Shown here piece after piece: positions 1-64,000 of a stretch of 64,000 nt of DNA; positions within the stretch are counted from its first letter, which is position 1; every line of letters starts with the position of its first letter. This stretch comes from Nitrosopumilus sp. GTDB taxonomy: Archaea > Thermoproteota > Nitrososphaeria > Nitrososphaerales > Nitrosopumilaceae. The stretch spans positions 1,440,001-1,504,000 of the forward strand of contig OZ252243.1 of assembly GCA_965249555.1 (NCBI GenBank). Reading direction: 5' to 3'. Below the pieces are notes generated by a model. That model had not been told where the DNA came from, searched no databases, and saw only the letters and a list, made by a program, of their open reading frames with translations. The position numbers and the translations under genes were made by a program.

Positions 1-665
1 TCCTTGCAAGTTCAGTTATTACCTGTAAAAGATTTGATACTCAAAAAATCTCAATTGATAGAGGTAAACTCTTAGAGAAAGTCAATGATGGCTATAGGCG
101 ATTTGAGTTTGCTGATGATGGAATATCCCCTCGTTCTAGATTAGGAATTGATAATGGAATATTTTGGAATACTGGTGATGAATCTGATGAAACTGGTCAT
201 ATTACAGAAGATCCAATCTTACGTGTAAAAATGATGGACAAAAGAATGTCTCGCCTTGATTTGATACTCAAAAGGATTCCTGATTCCGAGCAAGCTATAT
301 CCTTTGGAGTTGAAGATTTTACAATAATCTCATGGGGGTCTGCAAAGGGTCCTATCATTGATGCATTAGAAATGCTCAAAAAAGAAGGAATATCAATTGG
401 ATATGTTCAATTAAAACTTCTACATCCATTTCCAACTGATTATGTGAATTTCTTGTTAAAAGATGCCAAGACCTTAATTGACATTGAAGCAAATTACTCT
501 GGCCAGCTAGGAAAACTATTTACACAAAATATTAAACGTGATATTGATTATTTTATCTTAAAATATACCGGAAGAGTAATGACTAGTACTGAAATTTATG
601 ATTCTCTTAAAAAAATTATTCAGAACAAAGCAAACAAACGGGAGGTTCTAATGCATGGCGCTTAA
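1..665 (+). CDS. korA: 2-oxoacid:ferredoxin oxidoreductase alpha subunit (5' partial)
   Basis: Frame is open from the window start (…GISPRSRLG…[13 protein letters not shown]); C-terminal SWGSAKG and [10 protein letters not shown] motifs; overlaps the beta subunit start. Confidence 0.9.
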
Positions 666-1617
666 ACTAGCTGATTTCAGAACTGATGTACACAACGATT
701 GGTGTGCTGGATGTGGAGACTTTGGAATTGTTAACGCTATTCAAATGGCATTAGCTGAGATGGGCGTACAAAGAGACAAGACTGTAATGTTTTCTGGAAT
801 TGGATGTTCTGGTAAAACTTCACATTTTATCAATACTTATGGTGTTCATACATTACATGGACGAGTTTTGACATTTGCACAAGGTGCCAAGATTGCTAAT
901 CCTGAGATGACAGTTGTTGCAGTGGGAGGTGATGGTGATGGTTTAGGAATTGGTGCTGGTCATTTTGTTGCAGCTGGCAGACGCAATGTAGACATGACAT
1001 ACATCATTTTTGATAATGGAGTTTATGGTTTAACAAAGGGACAAGCATCACCTACTCTGAGACTTGGAGAGCAAACAAAATCATTGCCCACTCCAAATAC
1101 AAATTATAATGTAAACCCAATTGGATTGGCAGTTGCAAGTGGTTTTACATTTGTAGCACGTGGCTATTCTTACGATGTTAGACATCTTAAAGACTTGATA
1201 ATTCAGGCAGTCAAACACAAAGGACTGTCTTTTTTGGATGTATTGCAACCATGTCCCACGTATAATGATATCAATACAAGGGATTGGTATGCAGGAACTG
1301 ATTTAGTTGACGAAGCACAAAAAAGACACTCAAGAATCTACAAACTTGAAGAAAGAGGATTTGATCCAGTAGTTCATTATGATTCAGAAGTCGAGATAAA
1401 TGAAAAACTATCCCAATCCCTCATTAAATCACTTGAATGGGGAAATAAAATACCAATTGGGGTGTTCTACAAAAATGATACTATTTCTCCTTACAATGTA
1501 AGATTACAAGATAAAATTCCAAATTATGTGGAAAACTCTCCTGCAAAACAAAACATCTCCAAAAATGGTCGTTCCAACACTGATATTTCAAAGATATTGG
1601 ATTCTTTAGAAGTCTAA
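655..1617 (+). CDS. korB: 2-oxoacid:ferredoxin oxidoreductase beta subunit
   Basis: [18 protein letters not shown]-binding GGDGD…[15 protein letters not shown] and LQPCPTYN motifs. Confidence 0.93.
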
Positions 1618-1667
1618 CTCGTGTTTTAAACCTAAGAAGTTATAGGCAAGTTTTGTAGCATAATACT

Positions 1668-2108
1668 TTGCATTTGAATATTAGTGAAGCAAATAAAATA
1701 TTTAGAAAATCAATTATCAATGGTTTCTTTGAACCACAGCTAGTTAATCTAGATTTTAAAAAATCATCCGTAAAACATCCTTTGATAAATGACAATGGTT
1801 TAATGCAGTCTGATTTACTTCATCTATTTTTTGATGTAGAGACTGGTTCTGATTATCCTGACGGGGATGAATGGTTTATCGTTGATATGCTGTTTCCTCA
1901 TGATGTAAAACTTGCTGACAATTTGATTGGAACCGATTATTTTACAACTCTCTCAGTTGGTGAGGGAAAAATATACTGGCATCATCGTGAACTAATTCGT
2001 TACAAATATGGAAAATCCAAGAAATTAGATAATGCTTTAGAATTTCTTGAATCAAAATACAAAGAACTCCATAAATTATTAGAGCCGTTACAGAAAGATC
2101 TCATGTAA
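1668..2108 (+). CDS. hypothetical protein
   Basis: 146-aa ORF (TTG start) in backbone context; no motif recognised. Confidence 0.65.
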   Translation: MHLNISEANKIFRKSIINGFFEPQLVNLDFKKSSVKHPLINDNGLMQSDLLHLFFDVETGSDYPDGDEWFIVDMLFPHDVKLADNLIGTDYFTTLSVGEGKIYWHHRELIRYKYGKSKKLDNALEFLESKYKELHKLLEPLQKDLM

Positions 2109-2634
2109 TTTTTTCCCACGAATCATCCTTGAAAACATATTTCTTATTTTCAGGTGATACTATGTTGGGACGCCATCTAATTGATTTTGAATCAAACTTG
2201 TACGATATTTCTGAAATTCCTACTGGTAGTTTCTTAGGATCTAGATGATATGGTAATAGTTCTAAAATAAAATCAATTTTATCCACAGAATTATTGAACA
2301 AATGCCTATCCTCACTATCTACAGTAAAAACAATTCTTGGGTTTCCAGAAAAGTTGATTTTAATTTTTAAAGCATTTTTACCACCTCTTCTTCTTTTAAT
2401 CTCTTTGAAAATTGATTTGATTTTTTCCCAGCGTTTGAAATCAAACCATTGAAAAAATGCTTCATTAAATGGAAGAGGAATTTTTATGTCTAAGAAACTC
2501 ACAAAATCCTCATCGTTTGGTTCAATTTCATCTTGAATGACCGTAAAATGAGAGTTTAGAAATCCATATAGGACTTCAATTTCCCATGGAGAAACTCCAT
2601 AATACTGTAATGTGGTCTTCAAACTTTCTGGCAA
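2101..2634 (-). CDS. hypothetical protein
   Basis: 177-aa ORF converging on the previous gene. Confidence 0.7.
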   Translation of the reverse strand: MPESLKTTLQYYGVSPWEIEVLYGFLNSHFTVIQDEIEPNDEDFVSFLDIKIPLPFNEAFFQWFDFKRWEKIKSIFKEIKRRRGGKNALKIKINFSGNPRIVFTVDSEDRHLFNNSVDKIDFILELLPYHLDPKKLPVGISEISYKFDSKSIRWRPNIVSPENKKYVFKDDSWEKIT

Positions 2635-2739
2635 TAGCTTAAAATCTTAAAAATTGTAATTAAAGCTTCAAATCTGGTGATATTGGGTCAAATTCACCTT
2701 AAAATTAAAATTATATGGCAAGAGTTAGTAATTTCAGAT

Positions 2740-3072
2740 ATGAAGAAAGAATTTGTAGTAAAAAGTATTGATGCAGCACCTGATGGGGCACCATATGTCA
2801 TAGTCTCATTATCATCAATTAAAGATCTTAAAGAGGGAACTCAAAATCCACAAACTCCTTTTGGTAGCCCAAAGGTAATGGGATTTACAAACATGAATGA
2901 TATGATGAAGGATCTAAACAAGATGTTTGCTGGTGGTGGAATGGGAGGTCCTGGAATGCAAGGAGGTATCACTCAATTGAAGCTTGAAATGCATGAATAC
3001 AAAGACATGGGTCTTGCAGTTGGAGATAAAGTATTTTTAGAATTAAGTAAAGCTGAAACTCTGGGCGTTTAA
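2740..3072 (+). CDS. hypothetical protein with Gly/Met-rich linker
   Basis: ATG at 2740 (MKKEFVVK…) is the likely start within ORF 2677..3072. Confidence 0.7.
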   Translation: MKKEFVVKSIDAAPDGAPYVIVSLSSIKDLKEGTQNPQTPFGSPKVMGFTNMNDMMKDLNKMFAGGGMGGPGMQGGITQLKLEMHEYKDMGLAVGDKVFLELSKAETLGV

Positions 3073-3073
3073 A

Positions 3074-3649
3074 CTACCAGACTGTGTTGAAATACTTCCA
3101 ACCATAAAGCGCCATTATTGTTCCAATTACAAATAACATTGGTTTCCATGCAAATACTGGAATACCTGGTGTTGCAAGTTTAACTTTATAGTTGTCTAAA
3201 ATAGTATGAACATTTTTTTTGATTTTGTCATGCCAAATGCTATACTCTACTTGGTATTTTTTTAGAATCTCTTCTACTTCATAAATAACTGGGGTTCTCT
3301 GCGAGAAAAGATGTTGAAGATAGTCTCTTGAAACCTCTACTTCTGCATGAATTCCAATTAATCCTTTTTTAAGATCAACCATTCTGATATGCATCTCCCA
3401 TGGTTTTTTTAATTTTAGATTAATTCCACTTCCAATTTGTTCTGGTTGCTTATGTTCAAATTTTACTTTGGTAAATCCTTCTTCTGTAAAAATTTTCATC
3501 AATTCTTCAAAACTTTTCTTTACCACAATGTGAAGTTGCTCAACTCCATCTTTACTATCCACATTAATTTTATGTTTTAATCCATCAAGAAATGAAATTG
3601 TTTTAGGATATGTAGTAAGATATTCCATATTTTGTTCCAGAAATACCAA
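3074..3649 (-). CDS. hypothetical protein with C-terminal membrane anchor
   Basis: 191 aa; hydrophobic C-terminus PMLFVIGTIMALYGW. Confidence 0.7.
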   Translation of the reverse strand: MVFLEQNMEYLTTYPKTISFLDGLKHKINVDSKDGVEQLHIVVKKSFEELMKIFTEEGFTKVKFEHKQPEQIGSGINLKLKKPWEMHIRMVDLKKGLIGIHAEVEVSRDYLQHLFSQRTPVIYEVEEILKKYQVEYSIWHDKIKKNVHTILDNYKVKLATPGIPVFAWKPMLFVIGTIMALYGWKYFNTVW

Positions 3650-3673
3650 TATTTAAGCAGAACTAGTTAGAAT

Positions 3674-4450
3674 CTAACTCTTTGCAGGATTTGATAATCC
3701 TCTTACGTAAACACATTGATCTGGGGATATTGCCATTTCTGAAGAATTGATTTTTCTATCAGTAAGTTTTGCACCTGAATTCCTAACTATGGCAAATGGT
3801 TTTGATTCTGCACCTTCACCCATCTTATGATTTGCAATTGTTGCAAGATTATCAACCACTGCCTGAAATGTTACTTTTAATGGATTACCATCAAGATCTT
3901 TTTTTGCTCTCATATCTAAAACTGGTTCAATTCCGGCACATGCTACTGCAACTCCTGATGTCCCAATTCTTGCTGGCATTAGTCTGCTATCTACCAAAAT
4001 TATTCCAACATGAATAAACCATTTTAAGAAAATTTTTCTGCGAATCTGCTCTGCAATCAGATATGGCTTTATTGGATACAGGATTGCTTTTCCTTTTTTT
4101 GCATTAGATTTATCAATTCCAGCATTTGGTGCCATTATGTTATCTGATGATGTAATTACAAATCCTCCGATACCGCCAAAAATTTTGTCGGATTCCCTGA
4201 TGATGATTTCAGCAATTTCAGGTTTTAATTGAAACTTTTTTGAAATCTCTTCACTTTCATCTGAAGTTCTGATTTTTTCTAGTTCAATAATTCTTCCCTG
4301 TGAATTTGAGATATATTTTGTTGAAATTACTAAAACATCCCCATCTTGCAATTTTGTATTGTTTTTTCCTAATGTTTCTAACAAGACCTCAAAAACATCA
4401 AATTTTCCTTCCATTCTCTCTGCTAATAGTGGCAAAACTGTTAGTTGCAC
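3674..4450 (-). CDS. cofE: coenzyme F420-0:L-glutamate ligase
   Basis: DGDVLVISTKYIS, PNAGIDKSN, DSR…G and MGEGAE motifs. Confidence 0.9.
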   Translation of the reverse strand: MQLTVLPLLAERMEGKFDVFEVLLETLGKNNTKLQDGDVLVISTKYISNSQGRIIELEKIRTSDESEEISKKFQLKPEIAEIIIRESDKIFGGIGGFVITSSDNIMAPNAGIDKSNAKKGKAILYPIKPYLIAEQIRRKIFLKWFIHVGIILVDSRLMPARIGTSGVAVACAGIEPVLDMRAKKDLDGNPLKVTFQAVVDNLATIANHKMGEGAESKPFAIVRNSGAKLTDRKINSSEMAISPDQCVYVRGLSNPAKS

Positions 4451-4523
4451 AATATTCTGAGCACTCTTTTTCTTTTTTATTGTTCTGAAAAGCTTTTAAT
4501 CTGTAAAACAAGCTTTATTGTTT

Positions 4524-5795
4524 ATGAATATTGTTGAGAAGATTCTTGCACGTGCGTCCGGAAAATCCTCTGTATCCCCTGATGATGTTGTTTTTGCTAA
4601 CGTCGACAAGGTAATGCTTCATGATGTTTCAGGACCAGGTGTCATCAAGGTCTTTGATAAACTAAAGAATCAAGGAATTTCAGTTGATAAATTATGGGAT
4701 CCATCAAAAGTTTGGGTAGCAGAAGATCACTTTGTTCCTTCAGCAGAAAAAGTTTCAGCAGAAAACATTGTAAAACTATCAAACTTTACAAAAAAATATG
4801 GAATTGAAAAGCACTTCAAATACGGTATGGGTCAATACGGCATTTGTCATACCTTGTCTCATGAAGAAGCATTGGTAATGCCAGGTGATGTCTATGTTGG
4901 TGGCGATTCTCATACTAACACAACTGGTGCTTTAGGTGCATTTGCTTGTGGATTGGGACATACTGATGTTGCTTATGTATTATTGAATGGGAATATTTGG
5001 TTTAAGGTTCCAGAAACTTATTACTTTAAGATAAATGGAAAATTACCCGATCACGTAATGGCTAAAGATTTGATTCTAAAAATAATTGGGGATATGGGAA
5101 CTGATGGTGGTGCATACAGAACCATGCAGTTTGGTGGAAGTGGAGTAGATGACATGTCTGTTGAAAGCAGATTAACATTATGTAATATGACTACTGAAGC
5201 AGGTGCAAAGAATGGAATTGTTGAACCAGATCAAAAAGTAATTGATCATCTTTCTAGTAGGGGTGCCACAAATGTTAATCTGGTAAATGGTGATGATGAT
5301 GCAGAATATGCCAAAATATTTGAATATGAACTCTCAGAGATGGAACCAATTGTTGCAAAACCATTTTCTCCTGCAAATACTACAGTTGTAAGAGAAGCTC
5401 CATCTGTTGAATTAGATAAGTCATACATTGGATCTTGTACCGGTGCAAAATACGAAGATTTGGAAGCAGTAGCAAGAATTCTTAAAGGCAGAAAAGTAAA
5501 GATTAGAACTGAAATTTTACCTGCAGCAATCTCAATTTACCAACGTGCTATGGAAAATGGCTTATTGAAAATTTTCTTAGATGCTGGTGTGACAGTTGGA
5601 CCTCCTACTTGTGGAGCGTGTTGTGGTGCTCATATGGGCGTCTTGGCAAAAGATGAAATTTGTATCAGTACTACAAACCGAAACTTCCCAGGAAGAATGG
5701 GTCATATTGAATCGCAAACATACCTTTCATCTCCTTTAGTGGCTGCAGCCTCAGCAGTTACTGGCAAAATTACTGATCCGAGGGATTTGAAATGA
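4524..5795 (+). CDS. 3-isopropylmalate dehydratase/homoaconitase large subunit (archaeal type)
   Basis: DH, GICH, GDSHT, IGSCT, CGACCG and STTNRNF aconitase-family motifs. Confidence 0.9.
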   Translation: MNIVEKILARASGKSSVSPDDVVFANVDKVMLHDVSGPGVIKVFDKLKNQGISVDKLWDPSKVWVAEDHFVPSAEKVSAENIVKLSNFTKKYGIEKHFKYGMGQYGICHTLSHEEALVMPGDVYVGGDSHTNTTGALGAFACGLGHTDVAYVLLNGNIWFKVPETYYFKINGKLPDHVMAKDLILKIIGDMGTDGGAYRTMQFGGSGVDDMSVESRLTLCNMTTEAGAKNGIVEPDQKVIDHLSSRGATNVNLVNGDDDAEYAKIFEYELSEMEPIVAKPFSPANTTVVREAPSVELDKSYIGSCTGAKYEDLEAVARILKGRKVKIRTEILPAAISIYQRAMENGLLKIFLDAGVTVGPPTCGACCGAHMGVLAKDEICISTTNRNFPGRMGHIESQTYLSSPLVAAASAVTGKITDPRDLK

Positions 5796-6283
5796 AAGGT
5801 AATATCATAAAATATGCACAAGATAATATTGATACTGACGTAATTATTCCAGGTCAATATCTAAAAGTACACGATTATGCTGAACTTGCCACTCATGCCA
5901 TGGAGGGATTGGATCCTGATTTTCACTCTAAGGTAAAAGAAGGTGATTTCATATTGTCTGGCAGAAATTTTGGATGCGGCTCATCTAGAGAACATGCTCC
6001 TATCGCTTTATCTCATTCTGGAATAAAGGCTGTACTTGCATTATCTTTTGCAAGAATTTTTTATCGAAATGCAGTTGATGGTGCATTTTTGTTACCAATT
6101 GAAATTGATCAAGATGCATATGATGGAATTGCTGAAGGCGATGAAATCGAAATTAATGTCTCTGTAAATGAAGTTAAAAATATTACCAAAAATCAAACAT
6201 ACAAAATGAAACCCTTTTCAGAAATTATCGGAAAGATAATTGCTGCAGGTGGTCTTTTCAAGTACAAGCCAGACCAGGATTGA
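5792..6283 (+). CDS. 3-isopropylmalate dehydratase/homoaconitase small subunit (archaeal type)
   Basis: [25 protein letters not shown] and SFARIFYRN motifs. Confidence 0.9.
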
Positions 6284-6284
6284 A

Positions 6285-7700
6285 ATGGGAGCAACTCTCT
6301 TTGAAAAAATATGGAAGTCTCATGTTGTTGTTGAAAAACAAAATGGTCCTTCTCTAATCTATGTTGACAGACATCTTGTCCATGAAGTAACATCTCCTCA
6401 AGCCTTTGATGGATTACGTATGAATAAAAGAAAAGTTCGAAGACCTGATCTTACTATAGCTACAATGGATCATAATGTTCCAACAAATGACAGATCTCTT
6501 CCAATATTGGATCAAACTTCCGCAGTCCAGATTCAAACTTTGGAAAAAAACTGTAAAGATTTTGGAATTAAATTATTTGATATTGACAGTCCTAATCAGG
6601 GAATTGTTCATGTAATTGGCCCTCAATTGGGAATTACTTTACCTGGTTCTACAATTGTTTGTGGTGATAGTCATACATCAACTCATGGGGCTTTTGGAAC
6701 ACTATCTTTTGGAATTGGAACCAGTGAAGTTGAACATGTTTTGACATCTCAAACTTTATGGTTAGAAAAACCAAAACCATTTGAAATTAGAGTTGAAGGA
6801 AAAAGAAAGAATCCTCATGCAGTAACTGCCAAGGATATAGTACTTTCAATTATCAAAAATATTGGAACTGTGGGTGGTACTGGTACTGTGATTGAATATC
6901 GTGGTGAAGGCATAACTGATCTTTCTATGGAGCAGAGAATGACTATTTGTAATATGTCAATTGAAGCTGGAGCACGTGCAGGTCTAATTGCACCTGATGA
7001 GAAGGCTTTTGATTATCTTAGAGGTAGACAGTACACCCCAAAAAACTATGAATCTCTTGTTGATTATTGGAAAGAACATCTAAAAACCGATAGTGATGCA
7101 AAATTCGACAAGCAATTCACTTTGAATATCAATGACATTGCACCTCAAGTTAGTTGGGGCACAAATCCTGGAATGACTTGTGATGTAACTGAATCCATTC
7201 CATCACCTGATGACTTTTCTAAAGGTGATCCTAATCAAAAGAAAGGTGCCGAAAAAGCTCTTGACTATATGGGCCTTGAACCGGGAATTCCAATCATAGA
7301 CATCAAAATTGATAGAGTGTTTATTGGTTCATGTACAAATGCAAGATTAGAAGATCTCATTGAAGCATCTAAAGTAGTCAAAGGACAAAAAATTTCAACT
7401 AACGTTCGAGCAATGGTCGTTCCAGGTTCTCAGATGGTAAAAAAACAAGCTGAAGAAATGGGTCTTGATAAAATTTTCATTAATGCTAATTTTGAATGGA
7501 GAGAAGCTGGATGTAGTATGTGTCTTGGAATGAATCCTGATATTTTGTCTCCTGGCGAAAGATGTGCTAGTACATCAAACAGAAATTTTGAAGGTAGACA
7601 GGGAACTGGTGGGAGGACTCATTTAGTAAGTCCTGTAATGGCAGTAGCTGCTGCAATTAAAGGACACTTTGTAGATGTCAGAGAAATGGATTTGAGTTAG
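6285..7700 (+). CDS. leuC: 3-isopropylmalate dehydratase large subunit (bacterial type)
   Basis: [34 protein letters not shown] and GCSMCLGMN motifs; ATG at 6285. Confidence 0.95.
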
Positions 7701-7701
7701 A

Positions 7702-8286
7702 ATGGAGCCTTTTAAAAAAGTAACAAGCATCATCACCCCACTTGATAAGGTAAATGTGGATACTGATCAAATTGTCCCAAAACAATTTTTGAAATTGATT
7801 CACAAATCTGGATTTGGAAAATTTTTGTTCTATAATTGGAGATATGATGTAAAAGAGAATCTGAAATCTGATTTTGTCTTAAATGATTCCAAATATGATA
7901 ATTCTAAAATTTTGGTGACTGGAGATAATTTTGGGTGTGGTTCTAGCAGAGAGCATGCAGTTTGGGCACTTCAAGACTATGGTTTTTCTGTAATCATTGC
8001 ACCCTCTTTTGCAGATATTTTCTTTAGCAATTGCTTCAAAAATGGAATTCTACCAATCTCATTAAATCAAAAAACAGTTGAGAAACTCCAACAAGAACTT
8101 GATACAATTGAAGTTGACTTGGAAAAGCAAATCATCAAAACTTCTTCTGAAGATATATCTTTTGAGATAGACTCTTACAAGAAAAAAATTCTCTTAGAAG
8201 GATTGGATGATATTGCACAAACTTTACAATTTGAAGAGAAAATATCTGAATTTGAAAGAGAGTCTAAAGTCCCATCTGTTTTATAA
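7702..8286 (+). CDS. leuD: 3-isopropylmalate dehydratase small subunit
   Basis: [24 protein letters not shown] and SFADIFFSN motifs. Confidence 0.95.
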   Translation: MEPFKKVTSIITPLDKVNVDTDQIVPKQFLKLIHKSGFGKFLFYNWRYDVKENLKSDFVLNDSKYDNSKILVTGDNFGCGSSREHAVWALQDYGFSVIIAPSFADIFFSNCFKNGILPISLNQKTVEKLQQELDTIEVDLEKQIIKTSSEDISFEIDSYKKKILLEGLDDIAQTLQFEEKISEFERESKVPSVL

Positions 8287-8983
8287 TTTTATTTACCATT
8301 TTTTCATTTCTTTCTAAAACCATAGGTGACTCTACATCAATCCATTCTTTGTCCCCAATGTCATAAGCACTAATTTTTCCTTCTTTTGATAGTTGTTGTA
8401 AAATATCATATGAAAGATTGATCTCCTTTTGTTTTTGCTTTGTCTTGATTCGTTTAATGATGTCTTTTCCAAGCATGTAAATTCCCAAACACTCTGATAA
8501 CTGTAATTTCATAACTGGTTTTTCTTTGAATTCTTTTATAATTCCGTCCTCTACAATTGCAAATCCTGTTTCTTCTTTTCTTTTTGTTCTAATTACAATA
8601 CATGCAGAACTATCTTTTTTTCTGAAAAACTCTTTCATCTTTTTTAGATCTACTGCACACAAATTATCCACAAACCATAACAAAAATTCTGATTCATCTT
8701 TGAGTTTTCTCTCAATGTGTAGCAGATCTCCTCCTGTACCACTTTGTGAATCTTGGACAAAAGTGATGTTTTTTTGGCTTCCATAATAGTTTTTGATTTG
8801 TCCTCCTAATCCGTTAAAATCTGAAACTATGATGATCTCTTTTACAAAACTAAATGATTTTAGGTATTTTACAATATAATCAATCAATGGCTTACCGTTA
8901 ATGGGAGTCATTGCTTTTGGAAAATATTCAGTGTATGGCTTGCCTCTAGTTCCTTTGCCACCTGCTAAAATTACAGCCTTCAC
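8264..8983 (-). CDS. nucleotidyltransferase (NDP-sugar pyrophosphorylase family)
   Basis: N-terminal ILAGGKGTR…PK motif. Confidence 0.88.
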   Translation of the reverse strand: MKAVILAGGKGTRGKPYTEYFPKAMTPINGKPLIDYIVKYLKSFSFVKEIIIVSDFNGLGGQIKNYYGSQKNITFVQDSQSGTGGDLLHIERKLKDESEFLLWFVDNLCAVDLKKMKEFFRKKDSSACIVIRTKRKEETGFAIVEDGIIKEFKEKPVMKLQLSECLGIYMLGKDIIKRIKTKQKQKEINLSYDILQQLSKEGKISAYDIGDKEWIDVESPMVLERNEKMVNKIIKQMGL

Positions 8984-8986
8984 AGT

Positions 8987-9436
8987 CTAACGGTATGATT
9001 TTTGTTTTCTTCTTCTTGCACCGGGTCCACCAAATTTCTTTGGTTCTTTTCTTCTGGCGTCTCCGCTTACTAGATATTTATCAAAATCTGTGATTCTTTT
9101 TCTAAGATCATCTCTGATAGATTTTGGGAATGGGTGTTCTTTTGGTTCTTTTTTAGATTTTGTCCATCCTGTAAGTGCTCTTGAAATTCCAGTTGCAATA
9201 GCACTGGCTTGTCCCATATATCCTCCTCCTCTTACTCTAACAGAAATATCAATTTTATCTCTCAAATCTCCTGTAATTTCTAATGGTACTAAAATTGCTT
9301 CACGAGCGGTTTCTTGTGGGATCATCTCAACTGGAACATTGTTAATTCTAACTTTGCCTTTTCCTTTTGTAATGTAAACATGTGCACTAGCTGTTTTCCT
9401 AGTTGCAAAATAAATTTCAGTTTTTGGAGTTGTCAT
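8987..9436 (-). CDS. rps9: 30S ribosomal protein uS9
   Basis: VRGGG…GQA and C-terminal KKFGGPGARRRKQKSYR. Confidence 0.97.
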   Translation of the reverse strand: MTTPKTEIYFATRKTASAHVYITKGKGKVRINNVPVEMIPQETAREAILVPLEITGDLRDKIDISVRVRGGGYMGQASAIATGISRALTGWTKSKKEPKEHPFPKSIRDDLRKRITDFDKYLVSGDARRKEPKKFGGPGARRRKQKSYR

Positions 9437-9933
9437 TCAGTCCACCCTATCACTCTGCATAATTCTCCTACTGTAGTGTAGTTTGATGGAGATTTTTTGA
9501 TTTTTGCTTTTTCAAATTGAATTTTCTCTAGTGATTTTAATTCTTTTGGAGAACCAATGTACGTTCTAAGTCTTTGATGTGATTCCTTACCTGATGGTTT
9601 TCTATCATATGGTAGCATTCCACGAATCATTTTTGCAATAATTGTATCTGGTCTTCTATAATGGACTGGTCCATGTTTTGGATTAATGATGCTGTTAATT
9701 TCCAAAAATTCTCTGTATTCTTTGATGTGGTTACTTCTTGTTCCACTCATCATAATTTTCTCACAATTTACAACTGAAATTCTATTTCCTTTGATTAGTA
9801 ATTTTGCTACATTTGATGATAATCTTCCAGCGATATGATCTGTTGCATCAACAACTATTGGCCTATCCGTTCTAACAATTGTTTCTTGATTAGCCAAGTA
9901 GAACCACTCCTTTTCCAGTAGGATTTTGCTCAA
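9433..9933 (-). CDS. rpl13: 50S ribosomal protein uL13 (true start probably ~9897)
   Basis: VVDA…GRLSS and IRGMLP motifs; lies between rpl18e and rps9. Confidence 0.95.
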   Translation of the reverse strand: MSKILLEKEWFYLANQETIVRTDRPIVVDATDHIAGRLSSNVAKLLIKGNRISVVNCEKIMMSGTRSNHIKEYREFLEINSIINPKHGPVHYRRPDTIIAKMIRGMLPYDRKPSGKESHQRLRTYIGSPKELKSLEKIQFEKAKIKKSPSNYTTVGELCRVIGWTE

Positions 9934-10237
9934 TTAGATCTGAAAAACTAATTAGTTTTCCGCCATTGTCGATAATTTTATCAGCAGCAGAATTTGAAAT
10001 TGAAAATGAACATAGTGTAATTTTGTGAAGAACATTACCCGTTCCAAGAACTTTTCCTGGAAAGACTACTGTATCGTTCTCTTTTGTTAATTGAGCAATT
10101 CTGTTCAAGTTGATATCTCTTCGTGCAATAGATGGCTTTAGTGCATATTCTGCTAATTTTGCCCAAATTGGGGCATCATTTTTGACTGATGCCTTCTTTA
10201 GATCTCTTGCCATACGAATAACCACTTGATTAGTCAT
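9890..10237 (-). CDS. rpl18e: 50S ribosomal protein eL18
   Basis: NLNRI and VVFPGKVLG motifs; operon context. Confidence 0.95.
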   Translation of the reverse strand: MTNQVVIRMARDLKKASVKNDAPIWAKLAEYALKPSIARRDINLNRIAQLTKENDTVVFPGKVLGTGNVLHKITLCSFSISNSAADKIIDNGGKLISFSDLIEQNPTGKGVVLLG

Positions 10238-10282
10238 GATAATGAAACGGCTTAAAACCCAAATATAATGTGTATGCTTAGT

Positions 10283-10948
10283 TTATTCTTTGATTTGGTT
10301 GATCATGTCTTTGAATTCAACTAATCTATTACTCACTTCGTCTACACCTGCGAGAATAATTTGCTCTGGACTAAGAGCGCCAGTTGATTCTACAGTGAGA
10401 ACACTTTCATCTTTTTTGTCTGTATCAGTAAGAGTTGAAATGTTTGCAGAGTTCCATTTGGCATGCTCTGTTCCACGTCCAAGTCTTGCATAACATTCAA
10501 CTTTGATTCTTTGACCTTGTGTGAGTTGAACAATTGAGATTTTGTCTGAAATTGGTTTTATTGAATCATCTTCAGAGGATAACTCGTTTGATAGAACAGT
10601 TCTTGTCACATCTGAATCTCCAGAGTCTAAAACTAACATGACTCTACAGTTTGAACAACCAGATTCACTTTGACAATCACATTTGGATGGTTCATTAAAT
10701 CTGGACAAGTCAGTTTTTATTGGAATTAGTCCTAATCTGTGTGCTAATCCTTCATCTGGTAAGACGGATGAGTTTTCTATAATATCTACAGTGTCTATTG
10801 CAAAGACTGTAACACCATTTAGACATACACGTCTAAGTGCGTTTGCGTACTGTAATGAAACACCTTTTAGCTTTACAGACATTTTTTGACTATCTTTGTT
10901 AATTATTTCTAATGATGGCAAATCTTGAAGAAAATCTTCAAAGTCCAC
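10283..10948 (-). CDS. rpoD: DNA-directed RNA polymerase subunit D (Rpo3)
   Basis: ANALRR, NSSVLPDEGLAHRLGLIP, Cys cluster and GRGTEHAKW motifs. Confidence 0.95.
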   Translation of the reverse strand: MDFEDFLQDLPSLEIINKDSQKMSVKLKGVSLQYANALRRVCLNGVTVFAIDTVDIIENSSVLPDEGLAHRLGLIPIKTDLSRFNEPSKCDCQSESGCSNCRVMLVLDSGDSDVTRTVLSNELSSEDDSIKPISDKISIVQLTQGQRIKVECYARLGRGTEHAKWNSANISTLTDTDKKDESVLTVESTGALSPEQIILAGVDEVSNRLVEFKDMINQIKE

Positions 10949-11090
10949 ATAAGAATCTAGCTAGTTTTACGTATAGTTACTTGATTTATCGTGATTTAAC
11001 TGAGCCAATTTTTAGGATCAATTCTTTTTGGTATGATGTTGTATGTTTTGAACACACGGTCTCTTACGAGTATAATATCATATGAATGGT

Positions 11091-11183
11091 ATGAGCAATT
11101 CACAGTGTGAGCATTATTGGACTCAAAATGGGTCATACTTCTGCGTACATTGTGGAGCCGATATTGATAAAAATATTTCCTAG
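11091..11183 (+). CDS. putative 30-aa zinc-finger microprotein
   Basis: Read manually as MSNSQCEHYWTQNGSYFCVHCGADIDKNIS* (CxH…CxxCG); TATA-like GTATAATA about 20 bp upstream. Confidence 0.45.
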   Translation: MSNSQCEHYWTQNGSYFCVHCGADIDKNIS

Positions 11184-11250
11184 TTTTCATTATACTTTAT
11201 TTTCTAAACTCTATCAATACGCTTAAGTCCATAATCTGAATGGACGAGGT

Positions 11251-11574
11251 ATGGGTAAATCATTAGGAGACTATACCATTGAAAAGTCTTCCTCGTCTGA
11301 CATCAAGAATATCAAATGGACACAAAAAAACCCAAAAGACACTGACAAATTAAAAAAGAAAAAAACAGATAAAAAATTTCAAAACTCTTCGGCATCAAAT
11401 ATAATTTACACTCAAAAAACCAAAAAAGTCAAACCATCTGTTGAAAAAGTTTTCAAAGTTAAGGAGGTTATAGATACTGGCAAATCAAAAAAGAAAAAAA
11501 CAGATAAAAAATTTCAAAACTCTTCTGCATCTAACTGTAAAATTAAACAAGGCTTCAAAAGACCTGCAAGGTAA
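11251..11574 (+). CDS. Lys-rich hypothetical protein with internal duplication
   Basis: KKKKTDKKFQNSSASN occurs twice (near-identical DNA at ~11352 and ~11487). Confidence 0.55.
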   Translation: MGKSLGDYTIEKSSSSDIKNIKWTQKNPKDTDKLKKKKTDKKFQNSSASNIIYTQKTKKVKPSVEKVFKVKEVIDTGKSKKKKTDKKFQNSSASNCKIKQGFKRPAR

Positions 11575-11637
11575 TAAAATTACTCTCCTACTGGGAAACG
11601 TATAGATAAATACCAAATTATCATACGAATTTTAGAA

Positions 11638-12324
11638 ATGGTTGATGTTACTGTAGCAAGATATTCATTTGAAGGGGAAAAATTTGAGATTTTGGTAAAG
11701 CCTGATCCTGCATTGGATTACAAACTAGGCAAGAAAAAGGATATTTCTGCAGTTTTAGTTTCAGAAGATATCTACACTGATTCAGGAAAAGGCACAAAAC
11801 CTACAAATGAAAAATTACTAAAGGCTTTCAAAACTGAAGACTTGACTGAAATTGCTCAAATAATTCTTCAGAAAGGTGATCTGAATCTTACAACTGACCA
11901 ACGACGAAAAATGATTGAAGAAAAGAGAAAACGTATTGTTGAGTTTATTGCTAAAACATATGTCGATCCTAGAACTCACTTACCTCATCCTCCATTAAGA
12001 ATTGAGCAGGCTATGAAAGATGCTAGAGTTTCAGTAGATCCTCAAAAAAGCGTAGACGAACAGGTAAAAGATATTGTTGAAAACTTGCGTTCAATAATTG
12101 CTCTAAAATCTGAAAATCTACAATTGGAGATTGTAATTCCAGCACAATTTGCATCTCAATCATACTCTGTCCTCAAATCAGTTGGTTCTCTAAAAAAAGA
12201 AGAATGGCAAAATAATGGTTCTCTAAAAGCAATACTTGAAATACCTGCTGCAGCAAGGCCAAACGTGATAGATAGATTGGGCTCTATAACCAAAGGCTCT
12301 GCTACAGTTGAGGTAATGAAGTAA
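11638..12324 (+). CDS. sdo1: ribosome maturation protein SBDS/Sdo1
   Basis: FEILV, TTDQRR and VDPRTHLPHPPLRIE motifs; directly upstream of rrp4. Confidence 0.95.
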   Translation: MVDVTVARYSFEGEKFEILVKPDPALDYKLGKKKDISAVLVSEDIYTDSGKGTKPTNEKLLKAFKTEDLTEIAQIILQKGDLNLTTDQRRKMIEEKRKRIVEFIAKTYVDPRTHLPHPPLRIEQAMKDARVSVDPQKSVDEQVKDIVENLRSIIALKSENLQLEIVIPAQFASQSYSVLKSVGSLKKEEWQNNGSLKAILEIPAAARPNVIDRLGSITKGSATVEVMK

Positions 12325-13004
12325 TGGATAATAAGAGAAAATATGTTATTCCAGGCGATGTGGTAACTACAGGACCTTTTAGACCTGAACAAAATGTTGT
12401 ACTTGATGGAAATAAGATAATTTCAACAACTGTTGGAATTTCTGAAATTTATGATGATTCTGTTAGAGTAATTTCCTTAACTGGAAAATATATTCCAAAA
12501 ATCAATGATCTAGTAATTGGCAAAGTCCTTTCCCATACATCCTTGTCATGGGAATTAGATATCAACTCATGTTATGTTGGATTCTTACCAGCACAAGATG
12601 TCTTTGGACGAGACTTTTCTGCTCATGCTGATGAACTTACTTCAAAACTAACAGCAGGAGATCTTGTTGCTGCAAGAATTGCCAATTTTGATAGAACAAG
12701 AGATCCGCTTGTAACAATTTCTGATAGAGATTTAGGTAAAATAGATTCTGGAGCATTAATTCAAATCTCTCCAAGTAAAGTTCCACGCCTAATTGGAAAA
12801 AGAGGTACAATGATTCAATCTATCGAGATGGCCACTGATGCTGCAATTACCATTGGTCAAAATGGATGGGTAGTGGTTTCATGCGAGTCTCCCGAGGGAT
12901 TATTAAAGGCTAAAAAAGCCATTCAAATGGTTAATGAGAAAGCACATGTTGCTAATTTGACTGATCAAGTGAAAGAAATGTTAGAATCAAAAGGTGAATC
13001 ATAA
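12324..13004 (+). CDS. rrp4: exosome RNA-binding protein Rrp4
   Basis: VIPGD, YIPKINDLVIG (S1 domain) and VPRLIGKRG (KH domain). Confidence 0.95.
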   Translation: MDNKRKYVIPGDVVTTGPFRPEQNVVLDGNKIISTTVGISEIYDDSVRVISLTGKYIPKINDLVIGKVLSHTSLSWELDINSCYVGFLPAQDVFGRDFSAHADELTSKLTAGDLVAARIANFDRTRDPLVTISDRDLGKIDSGALIQISPSKVPRLIGKRGTMIQSIEMATDAAITIGQNGWVVVSCESPEGLLKAKKAIQMVNEKAHVANLTDQVKEMLESKGES

Positions 13005-13738
13005 TGGGTGGACGAGATGCTACAATGGTTCTATTGGACGAAAATGGAATTCGTTGCGACGGAAGAAAAATCGACGAACCAAGACGAATAATGATTAAAG
13101 CTGGTGGACTAAAAAATGCAGATGGCTCGGCATACATTGAATTTGGTGATAATAAAATCCTAGTTGGTGTATTTGGTCCAAGAGACGTACATCCAAAACA
13201 CATGTCTGATACTGATACTGGAATTCTACGAGTTAGATACCACATGGAACCATTCTCTGTTAGTGACAGAAAAAACCCAGCTCCGTCAAGAAGAGAAATT
13301 GAAATTTCCAAAGTAATCAAAGAGGCACTAGAGCCTGCAGTTATGTTAGAAAAATTTCCAAGAACAGCAGTTGATGTATTTATCGAAGTCTTGCAAGCAG
13401 ATGGTGGCACTAGATGCGCCGCACTTTCTGCGGCTTCTGTTGCATTAGCAGATGCTGGAATTCCAATGAGGGATATGGTTGCAGCATGTGCTTCAGGTAA
13501 AGTAGCAGATACCATCGTCCTTGATGTCAACAATGAAGAGGACCAAGCAGGTCAAGCAGATATGCCAATCGGTTATATGCCAAGTCTTGAAAAAATTACG
13601 TTATTACAATTAGATGGAGTCCTATCTCCTGAAGAATATAAAAAATGTGTAGAGGTTGGAGTCAACGGTTGTAAAATTGTTTATGAATTACAAAAGAAAG
13701 CACTCAATGACAAATACTTTGGGACCAAAAGTGATTAG
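13004..13738 (+). CDS. rrp41: exosome exonuclease Rrp41
   Basis: RCDGR, ADGSAY, SRREIEIS and QADGGTR motifs. Confidence 0.97.
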   Translation: MGGRDATMVLLDENGIRCDGRKIDEPRRIMIKAGGLKNADGSAYIEFGDNKILVGVFGPRDVHPKHMSDTDTGILRVRYHMEPFSVSDRKNPAPSRREIEISKVIKEALEPAVMLEKFPRTAVDVFIEVLQADGGTRCAALSAASVALADAGIPMRDMVAACASGKVADTIVLDVNNEEDQAGQADMPIGYMPSLEKITLLQLDGVLSPEEYKKCVEVGVNGCKIVYELQKKALNDKYFGTKSD

Positions 13739-13740
13739 AT

Positions 13741-14559
13741 ATGGCATCACATACTGTTATTGATGAATTAAAAAAAATACAAATTCTTGAATTACTAGAA
13801 CAAGGAAAAAGAATAGACGGACGAGCACTAGATGAACCACGAGAAATCTCAATTGAAATTAATGCAATTCCTAAAGCAAATGGTTCAGCAAGAATATTTC
13901 TTGGTGATACCGAAGTCGTATGTGGAGTAAAAATCCAACCAGATAGACCTTTCCCAGATATGGGAGACAAAGGTATTTTCATTTGTACTGCTGAACTTTT
14001 ACCACTCTCACATCCTACTGTTGAAACAGGACCACCACAACCTCATGTAATTGAATTGGCACGAGTTACTGATAGAGGAATTAGAGAAAGTCACATGGTT
14101 GATGTGTCACAATTAGTTATTGAAAAAGACAAATCAGTTGTTGGTGTATTTGCTGATATTGTAGTTATTGATTATGATGGAAATCTCTTTGATGCATGTT
14201 CTTATGCTGCTACTGCTGCATTGCTTACATCAAAAACTCCAAAATGGACTATGGTTGATGATAAAGTAACACGTGTTGATGAGGATGAGACTCCATTACC
14301 AACTACAACAATTCCAGTATCTGTAACTATGGGAAAAATTGGAAATCACATTATTGTTGATCCAAATGGCGATGAATGGGCTAGTATGGATGCAAGAATT
14401 ACAATTACTAGTGATTCTGATGGAAATATTTGTGCCTTGCAAAAAGGTGGCACTGGTGGATTCACACAAGACGAAATTGTTCAGTGTGGAGAACTTTCTG
14501 TTAGAATAGGTGCAAAAATCAGAGAAAAATTAAAAGCATCTCAACAGGAAAGTCAATAA
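13741..14559 (+). CDS. rrp42: exosome component Rrp42
   Basis: RIDGR, ANGSA, PFPD and YDGNLFDA motifs. Confidence 0.96.
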   Translation: MASHTVIDELKKIQILELLEQGKRIDGRALDEPREISIEINAIPKANGSARIFLGDTEVVCGVKIQPDRPFPDMGDKGIFICTAELLPLSHPTVETGPPQPHVIELARVTDRGIRESHMVDVSQLVIEKDKSVVGVFADIVVIDYDGNLFDACSYAATAALLTSKTPKWTMVDDKVTRVDEDETPLPTTTIPVSVTMGKIGNHIIVDPNGDEWASMDARITITSDSDGNICALQKGGTGGFTQDEIVQCGELSVRIGAKIREKLKASQQESQ

Positions 14560-14560
14560 A

Positions 14561-14773
14561 ATGGCAAAAGCAAAAAAATCCCTTAAGGGATTAGGTGCAA
14601 GACATGGAATTAAACTTAGGAAACAATATACAAAAATCCATTTTCTATTAAAAGAAAAGAGAAGCTGTCCTGAATGTGGTTCAAAGACATTTGGTAGGGA
14701 TGCTGTGGGAATTTGGTCTTGTAAAAAATGCAGCTTTAAAGTAGCTGGAACAGCATATGACATTAAACTTTAG
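14561..14773 (+). CDS. rpl37ae: 50S ribosomal protein eL43 (L37ae)
   Basis: GARHG…LRK and CPEC…GIWSCKKC zinc finger. Confidence 0.95.
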   Translation: MAKAKKSLKGLGARHGIKLRKQYTKIHFLLKEKRSCPECGSKTFGRDAVGIWSCKKCSFKVAGTAYDIKL

Positions 14774-15002
14774 TGCAAAAATCACTGTTGATGCAAAAGA
14801 GAAAACAAAGGCAATTTATGATTCTGTAAATACTGACAATGAATTTTATCCAGAAAATCCTGTAAAGACTGAGATAAAATTCAACGAAAAGTTAAGCATT
14901 TTTGTTGAATCTGAACACTTGCCACATTTGAGAGCAAATCTCAATTCTACACTTCGACTAATTCAAGTAAGCCATGATTCAATTGAATCGGTAAAGATAT
15001 AG
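14757..15002 (+). CDS. pcc1: KEOPS complex subunit Pcc1
   Basis: LRANLNSTLRLI motif; position after rpl37ae. Confidence 0.85.
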   Translation: MTLNFSAKITVDAKEKTKAIYDSVNTDNEFYPENPVKTEIKFNEKLSIFVESEHLPHLRANLNSTLRLIQVSHDSIESVKI

Positions 15003-15059
15003 CGTGTTTCAACACTTGTTTTTGGATAATGACTAGTTCCTATGGATGTTAAATTATAA

Positions 15060-15904
15060 CTATAGAATCATGTATATCATGTATTTGATTATGCCATTAA
15101 ATGATATTCCTAATTTTGTAGCTGTTCCACTTTCTGTAATATTTGGTTTTTTAATTTCACTATTGATATATAGATTATCTCCAACGGAAGGTGAAACAAC
15201 ACTATCAAATTGATCTACAATAGATATACTTCTTGCAGTTATTTTTTCATGATGTATAGTTTGCTGTGATTTATCTATATCAGCTAAAACAACTCCATTC
15301 ATCCAAGGATGTAATATACAATAATATGAATAACTACCAGATTGTCCAAAAGTATGAGAAAATTCACAAGCTGTAGATAAACTGTTACTAGCAAAGTCAT
15401 GAACAGGATTTTCAGGAGTGCCACTTTTAATGGAATGAGTTACATGATCTTGGTTAAACCAAGTAACAGTGTTTCCAGATTTTATTTGTATAATTTTTGG
15501 CGAAAAGCATTCATTACATTCAATATATGATTTTTCTTTAATTTGAATTACATGTGTTGTTTTTCCAGATTGTGCATCTGCTAATACTCTACCATCTAAG
15601 AACCCACTATTTCGATTTCTGTAATATTATATGGTATATTGGGAATTTCTATATGCCTTGTAGAATCATTATGAACACCATCACTAAAAACTATCTCTTT
15701 ACCATTTGCTAGAACAATAAATTCATCATCATTTTGTCCATTTTTTGAATCTAGTATGTCTCTATCTAACAGAATTAGTAAACTCCCATTTAATTTAATC
15801 CAAACATCAAAAACTAAAGATCGATTATCTTTATCATCATTTACTTTTGAAACGTCCATATTCAATGTTTTTACAGTAACGGATCGATATCTGTTCGTTA
15901 TCAA
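15060..15904 (-). pseudogene. frameshifted surface protein: PEFG-CTERM-associated-like domain + cupredoxin + C-terminal TM
   Basis: The frame of ORF 15060..15302 extends upstream without ATG through FSPKIIQIKSGNTVTWFNQDHVTHSI…YSYYCILHPWMNGVV (type-1 Cu ligands H/C/H/M); ORF 15596..15904 is in another frame with the shift near 15600. Confidence 0.65.
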
Positions 15905-16009
15905 GTAACCATACCAGAAGATGTTAGAAACTATCTGAAATTAAAATCAGGTCAGACAATAGGATTCATAGAAGAAAATGGGAAAATCCGAATTGTCACT
16001 GATTTTTAG
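15884..16009 (+). pseudogene. 5'-truncated AbrB/MazE/SpoVT DNA-binding domain
   Basis: Read manually as SISVRYQVTIPEDVRNYLKLKSGQTIGFIEENGKIRIVTDF*; no nearby in-frame start. Confidence 0.7.
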
Positions 16010-16089
16010 GTGTGTCAAAATATCTATTCTATTTTATTAGATTTCGTTTTTGACGAAACTATATTAAACTAAATCAGGTATTTCAAAAT

Positions 16090-16248
16090 ATGAAAAGAAA
16101 TCCTGCATTTGGTCATTGGACAGAAGAGGAAACAAACTGGAGTGACAAGGATACTGAATTTATCAAAAAAGCTCTAAAAGAAGAAGACATTCCAACTTCA
16201 TACGAAGAATTATTAGATGAATATGAATCAAGTCTATTAACTTGTTAA
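16090..16248 (+). CDS. small acidic hypothetical protein (52 aa)
   Basis: MKRNPAFGHWTEEETNWSDK…; TATA-like TATATTAA upstream. Confidence 0.4.
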   Translation: MKRNPAFGHWTEEETNWSDKDTEFIKKALKEEDIPTSYEELLDEYESSLLTC

Positions 16249-16692
16249 TTCGAGATAGAAAACCTACTTTTAAAAATGAATGGAAAATAGAACTGCTTCA
16301 AGAAAAGCCATAATACTACCATTGATTGATCGTATTAAAAATGCAAATTCTTTTAATGATTTAGAAAACAAATCCACATGTAATTCAAGTGATAATATTT
16401 ATTTTGTATATAATGGTTTTGGAAAGTTATATTTTCAACATTTCAATAACGAAAATGAGGTAAAATTAATTCGATTCACTTTTGCTAATCATTAAATTTT
16501 AAAATATTAAATTGTCTTTTGTTTCTATTGTTATGCGTGAAATTATAACAAAAATAATTACAGAAAATTATTGTTTGGCGTATAAACCACAAGTACCACT
16601 TTAAAAAAACACCATAGCTTAGAAATGTATATAATTCTCATGCCTAACATCTTCAAAAAATCAGCTTACGTTAAAAATGAATATATTACTTT

Positions 16693-16926
16693 TTATCTTA
16701 AATTTTCTTGCTCATGAATATATTTAACATCATTAAACAATTTATGATAATCTGGGTGTGGTGATTCATTACCTGTTATTGACTTTTCACTAGGGATTAT
16801 CGTTTCAGTCTTCTTTGAGCTGTAATAGTATAGGCAGGTGAATATAAAAAATACAATTCCTACAGGTAGGGCTATAATCATGAATATTCCCGCCAAAATT
16901 CCAAGAAACACAAATTTAGCTTTCAA
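16693..16926 (-). CDS. small membrane protein
   Basis: Hydrophobic N-terminus of about 30 residues. Confidence 0.55.
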   Translation of the reverse strand: MKAKFVFLGILAGIFMIIALPVGIVFFIFTCLYYYSSKKTETIIPSEKSITGNESPHPDYHKLFNDVKYIHEQENLR

Positions 16927-17161
16927 TATATTGCTTGGAATCTACTATTATAAAATTTCATAGTATCTTTTATCTCAAAGATATATATTCAGTTTTTTTA
17001 TTTCAATTCTTTCAAAATTTTCTGTATGAACTTGAATACATATTACTTACCTTGATCACTATGTGGATAGTTCGCAGATTAATGGTCTTGTTCTGGGTGT
17101 AGTGAAACATTATCACAACCACAAGATACCCACTTTTGACAATACTCACTAAACCCTTTCT

Positions 17162-17722
17162 GTGCTGGTAGAGTCCAACCTTCCAAAGGATGAACCTAGA
17201 AGTGCATTAGAAGAATGGTGGAATGGAACAGATAGCAAACCAACTGAAAAGCCAGAAAATTACTTACAAAAATGGCTTAATCAACCAAATGATTCAACTG
17301 AAACAAAAAACAATCCAAAAAAACTTAGTGAATCAATAGCTAACCTTACAGATTTAGTAAAAGAGAGCAATAAATCTAAAATTTACAGCGAAACTGACTT
17401 GAAGTACACACTAGAACCAAAGATAAAACTAGATGCAAAAAAAGAAATTATTGAACACATGAAAACTGGAAACTGTTCTTCAAATTGTGATATTTGTAAC
17501 ATTAAGAATGAAAATTTATACAAAGTTCTTAGCATACAACACGGAAATTTTACTAAAACGATTAATGATTTAAGACAACAAAATAGTATTGATAACCAGA
17601 AAAACTATGAAACAGGCTTAATTAATGGAATAAAAACCATGAATCAAAACTCTGGTCAAGAACCAAAAGATGTTTTTGTTTTTTGTTTAAAAAAAGTAGG
17701 TATCAATCCAAGTATGTATTAA
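17162..17722 (+). CDS. hypothetical protein
   Basis: 186-aa ORF with a CxxxCxxC motif; start uncertain. Confidence 0.55.
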   Translation: MLVESNLPKDEPRSALEEWWNGTDSKPTEKPENYLQKWLNQPNDSTETKNNPKKLSESIANLTDLVKESNKSKIYSETDLKYTLEPKIKLDAKKEIIEHMKTGNCSSNCDICNIKNENLYKVLSIQHGNFTKTINDLRQQNSIDNQKNYETGLINGIKTMNQNSGQEPKDVFVFCLKKVGINPSMY

Positions 17723-17915
17723 AAATAGCCTCTAACCTCTTTTTCTGTTTCCTGTATTTCTTAATCTCACTTTTGATTCTTTTCTTTGAATATCCCATAT
17801 TTTTTAACATCAAAGATAAATTGAAAACCTCTAAATCTCTTTTTGATGAACCAATAATAACTTCTGAAAAAATTTTATTAAAATCAAATATCCCTAAATT
17901 TTTGTACTCACTCAT
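17703..17915 (-). CDS. small basic hypothetical protein
   Basis: 70-aa ATG ORF converging on the previous gene. Confidence 0.4.
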   Translation of the reverse strand: MSEYKNLGIFDFNKIFSEVIIGSSKRDLEVFNLSLMLKNMGYSKKRIKSEIKKYRKQKKRLEAIFNTYLD

Positions 17916-18071
17916 AGAATACTTGAAGCAATAAGCACACTAAATAATTTTTACAAACAAGATTCATCTAAATCTGTTAAAATAATTTAGTTGAAATTGT
18001 TGTTTTAGTCATGGATTATTTTTATGATCATAACAATCTATATCAAAATACCCTACCCTTTCTCTAAAATT

Positions 18072-18611
18072 TCAATTCTCATCATAGTGTTTTTCATTCA
18101 TTGTTTTCCCATCCCCATCATACCACTTTCTCCATTCCTTCTTTCCATTATCATAGGATTTTGCTTCATAATACAATCCTTTTTCATCATATGATTTACA
18201 AAATTTCTCATTACCATTATCATAATAATGCCATTCAGAAAGTAATTTATCATTAACATCATAGAGTTTTTCATATTCTTTTTTTCCATTCTCATTGTAG
18301 TAAGTTTCAAAGTAAGTTAATCCATTTTCATCATACCATTCATTTTTACTTTCAATATTTCCATTTTTGTAATATGATTTACTAAATTTCTCATTCTTAT
18401 TTTCATAATAATAAACTTCATTTCTTAATTGTCCATTATCTATGTAGATTTTTGCCCATTCCTCACTTCCATTTTTATAAAATTTTGATTCATATTCTAA
18501 CTTTCCATTCTCATAATACCGTTTATGCCATTCTTCATTTAGATTTTCATCATAATGAGTTTCAAGCCTTAACTGACCATTTTTATCATATAGTTTTGAG
18601 GGTAATATCAT
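18072..18611 (-). CDS. MORN-variant repeat (YwqK-like) protein
   Basis: Repeated YYENG/YDxNG units. Confidence 0.8.
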   Translation of the reverse strand: MILPSKLYDKNGQLRLETHYDENLNEEWHKRYYENGKLEYESKFYKNGSEEWAKIYIDNGQLRNEVYYYENKNEKFSKSYYKNGNIESKNEWYDENGLTYFETYYNENGKKEYEKLYDVNDKLLSEWHYYDNGNEKFCKSYDEKGLYYEAKSYDNGKKEWRKWYDGDGKTMNEKHYDEN

Positions 18612-18680
18612 ATTGTTATCATTCTCCTTGCAATACCTAAAATCAATTTCATATCAATTCTCAAAACTTAATTATCCATT

Positions 18681-19283
18681 TTAATTTTCTCTACATTGAT
18701 TTAATTCAAACTGCAATACTCTTTGTTCACTTTCTATATCATGTATTTTATTTTTATAGTATTCTGTATTTCTTTCAATTTCACTTATGTGCCAATTAGT
18801 TTCATACTCATGCTCAACATGTGAATATGAATCCTCTAATTGTTCATAATAATGAATATCCACCTCACATTGATTTTTCTTATTTTGAATATCAACAATT
18901 AACTTTTGTTGTTCATCTATTGTATCCTGCATTTTTTGTATGTTGATATTGTTCAATATGCCTGATTCAATAACCCCTAGCCTAGTCTGTTGGTCTGTAA
19001 CTTGGATAATTTCATCATCTTTAACAAGAATATTATTAGATAGATTTTCATTGATTGATTCTAACTCTTTAATGTCATTTTCATAGATTGATTCTAACTC
19101 TTTAATTTCATCTTCATAATTGCTGAATCTATCATATGCCCATTGTTTGTATTCTTCCATGTAATCCTTGTATGATTCAAGGTAATCCTTCCATTCTTGT
19201 AAAATGTCCTTGTCATTCTGTGCATATGCTGCAGTAACAGATACAGAACCAATAATCAAAAGGGCAATTAACAGATATTTCAA
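18681..19283 (-). CDS. secreted coiled-coil protein
   Basis: Signal peptide MKYLLIALLIIGSVSVTAAYA; heptad-rich body. Confidence 0.75.
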   Translation of the reverse strand: MKYLLIALLIIGSVSVTAAYAQNDKDILQEWKDYLESYKDYMEEYKQWAYDRFSNYEDEIKELESIYENDIKELESINENLSNNILVKDDEIIQVTDQQTRLGVIESGILNNINIQKMQDTIDEQQKLIVDIQNKKNQCEVDIHYYEQLEDSYSHVEHEYETNWHISEIERNTEYYKNKIHDIESEQRVLQFELNQCREN

Positions 19284-19798
19284 TAAAATATTTCAATAAT
19301 TCACCACTCTTAAGGTATGCTATCAAAAGCCAAGTTCCATTAATTGAGTGTAAAAAGTCCTTAATTCTGATGTTATTTCTTAGGATCTGTAAAAGTTACA
19401 ATTGTAACACTTACAGGATTATAGCCAAGTCCTGTTAGTCCTATTGGCCGATAGGTTCTGTAGGTGTTTGATATACAATGTATAGCAATAATGAACCAAA
19501 ATACCCACTTCTTTTCTAAAATTTTATAAATAAAATTTACCAAGCTATTCAATGATTCATTTTGAAGACGCCCAAAAATGCGTAAGATGTGGATTGATTT
19601 TATATTCTGACTATGCAATATCTAACCACAAGTGCATTAACTACATTGATGATAATTACTTAGATGAATCTGAATCTCTTAACCTAGATTGATTCAAATT
19701 TTACAAAACAATTTTAGATCTAATTGTAATTTCAGTCATAGATGATTTTTACAATCATAACAATCTCTATCAAATAACCCTACCTTTTTTCTAAAATT

Positions 19799-21664
19799 TT
19801 AATTCTCATGGAATACAAGTTTTTGTATTTCTTTTCCATTTTCATCATAGTGATATTCACGAACTAATTTACCATTCTCATGGTAGAATTTAGATTTTAT
19901 TTCACCATTCTCATAGTATTGAAATTCATAATCTAATTCACCATTTTCATACTTGAATGATAATTGTTTTTCACCATTCTCATAATACTGCCATTCACGA
20001 ATTAATTCACCATTTTCATAAAGTAATTGAGATTGTTTTTTTTCATTCTCATCATACTGCCATTCACGAATTAATTCACCATTTTCATAAAATAATTGAG
20101 ATTGTTTTTTTTCATTCTCATCAAATTGCCATTCACGTTTTACTTCACCATTCTCATAAAGTAATTGAGATTGTAATTTTCCATTTTCATCATAGTACCA
20201 TGATTCTTTTACTTTTTCATTCTCATAACTTAATGATAATTGTAATTCACCATTCTCATTATATTGCCATTCATGTACCAGTTCACCATTTTCATATTTT
20301 AATTCCAATTGTAAATTTTTATTCTCATCAAATTGCCATTCACGTTTTACTTCACCATTCTCATAAAGTAATTGAGATTGTAATTTTCCATTCTTATCAT
20401 ATTGCCATTCATTAATTAATTCACCATTCTCATAACTTAATGATAATTGTAATTTTCCATTTTCATAATAACTATTTTCCCGTTCAATATTTCCATTCTC
20501 ATAGTAATAGGATTCATACTTTAATTCCCCATAAGAATTGTATTTGCCTCCATACTCATAATATTCTTTAGTCCATTCAATACTTCCATTTTCATAATAG
20601 ATGATCTCAGATTTTATTGATTCATTTGGATTAGTATAATGTAATACTTGAGATAAAATTACTCCATTATCAAAATAAGCGTATTCAACTTTTGATTTGT
20701 CATATTCATCATAATAGCGTTCATAAATCAAATTTCCATTTTCATCATAATAAACTTCAGAAAATTTTCCATTCTCATCATAATTCTCATCATAATGGGT
20801 TTCACCTGCTGAACTTCCATCTTCATGGTAGTTATCTGACCATTTTATAATTCCATTCTCATAGTACTCATTAGACATTAACCATTCATTAAAACCAACA
20901 TACAATTTTAATAATTCAATTTTTCCATTTTCATCATAATGAGTTTCACGACTTAATCCCTCATGTTCATTATGTAGCCAATCCCATTGTAAATTTCCAT
21001 TTTCATCATAATGATATTCTTCTGCTATATCTCCATTTTCAAAATAATATTCTTTCCATTCTTTATTTCCATTCTCACGATATTGAATTTCACTAAACAA
21101 TTTACCACTTTCATCATATTCTCTTATTGGTTGATTGTTTGTTCCTGCAATTGGTTCTGCAATAGGTTCTGCAATAGGTTCTGCAATTGGTTCTGCAATT
21201 GGTTCTGCAATAGGTTCTGCAATTGGTTCTGCAGTTGGTTCTGCAGTTGGTTCTGCAGTTGGTTCTGCAGTTGGTTCTGCAGTTGGTTCTGCAGTTGGTT
21301 CTGCAGTTGGTTCTGCAATTGGTTCTGCAGTTGGTTCTGCAGTTGGTTCTGCAGTTGGTTCTGCAATTGGTTCTGCAGTTGGTTCTGCAATTGGTTCTGC
21401 AATAGGTTCATTTAATTTTAAAATACTAAAGCTATCTGGGTTTATCACATTAGATTCAATCAGAAATTCTAAAGCCTCGATAAATTCTTCATCAGTAATT
21501 TTATCTTCTGACCACCACCCAGCGACTGCTTTAACCCATGCTGGTATCTTATCACTTTCTGCATATACCGTTGTAACTGTAACAGAACAAATAACCAAAA
21601 GGGCAATTAATAGATATTTCAATAAATCATCTAAATTATATCCACTCTTAAGGTATTCTATCAA
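19799..21664 (-). CDS. secreted MORN-repeat protein with thaumarchaeal IPxW…WW domain and EP(I/T)A linker
   Basis: Signal peptide (start likely at LKYLLIALL), IPAWVKAVAGWWSEDKITDEEFIEALEFLI, 22 EP(I/T)A units, then many 22-aa YENGE…EWQYDENG repeats. Confidence 0.85.
   Translation of the reverse strand: MIEYLKSGYNLDDLLKYLLIALLVICSVTVTTVYAESDKIPAWVKAVAGWWSEDKITDEEFIEALEFLIESNVINPDSFSILKLNEPIAEPIAEPTAEPIAEPTAEPTAEPTAEPIAEPTAEPTAEPTAEPTAEPTAEPTAEPTAEPIAEPIAEPIAEPIAEPIAEPIAEPIAGTNNQPIREYDESGKLFSEIQYRENGNKEWKEYYFENGDIAEEYHYDENGNLQWDWLHNEHEGLSRETHYDENGKIELLKLYVGFNEWLMSNEYYENGIIKWSDNYHEDGSSAGETHYDENYDENGKFSEVYYDENGNLIYERYYDEYDKSKVEYAYFDNGVILSQVLHYTNPNESIKSEIIYYENGSIEWTKEYYEYGGKYNSYGELKYESYYYENGNIERENSYYENGKLQLSLSYENGELINEWQYDKNGKLQSQLLYENGEVKREWQFDENKNLQLELKYENGELVHEWQYNENGELQLSLSYENEKVKESWYYDENGKLQSQLLYENGEVKREWQFDENEKKQSQLFYENGELIREWQYDENEKKQSQLLYENGELIREWQYYENGEKQLSFKYENGELDYEFQYYENGEIKSKFYHENGKLVREYHYDENGKEIQKLVFHEN
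21146..21409. repeat. 12-bp coding tandem repeat, 22 copies
   Basis: TTGGTTCTGCA(A/G) and TAGGTTCTGCAA units encoding EPTA/EPIA on the minus strand. Confidence 0.97.
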
Positions 21665-21858
21665 AAGACAAGATTCAATTTTTCGCTAACTGCCAAATTT
21701 CCCTTAGAAATTTGGGTCTGTGAGAAATATTTCAAGACTAACAAAAACACAATTTTAAAAGAATGTTCTAATCAAGGATCAAGCCAAAAAATACCAAGTC
21801 GTTTTTCGTGAGATCTCATTTTTGTAGATCCTTTGGTTCCTGGTGTTTCTGCAGTACG

Positions 21859-22340
21859 TTAGTTCCTGATGTACTGCATTAGCCAACTCTTTTCTATACA
21901 ATGTATAGCAGTAATGAACCGAAATACCCCCCATAATTGGTCATTCACATCATACCATGTTGAATGTAAATTAATTTTCCCGCCTTTTCTGTCCACATCA
22001 ATATTATAATGTGTATTTGTAAGAATCCATGCAAGATAAGACAATGATGGGAGATCATTGTTTTTACTTCTTAATTTTGTTAAATGCGTTTCAATCTGAT
22101 AAAGAGCGTTATGTAATGTCCTTAGACCATCAAAATCTATAGGACAAGGGTTATTACTGCATTCAAGTATTATCTCTGTGCTTTTTTGATATTGTGTAAT
22201 GTGTGCCTTTCTTGAATCCTCTATTTGAAAAATTTGCGGGAAGATTATCTAGATTAATAACATCTCTAATGCCTCTTTTATCTACATTGGAAGTCATATT
22301 GATTTTAAATCTAATATCATGCAAAGCTGGTGTTCAATCT
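21859..22340 (-). pseudogene. fragmented mobile-element gene
   Basis: Pieces in different frames (PALHDIRFK…; IILECSNNPCPIDFDGL…WILTNTHYNID…STWYD) read as one broken gene; family assignment uncertain. Confidence 0.4.
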
Positions 22341-22569
22341 TTGAACAAGATACAAATTTTACTAAAAGTATCTGGTTTTTCAAGTTCCTTGTATGTTTCC
22401 CGCATGAATCTAAAAATTTGGTTAATAGATATGTGTATAATTTCTTTGTAGGTTCTGCTTTGATGCTTGAATAAAATGCCTCTATCGTATCTAATCTCTG
22501 GTGTATTAGGTCTTGCTCCGTTAGGTTTATCTGCATTGTTCGTTTATACATATCTAGTTTAAACCACAT
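22294..22569 (-). pseudogene. N-terminal stub of a probable tyrosine integrase
   Basis: FYSSIKAEPTKKLYTYLLTKFL resembles integrase core-binding N-termini; sits just inside the right direct repeat, pointing inward; no catalytic domain. Confidence 0.5.
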
Positions 22570-22678
22570 GTCCTAACAAGGAATTCTTACTATGAGTTTT
22601 AGGGAAAAATATCTCTTCTGTGTTGACTTTTGTCATAATAGCGATAAAGATATAATGAAACAGATTTTTTGAATAAAT

Positions 22679-23068
22679 ATGTCAGCACCACAGATGCCTC
22701 CATGGCTTCAAGAACAAATAATGAAATTACAACAATCTCAACAGAATCTTCAATCAATAATGACTCAAAAACAACATCTTGAGATGGAAAAAGCAGAAAC
22801 AGCAAAAGCTCTTGAGGAATTAAAAAAAGTCACAGAAGGTGATATGGTATACAAACATGCTGGTACTGTCTTGATTAAATCAACTAAAAAAGAATTAGTT
22901 GATGAATTAGAAGAAAAACAAGAGATGGCAAAAACACGTGTGGTAGTTCTTGAAAAACAAGAAACTCGTGTCAAAGAATCACTCAAAGAACAAGAATCAA
23001 AAATTACTGAAATGATGAAAAGTGGTTCTGCAAATTCTCCTCCTGCAGAAGACAATCCTAGAAAATAA
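22679..23068 (+). CDS. pfdB: prefoldin beta subunit
   Basis: Coiled coils flanking the VYKHAGTVLIK hairpin. Confidence 0.95.
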   Translation: MSAPQMPPWLQEQIMKLQQSQQNLQSIMTQKQHLEMEKAETAKALEELKKVTEGDMVYKHAGTVLIKSTKKELVDELEEKQEMAKTRVVVLEKQETRVKESLKEQESKITEMMKSGSANSPPAEDNPRK

Positions 23069-23121
23069 TACCATGCACTGATTTCAAATAAGATATTAAC
23101 AAATCTGTACAAGTACCATCA

Positions 23122-23808
23122 ATGAAATTAGAAAATCTTCGAATTATTGTAGATGAAAGAGAACGAAAAAGTGGAATTCCTGAACTTCTCAAGTCAGTTG
23201 GTTTGAATGTTGAAATGAAGACACTTCCAATAGGTGATTATATTGTTGCACCCGAAACAGTTGTAGAACGAAAGAGTATTCGCGATTTAATCTCATCTGT
23301 TTTTGATGGACGACTTTTTGATCAGTGCTCTAGACTCAAAGAACATTTTGAGCATCCTATTGTTTTGGTAGAGGGAAACGTTGATGAAATTGAAGAAATC
23401 ACTGATAACCCTCTGATATTTTATGGCGCTATCTCTACTGTTGCACTTGATTTTAAAATTCCAATAATTCCTACCCCTAATGCAACTCATACAGCTAAAT
23501 TACTAGTATCAATGTGTTCAAGAAAAGATGCTCCAAAGGGCCCTTATCTGAAGAAAATCAAAAAATCTTCTAATTTACAAAAACAACAACTTTCGGTTCT
23601 TTGCAGTTTACCTGGAATTGGAGAAAAATTTGCAGTTAGAATGCTTGAAAAATTTGGAACACCATTCAAGGTCTTTACTGCTACAAGTACTGAGCTTGCA
23701 AAAGTTGAAGGGTTGGGTGAAGCACGAGCCAAGAAAATCAAAAAAATGCTAGAATCAAAAAGCAAATTTCTAAAAGAGTCTAATCAAAAAACTCTTCATG
23801 ATACATGA
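23122..23808 (+). CDS. xpf: XPF/ERCC4 nuclease with HhH domain
   Basis: IVDERE, GDY…VERKS..DL and SLPGIG motifs. Confidence 0.92.
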   Translation: MKLENLRIIVDERERKSGIPELLKSVGLNVEMKTLPIGDYIVAPETVVERKSIRDLISSVFDGRLFDQCSRLKEHFEHPIVLVEGNVDEIEEITDNPLIFYGAISTVALDFKIPIIPTPNATHTAKLLVSMCSRKDAPKGPYLKKIKKSSNLQKQQLSVLCSLPGIGEKFAVRMLEKFGTPFKVFTATSTELAKVEGLGEARAKKIKKMLESKSKFLKESNQKTLHDT

Positions 23809-24288
23809 TTATCCCTTGAGTAATTTTCTTTTTAATGGTGTTCCACATGCTGGACACTCTTTTCCATTAGTATGCTTAGTTCTGCATCCTGGACAGTAAT
23901 GAATCCATCTTCCTACATCTTTAATTCCCTTAGTCATAATTGGTGATATTTTCAAATCTAGATTCTTTATTACATTTGAAATTGCAAAATCATCACTAAT
24001 TATCTCACCATTCATTTCAATGCATAATGCAATGATGGAGATATCTTGTTTTGATAACTGTGGAAAATCTCCAGTATTCTTTGCTGCCTTTGTTGCAACT
24101 TTGGTTGATTCCCCATCTGGCTCTCTGATTTTTAGTCTATTAGTTTCAAGTAAAATTTCAAGAGCACCATGATTTTTTTTTATGTGTCTAATTTCATCAT
24201 AAACAAGAGATGTAGTGTAGTAATCACTAGATGATCTAAACGGGACTCCTGCATAAAATGCACTGGCATCTAAAATTCTAAAATCCAA
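23809..24288 (-). CDS. nob1: Nob1-family PIN endonuclease
   Basis: LDASAF, LSKQD, SDDFAI and CPGC…CPACG motifs. Confidence 0.9.
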   Translation of the reverse strand: MDFRILDASAFYAGVPFRSSSDYYTTSLVYDEIRHIKKNHGALEILLETNRLKIREPDGESTKVATKAAKNTGDFPQLSKQDISIIALCIEMNGEIISDDFAISNVIKNLDLKISPIMTKGIKDVGRWIHYCPGCRTKHTNGKECPACGTPLKRKLLKG

Positions 24289-25093
24289 GTTTGCTCATTT
24301 GCCTGAGTCCTCGTTTTTTTAATCTTACAAAGACTGCTGGTTTTTTGTATTTTTTAATAATTATTGGCTCTCCATACCCTGCAGATTTGACCACTTGAGC
24401 ATCCATTACGATATTACAGTCATGAGAACACATGATCTCGATTTTCTCATCGGGAACTACAATTGATTCTAATCTGTATACTGGTGCTACTGGAGTAATT
24501 ATCAAAACATCCAAGCTTTCATGCAAAATTGGACCTCCCAATGAAAATGAATGACCTGTAGATCCACTAGGAGTTGCAACAATTACTCCATCCATTTTTT
24601 GTTTTACAGTATCATTTTGAAATTTTATATCAATTTCTGCAGTTTTAGTCAAGTTTGTTCTACTAATGTAGATCTCATTTAATGCTGGTGGAAATTCTTT
24701 TCCTCCACATGATGCAACTACTCTTACTCTTTTGTCTAAGAAAAACTTGCCTTTCAAAATTTGATCAATTGCATCATTAAACTCTTCAATTGTTATTTCT
24801 GATAAAATCCCCCTATTTCCCCCTACGTTGATTGTTAGAATTGGTGTTTCATTCTTCAAGTTTCTAAAAACTCGAAGAGTTGTTCCATCTCCGCCAAGAG
24901 TAATAACCATGTCTAATTTTACCTTTTTTAATTCCTCCAGTGTTTCAACTTTTTTTGCTCCTTCCACTTCAATTGGTGAAATTGTATAGACGATAGTTTT
25001 TTTTGCTAACAGTTTTTTTACAACGTCTTTTCCAGCCTGTTCTGAGTCTTTTGAACCCACTTTACTTACTACTGCAACTTTATGAAGTTTCAA
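24278..25093 (-). CDS. nadK: NAD(+) kinase
   Basis: GGDGT, ALNE and DGVIVATPSGSTGHSFSLGGP motifs. Confidence 0.95.
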   Translation of the reverse strand: MKLHKVAVVSKVGSKDSEQAGKDVVKKLLAKKTIVYTISPIEVEGAKKVETLEELKKVKLDMVITLGGDGTTLRVFRNLKNETPILTINVGGNRGILSEITIEEFNDAIDQILKGKFFLDKRVRVVASCGGKEFPPALNEIYISRTNLTKTAEIDIKFQNDTVKQKMDGVIVATPSGSTGHSFSLGGPILHESLDVLIITPVAPVYRLESIVVPDEKIEIMCSHDCNIVMDAQVVKSAGYGEPIIIKKYKKPAVFVRLKKRGLRQMSKLGF

Positions 25094-25181
25094 GCAGTTC
25101 TTCTGAACTTCTTTTACATAAAAATGATATTTTTATTGCGTTTGAAAAACAATTAAGTATGGATACAAACTCGCGTAAGTT

Positions 25182-26027
25182 ATGAGTTACGCACACCCTG
25201 AAGTTTTAGTAGACACTGAATGGGTATCAAACAATCCTCCTAGTGAAAATAGAAAATTAGTAGAAGTTGATTATGATCCAGTAAATGGATATCAAAAAGG
25301 TCACATTAATGGTGCCAGTCTTATTTGGTGGAAACGTGACATTAATGATCCTATTACAAGAGATATCATTAGCAAAAAACAATTTGAAGCATTAATGTCA
25401 AAAAATGGAATTACTTCAGATACTGAGGTAATTCTTTATGGTGACTTTAACAATTGGTTTGCAGCATTTGTTTTCTGGGTTTTCAAATACTATGGACATG
25501 AAAATCTCAAAATTATGAATGGTGGTAGAAAAAAATGGGAATTAGAAAACAAAGATTACACTACTGATGAACCACAAATGCCATCAACAACATACAATGC
25601 ACAACCTCCGGATGAGGGATTACGTGCTTATCTATTTGATGTTAGCAGAGCATTGGGAAGAGAAGATAGTGTAATGGTTGATGTCAGATCACCTGCTGAA
25701 TTTACTGGTGAAATTACTGCTCCTCCTGAATATCCAATGGAGCATGCACAAAGAGGTGGACATATTCCTGGTGCAAACAATATTCCGTGGGCAACTGCAG
25801 TTAATGATGCTGATGGAACATTCAAAGCAGCTGATGAACTAAAACAAAATTATGAACCAAAAGGTGTTACTCCAGACAAAGATGTAATATGCTATTGTAG
25901 AATTGGAGAAAGATCATCACATAGTTGGTTTGTTCTAAAATATCTATTGGGTTATTCCAAAGTTCGAAACTATGATGGTTCTTGGACTGAATGGGGTAAC
26001 ATGATAGGAAATCCTGTGGAAAAATAA
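25182..26027 (+). CDS. sulfurtransferase (tandem rhodanese)
   Basis: GHIPGA, YCRIGERSS and YDGSWTEW motifs. Confidence 0.95.
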   Translation: MSYAHPEVLVDTEWVSNNPPSENRKLVEVDYDPVNGYQKGHINGASLIWWKRDINDPITRDIISKKQFEALMSKNGITSDTEVILYGDFNNWFAAFVFWVFKYYGHENLKIMNGGRKKWELENKDYTTDEPQMPSTTYNAQPPDEGLRAYLFDVSRALGREDSVMVDVRSPAEFTGEITAPPEYPMEHAQRGGHIPGANNIPWATAVNDADGTFKAADELKQNYEPKGVTPDKDVICYCRIGERSSHSWFVLKYLLGYSKVRNYDGSWTEWGNMIGNPVEK

Positions 26028-26028
26028 A

Positions 26029-26337
26029 TTGCTTCTAGACCTTCCTGTTCTAAAGAAAGGTTCTTTCTATTTTATCAAAGATGGCGATACTGATCTTATC
26101 TTGGAAGACAACACCAAGAGAGGCCTTACTGTAAAAGAAACATCTGTTGATGAAAAACTAAACGTCAAATCTGATAAGGGAATGATTCATGATATGGATG
26201 GAATTGGACATTGGGTTCCTATTAGATGGTATTTTTCAAAGGACTCTTTTGATTTATCACAGGTAATGGTGCATGCTGAAGCAATGGAGAAAAAATACAC
26301 TGAACTACGAGAGCTCACGTGTCCAGATGATGACTGA
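26029..26337 (+). CDS. hypothetical protein
   Basis: 102-aa ORF tightly coupled to the rhodanese gene. Confidence 0.7.
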   Translation: MLLDLPVLKKGSFYFIKDGDTDLILEDNTKRGLTVKETSVDEKLNVKSDKGMIHDMDGIGHWVPIRWYFSKDSFDLSQVMVHAEAMEKKYTELRELTCPDDD

Positions 26338-26374
26338 CAAACATTTTTAACTTAATTTACACTAAAAAAGTCAG

Positions 26375-27322
26375 ATGTCTTTACTCCTAAAAGATCGAGT
26401 TTGGTCAATGGAGGCCCCAACTGCAAAACGTGGTGTCTATCCATTACACGGATACAAAATTGGACTTTATAGGCTGCCAATAAAACTTGAAGATCTCGAC
26501 GAAATAAAATCAATTCATGATGGACTCAAAAAGACATTTGAAATGGATATGTATGCTGACAGAATTTATGCAACATATCGCTGGCAAGAACAAAACATGA
26601 AAGATCCTGATGCAAAAGGATACAGAAAAGTAGAATTATCTATTACAGTTGAAATTGTTACTGGGGAAGTGGTTGATATTATTTATCAAATTTTCCCAAT
26701 TGAAAAATTCGGTGATCCTAACTGGGTTCAGGATTATAGAAAGAAAGCAGACCATTTTGCAAAAATGGTAATTGATACTATTTTACGTAACACTATCTTG
26801 GCTGACAAGATGGTTTCCTACTATGTGAAAAAAGAAAAGATCTCTGAGGTTACTGCGATTCAAAAACTTGAAGAACTTACTCCATTGGCAAAAATTGTCC
26901 TTGGTGCAAAAGCTAAAGCCATTGAAGCGACAGAAGAAGAAGGTGAAGAAGATGAAGGCGAAATTGAAATTCCAGATGGTGCAAAACCTGGTCCAATTGA
27001 TGTTGAATACAAATCAAAAATGAAACAATCTGCAGTATATGATGCTGCTGGATACTCTATCAAAACTTGGGGGCGAAAAGGTAAGAACAATGGAATCATG
27101 GGGGTTTGGGGAGAATTTGTTTCAGTAGATTATGATATCTGTATTGCAGATGGTGGATGTATAGAAGCATGCCCTGTAGATGTTTATGAGTGGTTTGATA
27201 CTCCTGGAAATCCCGCATCAGACCAGAAACCGTTAATGTCAAAAGAACCTGATTGTATATTTTGTCTTGCATGTGAAGGCGTCTGTCCACCGCAAGCAAT
27301 CAAGATCTTTGAGGTAAAGTAA
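26375..27322 (+). CDS. protein with C-terminal dicluster ferredoxin domain
   Basis: CIADGGCIEACP and CIFCLACEGVCP motifs. Confidence 0.88.
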   Translation: MSLLLKDRVWSMEAPTAKRGVYPLHGYKIGLYRLPIKLEDLDEIKSIHDGLKKTFEMDMYADRIYATYRWQEQNMKDPDAKGYRKVELSITVEIVTGEVVDIIYQIFPIEKFGDPNWVQDYRKKADHFAKMVIDTILRNTILADKMVSYYVKKEKISEVTAIQKLEELTPLAKIVLGAKAKAIEATEEEGEEDEGEIEIPDGAKPGPIDVEYKSKMKQSAVYDAAGYSIKTWGRKGKNNGIMGVWGEFVSVDYDICIADGGCIEACPVDVYEWFDTPGNPASDQKPLMSKEPDCIFCLACEGVCPPQAIKIFEVK

Positions 27323-27376
27323 TTACAATTTATTGCAAGTATAAATAGCGAATAGTAATTCTGAGAAATTAGGGAT

Positions 27377-29449
27377 ATGGCAATCAATCCTTTCACTCAG
27401 TTTGTTTTTGATCTGTTTATCATCGCAGCTGTTATAATTACTATGTATACCTGCAATTTTTACTATCTTGCTTTTCTTTCTCGAAAAAGAAAAGATGTTT
27501 TGTCCACTGTTGATATAGGAACTCCGTCAGTTACAATTCAGCTTCCAATATACAACGAAAAATATGTTGCAAAGAGACTGGTTGATGCAGTTTGTAGCAT
27601 GGATTATCCTAATGAGAAAATGAAGATTATGGTGTTAGATGATTCTGATGATGATACTGTTGCATTGCTTGAAACTGTAGTTAATGATTACAAGAAACAA
27701 GGATTTCAAATTGAGCACATAAGACGTGGAACAAGAAAAGGGTACAAAGCAGGCGCATTGAAATACGCTATGCAGATAACAGATTCTGAACTAGTTGCAA
27801 TCTTTGATGCTGACTTTATTCCCCCTACGTGGTTTCTCAAACGTGCAATCCCCTACTTTTCAAAACCAAACATTGGTCTTATTCAATGTCGTTGGGGACA
27901 TGTAAATGAAAACTATTCTGTAATTACCCAAGCACAAGCACTCAGTCTTGACTTTCATTTTCTCATAGAACAAAAAGCCAAAAGTAATTCTCACCTATTC
28001 ATGAATTTCAATGGCACTGCTGGAATTTGGAAACGTGACTGTATTGAAGATGCTGGAGGTTGGCATACTGCTACACTAGTTGAAGATCTTGATCTAAGTT
28101 ATAGAGCACAAATGAAAGGATGGAAATGTGTGTTTTTACCTGACATTGTAGTTGATGCAGAACTTCCCGCTCAGATGAATGCAGCTAAACGGCAACAATT
28201 CAGATGGGCAAAAGGCTCTATTCAATGTGCAATCAAACTACTTTTTGATATTGCTGTTAAACGTAAAGTTGCAGTTGAAGCAAAGATTCAGGCATTCATA
28301 CAACTTACTCGTCACATTGTTTATCCATTAATGCTGATACAATTTTTGGCACTACCCGTCTTGTTAGCGGGACAAGTTAACCTTTATGTGATTAGTTTTC
28401 TTCCTCTCATTACATTTGCAACATATCTTGCAATGGGGCCTGGTGCATACATTATGATTATACAGAGTATGTATCACAAGACATGGAAATCAAAAGCAAA
28501 GATATTGCCATACTTGTTAGTCTACAATGCTGGATTGTCAGTAAACAATACTGTTGCAGTCTTTGATGCAGTACTTGGAAAGAAAAATGAATTTCTTAGA
28601 ACTCCAAAGTATGGAATCATAACAAAAGATGATGATTGGAAAGACAAAGCATACAATTTACCTTTTTCACAAACTACTCTCTTGGAGATCTTTTTTGGTG
28701 TATATGGTATAATGGGAATCTTTATCTCAATATTTTCAAACAATCCTGTGTTTGTACCAATTATTGGATTGCAAACTGTCGGATTTTTCTATATTGCCTA
28801 CATGAGTCTGTCTCATACGCGATTTAAAAGAAATAAATCAAGTGATAATCGTGTGATGACCAAGAACGAGAAAATGGCGAAAATTATTTACAAACTTTCC
28901 ATAGCTGGAATAATTGGAATTATTGTTTTTGGAGGATTTATGGCAATCAATGGATACAACACCGACATTTATCCTCTTGATAGAATGAGAGGCCATTTTG
29001 ATGGAATTATAGGCTCATCTGATCCTGTTGCAATCCGTGCTCATTTAGTAGCAATTCAAACAGATTTGAATATTGTTATGGAAAATCCAAATCTACTTGA
29101 GGCAACAAATGCAAATGGTGATGTCATCTCCAAAAATCCTGTTTGGATGTTTCCTACAGATTCTACAAATTTTCTAAGAATACAAAATGATGTAAACACA
29201 ATGCTTACAGGTATTGATAAAATCTCAACTGTTCCAAAGGACAGTTCTGCATATCATACGGGAATGATAGATATTAGTGATAGGGCATTACATTTGAGGA
29301 TTAACATTATGGATGCAACTCCATACATGTATGTTAGTGCTCCAAATGTACTGTACAGTGTAATTTGGATTGTTGCAATCTTGGCAATTTTTGCTACATT
29401 GAAACGTAAACAAGAACAACTCAAAGAAGTTGACGCTGCAGGAATTTAA
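27377..29449 (+). CDS. GT2 glycosyltransferase, cellulose-synthase-like
   Basis: DDS, KAG, DAD, VED and QQFRW motifs; multiple TM segments. Confidence 0.92.
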   Translation: MAINPFTQFVFDLFIIAAVIITMYTCNFYYLAFLSRKRKDVLSTVDIGTPSVTIQLPIYNEKYVAKRLVDAVCSMDYPNEKMKIMVLDDSDDDTVALLETVVNDYKKQGFQIEHIRRGTRKGYKAGALKYAMQITDSELVAIFDADFIPPTWFLKRAIPYFSKPNIGLIQCRWGHVNENYSVITQAQALSLDFHFLIEQKAKSNSHLFMNFNGTAGIWKRDCIEDAGGWHTATLVEDLDLSYRAQMKGWKCVFLPDIVVDAELPAQMNAAKRQQFRWAKGSIQCAIKLLFDIAVKRKVAVEAKIQAFIQLTRHIVYPLMLIQFLALPVLLAGQVNLYVISFLPLITFATYLAMGPGAYIMIIQSMYHKTWKSKAKILPYLLVYNAGLSVNNTVAVFDAVLGKKNEFLRTPKYGIITKDDDWKDKAYNLPFSQTTLLEIFFGVYGIMGIFISIFSNNPVFVPIIGLQTVGFFYIAYMSLSHTRFKRNKSSDNRVMTKNEKMAKIIYKLSIAGIIGIIVFGGFMAINGYNTDIYPLDRMRGHFDGIIGSSDPVAIRAHLVAIQTDLNIVMENPNLLEATNANGDVISKNPVWMFPTDSTNFLRIQNDVNTMLTGIDKISTVPKDSSAYHTGMIDISDRALHLRINIMDATPYMYVSAPNVLYSVIWIVAILAIFATLKRKQEQLKEVDAAGI

Positions 29450-30828
29450 GAAATATTCAAATCATCTCTGATTTCATCTACTGCTCTAATTCCATAAATG
29501 TCTCTTACTTGCTGAATTCTTACTACTTCCTTAAACAAGTCTCTTCCAATTGCATTTGTCAGCATTGAATAGACATCACTGAATCGAATTTCCCACCTGT
29601 CTGCACAATCAAAAATTTTACTTACTGCCCACTGTCTAACTTCATAGGGAAGTGGAATTTTTTCACCTGATTCTATTGAAATTCTGTCAAACAGATTAAC
29701 AATATCTGCAGTTTGTGATGCCATCTTTTCAAGATCTTTTACATCTCCATACTTTGATTCTGCGTTCATTCTGATGCCTGATTGATATTCTGAAAGCTTT
29801 AACAACGCCATCATCTCTTTTGATGAATCACTTGATACTTTGTTTGTAACATTTTTGACTGATTGCATCTCTTCAAATAATTTTTCAGATTTTTTATGAA
29901 ATTCTGCAGTAGATGCATCTTGCCTTTTTACAATGTCTGAGACAGAAGCTACTTTTTCTTCAATTTTATTTATTTTATCTCCAAGTTCTTTGATGGATTC
30001 TAGGCTCAAACCCTCTACGGAATTTGTCTTTAATGCTATGGTGTCGAATTGCTGTTTAAGGCCATCAATTACTCCGCCTAATGAGTCAATTTTTGATGCT
30101 TTGGATGATATGGCATCAATTGTGATCTTGATTGCTTCTAGTTCTGCATTAAGATTGGATGTAAATGATGCACCTTCAATGATTTTTCCAAGTTCTTGTT
30201 TTAGGCTTTCAATAATTTGATTGCCTGTTTCTAATTTTCCAGTTTTTCCTGAAATCATCTCTACACTATTTTTTAGTTTACTCATTTCAGAACCAATTTC
30301 TAAAAATGAGTCTGCTTTTCCAGAAACTTTTCTGAGATCATCTCTTACCTCATCAATTCTCTGAGCAATTTTGATAATCATTTCAGAATTGTTTCTAATT
30401 GAATTTACACTATCTTCTACTTTTTGAGACAATCCTTGAGATTTTGATGCATTTGAAATTTTGTTTACCTCTTCTTGTAATTTGGTGGTTTGGTCATTGA
30501 TCTTGTTGACTAGATTAAATTGTGTTCTTACTTGATTTAATCCAGAGTATAGTTTCTGCGTGTCATCTTCTATGATGTTGATTTGTTTTGATTGTTTTTG
30601 AATATGTTCTAATGTTGATGTTAATGTGTCTATCATTCCTTTCATTGATACCAGGATCTTTTGGTTTTCACCAAAAATTTTTGACATTCCCTTGATCTCT
30701 TTTTGTAAGGACTTGTTAGAATCTGAAACTGATGCTACCTTTTTTAATAGTATGGCTGGGCTTGGCTCTCTTTTTGTAACTTTTTTTGTTCGTTTTACTA
30801 TTTTTTTCTTTGTAGTTTTGGTAGCCAT
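29446..30828 (-). CDS. long coiled-coil protein
   Basis: 460 aa, heptad-rich, Lys-rich N-terminus. Confidence 0.8.
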   Translation of the reverse strand: MATKTTKKKIVKRTKKVTKREPSPAILLKKVASVSDSNKSLQKEIKGMSKIFGENQKILVSMKGMIDTLTSTLEHIQKQSKQINIIEDDTQKLYSGLNQVRTQFNLVNKINDQTTKLQEEVNKISNASKSQGLSQKVEDSVNSIRNNSEMIIKIAQRIDEVRDDLRKVSGKADSFLEIGSEMSKLKNSVEMISGKTGKLETGNQIIESLKQELGKIIEGASFTSNLNAELEAIKITIDAISSKASKIDSLGGVIDGLKQQFDTIALKTNSVEGLSLESIKELGDKINKIEEKVASVSDIVKRQDASTAEFHKKSEKLFEEMQSVKNVTNKVSSDSSKEMMALLKLSEYQSGIRMNAESKYGDVKDLEKMASQTADIVNLFDRISIESGEKIPLPYEVRQWAVSKIFDCADRWEIRFSDVYSMLTNAIGRDLFKEVVRIQQVRDIYGIRAVDEIRDDLNIS

Positions 30829-30889
30829 ATGAATTGAATTAAAAATTTAATGATAAAAAAGTTAGGTCTAAAATAAAAAATGTAAAGAG

Positions 30890-30997
30890 TTACTTGTTTA
30901 CAACTCTTGGCTCATGAAGTAATTCATGAAATGTCTTTTCAGTCAAACCATTCATGGTTTCAATAAACCCTCTTGTACAATATTCGCACTGAATCAT
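30890..30997 (-). CDS. putative 35-aa C2H2-type zinc-finger microprotein
   Basis: Read manually as MIQCEYCTRGFIETMNGLTEKTFHELLHEPRVVNK* (CxxC…HxxxH). Confidence 0.6.
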   Translation of the reverse strand: MIQCEYCTRGFIETMNGLTEKTFHELLHEPRVVNK

Positions 30998-31022
30998 ATA
31001 GTACGGTATGGTACCGTACTAT
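30998..31022. promoter_or_regulatory. perfect 11-3-11 palindrome (putative operator)
   Basis: ATAGTACGGTA-TGG-TACCGTACTAT lies between the microprotein ATG and a TATTAATA box. Confidence 0.65.
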
Positions 31023-31244
31023 TAATACTCAGGTAATTACAACGTAACCAATGACGCAGTCAGATACCCCAGGTCATATCTCTACATTTGATTCAGCTGA
31101 CCTAATCATCACTCTGCATTTTGATTATAATCACTGAGCATAAAGAGGTTAAAGATTATGAATACATTGAGCCTGTTTTCAATTATTTGATATCTGTTTA
31201 ATTTTATTTTCAAATTTTTAATGAGCGATCATTTTTAAACAAAT

Positions 31245-32588
31245 TTGTTAAATGATAACATGCAAAACATTCTGCTTCAATTAGATTCAAATGGAATTCA
31301 AAGCACGCTTAACAACACTGTTACCAGTTTAATTGAACAGATTACCCCTGAACTTCCTCATACTAGTTTCATTACTGATTTGGCTTTTATCATGATAATT
31401 GGTGCTGTAGTTACACTAGCATTTTTTAAAATAAAACAACCTTTGATCATTGGTTATCTATTTGCAGGAATGCTGATTGGTCCTCTGTCTCCATTATGGT
31501 CCTGGATTTTACCTGAAGGAGGTCCTACTGATGTTGTTTCAGGAAGTGTAGGAATTTTATCTGATATTGAGGCATTGAATCTTTTTGCTGAAATTGGTGT
31601 CATCTTACTTCTTTTTGTAATCGGTATTGAATTTCCCTATTCAAAAATCAAAACAATTGGTCGTAAGGCAGTTGGAATTGGAACTATAGGGTTGTTTTCA
31701 ACAATGGGTGTCATATTTTACACTGCCACCGTACTCGGATTGGCATTCATGGATGCGTTGTTTATTTCAGCCGCACTATCAATATCAAGTACTGCAATCA
31801 TTGTTAAAATTCTTGAGGATACAGGAAAAATCAAAAAAGAATCTTCTTTGCTTGTTTTAGGCATTTTAATTGTTGAAGATGTAATTGCCGTAATTCTAAT
31901 TTCCTCATTACAGTCTATTGCATTAGTTGGAACTGTATCAATTGAATCTATTATTGCAGTAGTGACAGTTGCAATTGCTCTTATTGTTGGAACCTTTACT
32001 ATTGGAACTCGTTTAATCCCTCCACTAATTGATAGAGTTGCAGCAACCGAACATCGTGAAATTCTGCTACTCAGCGTTCTTGGACTTTGCTTTGGATATT
32101 CCTTATTTGCAAACATTGTAGGATTGTCTGTAGCAATTGGGGCATTTTTGGCAGGTGTGCTTGTTGCTGAATCAAAATCAGCCGAAATCTCAAAACTTCT
32201 TTCAAGCCCAATTAAAGACATGTTTGTAGCCATATTCTTTATCTCAGTTGGTGCGCTGATGGATGTCTCCCAGCTTGAAAATTATATTGGTATAGCTATT
32301 GTTTTGATTGCAGTTTCTGTTGGCATGAAGTTTGGAGGTAATATGCTTGGGAATATCATATTTAGACAAAAACGTGGTAAAGCACTTCGTTCTGCATTTT
32401 CCTTAGCTGCACCTAGGGGTGAATTCTCAATTGTAATTGTGAAGGTTGGAGTAGACATGGGTGCAGTCAGTGCTTTCTTGTTCCCATTGGTTGGTATGAT
32501 TTCTATAATAACTGCAATTATTACTCCCTTTTTGATAAAAGCTGGAGATAGAGTAATTCCTGTTGTGGAGAAGAAAGAAAATGCCTGA
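31245..32588 (+). CDS. cation:proton antiporter, CPA2 family
   Basis: GVILLLFVIGIE, SSTAI, LIVEDV, GAFLAG and RGEFS motifs. Confidence 0.93.
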   Translation: MLNDNMQNILLQLDSNGIQSTLNNTVTSLIEQITPELPHTSFITDLAFIMIIGAVVTLAFFKIKQPLIIGYLFAGMLIGPLSPLWSWILPEGGPTDVVSGSVGILSDIEALNLFAEIGVILLLFVIGIEFPYSKIKTIGRKAVGIGTIGLFSTMGVIFYTATVLGLAFMDALFISAALSISSTAIIVKILEDTGKIKKESSLLVLGILIVEDVIAVILISSLQSIALVGTVSIESIIAVVTVAIALIVGTFTIGTRLIPPLIDRVAATEHREILLLSVLGLCFGYSLFANIVGLSVAIGAFLAGVLVAESKSAEISKLLSSPIKDMFVAIFFISVGALMDVSQLENYIGIAIVLIAVSVGMKFGGNMLGNIIFRQKRGKALRSAFSLAAPRGEFSIVIVKVGVDMGAVSAFLFPLVGMISIITAIITPFLIKAGDRVIPVVEKKENA

Positions 32589-33012
32589 TGAGTTGGAAAA
32601 ATTATTAGAACAAGTTCATGATGGAATTACCACTTTTGATTTTGATGGTAATACCACTCCTTGTATTATAATTGAAGAGAAAAAATATGATGAAATGTTA
32701 TCAAAAGTTGCTGGAGCATCTTTATCGATTAACACTGATCTAAATATTTTACAAGATGGCCTGGGAAATGTTTTTGTTGAAGTTGTTTTGATATTTTCAA
32801 GAGGAAATATTGTTGAAAAATTTATAGTTAATGCAAAAACTGATCTTATATTCTTTGAATCTCTTGCAAAAACGTTCATGCTTGCGCTTTCTTCTCCACA
32901 TTCTCAATATGGAAAAGAAAATGTGTTTATGATCCAGTTACCTCGTCCAGAAAAGGCTCAAGATGCACTTGAAATTATTCGAAATGCATTGCTGCCAAAA
33001 AATCAAAAATAG
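32581..33012 (+). CDS. hypothetical protein
   Basis: ATG at 32581 overlapping the antiporter stop. Confidence 0.7.
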   Translation: MPDELEKLLEQVHDGITTFDFDGNTTPCIIIEEKKYDEMLSKVAGASLSINTDLNILQDGLGNVFVEVVLIFSRGNIVEKFIVNAKTDLIFFESLAKTFMLALSSPHSQYGKENVFMIQLPRPEKAQDALEIIRNALLPKNQK

Positions 33013-33014
33013 AG

Positions 33015-33088
33015 TGCAGTTACCGGGATTTGAACCCGGGTCACTAACTTGGCAAGCTAGAATATTAACCAAACTGTACTATAACTGC
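33015..33088 (-). tRNA. tRNA-Gly(GCC)
   Basis: GCAGTTA/TAACTGC acceptor stem, anticodon arm CTAGC-TTGCCAA-GTTAG, T arm CCGGG-TTCAAAT-CCCGG; CCA not encoded. Confidence 0.96.
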
Positions 33089-33130
33089 AACAATCCTAGA
33101 GGCTGATTTTGGATATTAAACTGTTTTTTT

Positions 33131-33643
33131 GTATGAATCAAGCACTTAGATGTATTTTGCCATCTCAGAAAACATGTTCAATTCCCTTATTCTCCATGTC
33201 TCAAAGCATGTAAGACCGAGATCACCCTCATGCCCTGACTACTCTTCATCTGCCCGCGAACATTCCTCTGCATCACGCACTTTCGAATGGAATTCTCTGC
33301 ATCATTGTTAGTTGATGGAACATCGCCATCCATGACAAACGTAAACATGCTGTTCCTTGCAGTCTTTAGCTTCTTGCCAAACTGAACCATTTCCGTATCA
33401 CCTTTCAAATATCGTGCAATGATACGGTCTGTCTGTTTTAGTAAATCATTCCTGTACGTTTCCCGCCGTTTTGCATAACGATTACTCACACTCCAAATCC
33501 TGGCATGACCTAGCATCTCTGAGAATTTCTCATATAGAATCCTGGCCTTTTTGTCTTTTGATTTTATTGCCAGATATTTGGCATCGCGCTGCAGGTGTGC
33601 AGTGCATCTCTGCTTTGTGTTATCACAAAATACGGTCCTGTAC
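33131..33643 (-). pseudogene. truncated inverted copy of the IS66-family element (3' part)
   Basis: Highly similar to ~35186-35701, including the right end GTATGAATCAAGCAC; small deletion frameshifts the C-terminus. Confidence 0.92.
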
Positions 33644-33968
33644 CATTGTTTTAATACTAATCTTCTTTTTTGGAACAGATTTTAATGAGACAAACGTGAA
33701 TAGTATATGTCAGGTAATGTCTAATGGATAAAGCACAAAAAAAGAGAATTAAGGCTTTGTATGGTTGTGATGAAAAAATCACATCATATTTGATTCATTC
33801 TGGCACTAAAATTGGTAACACAACAAAATCCAAATTAGAACAAGGAAACGTAGACGAATTAGAAACCTAAACAATCATCTCCGCCAAAAATGAACAAAAT
33901 CATACGTGGAATTTTTGAAGCTTATTAAATTAATAAAGTAATAAATATCATATAATTCTAATCACATC

Positions 33969-34196
33969 ATGGAATGGTTTGATTATCTAAAAGAAAAATG
34001 CATTGATTGTTACAACTTGAATAAAGATACAGAGCCAGAAACAATTCCATTTGTTCCTGATAATGTACCAATTAAGAAAGGCACTATTGCAGAATTTTTT
34101 AAAGATAAGAAAATTTTGATTTCATTGTATTGTGAAGAGCATCAAAAAAAAATAGATAGTCTCATTAATTTTGTTGAACCTTTTAAATCAAAATGA
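33969..34196 (+). CDS. small Cys-containing hypothetical protein
   Basis: 75 aa with CxxC…CxxH; TATA-like sequence upstream. Confidence 0.55.
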   Translation: MEWFDYLKEKCIDCYNLNKDTEPETIPFVPDNVPIKKGTIAEFFKDKKILISLYCEEHQKKIDSLINFVEPFKSK

Positions 34197-34238
34197 ACTA
34201 CACTAAAAGTATCTCTTTGTTTTTTAGAAAATTTTTTC

Positions 34239-35701
34239 GTATGTATCAACCTTCACGCACAAATCAACACTATTACACAAAAAGATCTAAGATCAACTAA
34301 ATCATCATACAAAACATGTCAGGTTGTGGTCATGAGAAAATCATCATACAGCTACAAAAAAAGACAAAACAACAAGACGAAGTGATAAAACAACTACAAG
34401 CAGAGTCAAAACAACAAAAACTAATCATAGAGAATCTCATAGAATCAAACAAGGAACTGCAAAAAAAGCTGTCATATTATGAGAATGCGCACTCTCCGCC
34501 ATCAAAGAATTCCCTTGAATGGAGAAAGCAAAAAAGACAACACAGACAGCCAGGCAAATCAAGACGTGGTGGAATAGCAGGACACGTTGGCAAGACACAG
34601 AAATTCAGACCAACTAGCACCAAACACCACAGATCAGATGCATGTCCTAAATGCGGTAGTGAAAATATTCATCAAACCAAAACCTGCAAAAGGATAATGG
34701 TTGAGATTCCTCCACCAACACCCTACGGTATAACTGAGCATGTTTTGAATCAATACATCTGCATGGACTGTTCTGATAATTTTCAAACCACGGGAAACCT
34801 TCCATCACATGGATGTTTTGATGGTTCAGTGATACGTGAGGTAGTCTCACTGTTCTCAAAGAGATTGACATACGATGCTATCAGAGCCACACTCTATGAA
34901 AGATATGGATTAGAAATCAGCAATACAACCGTACAATCCATTCTTCGCAACGGTAGTGTGATGTTAGAGTCATTTTACAATACAATCCACAGCGAAATCG
35001 TGACTGAAAAGATTCTCGGAATCGATGAGACAGGATTTTCAATTGATGGAGATACTGGATGGATGTGGGTTGCAAGAAGCAAGACTAGTGCACAGTATGC
35101 CTTGGAGTACAGCAGAGGTGCCAATGTTCTAAAAAAGTACTGGAAGAAATTCAAAGGAACCCTAGTGTCTGACGGATATGCTCCGTACAGGACAGTATTT
35201 TGTGATAACACAAAGCAGAGATGCACCGCACACCTGCAGCGCGATGCCAAATATCTGGCAATAAAATCAAAGGACAAAAAGGCCAGGATTCTATATGAGA
35301 AACTCTCAGGGATGCTAGGTCATGCCAGGGTTTGGAGTGTAGGTAATCGTCATACAAAACGGCGGGAAACGTACAGGAATGATTTACTAAAACAGCTGGA
35401 CCGTATCATTGCACGATATTTGAAAGGTGATACGGAGATGGTTCAGTTTGGCAAGAAGCTAAAGACTGCAAGGAACAGCATGTTTACGTTTGTCATGGAT
35501 GGTGATGTCCCGTCAACTAACAATGATGCAGAGAATTCCATTCGAAAGTGCGTGATGCAGAGGAATGTTCGCGGGCAGATGAAGAGTGATCAGGGCATGA
35601 GGATGATCTCAGTCTTTCTCACATGCTTTGAGACATGGAGAATAAGGGAATTGAACATGTTTTCTGAGATGGCAAAATACATCTAAGTGCTTAATACATA
35701 C
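34239..35701 (+). mobile_element. complete single-ORF IS66-family element (ISBst12-like)
   Basis: Imperfect TIRs GTATGTATCAAC / GTATGTATTAAG; 8-bp target duplication ATTTTTTC at 34231-34238 and 35702-35709; 1463 bp. Confidence 0.92.
34316..35686 (+). CDS. IS66-family transposase
   Basis: Coiled coil, SPPS, CPKC…CMDC, IDETG, VSDGY, QRCTAHLQR and TNNDAENSIR motifs. Confidence 0.95.
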   Translation: MSGCGHEKIIIQLQKKTKQQDEVIKQLQAESKQQKLIIENLIESNKELQKKLSYYENAHSPPSKNSLEWRKQKRQHRQPGKSRRGGIAGHVGKTQKFRPTSTKHHRSDACPKCGSENIHQTKTCKRIMVEIPPPTPYGITEHVLNQYICMDCSDNFQTTGNLPSHGCFDGSVIREVVSLFSKRLTYDAIRATLYERYGLEISNTTVQSILRNGSVMLESFYNTIHSEIVTEKILGIDETGFSIDGDTGWMWVARSKTSAQYALEYSRGANVLKKYWKKFKGTLVSDGYAPYRTVFCDNTKQRCTAHLQRDAKYLAIKSKDKKARILYEKLSGMLGHARVWSVGNRHTKRRETYRNDLLKQLDRIIARYLKGDTEMVQFGKKLKTARNSMFTFVMDGDVPSTNNDAENSIRKCVMQRNVRGQMKSDQGMRMISVFLTCFETWRIRELNMFSEMAKYI

Positions 35702-35806
35702 ATTTTTTCTTAGTTTTAAGATTAACAACAAATTTGTTTGCTTTGACAATTTCATCTTTACAAGTGCCAACTATTAGAGCAATTACACTTTTGTGATTGC
35801 ATTTCT

Positions 35807-36106
35807 TTATGCAGTTAGCGGTAAGAGATCTATTTGAACTCCAAGGGGAGTTTCCAAACTGACTAAATCTTTTGCATCTGTAAGAATACCTTCAATGGAA
35901 AGAGAATATATTTTGAGATCTTCATTATCACAACCACGTAGATTTGGTTGGTTCTTAATCAAACCATCTTCTTTTATTGGATCGCCATTAACAATAATAT
36001 CAAATTTATGAGAATGTTTTACAATTGTCTTTACAGCGCTTTTAACATTGGATTCATTATAGCCAGTAAATGCTATTTGCATTAGTTTTTGCATTTTACT
36101 TCTCAT
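35807..36106 (-). CDS. hypothetical protein, possibly uS10-like fold
   Basis: 99 aa; C-terminus LVSLETPLGVQIDL resembles the uS10 terminus. Confidence 0.5.
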   Translation of the reverse strand: MRSKMQKLMQIAFTGYNESNVKSAVKTIVKHSHKFDIIVNGDPIKEDGLIKNQPNLRGCDNEDLKIYSLSIEGILTDAKDLVSLETPLGVQIDLLPLTA

Positions 36107-36146
36107 CTTTTTATTTCTGGTACGTTTAAAGATATTGTTTTCAGGT

Positions 36147-36310
36147 ACTGTTAACTTTACGGGATCTCTCCAAATTGCTGTTAAGTCGAGACCTATGAAT
36201 TTTCTCCTGATTTTTCAAGACTGTTAACTTTGTGATCTAATACAAGTCCGATTTGAAAGGGATTCAGACGTGAGTATATGAAAATAGATTAACTGTTAAC
36301 TTTGTGATCT
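36147..36310 (+). repeat. three ACTGTTAACTTT(GTGATCT) motifs spaced 73 and 72 bp
   Basis: Copies start at 36147, 36220 and 36292. Confidence 0.8.
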
Positions 36311-36333
36311 GATAATCGTGTAAAAATTTGGAT

Positions 36334-36764
36334 TTAATCTAGAGATGCTTGTTCCCACTGCTGTCGGCTTGGAACCCAAATAAATCCCCTTAATGACAGA
36401 ATATCGTTAATTCTTCTCCAATATTTTTTGTCAATCCAATCAGTTATCGGAATAACGGCTATTTTATTTTCATTTTCGTTAATCTTGACATATTTGCATA
36501 GTTTGCCTAAATTTCCAGATATGCTATTCATATGTATCTCCTTGGATAGAGGCACTCATACAAGTAATCATATTGCAGATCTTTGTTTTTGAGTAATTTG
36601 TGATATTTTTGCATCGTATCGTAAGCGTATTTGGAATCCAAGCCAACATCGTAAATAATTGTTAAAGAACCATTGGAATCCAAATTTAAGAAGAATTGTG
36701 TTGATCTCTGCCCATACAGCATTACCAATTCATCCCTTTGGCTTAATCTGCATGCATCCATCAT
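36334..36764 (-). pseudogene. probably frameshifted hypothetical gene
   Basis: Two overlapping short ORFs, 36528..36764 and 36334..36555, on the same strand. Confidence 0.4.
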
Positions 36765-36841
36765 TACATGTTATCTCTACATATTTTATGAGTTCTCCCA
36801 ATATGGAAGAAGGTTCAGTACTCTTTGTTGATTTATGTCTG

Positions 36842-37798
36842 TTAGAGGCAGCTGCATTTATGAGACTGATATTTTTTTGAAATGTCTACATTGTCAAGAC
36901 CTGCAACAAATGCTGGTGTCTTTCCCTCAAGACCCATATGTGGTCTTACAAAGTTATGATGTATTCTAAGCAAGTCTGCATAGATCTGAGATGAATCATC
37001 ATTGTCTAATCCCCTGCGCACCTTCAGATTGGCAGATATTTCATTTGATATTTTTGTAGCCAAAAGAAATCGTGTTTTAGGATCAATTGCAGACCAAAGC
37101 CAATTATAGTATCCTTTCTTTGAAATAGGTTCAGTTTTTCTTACATTGATCATCTTTTCATCAACTGACCAAGCATTACCAATTGTAGGTTTGAGTGTAT
37201 CCACATATTCTTTAATTGTAATGCTATATTTTTTTATCCAGTATCCTATAGTCACATGAGATATCCGTATCCCTCTTACATTTGAGAGATGTTCTGCTGT
37301 GTTGCGCAAAGACATTCCAGACATGATCAAATTTAATGCCTCTGAGATCATACTTGGCTCAAATTTTACTTTTGCAAATCCACTTTCAGAATTTGTAAAT
37401 TTTCTGTCACAGTCTTTACACCCATATATTTGTAATTTTCCCCTATACTTGGTTTTTCTAAATCCTTTTTTGACTATTTTTGTAGATGAACAATATACAC
37501 ATATTGAAGGAATTTCTAACATTGGTTTTTTAAAATTCGATGTTACATCCTGTGAACCATGTAAAAACTCATGTACATACAGTATGTGACTGCATCTCTT
37601 ATCATCATTTCCACTTCGTAATCTGTCAATAAAATCATAGCATTGGCATGTCCACACATCAGATTTTAGCGTCTTTGTCACAGTATACCTCATTTGGTTT
37701 TTCTGAGAATCTACTTGATAGCGATTATTGTTAATACGTTTCACTGTATAATGCTTAAAGGCGTTTTTCTGTACCGTCTGTGTATGTTGTTTTACCAT
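36842..37798 (-). pseudogene. IS6-like DDE transposase with SWIM and Zn-ribbon domains, internally deleted
   Basis: CQC…CSH (SWIM), CVYC…CKDC, HTH, WSVDEK and HHNFVRPHMGLEGKTPA are present; the segment carrying the second D and the E is missing. Confidence 0.85.
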
Positions 37799-37885
37799 AT
37801 TACCATTATACCATATAATTAAAAGGTATAAAAAGATAATGGTAATTACCGCCAAATTTAATTATGAGGTAGATTGACACTTGTT

Positions 37886-38032
37886 ATGGGAGAGAAGGCC
37901 AAGACCTCGATTAACGTGGACAAGGACATCTGGGTCAGGTGGATCAAGTTTGTTGTAAACAAGACAGGCTCTGCACGCAAGATAAGCGAAGAACTAGAAA
38001 AAGCTATACTGGAATATATGAAGCGAAAATAA
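37886..38032 (+). CDS. ribbon-helix-helix protein (48 aa)
   Basis: Read manually as MGEKAKTSINVDKDIWVRWIKFVVNKTGSARKISEELEKAILEYMKRK*; divergent from the transposase. Confidence 0.75.
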   Translation: MGEKAKTSINVDKDIWVRWIKFVVNKTGSARKISEELEKAILEYMKRK

Positions 38033-38259
38033 GCATCTTGAAAGTTTTGATACACATTATTCTAATGTGTCATTTGATTGATTTTATTATTTTTATTTCA
38101 TCTTCTCCTACATTTGATTTAGGTTAATTTTGATTAGTTTAATTTTAATTTATTTCATCAATTTAATTTATAAGTCGACTCATGTATTTGAGAGAAAATT
38201 GTTGTAGAGAAGGGTTTGGTTTCAATCTTTATCCATTTTTTTTCTTCTATAAAAAATCG

Positions 38260-41200
38260 TTAAATTTTTTCGTATTCTATTAATACTTGATTTTTAAATT
38301 CCTTTGCAACAATAGGAAAATTATCTAGAATATATCCCAAGTTTTCTTTTGATATATTGCAAATTTTTGTAGCATATGCATTAATTTGTGCCATCAATTC
38401 ATTTCGTTCAATTTCATTAGTTACTACATCATTGATTTTGAGTTCATTTTTTATATCTTCATACTCTTGTGTGATACAAATTAATCTTGCAACTCTATTA
38501 GCAATTTCCAGAAGTAATGGATCATCCTCTGTTAATTTTGGAACTGTAATTTCTTTAACATAAAACATGTTAACGTTAATTGCAACTTTATGTCTAATCA
38601 AAAAATCAATAACAAATGAATTTAGCATTCCACATAAGTAAAGTAATTCTTTATAACTCAAAAACTTTTCAAATTTTGAACCATTAAAAAATATTGGTCT
38701 TATGTAATTTAATGAATTTCCTAAATATACATTTGGAGGTAAAATGGTACAGATTAATGTACGCTGATTTGTTGCATTACTTATCAGTCTCCATCCAATT
38801 CGGAAATGATCAGCAGGGATTTGTAGTTGTATGGATTTAGATTTTTTATTATTTTTACTCAAGATTCTATTTACTTTTGTTTTTTCTCTACTTGAAATTG
38901 CATTTCGAGCTTTTCCAAAATCTATCCAGTATCTTGGTTTTTTAAAAGTATGTGTAAATTGATGAATCATTTTCCCTTCAAATAAAACAGCTCCATTTCC
39001 TTCAGTATTAAAAATAGGAGCATCATCTGTCATGTTAAATTCTCGTTGAAATTCTAAACCCCATTCAGGATATGATAAAGCTGAAAACTCGCTCATCTTT
39101 TTGAAAATCTCTACATCTTTTTTATTACTACATTCAATAATTGATAGAGCAATTGGGGAAAGTTTTCTTACAATTTCAATATCATAATCTATAGATTCTG
39201 TTTTCATTCTTGAGAGTTGATCTGCATCTTGAAGATAAAATGCAGATTTGAAAACAGATGTTTTGGATCCTTTTGAGAAAATCAATGTAATAAATTTGAA
39301 TTGTCTGTGTATTTCTTTAAAAATTCCCTTTCTATTTTCAAACCCATAAAGTGAAATAATTTTATTTTTATTGAACAACATATTTCGTAATCCATTAGAA
39401 CCTAAATCAGTATATATTCCAGAAGGTAAAATAACACCTGCAATGCCATTTTTTTTCAAGAGGTGATAATATTTTTCAACAAATAATTGATATAGATTAG
39501 ATTTGATCTTATTTCGTTTAACAGCTATTTGTGGAATCTGATATGTATATTGTGAACTATTTTTAAAAAATTCTTGTTGAATGTCTATGTCACTATTGTA
39601 TTTTTTCCAATTACTTGAAATTTCTGAATTCTCTAACAGTTTTTTAATAATTTCATTTTTCTCAGATTTTTTCAGCGATGTAAATTTTTGTAATTTATCT
39701 GAATTATGTAATAAGCCAAAAAATTCATTAATATTTGGTTCTAAAATCTCCCAAGGCGGATTCCCAACCACAGCATCAAATCCAGGATTTTTCTTCCGTT
39801 TCCCATTTTCATCATAAAAGATGTCAGGAAACTCCAAGTCCCAATGGAAGAACGAATGCTCTGAGGCAGTTTCCTTAACCTGTTGCCATCTCTCATCGGA
39901 ATAAAAGTCGAGGCTGTTCTCGCCGATTTTTGTGACAAAATCACCTATCGGAGGCACATCTACATCAAATGACTTGGCCAGTTTGGCATCTAGTAGGAAC
40001 TTTAGATCATAGTATACGGTTCCTTTTGACTGCATGCTGCCATATTTTACAATCTTTGTCTTTACTGCCTGAGCAGTGTCGTCTTCCCATGTCTCAAGCA
40101 TGATGAAATCTCTCACGGTTTTCTTAAAGCGTGTGCGTCCCTTGGTTGATTCCATCAGTGTTGTCTGTTTCTCAAGTATGTCATCAATGCTAGAGCCAAT
40201 CAATGAGTTACCTGATTTTATATGTGCACTCAAAAATGACAATGGTTTTTCAGAAGAAAGGGTTTCAAGCCACAGTGAGACACTGGCAAGATCAACTGCA
40301 AGGGGGTTTATGTCAACCCCATAAATGCACCGTCTGGCAACATCTCTCTTTCTCTCCACAAATGCAAGTTCAGTTATTTCATCTTTGTGTTCTATCTGGC
40401 AGATTCTTCTTGCAATATAGTTTGTTGCACCAACCAGAAAGTGACCGGACCCCATTGCAGGATCCAAGACATTTAGAGCAAGTATTTGATCAACCTGCTC
40501 ACTAGGATCATCTGTTTTCTTTATTATATCATCAATTAATGGACCTATCGCATTTTCCACAATATAGTCTACAATATACTTTGGCGTGTAATAACTTCCA
40601 GTGGATTTTCTTTCTTTTGGATTTGGCAGGTCAGATACTTTGCCGTCTTTTACAGTGAGATGATATTCCAAAAGATGCTCATAAATGGATCCAAGATGAC
40701 GGGTCTCAAGTGCAGCATAGTCTAAAAAGAAATAATTCCCTTTTTTATCTCGGGTTCTAGTCAACAAGCTTATTGCATCAAGAAGATTCTTGTTTGGAAT
40801 CTTCCATTTTTCTAGATTGGAATGGATTTTTCTGTCAAATAATCTTCCATAGTATGAACGCATGGAAAACTTTTTTGGATCATAGTCCAGATCCTCACTA
40901 CCCATCTCAATTAACCTGAATAGTTTTTTCAGTCTTTCATGAACCTGATATTTAACAACATCATGATCAGATTTTAAAATCCATTGTGATTTTATCCATT
41001 TGAGGCTAAAGTTATCGTGATAGAATTTCTCATCTGGAAACACCGAACGGTCTTCTGCATAAAGGACAAACATGATCCTATAAAGTAAAATAAATGAGGG
41101 CTCTCGAATATCTTCAAGTGTTTGTTCATCCAAAGTAAGATTATTTGATTTATCCAAAATAATTCCCTCAGATAATATCTTTAATGCCTCAAACACATTT

Positions 41201-41697
41201 ACTGTTAACTCATCATGAATCTGGATTGCAAATGAATCAAAAGCATCAGATACTTTGGATACAATTGATGATGCAATTGAATCCTCATCAACTCTGATTT
41301 TTTCAAGAAAATCTACAAAAGTTTTTGGAACACCTGTGTCTGACTTGATGTCTATTGGAACATGCCTTGTCTCTGAGAATGATTTTGAGAATTCCTTTGA
41401 AAGGCTTGAAAATACCCACTTGAATCCGCCTGGATTGTGCGAGCATACCATGGCAAATCCATGATTGTCTTTGATTATTTTTGTGGAGATTCCTTTCCAT
41501 TCTCTTAAAGAATCTGTGTTTGTCTGGACATAGTAAATTTGATAATCATTTTTGCTTGCAATTATTCTTGCTTCTGAAACTGTTTCCTTTTGCTTGTCAT
41601 TCCAATTGTCCTTATTTACTGGCTTGTCTGCAAAATCAAAGTTTAGTTCTGAAAACAAGTTTCGTAACGAGTTCAGATCTTTTAACCTGTATGCCAA
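38260..41697 (-). CDS. Eco57I/Type IIG-like N6-adenine DNA methyltransferase with C-terminal TRD
   Basis: GSYYTP, LDPAMGSGHFL, IYGVDIN, GNSL, FHWDLEFP and FDAVVGNPPW motifs. Confidence 0.93.
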   Translation of the reverse strand: MAYRLKDLNSLRNLFSELNFDFADKPVNKDNWNDKQKETVSEARIIASKNDYQIYYVQTNTDSLREWKGISTKIIKDNHGFAMVCSHNPGGFKWVFSSLSKEFSKSFSETRHVPIDIKSDTGVPKTFVDFLEKIRVDEDSIASSIVSKVSDAFDSFAIQIHDELTVNVFEALKILSEGIILDKSNNLTLDEQTLEDIREPSFILLYRIMFVLYAEDRSVFPDEKFYHDNFSLKWIKSQWILKSDHDVVKYQVHERLKKLFRLIEMGSEDLDYDPKKFSMRSYYGRLFDRKIHSNLEKWKIPNKNLLDAISLLTRTRDKKGNYFFLDYAALETRHLGSIYEHLLEYHLTVKDGKVSDLPNPKERKSTGSYYTPKYIVDYIVENAIGPLIDDIIKKTDDPSEQVDQILALNVLDPAMGSGHFLVGATNYIARRICQIEHKDEITELAFVERKRDVARRCIYGVDINPLAVDLASVSLWLETLSSEKPLSFLSAHIKSGNSLIGSSIDDILEKQTTLMESTKGRTRFKKTVRDFIMLETWEDDTAQAVKTKIVKYGSMQSKGTVYYDLKFLLDAKLAKSFDVDVPPIGDFVTKIGENSLDFYSDERWQQVKETASEHSFFHWDLEFPDIFYDENGKRKKNPGFDAVVGNPPWEILEPNINEFFGLLHNSDKLQKFTSLKKSEKNEIIKKLLENSEISSNWKKYNSDIDIQQEFFKNSSQYTYQIPQIAVKRNKIKSNLYQLFVEKYYHLLKKNGIAGVILPSGIYTDLGSNGLRNMLFNKNKIISLYGFENRKGIFKEIHRQFKFITLIFSKGSKTSVFKSAFYLQDADQLSRMKTESIDYDIEIVRKLSPIALSIIECSNKKDVEIFKKMSEFSALSYPEWGLEFQREFNMTDDAPIFNTEGNGAVLFEGKMIHQFTHTFKKPRYWIDFGKARNAISSREKTKVNRILSKNNKKSKSIQLQIPADHFRIGWRLISNATNQRTLICTILPPNVYLGNSLNYIRPIFFNGSKFEKFLSYKELLYLCGMLNSFVIDFLIRHKVAINVNMFYVKEITVPKLTEDDPLLLEIANRVARLICITQEYEDIKNELKINDVVTNEIERNELMAQINAYATKICNISKENLGYILDNFPIVAKEFKNQVLIEYEKI
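39753..39942 (-). repeat. 190-bp inverted repeat, copy A (inside the MTase gene)
   Basis: Reverse complement matches 47461-47650 with no mismatch seen. Confidence 0.97.
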
Positions 41698-41723
41698 AGT
41701 TTCTAGTTTTTTATCAGCCAGAT

Positions 41724-44700
41724 CTAATCTCTCACATATTTGCTGTACAGAATTCGAGGTGAGCTATTCTCTTCTTCGTTTTGTTTTATTTGGTTTTGTA
41801 TCTTATAGTGCAGATACAACTGGCTAAGATGTTGTAGTAACTCCGAATCATGCATTTTACTTTTCTTAATTTTTAGTAATTCTTTGTTTAGTCTTCTCTT
41901 TAGAATGGGAATGGAATATGCCTTTCGCAGCGTTTCAATATCTTCTTTTTTATCCAAAAATTCTTTGATGCTATCCATTTTTATCAGTTTTTCAAGTACC
42001 CATCTCTGTGCCATACTTAATCGTACACTTGATTCCCTAGCTTGGATCTGTTCTGTGTCTTCAACAAATTTCTTCCAACCCACAGATACTAGTTTGTCAT
42101 AGTCTGAAGGAGTAGAATAAACAGCTTCGTCGTCTGATTCTAAAATTTCCAAGGCTTTTTGTATTCTTATCTCTTTGATCTCTTCTTTTGTATTAATCAT
42201 ATAGTATTTCCTTACTTTACCGCTTCGCTCAGTTCCACTTTCACATGCCAAAAGCAACTGACCGCCTGATTTTACATTATCTGAGCTTCTTATGCCGTTT
42301 GGAATTGTTCTTATCTCCTCCCAAAATTCTGGTTTGTTTACTTGTATATCTTGCAGGATTTTCTCAAATTTTGATGGCTCTAAGGGATTCACTTCTTCTC
42401 TATCTAGAATTGATTCATCACACTTGTAAATTGCATAAGTGTCTTTAGTATTGATTGATTCTTCTGGTTTGAGTATTTTATAGTCTTCTCCTATTATTTG
42501 ATGTATTTTATCAATTTTGGCATCAACATGCTCTTCAAGTTTAAAATCCTTTTTCATTTCTAGATCTAACAGAAAATTATGCACTATAACAAATTCATTC
42601 TGACTTCCAATTCTATCTACTCTTCCTGCTCTTTGAATTAACCTAGTTGGATTCCAGTGAAAATCATAATTAATTATAACCTCACCCGCTTGAAGGTTTA
42701 CTCCTTCAGATAATACATCAGTAGTAATCAATAAAGAAATTTGTTCAGATTTTTCCAGTTTTGATTCATTACTTGGATTATTGACAGGATCAAACCTTCT
42801 TGCACATTCTATAGCATTTCCAGTAACAGAATCTACCCGCTCTTTGATTCCATTCCATCGTACATAATCACTTAGATATTTTACAGTAGTGGCAAACTCT
42901 GAAAATATGAGAACTTTCTTTCCAGAATATTCGTTATCAAGTAGATCTTGTAGTATGCGCAACTTGTTATCTGTCTTCCATGTGAGTCTGTGAATTAAAC
43001 CATCAATTGTCTCAAATATCTCAATATCGTTTTGAATGTCTGAAGTTAATTTTTCAATGTCAAATGCCTCAAATTTGTATTTTGTCTCACCAGATTCCTG
43101 AATCTTTTTTCTAAATTCATCAATAGTTTCAGGATCGTTTATGGAATCCGGATCAGACTGTGCAATTTCATACATTTCCTTGTAAGACACATCTCCTATT
43201 GGGATAATCCCTTCATCTAATAATTTAAGAAAAATCTTATGACTGTCAATATAATGTCTGATGCTTTGTTTGAATGCTTCAAGACTACTTTCCATTCTTT
43301 TTAGCAATAATGTTCTGATTAATCCTATGAGTTTTTTCCCAGCAATTCCTAACTCTTTGTATAATTCGACATTTTTGTATTCATCTTTTAGATACAATCC
43401 CAAGCTATATCTGGCAAGAGTAAGAGTTTTTACATCTGGGTTTGATTCTGGCTTGGCAAGATAACCTACAATCGTCTTAAATTTTCTTTGATAGACTGCG
43501 TTAATATCATATCTCTCTATTCTCATTTTACGTTTAGGGAAATACTTGTTTTCACCCCCGACTTGCAGATATTTTCTGTCATTTTCGTCCACTTTGCCCC
43601 ATTGACTTAGAACATATCTTCGAGTTCGTCTAATCATGATGTTTCTGAGCAGATCCACCAAGCTAGCATCGCCATTTTTTATTTGTCCAAAGTATCTGTC
43701 AAGATCAGTCTCATTTGCAGGTGGGATAGATGTTTTTGATGTCTGATGAAATAACATTATCTGGTTTTTAATATCCATTTCTTTGTTGGAGTATGGGGTT
43801 GCAGTAAGTAGAATTGCTTTTGCATCTTGAGCCTGCATGAATTGATAGAGGTTTTCATACTGTCTTGAATCACTGTTTCTGAAATGATGACTCTCATCAA
43901 TTAGCACCAAATCCCTACTATTGTATCTGTAATCCTGATACAATTCAAAATTTTCCTGTGATAGCTTACCTCGTGATAAAATCTTTGCATCTACCTCATA
44001 ATCCTCACAGAATTTTTCCCACATGGGAATTAGTGGTGGTGGACAAATAATCAAAGGTCTGTACTCTTGCCGTTGTAAATATTTTAGCAATGCTATTCCA
44101 ACATATGTTTTTCCCAATCCTACAACATCGCCAATTATCACTCCTCCATACAACTCAAACATTGTAAGACCCTGATCAACTGCATTTCTCTGAAATGGAA
44201 ATAGTTTTGGAAATTTTTGTTTCCATATGGGATCAATCTCATGTTGTTCTTCCAGTTTGTCTTTATGTTCTAGATATGCAGCTTTTAGAAACAGGTCTTT
44301 AGAGGAGTAGATTTTTCCTGCCCATGAATTTGTTAATATTAAATTAAAATCTTCGGTGAACTCTAGTCCGTCTTTCCATAATTCATTAAACCAATTTAAA
44401 AGCTGGTTAACATCTGGAGAATTATATGTTTTGAGATTTAATTCGCTGTTTTGCGAGATGCCTGCAATCGATAGATTACTAGAACCCACAATGCCCATAC
44501 CTTGGGAAAAATCAGTATCTTTTGGCTGGAAGATGTAGGCCTTTGCATGGAGTTTCTCTTTTGGATATACCCGAACTTCTAGCTGTTTTGTTTTCATCAT
44601 TTCAATGAGTAACTCTACCACTGTTTTATCTTCACTAGTCTGACTCATGTGTTCTAAAGACTGTTTTATGTTGTCTTTAGAGTCCAAGATCACATTAGTT

Positions 44701-44984
44701 TTTCTATCCTCATTTACAAAATTTTTCTTATCAACTTCAGTTTGTACTTCCTTGATACTATGAAATCCTTCAATTAGAGCTTCGGCAGTTGTCTTGTCAG
44801 TGGTATTTGAGATTAGCAAACGAACCTTGTTTATGTCCTTTAGGGATTGAATTATTACAGATAATCCAGAAATGAAAAAATACCCTACTGCAATACTTGC
44901 ATTTTCAGTCTTTGGTAAAATCTTTAGCAGTTCATCTTTTAGAATTACCTCCTTGTTGTCAATTACATTATCTTCTCGAAGCAT
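41724..44984 (-). CDS. PLD-nuclease / SNF2-like helicase fusion
   Basis: HAKAYIF…GSSNLS (PLD), GDVVGLGKT, DESHHFRN, TATP, SEGVNLQ and QRAGRVDRIG motifs. Confidence 0.93.
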   Translation of the reverse strand: MLREDNVIDNKEVILKDELLKILPKTENASIAVGYFFISGLSVIIQSLKDINKVRLLISNTTDKTTAEALIEGFHSIKEVQTEVDKKNFVNEDRKTNVILDSKDNIKQSLEHMSQTSEDKTVVELLIEMMKTKQLEVRVYPKEKLHAKAYIFQPKDTDFSQGMGIVGSSNLSIAGISQNSELNLKTYNSPDVNQLLNWFNELWKDGLEFTEDFNLILTNSWAGKIYSSKDLFLKAAYLEHKDKLEEQHEIDPIWKQKFPKLFPFQRNAVDQGLTMFELYGGVIIGDVVGLGKTYVGIALLKYLQRQEYRPLIICPPPLIPMWEKFCEDYEVDAKILSRGKLSQENFELYQDYRYNSRDLVLIDESHHFRNSDSRQYENLYQFMQAQDAKAILLTATPYSNKEMDIKNQIMLFHQTSKTSIPPANETDLDRYFGQIKNGDASLVDLLRNIMIRRTRRYVLSQWGKVDENDRKYLQVGGENKYFPKRKMRIERYDINAVYQRKFKTIVGYLAKPESNPDVKTLTLARYSLGLYLKDEYKNVELYKELGIAGKKLIGLIRTLLLKRMESSLEAFKQSIRHYIDSHKIFLKLLDEGIIPIGDVSYKEMYEIAQSDPDSINDPETIDEFRKKIQESGETKYKFEAFDIEKLTSDIQNDIEIFETIDGLIHRLTWKTDNKLRILQDLLDNEYSGKKVLIFSEFATTVKYLSDYVRWNGIKERVDSVTGNAIECARRFDPVNNPSNESKLEKSEQISLLITTDVLSEGVNLQAGEVIINYDFHWNPTRLIQRAGRVDRIGSQNEFVIVHNFLLDLEMKKDFKLEEHVDAKIDKIHQIIGEDYKILKPEESINTKDTYAIYKCDESILDREEVNPLEPSKFEKILQDIQVNKPEFWEEIRTIPNGIRSSDNVKSGGQLLLACESGTERSGKVRKYYMINTKEEIKEIRIQKALEILESDDEAVYSTPSDYDKLVSVGWKKFVEDTEQIQARESSVRLSMAQRWVLEKLIKMDSIKEFLDKKEDIETLRKAYSIPILKRRLNKELLKIKKSKMHDSELLQHLSQLYLHYKIQNQIKQNEEENSSPRILYSKYVRD

Positions 44985-45144
44985 CTTAATTATGAAATGT
45001 TCCTAACCCTAAGATAAAGTTGACTAACACAATGTGATTTTTTTTGGATCAGTATTGAAAGACAACATAACTGTAGTTAGAAATAACATAGAATCGATAT
45101 TTTTCTTACATTTGTTGTGATATAGTCATTCTAAAAATCATAAT

Positions 45145-46059
45145 GTGATTATGTATATGTTAGATAATGGCAAACAAAACACTAGAACACTATTAGCGTA
45201 TATGTCAATATTGAGCATGAAATCAAAGTCAACTCAAAAATTATTCCAGTGTACAATAAACAACATAGAAACCTTTGGTAAGATAGATGTCAAAAACATA
45301 TCAATATATGATGAAGATAATATCTATGATATTCTTCAAGAATGGATAATCTGGAACAGTAAACGTGGGATAACTGCTTCAAGTATAATGTGTTATTTTA
45401 ACAACCTCAGGTCCTATCTTTGGTATCGCAGAATAAAGCTTGATTGTAGAGAGATAAAACATAATCTAAGATTTCCACAAACATTGCACGAATATGAAAT
45501 TCCAATAACTGTAGGTGCAATAGGGAAAATTCTTCGTGTGTCAGAATTGGAATTTCGATTTCAACTCTTGGCTTTGATATCAAGTGGAATGAGAGTAAGT
45601 GAACTAGGGCAGATAAGACTAGCACATCTCGATCTTACACGTACAAATGTAATGGTACTACTTCCTGCTAAAATAACAAAAACAGGCAGATCACGTATAA
45701 CATTTTTTTCAAAACAAGTTTCAGATATGATACGTTACAGAATTAAAATTCATAAATCCGATTTTATATTCTGTGGAAATAGAACACGAGAGCAAGCCCT
45801 CAATCTTGTTCTAAAACGTTTTGCAGCTGCAAGAAAAAAAGCTGACCTGATGGAAAAATACAGTCACTGTAAACAAAACAGATACAGAATTCATGTTCAT
45901 AGTATGAGATCATACTTTATAACAAAGGCAAACAACATACAGTTTGGATTGGGTCATATTCTTGCAGGGCATAATTTTTACATGAAGGAATATAACAAGT
46001 ACACTGTTGACGAATTACTTTCCATGTACAAAAAATTTGAAAAGGATGTAACATTTTAA
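45145..46059 (+). CDS. tyrosine recombinase
   Basis: SSGMRVSE (R), TKTG (K), HSMR (HxxR), LAGH (H) and a C-terminal Y in EYNKY. Confidence 0.93.
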   Translation: MIMYMLDNGKQNTRTLLAYMSILSMKSKSTQKLFQCTINNIETFGKIDVKNISIYDEDNIYDILQEWIIWNSKRGITASSIMCYFNNLRSYLWYRRIKLDCREIKHNLRFPQTLHEYEIPITVGAIGKILRVSELEFRFQLLALISSGMRVSELGQIRLAHLDLTRTNVMVLLPAKITKTGRSRITFFSKQVSDMIRYRIKIHKSDFIFCGNRTREQALNLVLKRFAAARKKADLMEKYSHCKQNRYRIHVHSMRSYFITKANNIQFGLGHILAGHNFYMKEYNKYTVDELLSMYKKFEKDVTF

Positions 46060-46153
46060 AAAATATAGATATAATTGCCAAAATTTCGAAATTATTTTTT
46101 ACTTTTCTAGTATCTTGTCTTTAAGAAATCAAATTGCTGTAATCTAATTTTGT

Positions 46154-47230
46154 TCACAATATGTTTTCTAAATCTTCTTTTGTTGTTTCACTATCTTCAT
46201 CTGTTATTTCAACAGAGCCTTTGGGTTCTATCATATATGCTAAAGAATTCTCATCACAATCATACAGGGCTAAAATATCCGAGTCTTTAACACTTGATGT
46301 CATATGTTCTCTCTCTGATAAATTAGTTTTCATATGAGAATCACAATTCCAAGGGCAATTGGCAACAAATACCAGTGTGTATCTAGCACGTATGGAATAA
46401 TTGTTAGTCAATTGTGGAAGTAATAACGATCCGCCAATTACAAATAATCCGATTTCTATTTGTTTGGTAAATATTCCAACATCTGGAGGATCGCCCAAAA
46501 AAACAATGTATTTGAGTGCAACAATTACAGAAGACAGACCAGCAAGTGCAAAAAGACCTATCTTTGTGGGTGCAGTAGAAGTACGTGTGGGTTTAAAGGA
46601 ATACGAAATCTCAAAACTCTCCTCAATATCGGATATTATTCGAAATAAATTAGAGTTGTAGGTTCTGAATTTTTGTACGTACTCTGGCTGTTGATAACTC
46701 TGCTTTATTTTACCATCCTTGATGAAACCATATCGTGTTTGAGCAAAATCAAAGTCATTAGGTGTAAACAAAGTATAATACAAAGGATAGGGTTGTTTTT
46801 TAATTTTCATTTTCAAAACAGATCTTGGCGGATCTATATGATGTGGAGAATAGTTTAGAGTAAATGTTCTAACCTCATTTTTATACAATGATTTATTTTT
46901 TGGAATCTTAATCCATATCATGTGTAATTCCTCCGCATTTATTTTTGAATTAAAATGCTCTAGTTTTTCTTGTGTTTCATTGGAACTTTTTTCAATAAAA
47001 TGATTAATCAATTTTTTAACATCCCTTGTTGTCATAACAGGTAAAATGGAATCATCCTCATCTCGAACCAATAAGTTTAGCAAGAATTTATCTGACAGAA
47101 TTATGATGTTTGTCAATTCTTTTCTTTTTGATTTTATGGTATATTCGCTTACTATGCTTCGCTGTTCTTTATGATCATGTGAAATAAACAATCGTTGTCT
47201 TAGAATCTCTATCATAGAAGTAACTTGCAT
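46154..47230 (-). CDS. hypothetical membrane protein
   Basis: Soluble N-terminus plus 2-3 C-terminal TM segments; tail may be a frameshift read-through into a small acidic ORF. Confidence 0.7.
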   Translation of the reverse strand: MQVTSMIEILRQRLFISHDHKEQRSIVSEYTIKSKRKELTNIIILSDKFLLNLLVRDEDDSILPVMTTRDVKKLINHFIEKSSNETQEKLEHFNSKINAEELHMIWIKIPKNKSLYKNEVRTFTLNYSPHHIDPPRSVLKMKIKKQPYPLYYTLFTPNDFDFAQTRYGFIKDGKIKQSYQQPEYVQKFRTYNSNLFRIISDIEESFEISYSFKPTRTSTAPTKIGLFALAGLSSVIVALKYIVFLGDPPDVGIFTKQIEIGLFVIGGSLLLPQLTNNYSIRARYTLVFVANCPWNCDSHMKTNLSEREHMTSSVKDSDILALYDCDENSLAYMIEPKGSVEITDEDSETTKEDLENIL

Positions 47231-47460
47231 CTAAAAACAACAAGTAAACATATCATTTTATCTGACAAGGTTTAGAAAAAACATTTTTTACTCCAAAACA
47301 TTGAACACCAAAAAATATTGTTAGAATTCAGAAATAATCTCTTGTCTTACAGATCGCTTGTTCTAATCAGAATACATCAGACAATCATAAAGCATTTAAA
47401 AATTCTTCGAGTATTTTTTTGCAAATTTTTAGAATTGTTTATTGAATCTTCAAACTGGCA

Positions 47461-47650
47461 GATTTTGTCACAAAAATCGGCGAGAACAGCCTCGACTTTT
47501 ATTCCGATGAGAGATGGCAACAGGTTAAGGAAACTGCCTCAGAGCATTCGTTCTTCCATTGGGACTTGGAGTTTCCTGACATCTTTTATGATGAAAATGG
47601 GAAACGGAAGAAAAATCCTGGATTTGATGCTGTGGTTGGGAATCCGCCTT
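47461..47650 (+). repeat. 190-bp inverted repeat, copy B
   Basis: Runs GATTTTGTCACAAAAATCGG…GGGAATCCGCCTT; matches copy A. Confidence 0.97.
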
Positions 47651-48942
47651 ATAACAAAGAGATGAACAATAAAGTAATTTTTAAACCTATCAAGAGATCT
47701 CTTTATAAAAAATATCATCAAGGAAAAATGGATTATTGGTATTTCTTTATACATAGGGCCATAGATCTAACTAAAAACGAGGGAAGGTTCGGATACATTA
47801 CAAACAGTTATTGGATTAAATCAAAGGGCTCATCAAAATTGATTCAACGTATCAAAGAAAACCTAATTCTCACAAAATGTATTGATTTTGGTGGAATAAA
47901 AGTATTCAAAGAAGTAAATGACAAACATATGCTTCATTTCTATCTAAAAAAGAATTTTTCAAAAACAGATAAAACAACATATGTTTTATTAAACAAAGAA
48001 AATTTTAACGAACAAATAATAGAAGAATCACCTATTATCAAACCATTTCATGATGTAATAGATGATGATAATTTAGATTTTTCAAAAAATATAGGAATCA
48101 TTTTTACTAATTGTGATGAGTTAGCTATTTTTTATAATGTTAGTGTAGGAGTTCAAGAATCCCCTGATAAAATCAGTAAGAAAGCATTAGAAAAAAATAC
48201 AGACATTGGAATCAAAAAAGGCATGGGTGTATTTGTTATATCAAAATCAGAACTAGAACTATTACATCTAAGTAACAATGAAAGAAAAATAATTAAAAAA
48301 TACTTAGATCCTCACGATGTTGGCAAGTATTTTATAAAATTTAATGAACAGTATCTTATTTATTCAAATAGACTTACTAAAACAAAAATATCCAATGGTG
48401 ATTTTCCTAGTTTAAAAAAGCATTTAGATAAATTTGAAAAATTTATTACTTCTTCAAACAAGCCGTATGGAATTCATCGATTTAGAGAACAGAGATTTTT
48501 TGAAGACCCTAAACTGTTATGTAAATCTATGTTTAACATACCACAATTTTGCTATGATGACCAAAAACACTATGTAGGATTTTCATTTTCGTCAATAATT
48601 AATAAAAACCCAGATTATGATCTCAAATATTTATTGGGTCTACTAAATTCAACGTTAGCAAATTATTGGTTTCATAAAAAAGGTAAAAAAAGAGGCGGTG
48701 GATTAGATATTCTTGTTTATACTTATAGAAAATTTCCAGTATTCAAAGCTACATTTGGACAACAGAAAAAAATTGTGGATATGGTTAATAAATTACTAGA
48801 ATTAAACAAAAATCCATTAGATGGCATAAGAGAAGAAAACAAAAAAATTATGGAAAATTTAGATCAGTTTATTTTTAAAATGTATGAATTAAAACCAATA
48901 CATATAGCATACATTAAAAAGAATTTTAGTTCCATAATATAA
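47461..48942 (+). other. headless alternative MTase C-terminus/TRD cassette
   Basis: Open frame from the repeat through GNPPY, DYWYFFI, YITNSYW and LKYLLGLLNS to stop 48942; lacks the SAM-binding motif I and N-terminus. Confidence 0.9.
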
Positions 48943-48954
48943 GTAATATGAAAA

Positions 48955-50328
48955 TTAAACAATTCTAACATCTGTGAATTTTACATAATCTCTTTTAATT
49001 ATATCCCAATACTCAAAATCAAAATTCAACATAGCCAAAAAGATCCTAGTAAGCAGTACAAAAATTCCCTTGTATGCTCTAAACAATATACTATCATCAT
49101 TTTCAACTGTTTTAACACGTCCCATATGCGTAATTTTGTTTCGAATTTTAATTATTTCTTCAAGGGTTATCTCAAGATCATCATATTTTATTTCCCAGTG
49201 TTCTAGCAACATTTTAGCTTTGTTACGATACGATCTTCTTTGCATCGCATCAATTCCATTATACATTAGACTTTGTGTTTTATCATCAACATTCATTTCA
49301 ATAAGAATTTGCTTCATTTGATTTTTAATTTTTTTCCTAAATTTTTCAAATTTGTCATCTGAGATTAAGAATTCTGTGTTATTGTCGAAATGAAATTTTT
49401 CTAAAAGAAGTTCTAAAGATGTTGTAGCACACAGAAATCTAGTTTCTAGGTTTCCAGAATTCCATGAATCTACATACCATTCTAGCGCATATGAAAAACC
49501 GTGTTTTTTATCGATCTTTTTAGAATATCCTTTTAACACAGATTTTAGGAAATAAGCAATACTGATTTTATCTGTTAAGCCAAAATTACCAGGTTGTTTT
49601 ATTTTAGTATGGATAATCTCAAAGAAAATCCTTGGCATTTGTTCATTGCATTTTATTTCATAAGCAGATACTGCCACTACACTATGCCAAGATGTCTGTG
49701 CAAGGCTTGTTAATTTTAAAAAATTAGCAATGAATTCTCTTGCCATCGTTATTGTTTCTTGAGTTGTTGTTACCTTATCTTTTGGAATGTGTAAAGATAT
49801 TACGGAAGTAATTAGCGGTGTATTATATTCCTTCATCATAGACTCTAGTTTCTCAATATCTCTGAAATGGTTAATTCTGAGTTCACCTATTTCAGTATCT
49901 AAAATAACTCTAAAAGTTGAGAACATATTGGTAACATAAAATTTAATTTGAATTCCTTTGGAATCTCTACTAATTTCTCTATATGGAAACTCTAGTTTCC
50001 CTATAGAAATTTTTGCTTTTACTGAAATTACTTTGTTCCATTTTTCATGTATTCCAGTAATAAAACATTCTTTTGCTGCAACATTCTCTCCTTCCTTATT
50101 GATCCCTCTAATTTTGAAATGTTCTGATCTTCTAAGATATTCTAATAATTTAGGGTTCTTAATATTTATAAATTCTAACTCGCCAGTGGTAATTCCATTC
50201 TGATTAAGCTTTATCCAAAACTTTACATTATTTTCAAAACCATCCTCACAAATTATTTTACCTTCTCCTAAAGTTTCAAAAATAGGTTTTAAAATTTCTT
50301 TATCTATTTTTTTATTTTTCTTTGACAT
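48955..50328 (-). CDS. ApeA-like HEPN domain protein
   Basis: C-terminal RNKITH (RxxxxH) with upstream TSLE; beta-rich N-terminus. Confidence 0.75.
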   Translation of the reverse strand: MSKKNKKIDKEILKPIFETLGEGKIICEDGFENNVKFWIKLNQNGITTGELEFINIKNPKLLEYLRRSEHFKIRGINKEGENVAAKECFITGIHEKWNKVISVKAKISIGKLEFPYREISRDSKGIQIKFYVTNMFSTFRVILDTEIGELRINHFRDIEKLESMMKEYNTPLITSVISLHIPKDKVTTTQETITMAREFIANFLKLTSLAQTSWHSVVAVSAYEIKCNEQMPRIFFEIIHTKIKQPGNFGLTDKISIAYFLKSVLKGYSKKIDKKHGFSYALEWYVDSWNSGNLETRFLCATTSLELLLEKFHFDNNTEFLISDDKFEKFRKKIKNQMKQILIEMNVDDKTQSLMYNGIDAMQRRSYRNKAKMLLEHWEIKYDDLEITLEEIIKIRNKITHMGRVKTVENDDSILFRAYKGIFVLLTRIFLAMLNFDFEYWDIIKRDYVKFTDVRIV

Positions 50329-50729
50329 GATATTAAATTAGTCTTCAATGAAATAAACTTAATCAAATCACGAGCCAATATCAAAGAAAATAGTATATCC
50401 CATTATTTTTAGAATCTAGAAAGTACAGATGTAAGAAACATAGAATGTTATTCAAAAAGATAGTTTCTTCCAACTCCAACATAGCGAATTTTTGACAGGT
50501 TTGAAATAACAGTATATCTACAATCTGACATATGATGAGATGTGAGAAAAACTATTGCCAGATATTTGATAATGTGATAGTGAATCTGTTTTAGCTCTTA
50601 ATTCTTGGCGCCAGATAATACTCGGCCCTTGCCATGGACTCCATCTCAAAGAGAAGATGCATTGGCGTCTGTGTCCCATATTCCATGTTGACATTCTTGC
50701 TTGCTTTGCTAATATTGCGGATAATTTTT

Positions 50730-50813
50730 GCCTGGCATAAGGGCGGAAAAACAATAGAGGAAAACTGCCAGATGCTTTGTGCAAAGGATAACGCCACCAA
50801 GTCAGGAAAATGA
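50730..50813 (+). pseudogene. HNH endonuclease C-terminal remnant
   Basis: Read manually as AWHKGGKTIEENCQMLCAKDNATKSGK*. Confidence 0.7.
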
Positions 50814-51250
50814 CCTCAATCCTTAGAAGATCGTGTTTTGTGTCTATATCCCCAAGATTACACAGAACCTGTTTTCAAGCAAATTCTGTCCACTGTTAAT
50901 GAAGTTGCAATTGACAAATATTCGTGTACGTTCATTATGAATAACCTAGTATAATATAGTAAAACTACCTAAAAAGCAATAGTAGAAATTCTATTTATCC
51001 GTAATTCTATTTATTGGCCAATGCAGCATTTTGAATCCAGGCATCAAAAAGCATACTCCGTAAATAAACAACGGTAGTCCTATTATGAAATACACAGTTA
51101 AAGGATTCACATGGATACCAGAACCACCGAAGATAGTTAACTAGTTGTGACCATTGTAAAAATCTGGGCATAAAACGTATTTGTTTTGGTAAAATAAAAT
51201 ACCAAACATCGTAAATTAAACTGTTTTAACTATTTCAAACAATATACATT

Positions 51251-51514
51251 ATGAATGAAATGATTCTCAAGAAGATAGAGCAAAAAATTCAAGATACAAT
51301 TTCAAACAAGGACGAAATTAGGCAATTAGTTCAATCACTCTCAAACATTGATGATTCAAAATCATTTGCTTTAGGTATTATCGTAGGCAGAATTTACAAC
51401 GCATTTTACTATCAATCCAAACGAATTCTTAATCGAGAACCAACTAAAGAGGAATTCCAAGAATTTTTAGAATTTATCAAAACCAAGAAATCTAATTTAG
51501 AAAATCTATGGTGA
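51251..51514 (+). CDS. hypothetical protein
   Basis: 87-aa ORF converging on rpl10e; marks return to backbone. Confidence 0.75.
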   Translation: MNEMILKKIEQKIQDTISNKDEIRQLVQSLSNIDDSKSFALGIIVGRIYNAFYYQSKRILNREPTKEEFQEFLEFIKTKKSNLENLW

Positions 51515-52015
51515 GGCTTTATTCCAATCAATCACTGTGATTGATGGTGTACCTGGTAGTTTTACACATGCTCCATGCAGTGCTTTTCTTGCTGCAGCTA
51601 AATGATCACTACCATTAACGTATAATTCCATTATGCATTGACCTTGTCTTACTCTGGCGCCTAAACTTGTGGCTTTGCCCCATGATCTTCTCATTCCCTC
51701 TGAAATTCTATCTGCACCTGCAGTTGCAATCTGTTTGTTTTCTCTTAAAAGATTGTGTGGGTAAATTCTTAATCTAGAATAATAACCTGTTTCTCCAGTT
51801 GTCTTCTCTAATGTTTTGTTTGCTGCCAATCTGGTTGATTCGATTGCCATGTGTCTGATCTGAAGTTTTTCATTTAGACTTAATTGAACACAATACTGGT
51901 ATGTTCCTCTTTTGCCACCTTGAAATTTTGCAATTTTAATTTGTGGCTTACCTTTGATGTACTCTTTTCTGGTAAAGACTTGTCCTCTTCCAGCCCTGTA
52001 ATTTGCACCATGCAT
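51506..52015 (-). CDS. rpl10e: 50S ribosomal protein uL16 (L10e)
   Basis: YPHNLLRENK…AGADRISEGMRRSWGK motif. Confidence 0.97.
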   Translation of the reverse strand: MHGANYRAGRGQVFTRKEYIKGKPQIKIAKFQGGKRGTYQYCVQLSLNEKLQIRHMAIESTRLAANKTLEKTTGETGYYSRLRIYPHNLLRENKQIATAGADRISEGMRRSWGKATSLGARVRQGQCIMELYVNGSDHLAAARKALHGACVKLPGTPSITVIDWNKASP

Positions 52016-52114
52016 GATATCCTCAAACCAGAATGCCCATATTTTAACGGTTAACCAAGCACTTCTTCGTGCTTTCCAATGCTTATATGGAAATCCTTTG
52101 GCTTTCTCTTCATT

Positions 52115-52678
52115 ATGGAAGAAACTCCTTTGGTTAAGGGCCAGATAATTTCAGGTCAAACTTGTATATCTGATAAGAAAATGATTCATGAACTTGAACA
52201 AAAGGGATATGGGGAAATTGAAAAAGAAAAATTATTTCTCAAACAATTTGAGACTCTATACTTACTATATGCTAAAAGACTAATTCTAAAGAAAGGAAAA
52301 AAGCAGATCGATTTTAATTCCTTCATGAATCTTTCCCAAAAACTAGACTCTGAAATTCTAACCAAATTTTTGATATATCGTGATCTTCGAAATCGTGGCT
52401 ATGTTGTAAAAGATGGATTTGGTTTTGGTTCTGACTTTAGAGTTTATGAGCGAGGACACTTTGGCGAAAAGGGAGCAAAATTTCTAATCTTTGGTCTTAA
52501 TGAGGGACAACAAGAAAAGATGGGTAATCTGCAAAAAAAGATTGAAGAGATAACTCAAATGGGAAAAGAACCAATTATTGCAGTAATTGAACGTCGTGGT
52601 GAGGTTATCTACTACAAAATCAATAAAATGAATTTCTATGAAAACAAAGCTAGATTAGAAGAGTCATTTCAACTCTAA
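52115..52678 (+). CDS. endA: tRNA-intron endonuclease subunit
   Basis: YRDLRNRGYVVKDGFGFGSDFRVY motif. Confidence 0.92.
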   Translation: MEETPLVKGQIISGQTCISDKKMIHELEQKGYGEIEKEKLFLKQFETLYLLYAKRLILKKGKKQIDFNSFMNLSQKLDSEILTKFLIYRDLRNRGYVVKDGFGFGSDFRVYERGHFGEKGAKFLIFGLNEGQQEKMGNLQKKIEEITQMGKEPIIAVIERRGEVIYYKINKMNFYENKARLEESFQL

Positions 52679-53334
52679 TCTTGCAATACCCACTCTGATG
52701 AATATTTTAAAAGATTATTTTTTATTGCATACATAAAATCATAAACTTGTACATATTTTGTCTTGTTCTCCCACAGTTCCTCAAAATCTTTTACCTTTCT
52801 TTCAACCCTTGATTTGTCATTCCATGAAGTAAACACATCTACTGATTCAAAATCTATTGTTTGAGTGGAGAATGATTCACTGGATGTACCAGTAAATGCA
52901 ACAATTTGATTATCCTCATCTCTGAATATCCCAATTCTCTCTGAGAATGAATTTGCAACTTCTTCTGAATTTGGGATTGCAATTTTTAGTTCAATTTGAC
53001 CATTATCAAAAAATTTTGCAATTTTTTCAATTTTTGTGTTTTTGATTTGGTTTCCTTCAAATGATTTTGTATATTTTTCATCAAAGAGTTTTGTAAATAA
53101 GTTAAGATCTGCTGCTTTGAATCTATGTCCAGTAACTATTCGTAATTTTGCCTTACCCATAACAAAATTATCAAATGCCATAGATATTGTAGCTAATGTC
53201 TGAATCGACAAAAAGTCAACGCATCTATCATACTCTATACAATTACTCAGACAAGGAAAGAAAAATTCTGATGCAATATCATTTCTATCTGAACGATATT
53301 CTTCTTGAAGTTCAATCTCTCTTAGCCCCAACAA
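52675..53334 (-). CDS. stand-alone PLD-like domain protein
   Basis: YRS…FFFPCL, ELKIA, FSERIGIFRD, AFTGT and FEELW resemble the PLD N-terminus of restriction helicases. Confidence 0.75.
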   Translation of the reverse strand: MLGLREIELQEEYRSDRNDIASEFFFPCLSNCIEYDRCVDFLSIQTLATISMAFDNFVMGKAKLRIVTGHRFKAADLNLFTKLFDEKYTKSFEGNQIKNTKIEKIAKFFDNGQIELKIAIPNSEEVANSFSERIGIFRDEDNQIVAFTGTSSESFSTQTIDFESVDVFTSWNDKSRVERKVKDFEELWENKTKYVQVYDFMYAIKNNLLKYSSEWVLQD

Positions 53335-53529
53335 TAGTTAATCATAATTTTGTTATTTAAAGAAACTATTTTGAAATCCATCCATTTCCACCAGAATGGA
53401 TTAACATCGATCAAATAAATTCAAAGAGTGAATCTTCTGTTTTAATAAACAATAAAGTAATTTCATGAAATAATACTTCAAGTAAGTAATACCTGAAGAG
53501 TTTAGTACTAGTACAAAATTAACTATAAT

Positions 53530-53946
53530 GTGCCTCCTTTTTGTAGACCTAAAACATTTACATATAATTTTAATAAAAAAGTAGAGATCAAAGCTATTCG
53601 TAAATTACAACGCAAGGCAATCCCTGAAGGAATTTCAAAACCAAAGAAAAATCAATTGTTGATAGGAAGTTGGAATATAGCAAATTTTGATGTCCAAGAA
53701 AGAATAAATTCTTGTTATAATTTGATTGCAGAAATCATAAAACCATTTGATCTAATCGCCATACAAGAAGTTAATGCCAATATGACTGGTTTGAAAAAAA
53801 TCATGAAGATATTAAAAAGAACTCATGTATGCGTATTCAGCGATACGGGAGGAAACAAGGAACGGATGACATACATCTACAACCCCAAACGATTAGAATT
53901 GTTAACTATATCTGAATTCCTTCTTTTTATATTCACATATAGTTAA
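53530..53946 (+). pseudogene. truncated endonuclease/exonuclease/phosphatase protein
   Basis: GSWNIANF, DLIAIQEV and ERMTYIY motifs; C-terminal half is missing. Confidence 0.8.
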
Positions 53947-54123
53947 CAGTGTAGAAAAATTGGTTCTGTTAAGTTAGTGTGTGTTAGGTGAAAATTTTAC
54001 ACTGTCCAAAACTCGGGGTTTTCTAAGCTGGTGGCAAGTTAGGGATTTCTAGTGTAAAGTTGGGGAGCTACAATGATCGCAATAATACAATCTCCTTAAA
54101 TTATTGTAAGTGAAAGATACTGT

Positions 54124-54375
54124 ATGGTAATACCACTATTGATAGTTGCAGGACTATCATATCTTGCAGGTGAAACATACAAAAGATATGCCACATCAAA
54201 ACAAAAAAGAAAATGGCAAAATATTGCAAAAATGCATCATGGTGAATCTGGACTTTTAATGACAGGCGCGGGATTGTTAACAAAATCTCCAAATCTGACA
54301 GCTTCAGGAATTGGTTTAATGTTGCATGACCACAAAGATTACAAAAAATGGTTTACTGGCGATAAAAGAAGTTAG
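54124..54375 (+). CDS. small membrane-associated protein
   Basis: 83 aa with HHGE…LMLHD pattern. Confidence 0.6.
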   Translation: MVIPLLIVAGLSYLAGETYKRYATSKQKRKWQNIAKMHHGESGLLMTGAGLLTKSPNLTASGIGLMLHDHKDYKKWFTGDKRS

Positions 54376-54572
54376 TTAATAAATATAATTGTTAGATGTT
54401 TAGCCAAAAAAGGCGATTAGAAAGAGATATCGTGAGGTGGTAAATATGATATCACTAAAGCAGTTGCAAAGAGTAGCAGTAATTATTGCATCGTTTACTA
54501 CTACAATTTGTCTAGTCATAGAGGTAATTTTACCTCTATTTTACAAGCAAAAAATTATTGAATTGAATATTT

Positions 54573-54820
54573 TCAACAAGGTTTTTGTACTTTCTCACGA
54601 ATAATTTTTTGTTCTTTTCTCAACCACTCTTTTTCTAAAATAAGATTTTTTATCTCCTTTGTAACAGTATTCATTACCGAATCATCTTTTGGAATGGGAA
54701 GTTTGATTTCGTAAAGTCGTTTTCCTAATGTATCTATTACATCTCTTGTAAATTGTTTGGAGCGAATCTGGTTTTGGACAGATGGAAAGACTGAATGATA
54801 TGATAAGAGACAGGAGAAAA
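54573..54820 (-). pseudogene. R-M specificity (HsdS-like TRD) C-terminal remnant
   Basis: Read manually as CLLS…VQNQIRSKQFTRDVIDTLGKRLYEIKLPIPKD…; in-frame stop upstream. Confidence 0.55.
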
Positions 54821-55125
54821 ATATTCAGAGAGAATGGACACTGGCAATATTTTCAAGAGTTATTTTTAATTTTAGATACAGTCTTTGTACTGATAAGATC
54901 GAGATATCTTTATCAGCATTCCTTGTTAATGATATTTGTTTTTACAAGAGAATCTATTTGATTTTAAATTATTTGTTCTAAATTTTTTTCATCAATTAAT
55001 AATTCAACAAATATGCATAAATCTTTACTATACCTCCCACTAATTTACTATTTTTTATATATTCAGAAATAATATTTTTGAAATAAGGAAAAGATTTAAG
55101 CTCATATTTCTTTTACAATTATTAC

Positions 55126-55587
55126 ATGTCGTATCAACGAAAGCAATTTGAATATACATTACCTATACGTGAAATTCAAAAATCTGATGCAGAACAGAGA
55201 TTTATTAATGAACTTTTACCAATTAATAATATTGATTTAGCCCATCTAGTTGAAAATAATATTGGCAAACGGTATGTCATGGTATATGACCTTGATGGAA
55301 AAGTTATGGCTTTTTTGACATTTATTGATTCAGATAATCATTTTCATTTGGATCTAGTTGAAACAAATCAAATACATCCTGAATCTGATCAATTAAACCC
55401 TGGTATTGCATTGATTATTACATTAGAGGGGATGTCTAGAACTTTTGGATTTGATCGTATTACATTGCATTCCATACCAGAACGTATTTCATTATACCAA
55501 AGTCTTGATTATACCATTACTGGAGAATCTGAATACAATTCAGATTATAATATGATGTTGACCCCAATGACTAAATCTCTTACATAG
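55126..55587 (+). CDS. GNAT-like acetyltransferase
   Basis: GKVMAFLTF…LDLVE…GIALI…ITLHS…LYQSLDY pattern. Confidence 0.7.
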   Translation: MSYQRKQFEYTLPIREIQKSDAEQRFINELLPINNIDLAHLVENNIGKRYVMVYDLDGKVMAFLTFIDSDNHFHLDLVETNQIHPESDQLNPGIALIITLEGMSRTFGFDRITLHSIPERISLYQSLDYTITGESEYNSDYNMMLTPMTKSLT

Positions 55588-55849
55588 ATTGTAATACTTT
55601 GGAATTATTATGAACAGGAATTGGTTTTGTTCCTTTTACCATTGAAGATGGCATTGGAGTTTCTCTAAGTATTCTAAGGGTTTTGATAACTTCTGGATGC
55701 TCTCTTAGCATTATTTCTAAAAGACCAGACATACTTTCTTGTCTGGATGATACAAGTATTCCTAATACAGAATCCAATTCAACACTAAAGTTAACAGTTC
55801 TGTGTGGTTTTGTCATATTATAGTATGTGTATAGTATGACTATAAACAT
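55580..55849 (-). CDS. ribbon-helix-helix-like protein
   Basis: RTVNFSVELD…SMSGLLEIMLRE; start likely at MTKPH. Confidence 0.55.
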   Translation of the reverse strand: MFIVILYTYYNMTKPHRTVNFSVELDSVLGILVSSRQESMSGLLEIMLREHPEVIKTLRILRETPMPSSMVKGTKPIPVHNNSKVLQSM

Positions 55850-55861
55850 ATCTCATGCCTG

Positions 55862-55998
55862 TACTCTCATACGAAATCCTCTCCAATTACTGCGGCTAAG
55901 TGTGCTTTGCTGAATCAGGACACATCTGCACTGTGCGACGATGCAAGTTCTGCATATGCGATTAGTTTTTCTGCCGTTGCAAATGATGCAAAGTCAGT
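55862..55998 (-). mobile_element. IS110/IS1111-like right-end remnant
   Basis: Similar to ~59200-59270 in reverse; contains DFASFATAEKLIAYAELA, resembling the IS110 C-terminal domain. Confidence 0.6.
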
Positions 55999-56362
55999 CC
56001 ATTGTTTTTGTGAAATATTCCATGATAATCTAGGGCAGTAGGTACCCAATCATCTATTCTTTAAATTACTGTACAAGTCATTCTATAACTAGTTTAATTT
56101 TTAACAATGGTCGATATAAAAAATAAAGAAATCATTGCTCAGAGTATAGAAATTCCAGTGTTAAAAGAGAGTTTTTTAGCAAAAGGTGCTGAATTGGTTC
56201 AACAAAATATAACGCGTTGAAAGTAAAATTCAAAATTATGAGACAAGGTCGTTGAAAAATTACTAAAATTCAAAATCTATTTGTTAAGTGCCCTTTATCC
56301 AATGTCGTAACAAATCCATTTATTGATTATAAACCCTCTGAAAAAAGGTTTTGTCATCCTAG

Positions 56363-56519
56363 CATAATATAGAGATGCGGATCTTCTCTCTGAATTGAAT
56401 TTCATGCTGAACTTTCCCCATACAGATCACCAAAACTATACAGTACATATTTTGGGAAATTCCGACTTGATAGTATTCAAGAATTTTTTATATCACTTCT
56501 GACCAGGGGTTTTTTCAAG
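56363..56519 (+). repeat. internal fragment of the ~260-bp MITE
   Basis: Matches ~61107-61259. Confidence 0.9.
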
Positions 56520-56613
56520 TTCAATTCTTAATGAATCAATGTTCTCTTTATCAATCCATACTTTATATTTTTGTTTCAATGCTGAAATCTGTAATCATTT
56601 TACAATATAAAAA

Positions 56614-56919
56614 TTAAATATCAACTAAAATTTCCAAAGAAGATAGACTACCAACCGTCTTTTTCATTATTTCATTTTTAATAATGTCCATTTCTTTTAT
56701 AGAATTAAAAGATATTTCAAAATAAATATCAACATTATTTTTTTTATTTTTTGGAATCAATATTTCATTTAGTTTAATATTATGTTCATCAAAAATATGT
56801 TCTATGATATTAATTACAAGTGAACAAGTTTTTTGGTTTTCTCTTGTCATATCCTGTTTCCGTACATCGGAATATGCAACTTCAATAGTTGCTGCTATTG
56901 GTTTTTGTAATACACTCAT
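56614..56919 (-). CDS. hypothetical protein
   Basis: 101-aa ATG ORF. Confidence 0.55.
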   Translation of the reverse strand: MSVLQKPIAATIEVAYSDVRKQDMTRENQKTCSLVINIIEHIFDEHNIKLNEILIPKNKKNNVDIYFEISFNSIKEMDIIKNEIMKKTVGSLSSLEILVDI

Positions 56920-57113
56920 ACTTTTTCTAAAATATTATTTGCCCCTGCATTAACTATTATCTCATTGATTCTAATTTTGTAAATTTGTCTCATTTTCATC
57001 TTTGCTCGAATTTTAATCACTAAAATTAGTTTGATTTAAAAGTATTGATTTACAAGACAAAAAGTTATTTGAGACTTGGGCATAATGATTTACAAAAAAA
57101 CCAAGACTTTTCT

Positions 57114-58130
57114 CTAACAACAAAGCATTCTTTTCACAATCCTTGGATTCCCACTTCCAATTACACAATTATAATACACTGCCAACTGATACACCAGCAC
57201 GCAAATCAGCACGAATGATTGTACGTTCTCAAATCCTTTCACCGGAACTGTTCTAATGTTAAACGTATCCTTGATTATCTCAAAGAGTGGTTCAATTGAT
57301 ATTTTTCTCTGAGAATATAATTTCCGACCAACTGCTGAATTGTAAAACCCTATCAACTTTATTCTGGCTGGCGGCGTAGACGGGTATTTTTTGACCGGAC
57401 AGATTAATCTCATGGCATTATTCTTAGTTGACTCGTATAGTTTGGAATCATCATATGCCGGATCACACAGTATGTTATTCATCAATCCAGAAAGTGACCC
57501 AATCAATTTCTCATATGGCTTGCTATCATGGACATTTGCAGTAGTTACACATGCAGATAATGGAACAACCAGTCTTCCCGTACTGCAACTCATGTGTAGT
57601 TTGTATCCATACACCCAACCCTTTGATTTGGAGAATCCCCACTTGGCATTTGTGTCAATTCCTGCAATTGGTAGGTGATTCTTTTTGATGTCTGATTTGT
57701 GCCATACTGGACCTGAAGCTTTTAGCATTGAACTATCAACTGATGCTGATTCACTATTCACCAATCCTTCTGAGACAAACAAATTTCCTACAGTGCTAAT
57801 AATTTCATTGATTGGCAAGCATTGAAATCTTCTGTCAATTGTCCTTCTGTCAGGGATTTGGTTTAATCTGCAAACCTTGAGTAATTTGTCATTGGCACAT
57901 TTGATTGAGAGAAAATAATGCAGTGTGTTGTTACTTGGAATTCTCATCCATGACTTTACGATGAATAACTGAACCATCAGAACAGTTGAATAGACATATG
58001 GCCGTCCTCGTCTCACTGCATTCTCATACAGATATAGTGTTCCAACCAGATACAAAATACTAATAAGAAATGACTCACATAGAATCTTGTCAGGGATTTT
58101 TATTTGTTTTGTAATCATTCCAATGAACAA
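57114..58130 (-). CDS. DDE transposase (DDE_Tnp_1, IS5/IS982-like)
   Basis: VDSS, GYKLH, ANVHD, CDPAYD and YSQRKISIEPLF motifs. Confidence 0.92.
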   Translation of the reverse strand: MFIGMITKQIKIPDKILCESFLISILYLVGTLYLYENAVRRGRPYVYSTVLMVQLFIVKSWMRIPSNNTLHYFLSIKCANDKLLKVCRLNQIPDRRTIDRRFQCLPINEIISTVGNLFVSEGLVNSESASVDSSMLKASGPVWHKSDIKKNHLPIAGIDTNAKWGFSKSKGWVYGYKLHMSCSTGRLVVPLSACVTTANVHDSKPYEKLIGSLSGLMNNILCDPAYDDSKLYESTKNNAMRLICPVKKYPSTPPARIKLIGFYNSAVGRKLYSQRKISIEPLFEIIKDTFNIRTVPVKGFENVQSFVLICVLVYQLAVYYNCVIGSGNPRIVKRMLCC

Positions 58131-58220
58131 AACATAATGAGATCCTTGGCTTTTTCTATTTGAATAATTTGAGAAATCGGTTAAAAATTAGAATGGATTA
58201 TGCTCATCTATGTGGTATTT

Positions 58221-58344
58221 TGTTTTCCGCTTACTTTGAGTTAGTCTGTTAAACGCCCTTGTACATGGCAGTATCCATTCAACTCTCAGGCCCAACAGTA
58301 GGTATACATCACAAGATATGAAAAAGATTTCGTATAACGTCTGT
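58221..58344 (-). repeat. inverted partial copy of the IS110-derived element
   Basis: Reverse complement similar to ~58947-59072. Confidence 0.85.
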
Positions 58345-58946
58345 GTAATTAAAAGTGAAAATCCAAGGACTGCGAAAAGAATGCTTTGCTGTTAGAGAAA
58401 AGTCTTGGTTTTTTTGTAAATCATTATGCCCAAGCCTCAGTTATTTACAAAATCCCCCACAAACGTGTTTTTCAACGTATTTTGTTAACCTGTGTGTTAA
58501 AAAAACTTTTGATCATTACCCGATCTTGGATTTTTATTTTCTACAACTCATACACAAATATGGCCTTTGATACCTACATTTTTTTAATATCGGCATTGCA
58601 AAACACTTCTCGCACCAAATCACATCTTTAGGACGTGGAGTCTCTTCTGGAGCAATCAGTTTGTTTAGTGTGATGAAATCCTTATCTGCTTGGAGTACTC
58701 CTAGTCGAACCAATTTGATTAATGATTTTTGTTGGTTAGAAAACCATTTGTAAAAGTCTTGTAGGAATAAATGGGTAAAGTACTATTAATTGAATTATTA
58801 TTGGTTTTTCAGGGTCAAATTCAGGTAAGGTTAGAATGTCATTGATTGCATTGTGTAAAGTATCCAATGTTTTTTCTTCATTATCCCAATCCAATAAAAA
58901 ATAATAAAAAACTTAGTATTTGTAAGTTTGTCCCCTCAACAAGTTA

Positions 58947-59270
58947 ACAGACGTTATACGAAATCTTTTTCATATCTTGTGATGTATACCTACTGTTGGG
59001 CCTGAGAGTTGAAAGGTTACTGCCATGTACAAGGGTGTTTCACAGACTAACTCAAAGAGAAGAGGAAAACAAAAGGCAAAGGTGGCAGCTGCAAGGTCTG
59101 ATGCTTGCAATAATCCGGGTACATGCTAACTCTGAAAGTGTATCGTACACAAAATCATGAACTGACACAACGAAAGTATAAGATGCAAGGCATATCTGAG
59201 ATGTCCTGATTCAGCAAAGCACACTAGGAAGTGTCCTCAGTAGGGTTGGAGACGATTTCGTATGGGAGTA
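58947..59270 (+). mobile_element. non-autonomous IS110/IS1111-derived element
   Basis: Subterminal IRs ATACGAAATC (58956-58965) and GATTTCGTAT (59254-59263); remnant KRRGKQKAKVAAAR…MLAII. Confidence 0.65.
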
Positions 59271-59395
59271 TTCAAGAATTTTTTATATCACTTCTGACCA
59301 GGGGTTTTTTCAAGGGGGTCGGGCAATCTTGAGAAGATCCATATTTGTCACTTCTGACCACTATCTATGCTAGATCACCAGAACTGACCAGAGCC
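59267..59395 (+). repeat. right half of the ~260-bp MITE
   Basis: Ends AGATCACCAGAACTGACCAGAGCC. Confidence 0.9.
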
Positions 59396-59681
59396 AACAA
59401 TTTCCTCTTCCATCTTATGATCTAATCTACAAGTATTATGATGCCGGAAGTAAAAGGATTCATCGAGGTATTCCAGGTACAGAATTTGAAATAATACAAT
59501 CCATCAGAACAGTTTCTGATTTTATTGATGCACTAAAAACCATCAATGTTTCAAAAAAAGAGGTATTAGAATTTAAGAAAAATTGTAAGTTGGTAGATTG
59601 ATTTTTCTGTGATTTTATCTAGTAATTTTAATGACTGAAATTATGTAGTAACAATGATTCCAAAATATCGTATCTTAACTT

Positions 59682-59718
59682 ATTTCGCATAATTGCGACT
59701 CGCATAAATGCGAAATAT
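59682..59718 (+). repeat. 37-bp palindromic direct repeat, copy 1
   Basis: ATTTCGCATAATTGCGACTCGCATAAATGCGAAATAT; abuts an AT-rich TATA-like stretch. Confidence 0.92.
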
Positions 59719-59746
59719 TATATATTATTGTGCCTAGATTAGACTA

Positions 59747-60883
59747 ATGAAGACAAACCCCTTTGTATTTGGAACCATAGTTAGTGGTGAAAATTTTGCT
59801 GGTAGAAAAAATGAAATAAATGAACTAACTCGTGATTTAGCAGGCAAAACCAATCTTATCATATTTTCTCCTAGACGATATGGAAAAACCTCTTTGATGT
59901 TTAAGGTGATGGATAAGTTGAAAAAACAAGGAATAGTTTGTGTTTATGTTGATCTATACCCTGCAGTTACAAAAGAAAAATTTGCAAATATCCTTGCAAG
60001 TTCTATTGCAAAGGCAAAAGCTGGAAAAATAGATGAAATAATTCAAATAATTAAAGATCTAATTCCACCAATAAAACTCACCGTAAGATCTGAGGATGTT
60101 GATGTTGGAATTGAATTAGAACTTTCAAAAGGAAAAGAGGACATTGATGCAAGTCTGACAAAACTTTATGATCTCCCTGAAAGAGTTGCAAAAAAAATGA
60201 AAAAGAAACTGGTAGTAGTATTTGATGAATTTCAAGAAATCACAAAACTTGATGGACAGGAAATAGAGACTAACATAAGATCAAAATTGCAACAACACAA
60301 AAATGTCTCATATGTCTTTATGGGAAGTCAGAGGCATTTACTAGACCAAATGTTTAATGATAAAAACAGACCTCTTTATCGTGCTGGAAAACCATTTAAT
60401 CTCAGTAGACTTGCTGAAGAAGAATTTTCTAATTTCATAAAAGAACGATTCAAAGCAGGTGGAATTACGGTATCAAAGGAGGTAATATCACAAATTCTAC
60501 AATTAACCCAATGTCATCCATACTATACACAACAAATTTGTCATGAGATATGGAATCAATGTATGTCACAAGAAAAGAAAAGTGTAGAAGAAGATGACAT
60601 TACTCAGGCAAAAGAACAGGTTTTGAAAAATCAAAACTATGCATATACTTCCATGTGGGATTCCACTAAGGGAAAACAAAGGGCATTACTACATGCAATG
60701 GCAATATCTGGTGAGAAAAATATTTTTTCAACTGATTTTAGAGAAAAATATCGTCTAGGTGCATCCTCTACTGTGGCAAGGGCAGTTGAATATCTTGAAG
60801 AGAAAGGACTCGTTGAAAAAAATAGTAGTGACTATGTCATTTCTGATGCTTTTTTTCAAGAATGGATAAAACGAATTAGTTAA
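59747..60883 (+). CDS. archaeal-type AAA ATPase with C-terminal wHTH
   Basis: NPF.FG, FAGR, SPRRYGKTSL, VFDEFQ, MGS and CHPYY motifs. Confidence 0.92.
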   Translation: MKTNPFVFGTIVSGENFAGRKNEINELTRDLAGKTNLIIFSPRRYGKTSLMFKVMDKLKKQGIVCVYVDLYPAVTKEKFANILASSIAKAKAGKIDEIIQIIKDLIPPIKLTVRSEDVDVGIELELSKGKEDIDASLTKLYDLPERVAKKMKKKLVVVFDEFQEITKLDGQEIETNIRSKLQQHKNVSYVFMGSQRHLLDQMFNDKNRPLYRAGKPFNLSRLAEEEFSNFIKERFKAGGITVSKEVISQILQLTQCHPYYTQQICHEIWNQCMSQEKKSVEEDDITQAKEQVLKNQNYAYTSMWDSTKGKQRALLHAMAISGEKNIFSTDFREKYRLGASSTVARAVEYLEEKGLVEKNSSDYVISDAFFQEWIKRIS

Positions 60884-60884
60884 C

Positions 60885-60921
60885 ATTTCGCATAATTGTG
60901 ACTCGCATAAATGCGAAATAT
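60885..60921 (+). repeat. 37-bp palindromic direct repeat, copy 2
   Basis: One mismatch to copy 1; starts 2 bp after the ATPase stop. Confidence 0.92.
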
Positions 60922-61080
60922 AATAAAATTTGTGACTGAAATTATGCAATTTTTTTGGATAATGATATAATTGACTATCTGATTTAGTCGTCAGTTTCTT
61001 CAACTAGAGTCCAAATTTTCTTTAGGGGTAATTCTGCTTTAATGGAATCATCTAATTTTTCATAACTTCGAAGAATTTCT

Positions 61081-61337
61081 GGCTCTGGTCAATCTAGGTG
61101 ATCTGACATAATATGGAGATGCGGATCTCTCTGAATTGAATTTCATGCTGAACTTTCCCCATACAGATCACCAAAACTATACAGTACATATTTTGGGAAA
61201 TTCTGATTGGTAGTATTCAAGAATTTTTTATATCACTTCTGACCAGGGGTTTTTTCAAGGGGATCGGGCAATCTTGAGAAGATCCATATTTGTCACTTCT
61301 GACCACTATCTATACTAGATCACCAGAACTGAGAGCC
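61081..61337 (+). mobile_element. ~260-bp MITE-like element
   Basis: Imperfect TIR GGCTCTGGTCA…GGTGATCT; non-coding; right end has a 3-bp deletion relative to other copies. Confidence 0.85.
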
Positions 61338-61442
61338 GGTCATGCTGGCTATAATATCTAAGATCTCATTTTACTCGTTAACTTGATAATTATAATATCT
61401 TCATCATCAAAGGTTCCAAACACTAGACTTTTCAAGATCATA

Positions 61443-61796
61443 TCAATACTTAAAATCATCTATCATTTTTTTATATTCTTGAATAATTTTAGGACCGGCG
61501 AAATATTTTTTTACACAATTATCCAATTCTTTATCTAAAACAACACAACGATTTGTACCTGGAGTATACTCTGTATATCCTTTAGAATTTATTATAGCAC
61601 AATCAGCACGCAACTCTGATGCATAACATAATGTTTCATATGTTGCAAAATTAACAACAGAGTCATAATCTCCACAAAACTCAACATTTCCACCATTTAC
61701 AAGACAATAATCATTTACATTTTCAATATCAAGAAATATCATATACAAAACAATTATCAGAGGTAAAAATAAAAAAAAGAGTGGAAATTTACTCAA
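61443..61796 (-). CDS. small membrane-anchored Cys-rich protein
   Basis: N-terminal TM segment; six Cys residues. Confidence 0.65.
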   Translation of the reverse strand: MSKFPLFFLFLPLIIVLYMIFLDIENVNDYCLVNGGNVEFCGDYDSVVNFATYETLCYASELRADCAIINSKGYTEYTPGTNRCVVLDKELDNCVKKYFAGPKIIQEYKKMIDDFKY

Positions 61797-61848
61797 TGTA
61801 AATTGAGGTTATGTTTGCATTATAAGAATTCCACGATCTTCTAAAGAT

Positions 61849-62079
61849 TCAAAAATCACATTCATTAATTCTAAAACTATCATAAGATGATATGATTACA
61901 GGTGTAATGCCAACTGTAGACTTATACTTATTTTCATATGCAAATGAAATAGAATCTCCATATCTCTGAGAACATTCTCTCTCAGAATCAAGTAAATTAT
62001 TATGCTTATCTTCTTGAATCATAAAGATAACAAATACCAAAACTACACCAATTATTAAAAAAAGAAAAAAGGGTTTCAT
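61849..62079 (-). CDS. small membrane-anchored protein
   Basis: N-terminal TM segment; two Cys residues. Confidence 0.6.
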   Translation of the reverse strand: MKPFFLFLIIGVVLVFVIFMIQEDKHNNLLDSERECSQRYGDSISFAYENKYKSTVGITPVIISSYDSFRINECDF

Positions 62080-62094
62080 TGAAGGTTTAACTCT

Positions 62095-62346
62095 TCAATT
62101 ATATTTTCCTTTTTTTGATTTCTTAAAAATAATAAATAAAATTGGAGTCAAAACGGCTAGAATTATAAAAAACCACATAAAAACAGGACCGTGTGCTATA
62201 GTATTACAATATGGTTCATGCCAATTACAATTGATATTGTATAATTCTACTTTAGATTCTGCAATTTTTTTAACTTCTTCAATATCTAGTTCAGCAAAAA
62301 CAGGTGAAATTATAAATAAAATAAAAAAAGTAAGGGTAGGGATCAT
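62095..62346 (-). CDS. small membrane protein
   Basis: Signal peptide, C-terminal TM and basic tail. Confidence 0.65.
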   Translation of the reverse strand: MIPTLTFFILFIISPVFAELDIEEVKKIAESKVELYNINCNWHEPYCNTIAHGPVFMWFFIILAVLTPILFIIFKKSKKGKYN

Positions 62347-62446
62347 CTCAACCCTAATTCATTAGAGATGTTTTCCCAAGTAGAGAATACAGATAGTTGA
62401 TTAGCAAATTCAGATGTACAGATACGATTTCTATAATCATCAATAT

Positions 62447-62706
62447 GACTCTAGTCAATCTAGGTGATCTGACATAATATAGAGATGCGGATCTCTCTGA
62501 ATTGAATTTCATGCTGAACTTTTCCCATACAGATCACCAAAACTATACAGTACATATTTTGGGAAATTCTGATTGGTAGTATTCAAGAATTTTTTATATC
62601 ACTTCTGACCAGGGGTTTTTTCAAGGGGGTCGGGCAATCTTGAGAAGATCCATATTTGTCACTTCTGACCACTATCTATATTAGATCACCAGAACTGACC
62701 AGAGCC
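62447..62706 (+). mobile_element. ~260-bp MITE-like element
   Basis: Near-identical to 61081-61337, same orientation. Confidence 0.85.
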
Positions 62707-62849
62707 AGCATAGGTGCCAGTTTCTGGCTGATCTAATATTATAGAGAAATCATCAGTGCCTGTTGGGTGATCTGCATATACAAGGTATAATGGAATGGAC
62801 AATACAAGCAGGGGCATTAGAAAAAGTATACGATTAATGCTCAAGTTAA

Positions 62850-63998
62850 TCATCCACAATCTGGCAGATAAGCGATATTTTGAGTGACTAGTGTGTCTGG
62901 TGTTAGTAAAGACTCGGCATGCTCAAAGTTCATTCTATATTTTATTGTAATTGTTTCAAGGGGTATCAGATCTCTTCCAAGTTCTTTCTTAGAGTCTAGA
63001 CGCTCAAATGTATCGCCAATTAACACCTCAATTACTGGAGAATCTATTGGATTGCCTAAAGAGTCAGATGGAAATACAGATAGAATATCAATTGTTTTAA
63101 CGCTGGTATTTGTGATAATCTGCTCTTTCACAGCAGATAGTAAAGAGTCAGCATCTGCTTTTCCAAAGTTGATAGCTGGGGATTCCAAGTTAATGCTGCA
63201 AGAGAGATCTGTTGAATCAAATCCTCCATCTGCATAATAAGTGCCAAGTCGCTCCCAACCTGTCTCTTCTATGCCCCATACTGCATAGTTGGCTGCTGCC
63301 AAGTCGCCAAATTCATCAAGGGACACATCACCTAGTGCACCATAATTTCTTTGCACTACACCAGGTATACCGCTTGCAATGGAGTCAAGAGATGCATCTG
63401 TACCTGCTGCATCCACTGCAAGTCCTATTGCCCATATGGTATCATAAGAGGAATATGCATAAACATTAGGGGTATCATTTGGGAATTTAGACTGTAAATT
63501 GGTGTACAAACCAATATACTTTGGAGAGGCAGGGTCTGCATCAAATATACATGATGTAAAATCAACATCAACTAGGAATTGCTTTATCTCCGGATCATCA
63601 ACAAGACTGGAACTGAGTACTTGTGCATCAGAGCCTATCCAGGACACAGTACGTAAAGCAGGATATTGTAGTGATTCTTGTACAATGTGCTCCAACTCAA
63701 AACCGACATACAAAATTGCAATCTCATCACGCTCAAAAGATGATTCCCTAACAGCCTCATCTAATCCCCTAACTAAATCTGGGAACTGGCCTTTACATGT
63801 AATGTCGGATTTGTCATCACAGAAAGCATAGGTTCTAGCAGTATCATCAACTGTGCCGCTAAGACTTTCAAATTTATCACTAGTGGATTCTGCAAATCCA
63901 ATACCAAATGGATCATCAATGTGTAATGGAATCAATTGTCTTTTGCCATCATCATACAATAAATTGGCAATGACAAGGCCATGTTGAAGATCACTGGG
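62850..63998 (-). CDS. LivK-like ABC substrate-binding protein with extra C-terminal domain (5' partial)
   Basis: Frame is open to the window edge (PSDLQHG…); WIGSD, YAYSSYDTIW and GALGDVSLDEFGDL motifs. Confidence 0.82.
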   Translation of the reverse strand, partial: PSDLQHGLVIANLLYDDGKRQLIPLHIDDPFGIGFAESTSDKFESLSGTVDDTARTYAFCDDKSDITCKGQFPDLVRGLDEAVRESSFERDEIAILYVGFELEHIVQESLQYPALRTVSWIGSDAQVLSSSLVDDPEIKQFLVDVDFTSCIFDADPASPKYIGLYTNLQSKFPNDTPNVYAYSSYDTIWAIGLAVDAAGTDASLDSIASGIPGVVQRNYGALGDVSLDEFGDLAAANYAVWGIEETGWERLGTYYADGGFDSTDLSCSINLESPAINFGKADADSLLSAVKEQIITNTSVKTIDILSVFPSDSLGNPIDSPVIEVLIGDTFERLDSKKELGRDLIPLETITIKYRMNFEHAESLLTPDTLVTQNIAYLPDCG

Positions 63999-64000
63999 TG

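What the first reader, a model, noticed from the sequence alone, without database searches (positions are those of the whole stretch)
38260..48942. Candidate archaeal phase-variable R-M shufflon: invertible 7.5-kb segment that swaps the methyltransferase specificity half
Seen: a 190-bp stretch inside the MTase gene (39753-39942, minus strand) recurs inverted and identical at 47461-47650. There it runs in frame into a different, uninterrupted MTase C-terminus/TRD (to 48942) that has no N-terminus. Between the repeats lie the MTase 5' half, the PLD-SNF2 helicase with its upstream region, and a tyrosine recombinase with the full R-K-HxxR-H-Y set. Inference: inversion moves the helicase and MTase N-half onto the other TRD in frame, giving two alternative specificities. 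Here the expression unit flips between two fixed cassettes. Known: recombinase-driven TRD shuffling occurs in bacteria (pneumococcal SpnD39III hsdS, Bacteroides R-M shufflons, Lactobacillus pglX). I am not aware of a characterised archaeal example, but I cannot search the literature.
Basis: partly seen in the sequence, partly recalled or inferred. Interest (0 to 1): 0.93.

Follow-up and report, generated by a model that had tools for sequence, protein, structure and literature searches.

The report
Invertible methyltransferase switch in Nitrosopumilus
An ammonia-oxidising archaeon carries a two-gene DNA-defence system whose methyltransferase gene looks built to swap its back half by flipping a 7.5-kb DNA segment, a trick well known in bacteria but apparently not yet described for archaeal chromosomes.

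Summary
A 190-nt perfect inverted repeat (39753-39942 / 47461-47650) sits inside an Eco57I-type methyltransferase (MTase) gene. Its partner heads a start-less, uninterrupted alternative C-terminal half. Both arms end just after catalytic motif IV (NPP|W versus NPP|Y). Between them lie the MTase 5' half, a PLD-SNF2 helicase, a tyrosine recombinase and one unknown ORF.

The host is an archaeon with AmoA, genus Nitrosopumilus.

New evidence:
- The same module occurs in 4 of 151 genomes of the genus, and decayed remnants occur in 2 more.
- In-silico inversion gives a full-length MTase in 4 of 4.
- The arms are 100, 99, 93 and 82 % alike within a genome but only 72-84 % alike between genomes, which indicates concerted evolution.
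- A Y-type half is the expressed half in two species.
- One relative has a second, nested inverton with its own recombinase.

Not shown: the flipped state itself. The only public runs are kept as contigs, and these break at the arms.

Closest known: bacterial long-read-confirmed programmed inversions of Type II MTases with an adjacent PLD+SNF helicase gene (Milman 2023), a study that did not scan archaea.

Verdict: a real, probably functional specificity switch; a new archaeal member of a known kind. Interest is moderate.

The parts
38260..39752 (-). Currently expressed C-terminal half of the MTase ('W-type': NPP|W, residues 649-1145). It holds motifs after IV and a C-terminal specificity region, and is related to Alw26I/Eco31I/Esp3I-family MTases below the family cut-off.
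   Evidence: TIGR02987, 128 bits, cut-off 353.5, residues 628-1144; 43 % identity to the expressed half of L016; no similarity to the silent half outside the arm.
39753..39942 (-). Left arm of the inverted repeat. It encodes MTase residues 586-648 and ends just after GNPP (motif IV).
39943..41697 (-). MTase N-terminal half (residues 1-585). It has an N-terminal region with no family and the SAM-binding part of an Eco57I/N6_Mtase-type gamma MTase. It lies inside the invertible segment.
   Evidence: PF07669, PF02384, PF20473. IIG/DrmMI-like; 82-83 % identity in L016 and L017.
41724..44984 (-). PLD (HKD) nuclease-like domain fused to an SNF2 helicase, 1086 aa. It lies upstream of and co-oriented with the MTase (26-nt gap) and is the presumed restriction/translocase partner.
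   Evidence: PLDc_2, RE_NgoFVII, SNF2-rel_dom, Helicase_C. PDLC01075 'HKD+Snf2', 2.6e-62; all NCBIfam hits below cut-off.
44985..45144 (.). 160-nt divergent intergenic region between the helicase and recombinase starts. It is the presumed site of both promoters and flips with the segment.
   Evidence: The promoter function is inferred, not tested.
45145..46059 (+). Tyrosine recombinase, 304 aa, the candidate invertase. It lies inside the invertible segment.
   Evidence: PF00589, 1.6e-13; nearest model is archaeal XerA, 54.8 bits, cut-off 220. R150, H252, R255, H276 and Y283 invariant; orthologues at the same place in L016, L017 and L038.
46154..47230 (-). ORF of unknown function, 358 aa, inside the invertible segment. 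It is not part of every relative's module.
   Evidence: no family; 96 % and 71 % aa identity over residues 1-289 in remnants L018 and L039, with the rest as separate pieces; absent from L017 and replaced by other genes in L038.
47461..47650 (+). Right arm of the inverted repeat, identical to the left arm.
47461..47478 (+). Candidate recombinase core at the inner edge of the arm. It is the dyad GATTTT-N6-AAAATC, and the same 18 nt occur at 39925-39942(-). This is a weak lead only.
   Evidence: dyad; the only invariant run of at least 8 nt over 10 arms is AAAATCGGC, and the arms of L016 have 3 mismatches in the inner 72 columns against 32 in the outer 121; identity to L018 drops at this edge.
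47650..48942 (+). Silent alternative C-terminal half ('Y-type': NPP|Y, 430 aa after the arm). It holds the Eco57I C-part and a TaqI_C specificity domain, and has no start and no N-terminus of its own.
   Evidence: PF07669 positions 41-171 of 171, PF12950 2.7e-12; full-length relatives cover residues 1-425 of 430 at 39 % identity; homologous to the expressed half of L017.

Best explanation
This is a two-state, inversion-driven specificity switch of a two-gene R-M-like defence system (PLD-SNF2 nuclease/helicase plus an Eco57I-type N6-adenine MTase) in a Nitrosopumilus chromosome.

The helicase and MTase are read as one unit from the divergent intergenic region at 44985-45144. The MTase is modular. 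A constant N-half (residues 1-585) is followed by a 63-codon segment that ends at motif IV (GNPP) and is encoded by the repeat. After that comes an exchangeable C-half carrying the remaining catalytic motifs and the target-recognition domain.

Recombination between the two arms inverts the 7518 bp between them. That segment carries the promoter region, the helicase, the MTase N-half, the recombinase and one unknown ORF. Inversion joins the N-half in frame to the Y-type half and gives a 1078-aa enzyme. The W-type half is then left without a start or promoter. Because the two halves are unrelated outside the arm, the two states should methylate, and direct restriction to, different sequences.

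The tyrosine recombinase inside the segment is the most likely catalyst. It probably acts in the inner third of the arm.

Shown here: the anatomy, the frames, the domain content, the conservation and the concerted evolution. Inferred: that inversion occurs at a useful rate, that the recombinase catalyses it, that the specificities differ, and that the helicase is the restriction component.
For: - Anatomy and frame.
- In-silico inversion gives an uninterrupted full-length MTase in 4 of 4 genomes with the system (1078, 1017, 1050 and 1135 aa).
- The same module (silent half on the opposite strand, arm, recombinase divergent from the helicase, helicase, MTase with arm at motif IV) is found in 4 of 151 genomes of the genus. 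The outer flanks are not conserved, so the module is inherited or moved as a unit.
- Arm identity within a genome is 100, 99, 93 and 82 %. Between genomes it is 72-84 %. The arms of L038 share a 3-nt insertion.
- Between G000 and remnant L018, identity is 93-98 % in each of the eight 190-nt windows tested next to the arm (95.1 % over the whole shared inner segment), 84.2 % in the arm, and nil beyond it. This means exchange at the arm since these lineages split.
- Homology between species stops exactly at the outer arm end in L017.
- The Y-type half is the expressed half in L017 and L038 and the silent half in G000 and L016.
- Silent halves are intact in 4 of 4 complete systems. In 2 of 2 remnants that lost the MTase, the recombinase and/or cassette are broken.
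- L016 has a second, nested inverton in the W-type half with its own PF00589 recombinase.
- The recombinase catalytic residues are invariant.
- Bacterial systems of the same gene content invert, as shown by long reads (PMC9881135, passages).
Against: - The flipped state was not seen. The 3 public runs are kept as contigs that end 30 nt inside each arm, so they carry no orientation information. The assembly shows one orientation.
- No relative shares outer flanks, so no orientation polymorphism could be read from comparison.
- The arms of L016 are only 82 % alike.
- None of 39 metagenomic loci with a Y-type relative has an inverted repeat of at least 50 nt (control 3 of 3). The inverton is therefore not a general trait of the family. 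Short-read contigs may break at such repeats.
- Long perfect arms fit homologous recombination as well as site-specific recombination.
- The recombinase scores far below the XerA model cut-off, and its Lys is unverified.
- The NPPW half scores below its family cut-off, and its activity is untested.
Confidence: 0.7

Rival explanations
1. The segment inverts, but by general homologous recombination (RadA-dependent) between the 190-nt identical arms. The tyrosine recombinase would be a passenger, such as the integrase of the island or a relic, and not the invertase.
For: The arms are long and perfectly identical. This is more than a site-specific recombinase needs and enough for homologous recombination. 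Concerted evolution is what gene conversion gives. The system sits in an 18-kb island with IS66- and IS1/IS6-like transposase genes next to tRNA-Gly. Inversions between paralogous elements by homologous recombination are documented in archaea (PMC8371274, passages).
Against: An orthologous recombinase sits at the same place and orientation in 4 of 4 systems, although the other genes between arm and helicase differ. The second inverton of L016 has a second, only 25 % identical recombinase between its arms. No att-like direct repeat of the tRNA-Gly region was found in 20001-64000 beyond 10-12-nt chance matches. The arms of L016 are 82 % alike overall, with 3 mismatches in the inner 72 columns and 32 in the outer 121, which is poor substrate for homologous recombination over most of their length.
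Confidence: 0.15
2. This is a static relic. The second half and its arm are left over from a past rearrangement or cassette capture and no longer exchange, so the MTase has one fixed specificity.
For: Only one orientation is in the assembly. No read-level evidence of the other could be obtained. Two genomes of the genus carry decayed remnants, so the module does decay.
Against: A relic would not stay 100 % or 99 % identical over 190-197 nt while orthologous arms differ by 16-28 %. It would also not keep a 430-codon open frame with all domains in a 27-28 % G+C stretch. The same layout with an intact recombinase would not persist in 4 species.
Confidence: 0.1
3. The second half is expressed on its own from the internal TTG at 47566 (458 aa). 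It would work in trans as a separate specificity or partial MTase subunit, without inversion.
For: An ORF of 458 aa from TTG 47566 is listed.
Against: The ORF starts inside the arm, at a codon that is also internal to the full MTase. It lacks the SAM-binding N-part: its Pfam matches start at Eco57I profile position 41 and N6_Mtase position 119. Full-length relatives always carry this part fused behind an N-half.
Confidence: 0.03

Closest known systems
Bacterial gene-altering programmed inversions of Type II R-M MTases (Cj0031 homologues) with an adjacent PLD+SNF helicase CDS, e.g. Bacteroides ovatus CP083813.1:5322008-5329826 and CP044495.1 (Milman et al., NAR 2023, PMC9881135; passages of Table 3, results and discussion read)
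   Same: The gene content is the same: a PLD+SNF2 helicase CDS next to a long Eco57I-type MTase. Inverted repeats lie inside the MTase CDS and a partial CDS, so that the MTase's later part is exchanged. [quoted passage not shown]
   Different: That study scanned bacteria only and says so. Inversion there is shown by long reads; here it is not. Homology of this system to those loci was not tested, because the records are not in the collections I could reach. Here the inverted segment carries the expression unit, helicase and recombinase, and the two halves belong to different MTase sub-families (NPPW Alw26I-like versus NPPY/TaqI_C).
Type I hsdS invertons (SpnD39III/ivr of Streptococcus pneumoniae and relatives; PMC4948785 abstract from search listing, PMC7672463 abstract and one passage)
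   Same: A recombinase-associated inversion between repeats inside specificity-coding sequence gives alternative MTase specificities from silent partial genes.
   Different: Those exchange TRDs of a separate S subunit. Here half of the catalytic MTase polypeptide, from motif IV on, is exchanged. The system type is different.
BREX type 1 pglX and Class 1 DISARM drmMI programmed inversions (PMC9881135, passages)
   Same: A large Eco57I-like or DrmMI-like MTase of a defence system is varied by inversion, with a recombinase adjacent. The PADLOC DrmMI and PglX models hit this MTase.
   Different: No BREX genes (PglZ, BrxC) or DISARM genes (DrmA, DrmB/DUF1998) were found in the island proteins scanned. 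All NCBIfam BREX and DrmD hits are far below cut-off.
Archaeal precedents for recombinase-driven inversion: the int1 invertible region of haloarchaeal virus phiCh1 (tail-fibre variants), and the pTN3 integrase of Thermococcus nautili, which recombines identical segments of at least 104 bp (review PMC8371274, passages and reference list)
   Same: An archaeal tyrosine recombinase produces inversions. phiCh1 gives protein variants by inversion within coding sequence. pTN3 Int shows that an archaeal tyrosine recombinase can act on long identical repeats such as these 190-nt arms.
   Different: phiCh1 is a virus and varies an adhesin, not an R-M enzyme. The pTN3 Int inversions are large unprogrammed chromosome rearrangements. 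The review's network found no relation of archaeal recombinases to the shufflon recombinase Rci.

Membership tests
Gene-altering programmed inversion locus (R-M inverton) | Inverted repeat pair, with one arm inside a full CDS and the other heading an oppositely oriented partial CDS of the same family, in the same frame | tested here: met
   (1078-aa product after in-silico inversion)
Gene-altering programmed inversion locus (R-M inverton) | Site-specific recombinase gene at the locus | tested here: met
   (PF00589). (R, HxxR, H, Y invariant). (orthologue in 4 of 4 systems).
Gene-altering programmed inversion locus (R-M inverton) | Both orientations coexist in reads of one population | tested here: inconclusive
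   3 runs, all kept as contigs that stop 30 nt inside each arm, so they give no orientation information
Gene-altering programmed inversion locus (R-M inverton) | Alternative alleles give different methylation motifs | not testable with these tools
   This needs SMRT or nanopore methylomes. The only available evidence is that the halves are unrelated outside the arm.
Multiple-inversion shufflon (three or more cassettes/sites) | More than two recombination sites or cassettes | tested here: not met
   2 arm copies in the genome; no further W- or Y-type half in the genome. A nested second inverton exists only in relative L016.
Type IIG R-M enzyme (Eco57I/MmeI type) | Nuclease, MTase and TRD in one polypeptide | tested here: inconclusive
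   The MTase and TRD parts match. Residues 1-350 match no Pfam family, and no nuclease domain was found. No PDB relative was found by sequence. The PLD nuclease-like domain is on the neighbouring helicase instead.
Class 1 DISARM | DrmA, DrmB (DUF1998) and DrmC together with DrmD and DrmMI | tested here: not met
   Only a DrmD-like and a DrmMI-like gene are present. The other island ORFs scanned have no such hits. The DrmD model scores 123.9 bits against a cut-off of 610.
BREX | PglZ and BrxC/PglY next to PglX | tested here: not met
   None among the proteins scanned. The PglX models score 25-55 bits against cut-offs of 400-900.
Tyrosine recombinase (Phage_integrase, PF00589) | Catalytic R...K...HxxR...H/W...Y | tested here: met
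   51.2 bits, cut-off 27.1. R150, H252, R255, H276 and Y283 invariant in 5 sequences. The Lys is only positional (K179, in the 4 orthologues).
Archaeal XerA (chromosome dimer resolvase) | Score at or above the equivalog cut-off of NF040815 | tested here: not met
   54.8 bits against a cut-off of 220

The most novel reading that the evidence does not exclude
Nitrosopumilus, a globally abundant nitrifier, may run true phase variation of a defence/epigenetic system. A dedicated archaeal (XerA-related) tyrosine invertase would act on a short core at the inner edge of the arms. It would flip the whole expression unit between fixed cassettes and alternate the enzyme between two structurally different MTase back halves (Alw26I-like NPPW and TaqI_C-type NPPY). 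One species would have a nested second switch, giving three or more alleles. That would be the first chromosomal R-M inverton, and a possible phasevarion, in Archaea. It would create virus-resistance and methylome heterogeneity within clonal populations of ammonia oxidisers.
Probability: 0.35. Interest if true: 0.75.

Novelty: new member of a known kind. Interest (0 to 1): 0.58.

Why it matters
Programmed inversions that change R-M specificity are a major bet-hedging device in bacteria. For archaeal chromosomes I found no described case in the following:
- seven literature searches;
- a review of archaeal tyrosine recombinases (PMC8371274, term-matched passages only);
- a review of archaeal R-M systems (PMC11033074: 0 occurrences of 'inversion' and 0 of 'recombinase').

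The large bacterial survey states that it did not scan archaea (PMC9881135). A long-read survey had only 42 archaeal data sets, from Euryarchaeota and Crenarchaeota (PMC10028968).

If the switch is active, it gives ammonia-oxidising archaea a way to vary virus defence and genome methylation within a clone. It also supplies a compact natural substrate for studying an archaeal invertase: two arms, one recombinase, and four natural variants with 82-100 % arm identity. The claim can be tested directly on raw long reads of existing cultures or enrichments.

Tried and rejected
1. Read-level test of orientation. One search found 3 runs (1 study, 2 samples), all kept as Logan contigs. One search shows the contigs stop 30 nt inside each arm, and the 190-nt repeat is its own contig in X1. 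With perfect arms longer than the word size, inversion creates no new words, so nothing can be said for or against inversion. Four joints were listed: 37055>47936, 39664>46105, 41952>46164 and 45895>46051. Each has only 20-22 letters on the shorter side, in A+T-rich sequence. For 41952>46164, the joint seen in all three runs, the two sides joined are not in the genome. I treat all four as chance matches of other DNA. In X1 the depth is higher on the inner segment (676) than on the flanks (397 and 342). This is unexplained. G+C bias is possible, because the cassettes are 27-28 % G+C. I draw no conclusion from it.

2. Orientation polymorphism among relatives. The outer flanks of the module are not conserved in L016, L017, L038, L018 or L039, at either the DNA or the protein level. 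A 100-nt match of 36139-36238 in inverted order in L015/L018 lies in IS-rich sequence and was rejected as evidence.

3. Search for the same species or cassette in metagenomes. The best relative of the Y half is 39 % identical, so there are no same-species contigs. This was useful only for showing that Y-type halves are normally fused behind an N-half. A helicase homologue lies upstream in 20 of 39 loci, and 0 of 39 loci have an inverted repeat of at least 50 nt.

4. The recombinase as island integrase. No tRNA-Gly-derived direct repeat was found.

5. Second Eco57I-like MTase of the genome (L079, 1355 aa). The nearby inverted repeats flank a 598-aa ORF and look like IS ends, not an inverton. 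This was not followed further.

6. The phylum sample found the N-half in 1 of 401 genomes (the window's own) at E<=1e-30. It was not found elsewhere in those searched.

7. PDB sequence search with the MTase gave 0 hits.

9. Supplements are closed. Data S2 of PMC10028968 (archaeal invertons), Table S4 of PMC9881135 and the REBASE tables of PMC7394358 could list archaeal cases that I could not see. The main text of PMC7394358 has 0 mentions of archaea.

10. Not attempted: structure or complex prediction, the large protein searches, and a pattern scan for the flipped junction in public collections. The pattern scan would have required typing a joined pattern.

Full report
OBSERVATION

Arms 39753-39942 and 47461-47650 are 190 nt long and 100 % complementary, with 7518 nt between them. 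They are the only two copies in the genome.

The left arm lies in the ORF 38260-41697(-), 1145 aa. It starts at a codon boundary (residue 586) and ends one base into codon 649. It therefore encodes DFVTKIG...GFDAVVGNPP and stops immediately after the NPP of catalytic motif IV.

The right arm reads in the same frame on the + strand and continues without a stop to 48942. The expressed gene continues NPP-W-EILEP... and the second copy continues NPP-Y-NKEMN.... Upstream of the right arm there is a stop five codons away and no start codon. The first in-frame start is an internal TTG at 47566.

Contigs of three public runs reach 30 nt into each of the four arm borders, and in one run the repeat is a separate 190-nt contig. 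The duplication is therefore in the data, not an assembly artefact.

GENES

The 1145-aa protein is an Eco57I/N6_Mtase-type adenine MTase (PF07669 1e-22, PF02384, PF20473). Its nearest PADLOC models are Type IIG and DrmMI.

Its present C-half resembles the Alw26I/Eco31I/Esp3I MTase family below cut-off (128 bits against 353.5). The silent half has the C-part of the Eco57I domain (profile positions 41-171 of 171) and a TaqI_C specificity domain (2.7e-12). The two halves share nothing outside the arm.

Upstream, and separated by 26 nt, is a 1086-aa PLD (HKD) plus SNF2 helicase fusion (PADLOC 'HKD+Snf2' 2.6e-62).

Divergent from the helicase is a 304-aa tyrosine recombinase (PF00589). R150, H252, R255, H276 and Y283 are invariant in an alignment of five related recombinases. 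Its nearest NCBIfam model is archaeal XerA, far below cut-off.

A 358-aa ORF without any family lies between the recombinase and the right arm.

No BREX or DISARM partner genes were found among the island proteins scanned.

The island spans about 33.1-51 kb. It lies between tRNA-Gly with a Na/H exchanger gene on one side and the L10e and tRNA-intron-endonuclease genes on the other. It also holds IS66-type and IS1/IS6-like transposase genes.

ORGANISM

The genome is a single 2.23-Mb contig with about 33 % G+C in the window. It has archaeal SSU and LSU rRNA and an archaeal AmoA gene. Relatives placed in the same genus by the genome search carry record titles 'Nitrosopumilus sp.'. The archaeal assignment is therefore right: this is an ammonia-oxidising archaeon.

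COMPARATIVE EVIDENCE

A scan of 151 genomes of the genus with the N-half found matches in 15:
- 4 have the full N-half at 75-100 % identity. These are G000, G164 (the same place as L016), G160 (L017) and G158 (L038).
- 2 have only the arm (G036 = L015/L018, and G163 = L039).
- 1 is a contig-edge fragment (G110).
- 8 are distant paralogues at 32-39 % identity.

In a sample of 401 genomes of the phylum, only the window's own genome matched at E<=1e-30.

All 4 complete systems have an inverted partner of the arm on the opposite strand, upstream of the helicase. In L016 it is 191 nt at 82 %, in L017 192 nt at 93 %, and in L038 197 nt at 99 %. All 4 have an orthologous recombinase (62-70 % identity) between that arm and the helicase. 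All 4 have an intact partial MTase half behind the silent arm.

The other genes in that interval differ. L017 has none. L016 has a DDE transposase. L038 has a HATPase_c_3 protein.

The outer flanks are unrelated. What is conserved is therefore precisely the switch module.

In-silico inversion yields an uninterrupted full-length MTase in 4 of 4. The sizes change as follows: 1145 to 1078 aa, 1157 to 1017 aa, 1025 to 1050 aa, and 1032 to 1135 aa.

G000 and L016 currently express an NPPW half and hold an NPPY half in reserve. L017 and L038 express an NPPY half. The expressed half of L017 is homologous to the silent halves of L016 (35 % over 437 aa) and of G000 (61 % over the first 113 aa).

Metagenomic relatives of the Y half (best 39 %, covering residues 1-425 of 430) are parts of long MTases. 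In 20 of 39 loci a helicase homologue lies upstream. Y-type halves are thus the usual partner of this helicase family, and the silent cassette is full-length.

SIGNS OF EXCHANGE AT THE ARMS

Arms are 100, 99, 93 and 82 % identical within a genome but 72-84 % identical between genomes. In a tree they pair by genome in 3 of 4 cases. The two arms of L038 share a 3-nt insertion.

Homology between G000 and L017 ends at the outer arm border.

G000 and the remnant L018 are 93-98 % identical in each of the eight 190-nt windows tested next to the arm, and 95.1 % over the whole shared inner segment. Identity is 84.2 % in the arm, and the sequences are unrelated beyond it.

In L016 the arms have 3 mismatches in the inner 72 columns and 32 in the outer 121. 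The only run of at least 8 invariant bases over all 10 arms is AAAATCGGC. It is part of a dyad, GATT(T/A)T-N6-AAAATC, at the inner arm edge. I offer this as a candidate core with low confidence, because the sequence is also protein-coding.

The two remnants kept the recombinase side but lost the MTase. In L018 the helicase is truncated, the recombinase is split into two frames, and the cassette stops after 27 codions of unique sequence, followed by an IS-like ORF. In L039 only 40 residues of the recombinase remain and the unknown ORF is interrupted. When the system is lost, the switch parts decay. Where the system is intact, they are intact.

A SECOND, NESTED INVERTON IN L016

The 3' part of the expressed W-type half faces a homologous inverted partial copy. 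Arms 12626-12861 and 15053-15288 are 236 nt at 99 %, and further blocks are 77-93 % complementary (one search gives 96 % for one of them). A second PF00589 recombinase lies between them and is 25 % identical to the first. This is the classical face-to-face layout. It shows that this MTase lineage uses inversion more than once.

WHAT COULD NOT BE SHOWN

The flipped state was not observed. The three runs that hold the locus are stored as contigs, which cannot cross or orient a 190-nt perfect repeat. No relative has shared flanks, and no same-species metagenome contig was found.

None of 39 metagenomic relatives has an inverted repeat of at least 50 nt in the DNA fetched (the method found the repeats in 3 of 3 positive controls). 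The inverton is therefore not a general trait of the family in that sample. Short-read contigs may be biased against such repeats.

MECHANISM

The mechanism I commit to, at about 0.7, is as follows. The helicase and MTase are transcribed from the divergent intergenic region. Recombination between the arms flips the 7518-bp segment that carries this unit and the recombinase. The constant N-half (SAM-binding part through motif IV) is thereby joined alternately to the W-type or the Y-type half (motifs after IV plus the specificity domain). The PLD-SNF2 protein is the ATP-dependent nuclease/translocase that depends on the MTase for target choice, so modification and restriction change together.

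The anatomy is shown. Catalysis by the recombinase, the rate, the two motifs and the restriction role are inferred.

There are three rivals:
- Homologous recombination drives the inversion and the recombinase is a passenger (0.15).
- The locus is a static relic (0.1).
- The second half is expressed independently (0.03).

An archaeal precedent blurs the first rival. The pTN3 tyrosine integrase recombines identical segments as short as 104 bp (PMC8371274, passage).

COMPARISON WITH WHAT IS KNOWN

Milman et al. (PMC9881135; I read passages of Tables 1-3, the results and the discussion) confirmed by long reads programmed inversions in bacterial Type II MTases homologous to Cj0031. These had an adjacent CDS encoding PLD and SNF helicase domains (Bacteroides ovatus CP083813.1; CP044495.1). 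They also confirmed inversions in DrmMI-like and PglX genes. They list Eco57I-domain MTases among the enriched targets and state that they scanned bacteria only.

Chanin et al. (PMC10028968, passages) had 42 archaeal long-read sets (36 Euryarchaeota, 6 Crenarchaeota) and report 12 archaeal invertons. No R-M case is mentioned in the passages read.

I found no archaeal chromosomal R-M inverton in searches. The term-matched passages of the review of archaeal tyrosine recombinases mention none. The review of archaeal R-M systems has 0 occurrences of 'inversion'. The main text of the REBASE hsdS survey has 0 mentions of archaea. Supplements were closed and may hold predicted archaeal cases.

This is therefore a new archaeal member of a known bacterial kind. 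It differs in three particulars. The flipped segment is the expression unit, not the cassettes, which is topologically equivalent. The breakpoint is at motif IV, so half of the catalytic domain is exchanged. The two halves belong to different MTase sub-families.

VERDICT

However, the inversion itself is unobserved, and the class of device is already known from bacteria. Interest 0.58.

Noticed in passing
L016:12513-15531 (relative of the same genus): There is a second, nested inverton in the 3' part of the expressed W-type MTase half. Arms of 236 nt are 99 % alike (12626-12861 / 15053-15288), and further blocks are 77-93 % complementary. Between them lies a second tyrosine recombinase (13527-14447), and a partial inverted cassette follows (14476-15285). 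This relative could have three or more alleles.
   Followed up: partly
L015/L018:6330-10260 and L039:5200-10550: Two Nitrosopumilus genomes hold decayed remnants of the module: a helicase N-fragment or none, a broken recombinase, the unknown ORF, one arm, and a truncated NPPY cassette. IS-like insertions are present, and the MTase N-half is absent.
   Followed up: partly
window 33014-37855: The island is bordered on the left by tRNA-Gly(gcc) (33014-33088, -). It is followed by an IS66-family transposase gene (34316-35686) and an IS1/IS6-like transposase ORF (36842-37855). No att-like repeat of the tRNA was found.
   Followed up: partly
window 46154-47230 (-): A 358-aa ORF with no family in Pfam, PADLOC or NCBIfam rides inside the invertible segment. 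Over residues 1-289 it is 96 % and 71 % aa identical in the two remnants, with the rest as separate pieces. It is absent from L017, and other genes take its place in L038 (HATPase_c_3 protein) and in part in L016 (DDE transposase). Its role, if any, in the switch is unknown.
   Followed up: partly
window 48955-50328 (-): A 457-aa ORF directly behind the silent cassette has no match in Pfam, PADLOC or NCBIfam and no homologue in the relatives' loci.
   Followed up: no
G000:C1, outside the window: The genome has 16 inverted pairs of at least 100 nt and at least 95 % identity within 20 kb. Many are over 500 nt and are probably IS copies (not annotated). Several short ones were not examined: 1913779-1913970 / 1915747-1915938 (192 nt, 99 %), 349788-349959 / 350192-350363 (172 nt, 100 %), and 1239852-1240012 / 1247646-1247806 (161 nt, 100 %). 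They could be IS ends or further invertons.
   Followed up: no
L079:9311-13378 (G000:C1:1934311-1938378): A second, 33 % identical Eco57I-like MTase of 1355 aa has a 1102-aa ORF downstream and relatives in several species of the genus. No inverted partner was found. The nearby inverted repeats (96 nt, 88.5 %) flank a 598-aa ORF and look like IS ends.
   Followed up: partly
window 37000-50000 in run X1: Contig word depth is 676 on the inner segment, 397 and 342 on the two cassette flanks, and 927.5 on the 190-nt repeat contig. The other two runs show smaller differences. The cause may be G+C bias, because the cassettes are 27-28 % G+C, or a mixed population. This remains unexplained.
   Followed up: no
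G000:C1:648929-649569: A partial, split paralogue of the recombinase (31-42 % identity over residues 13-196) lies elsewhere in the genome.
   Followed up: no
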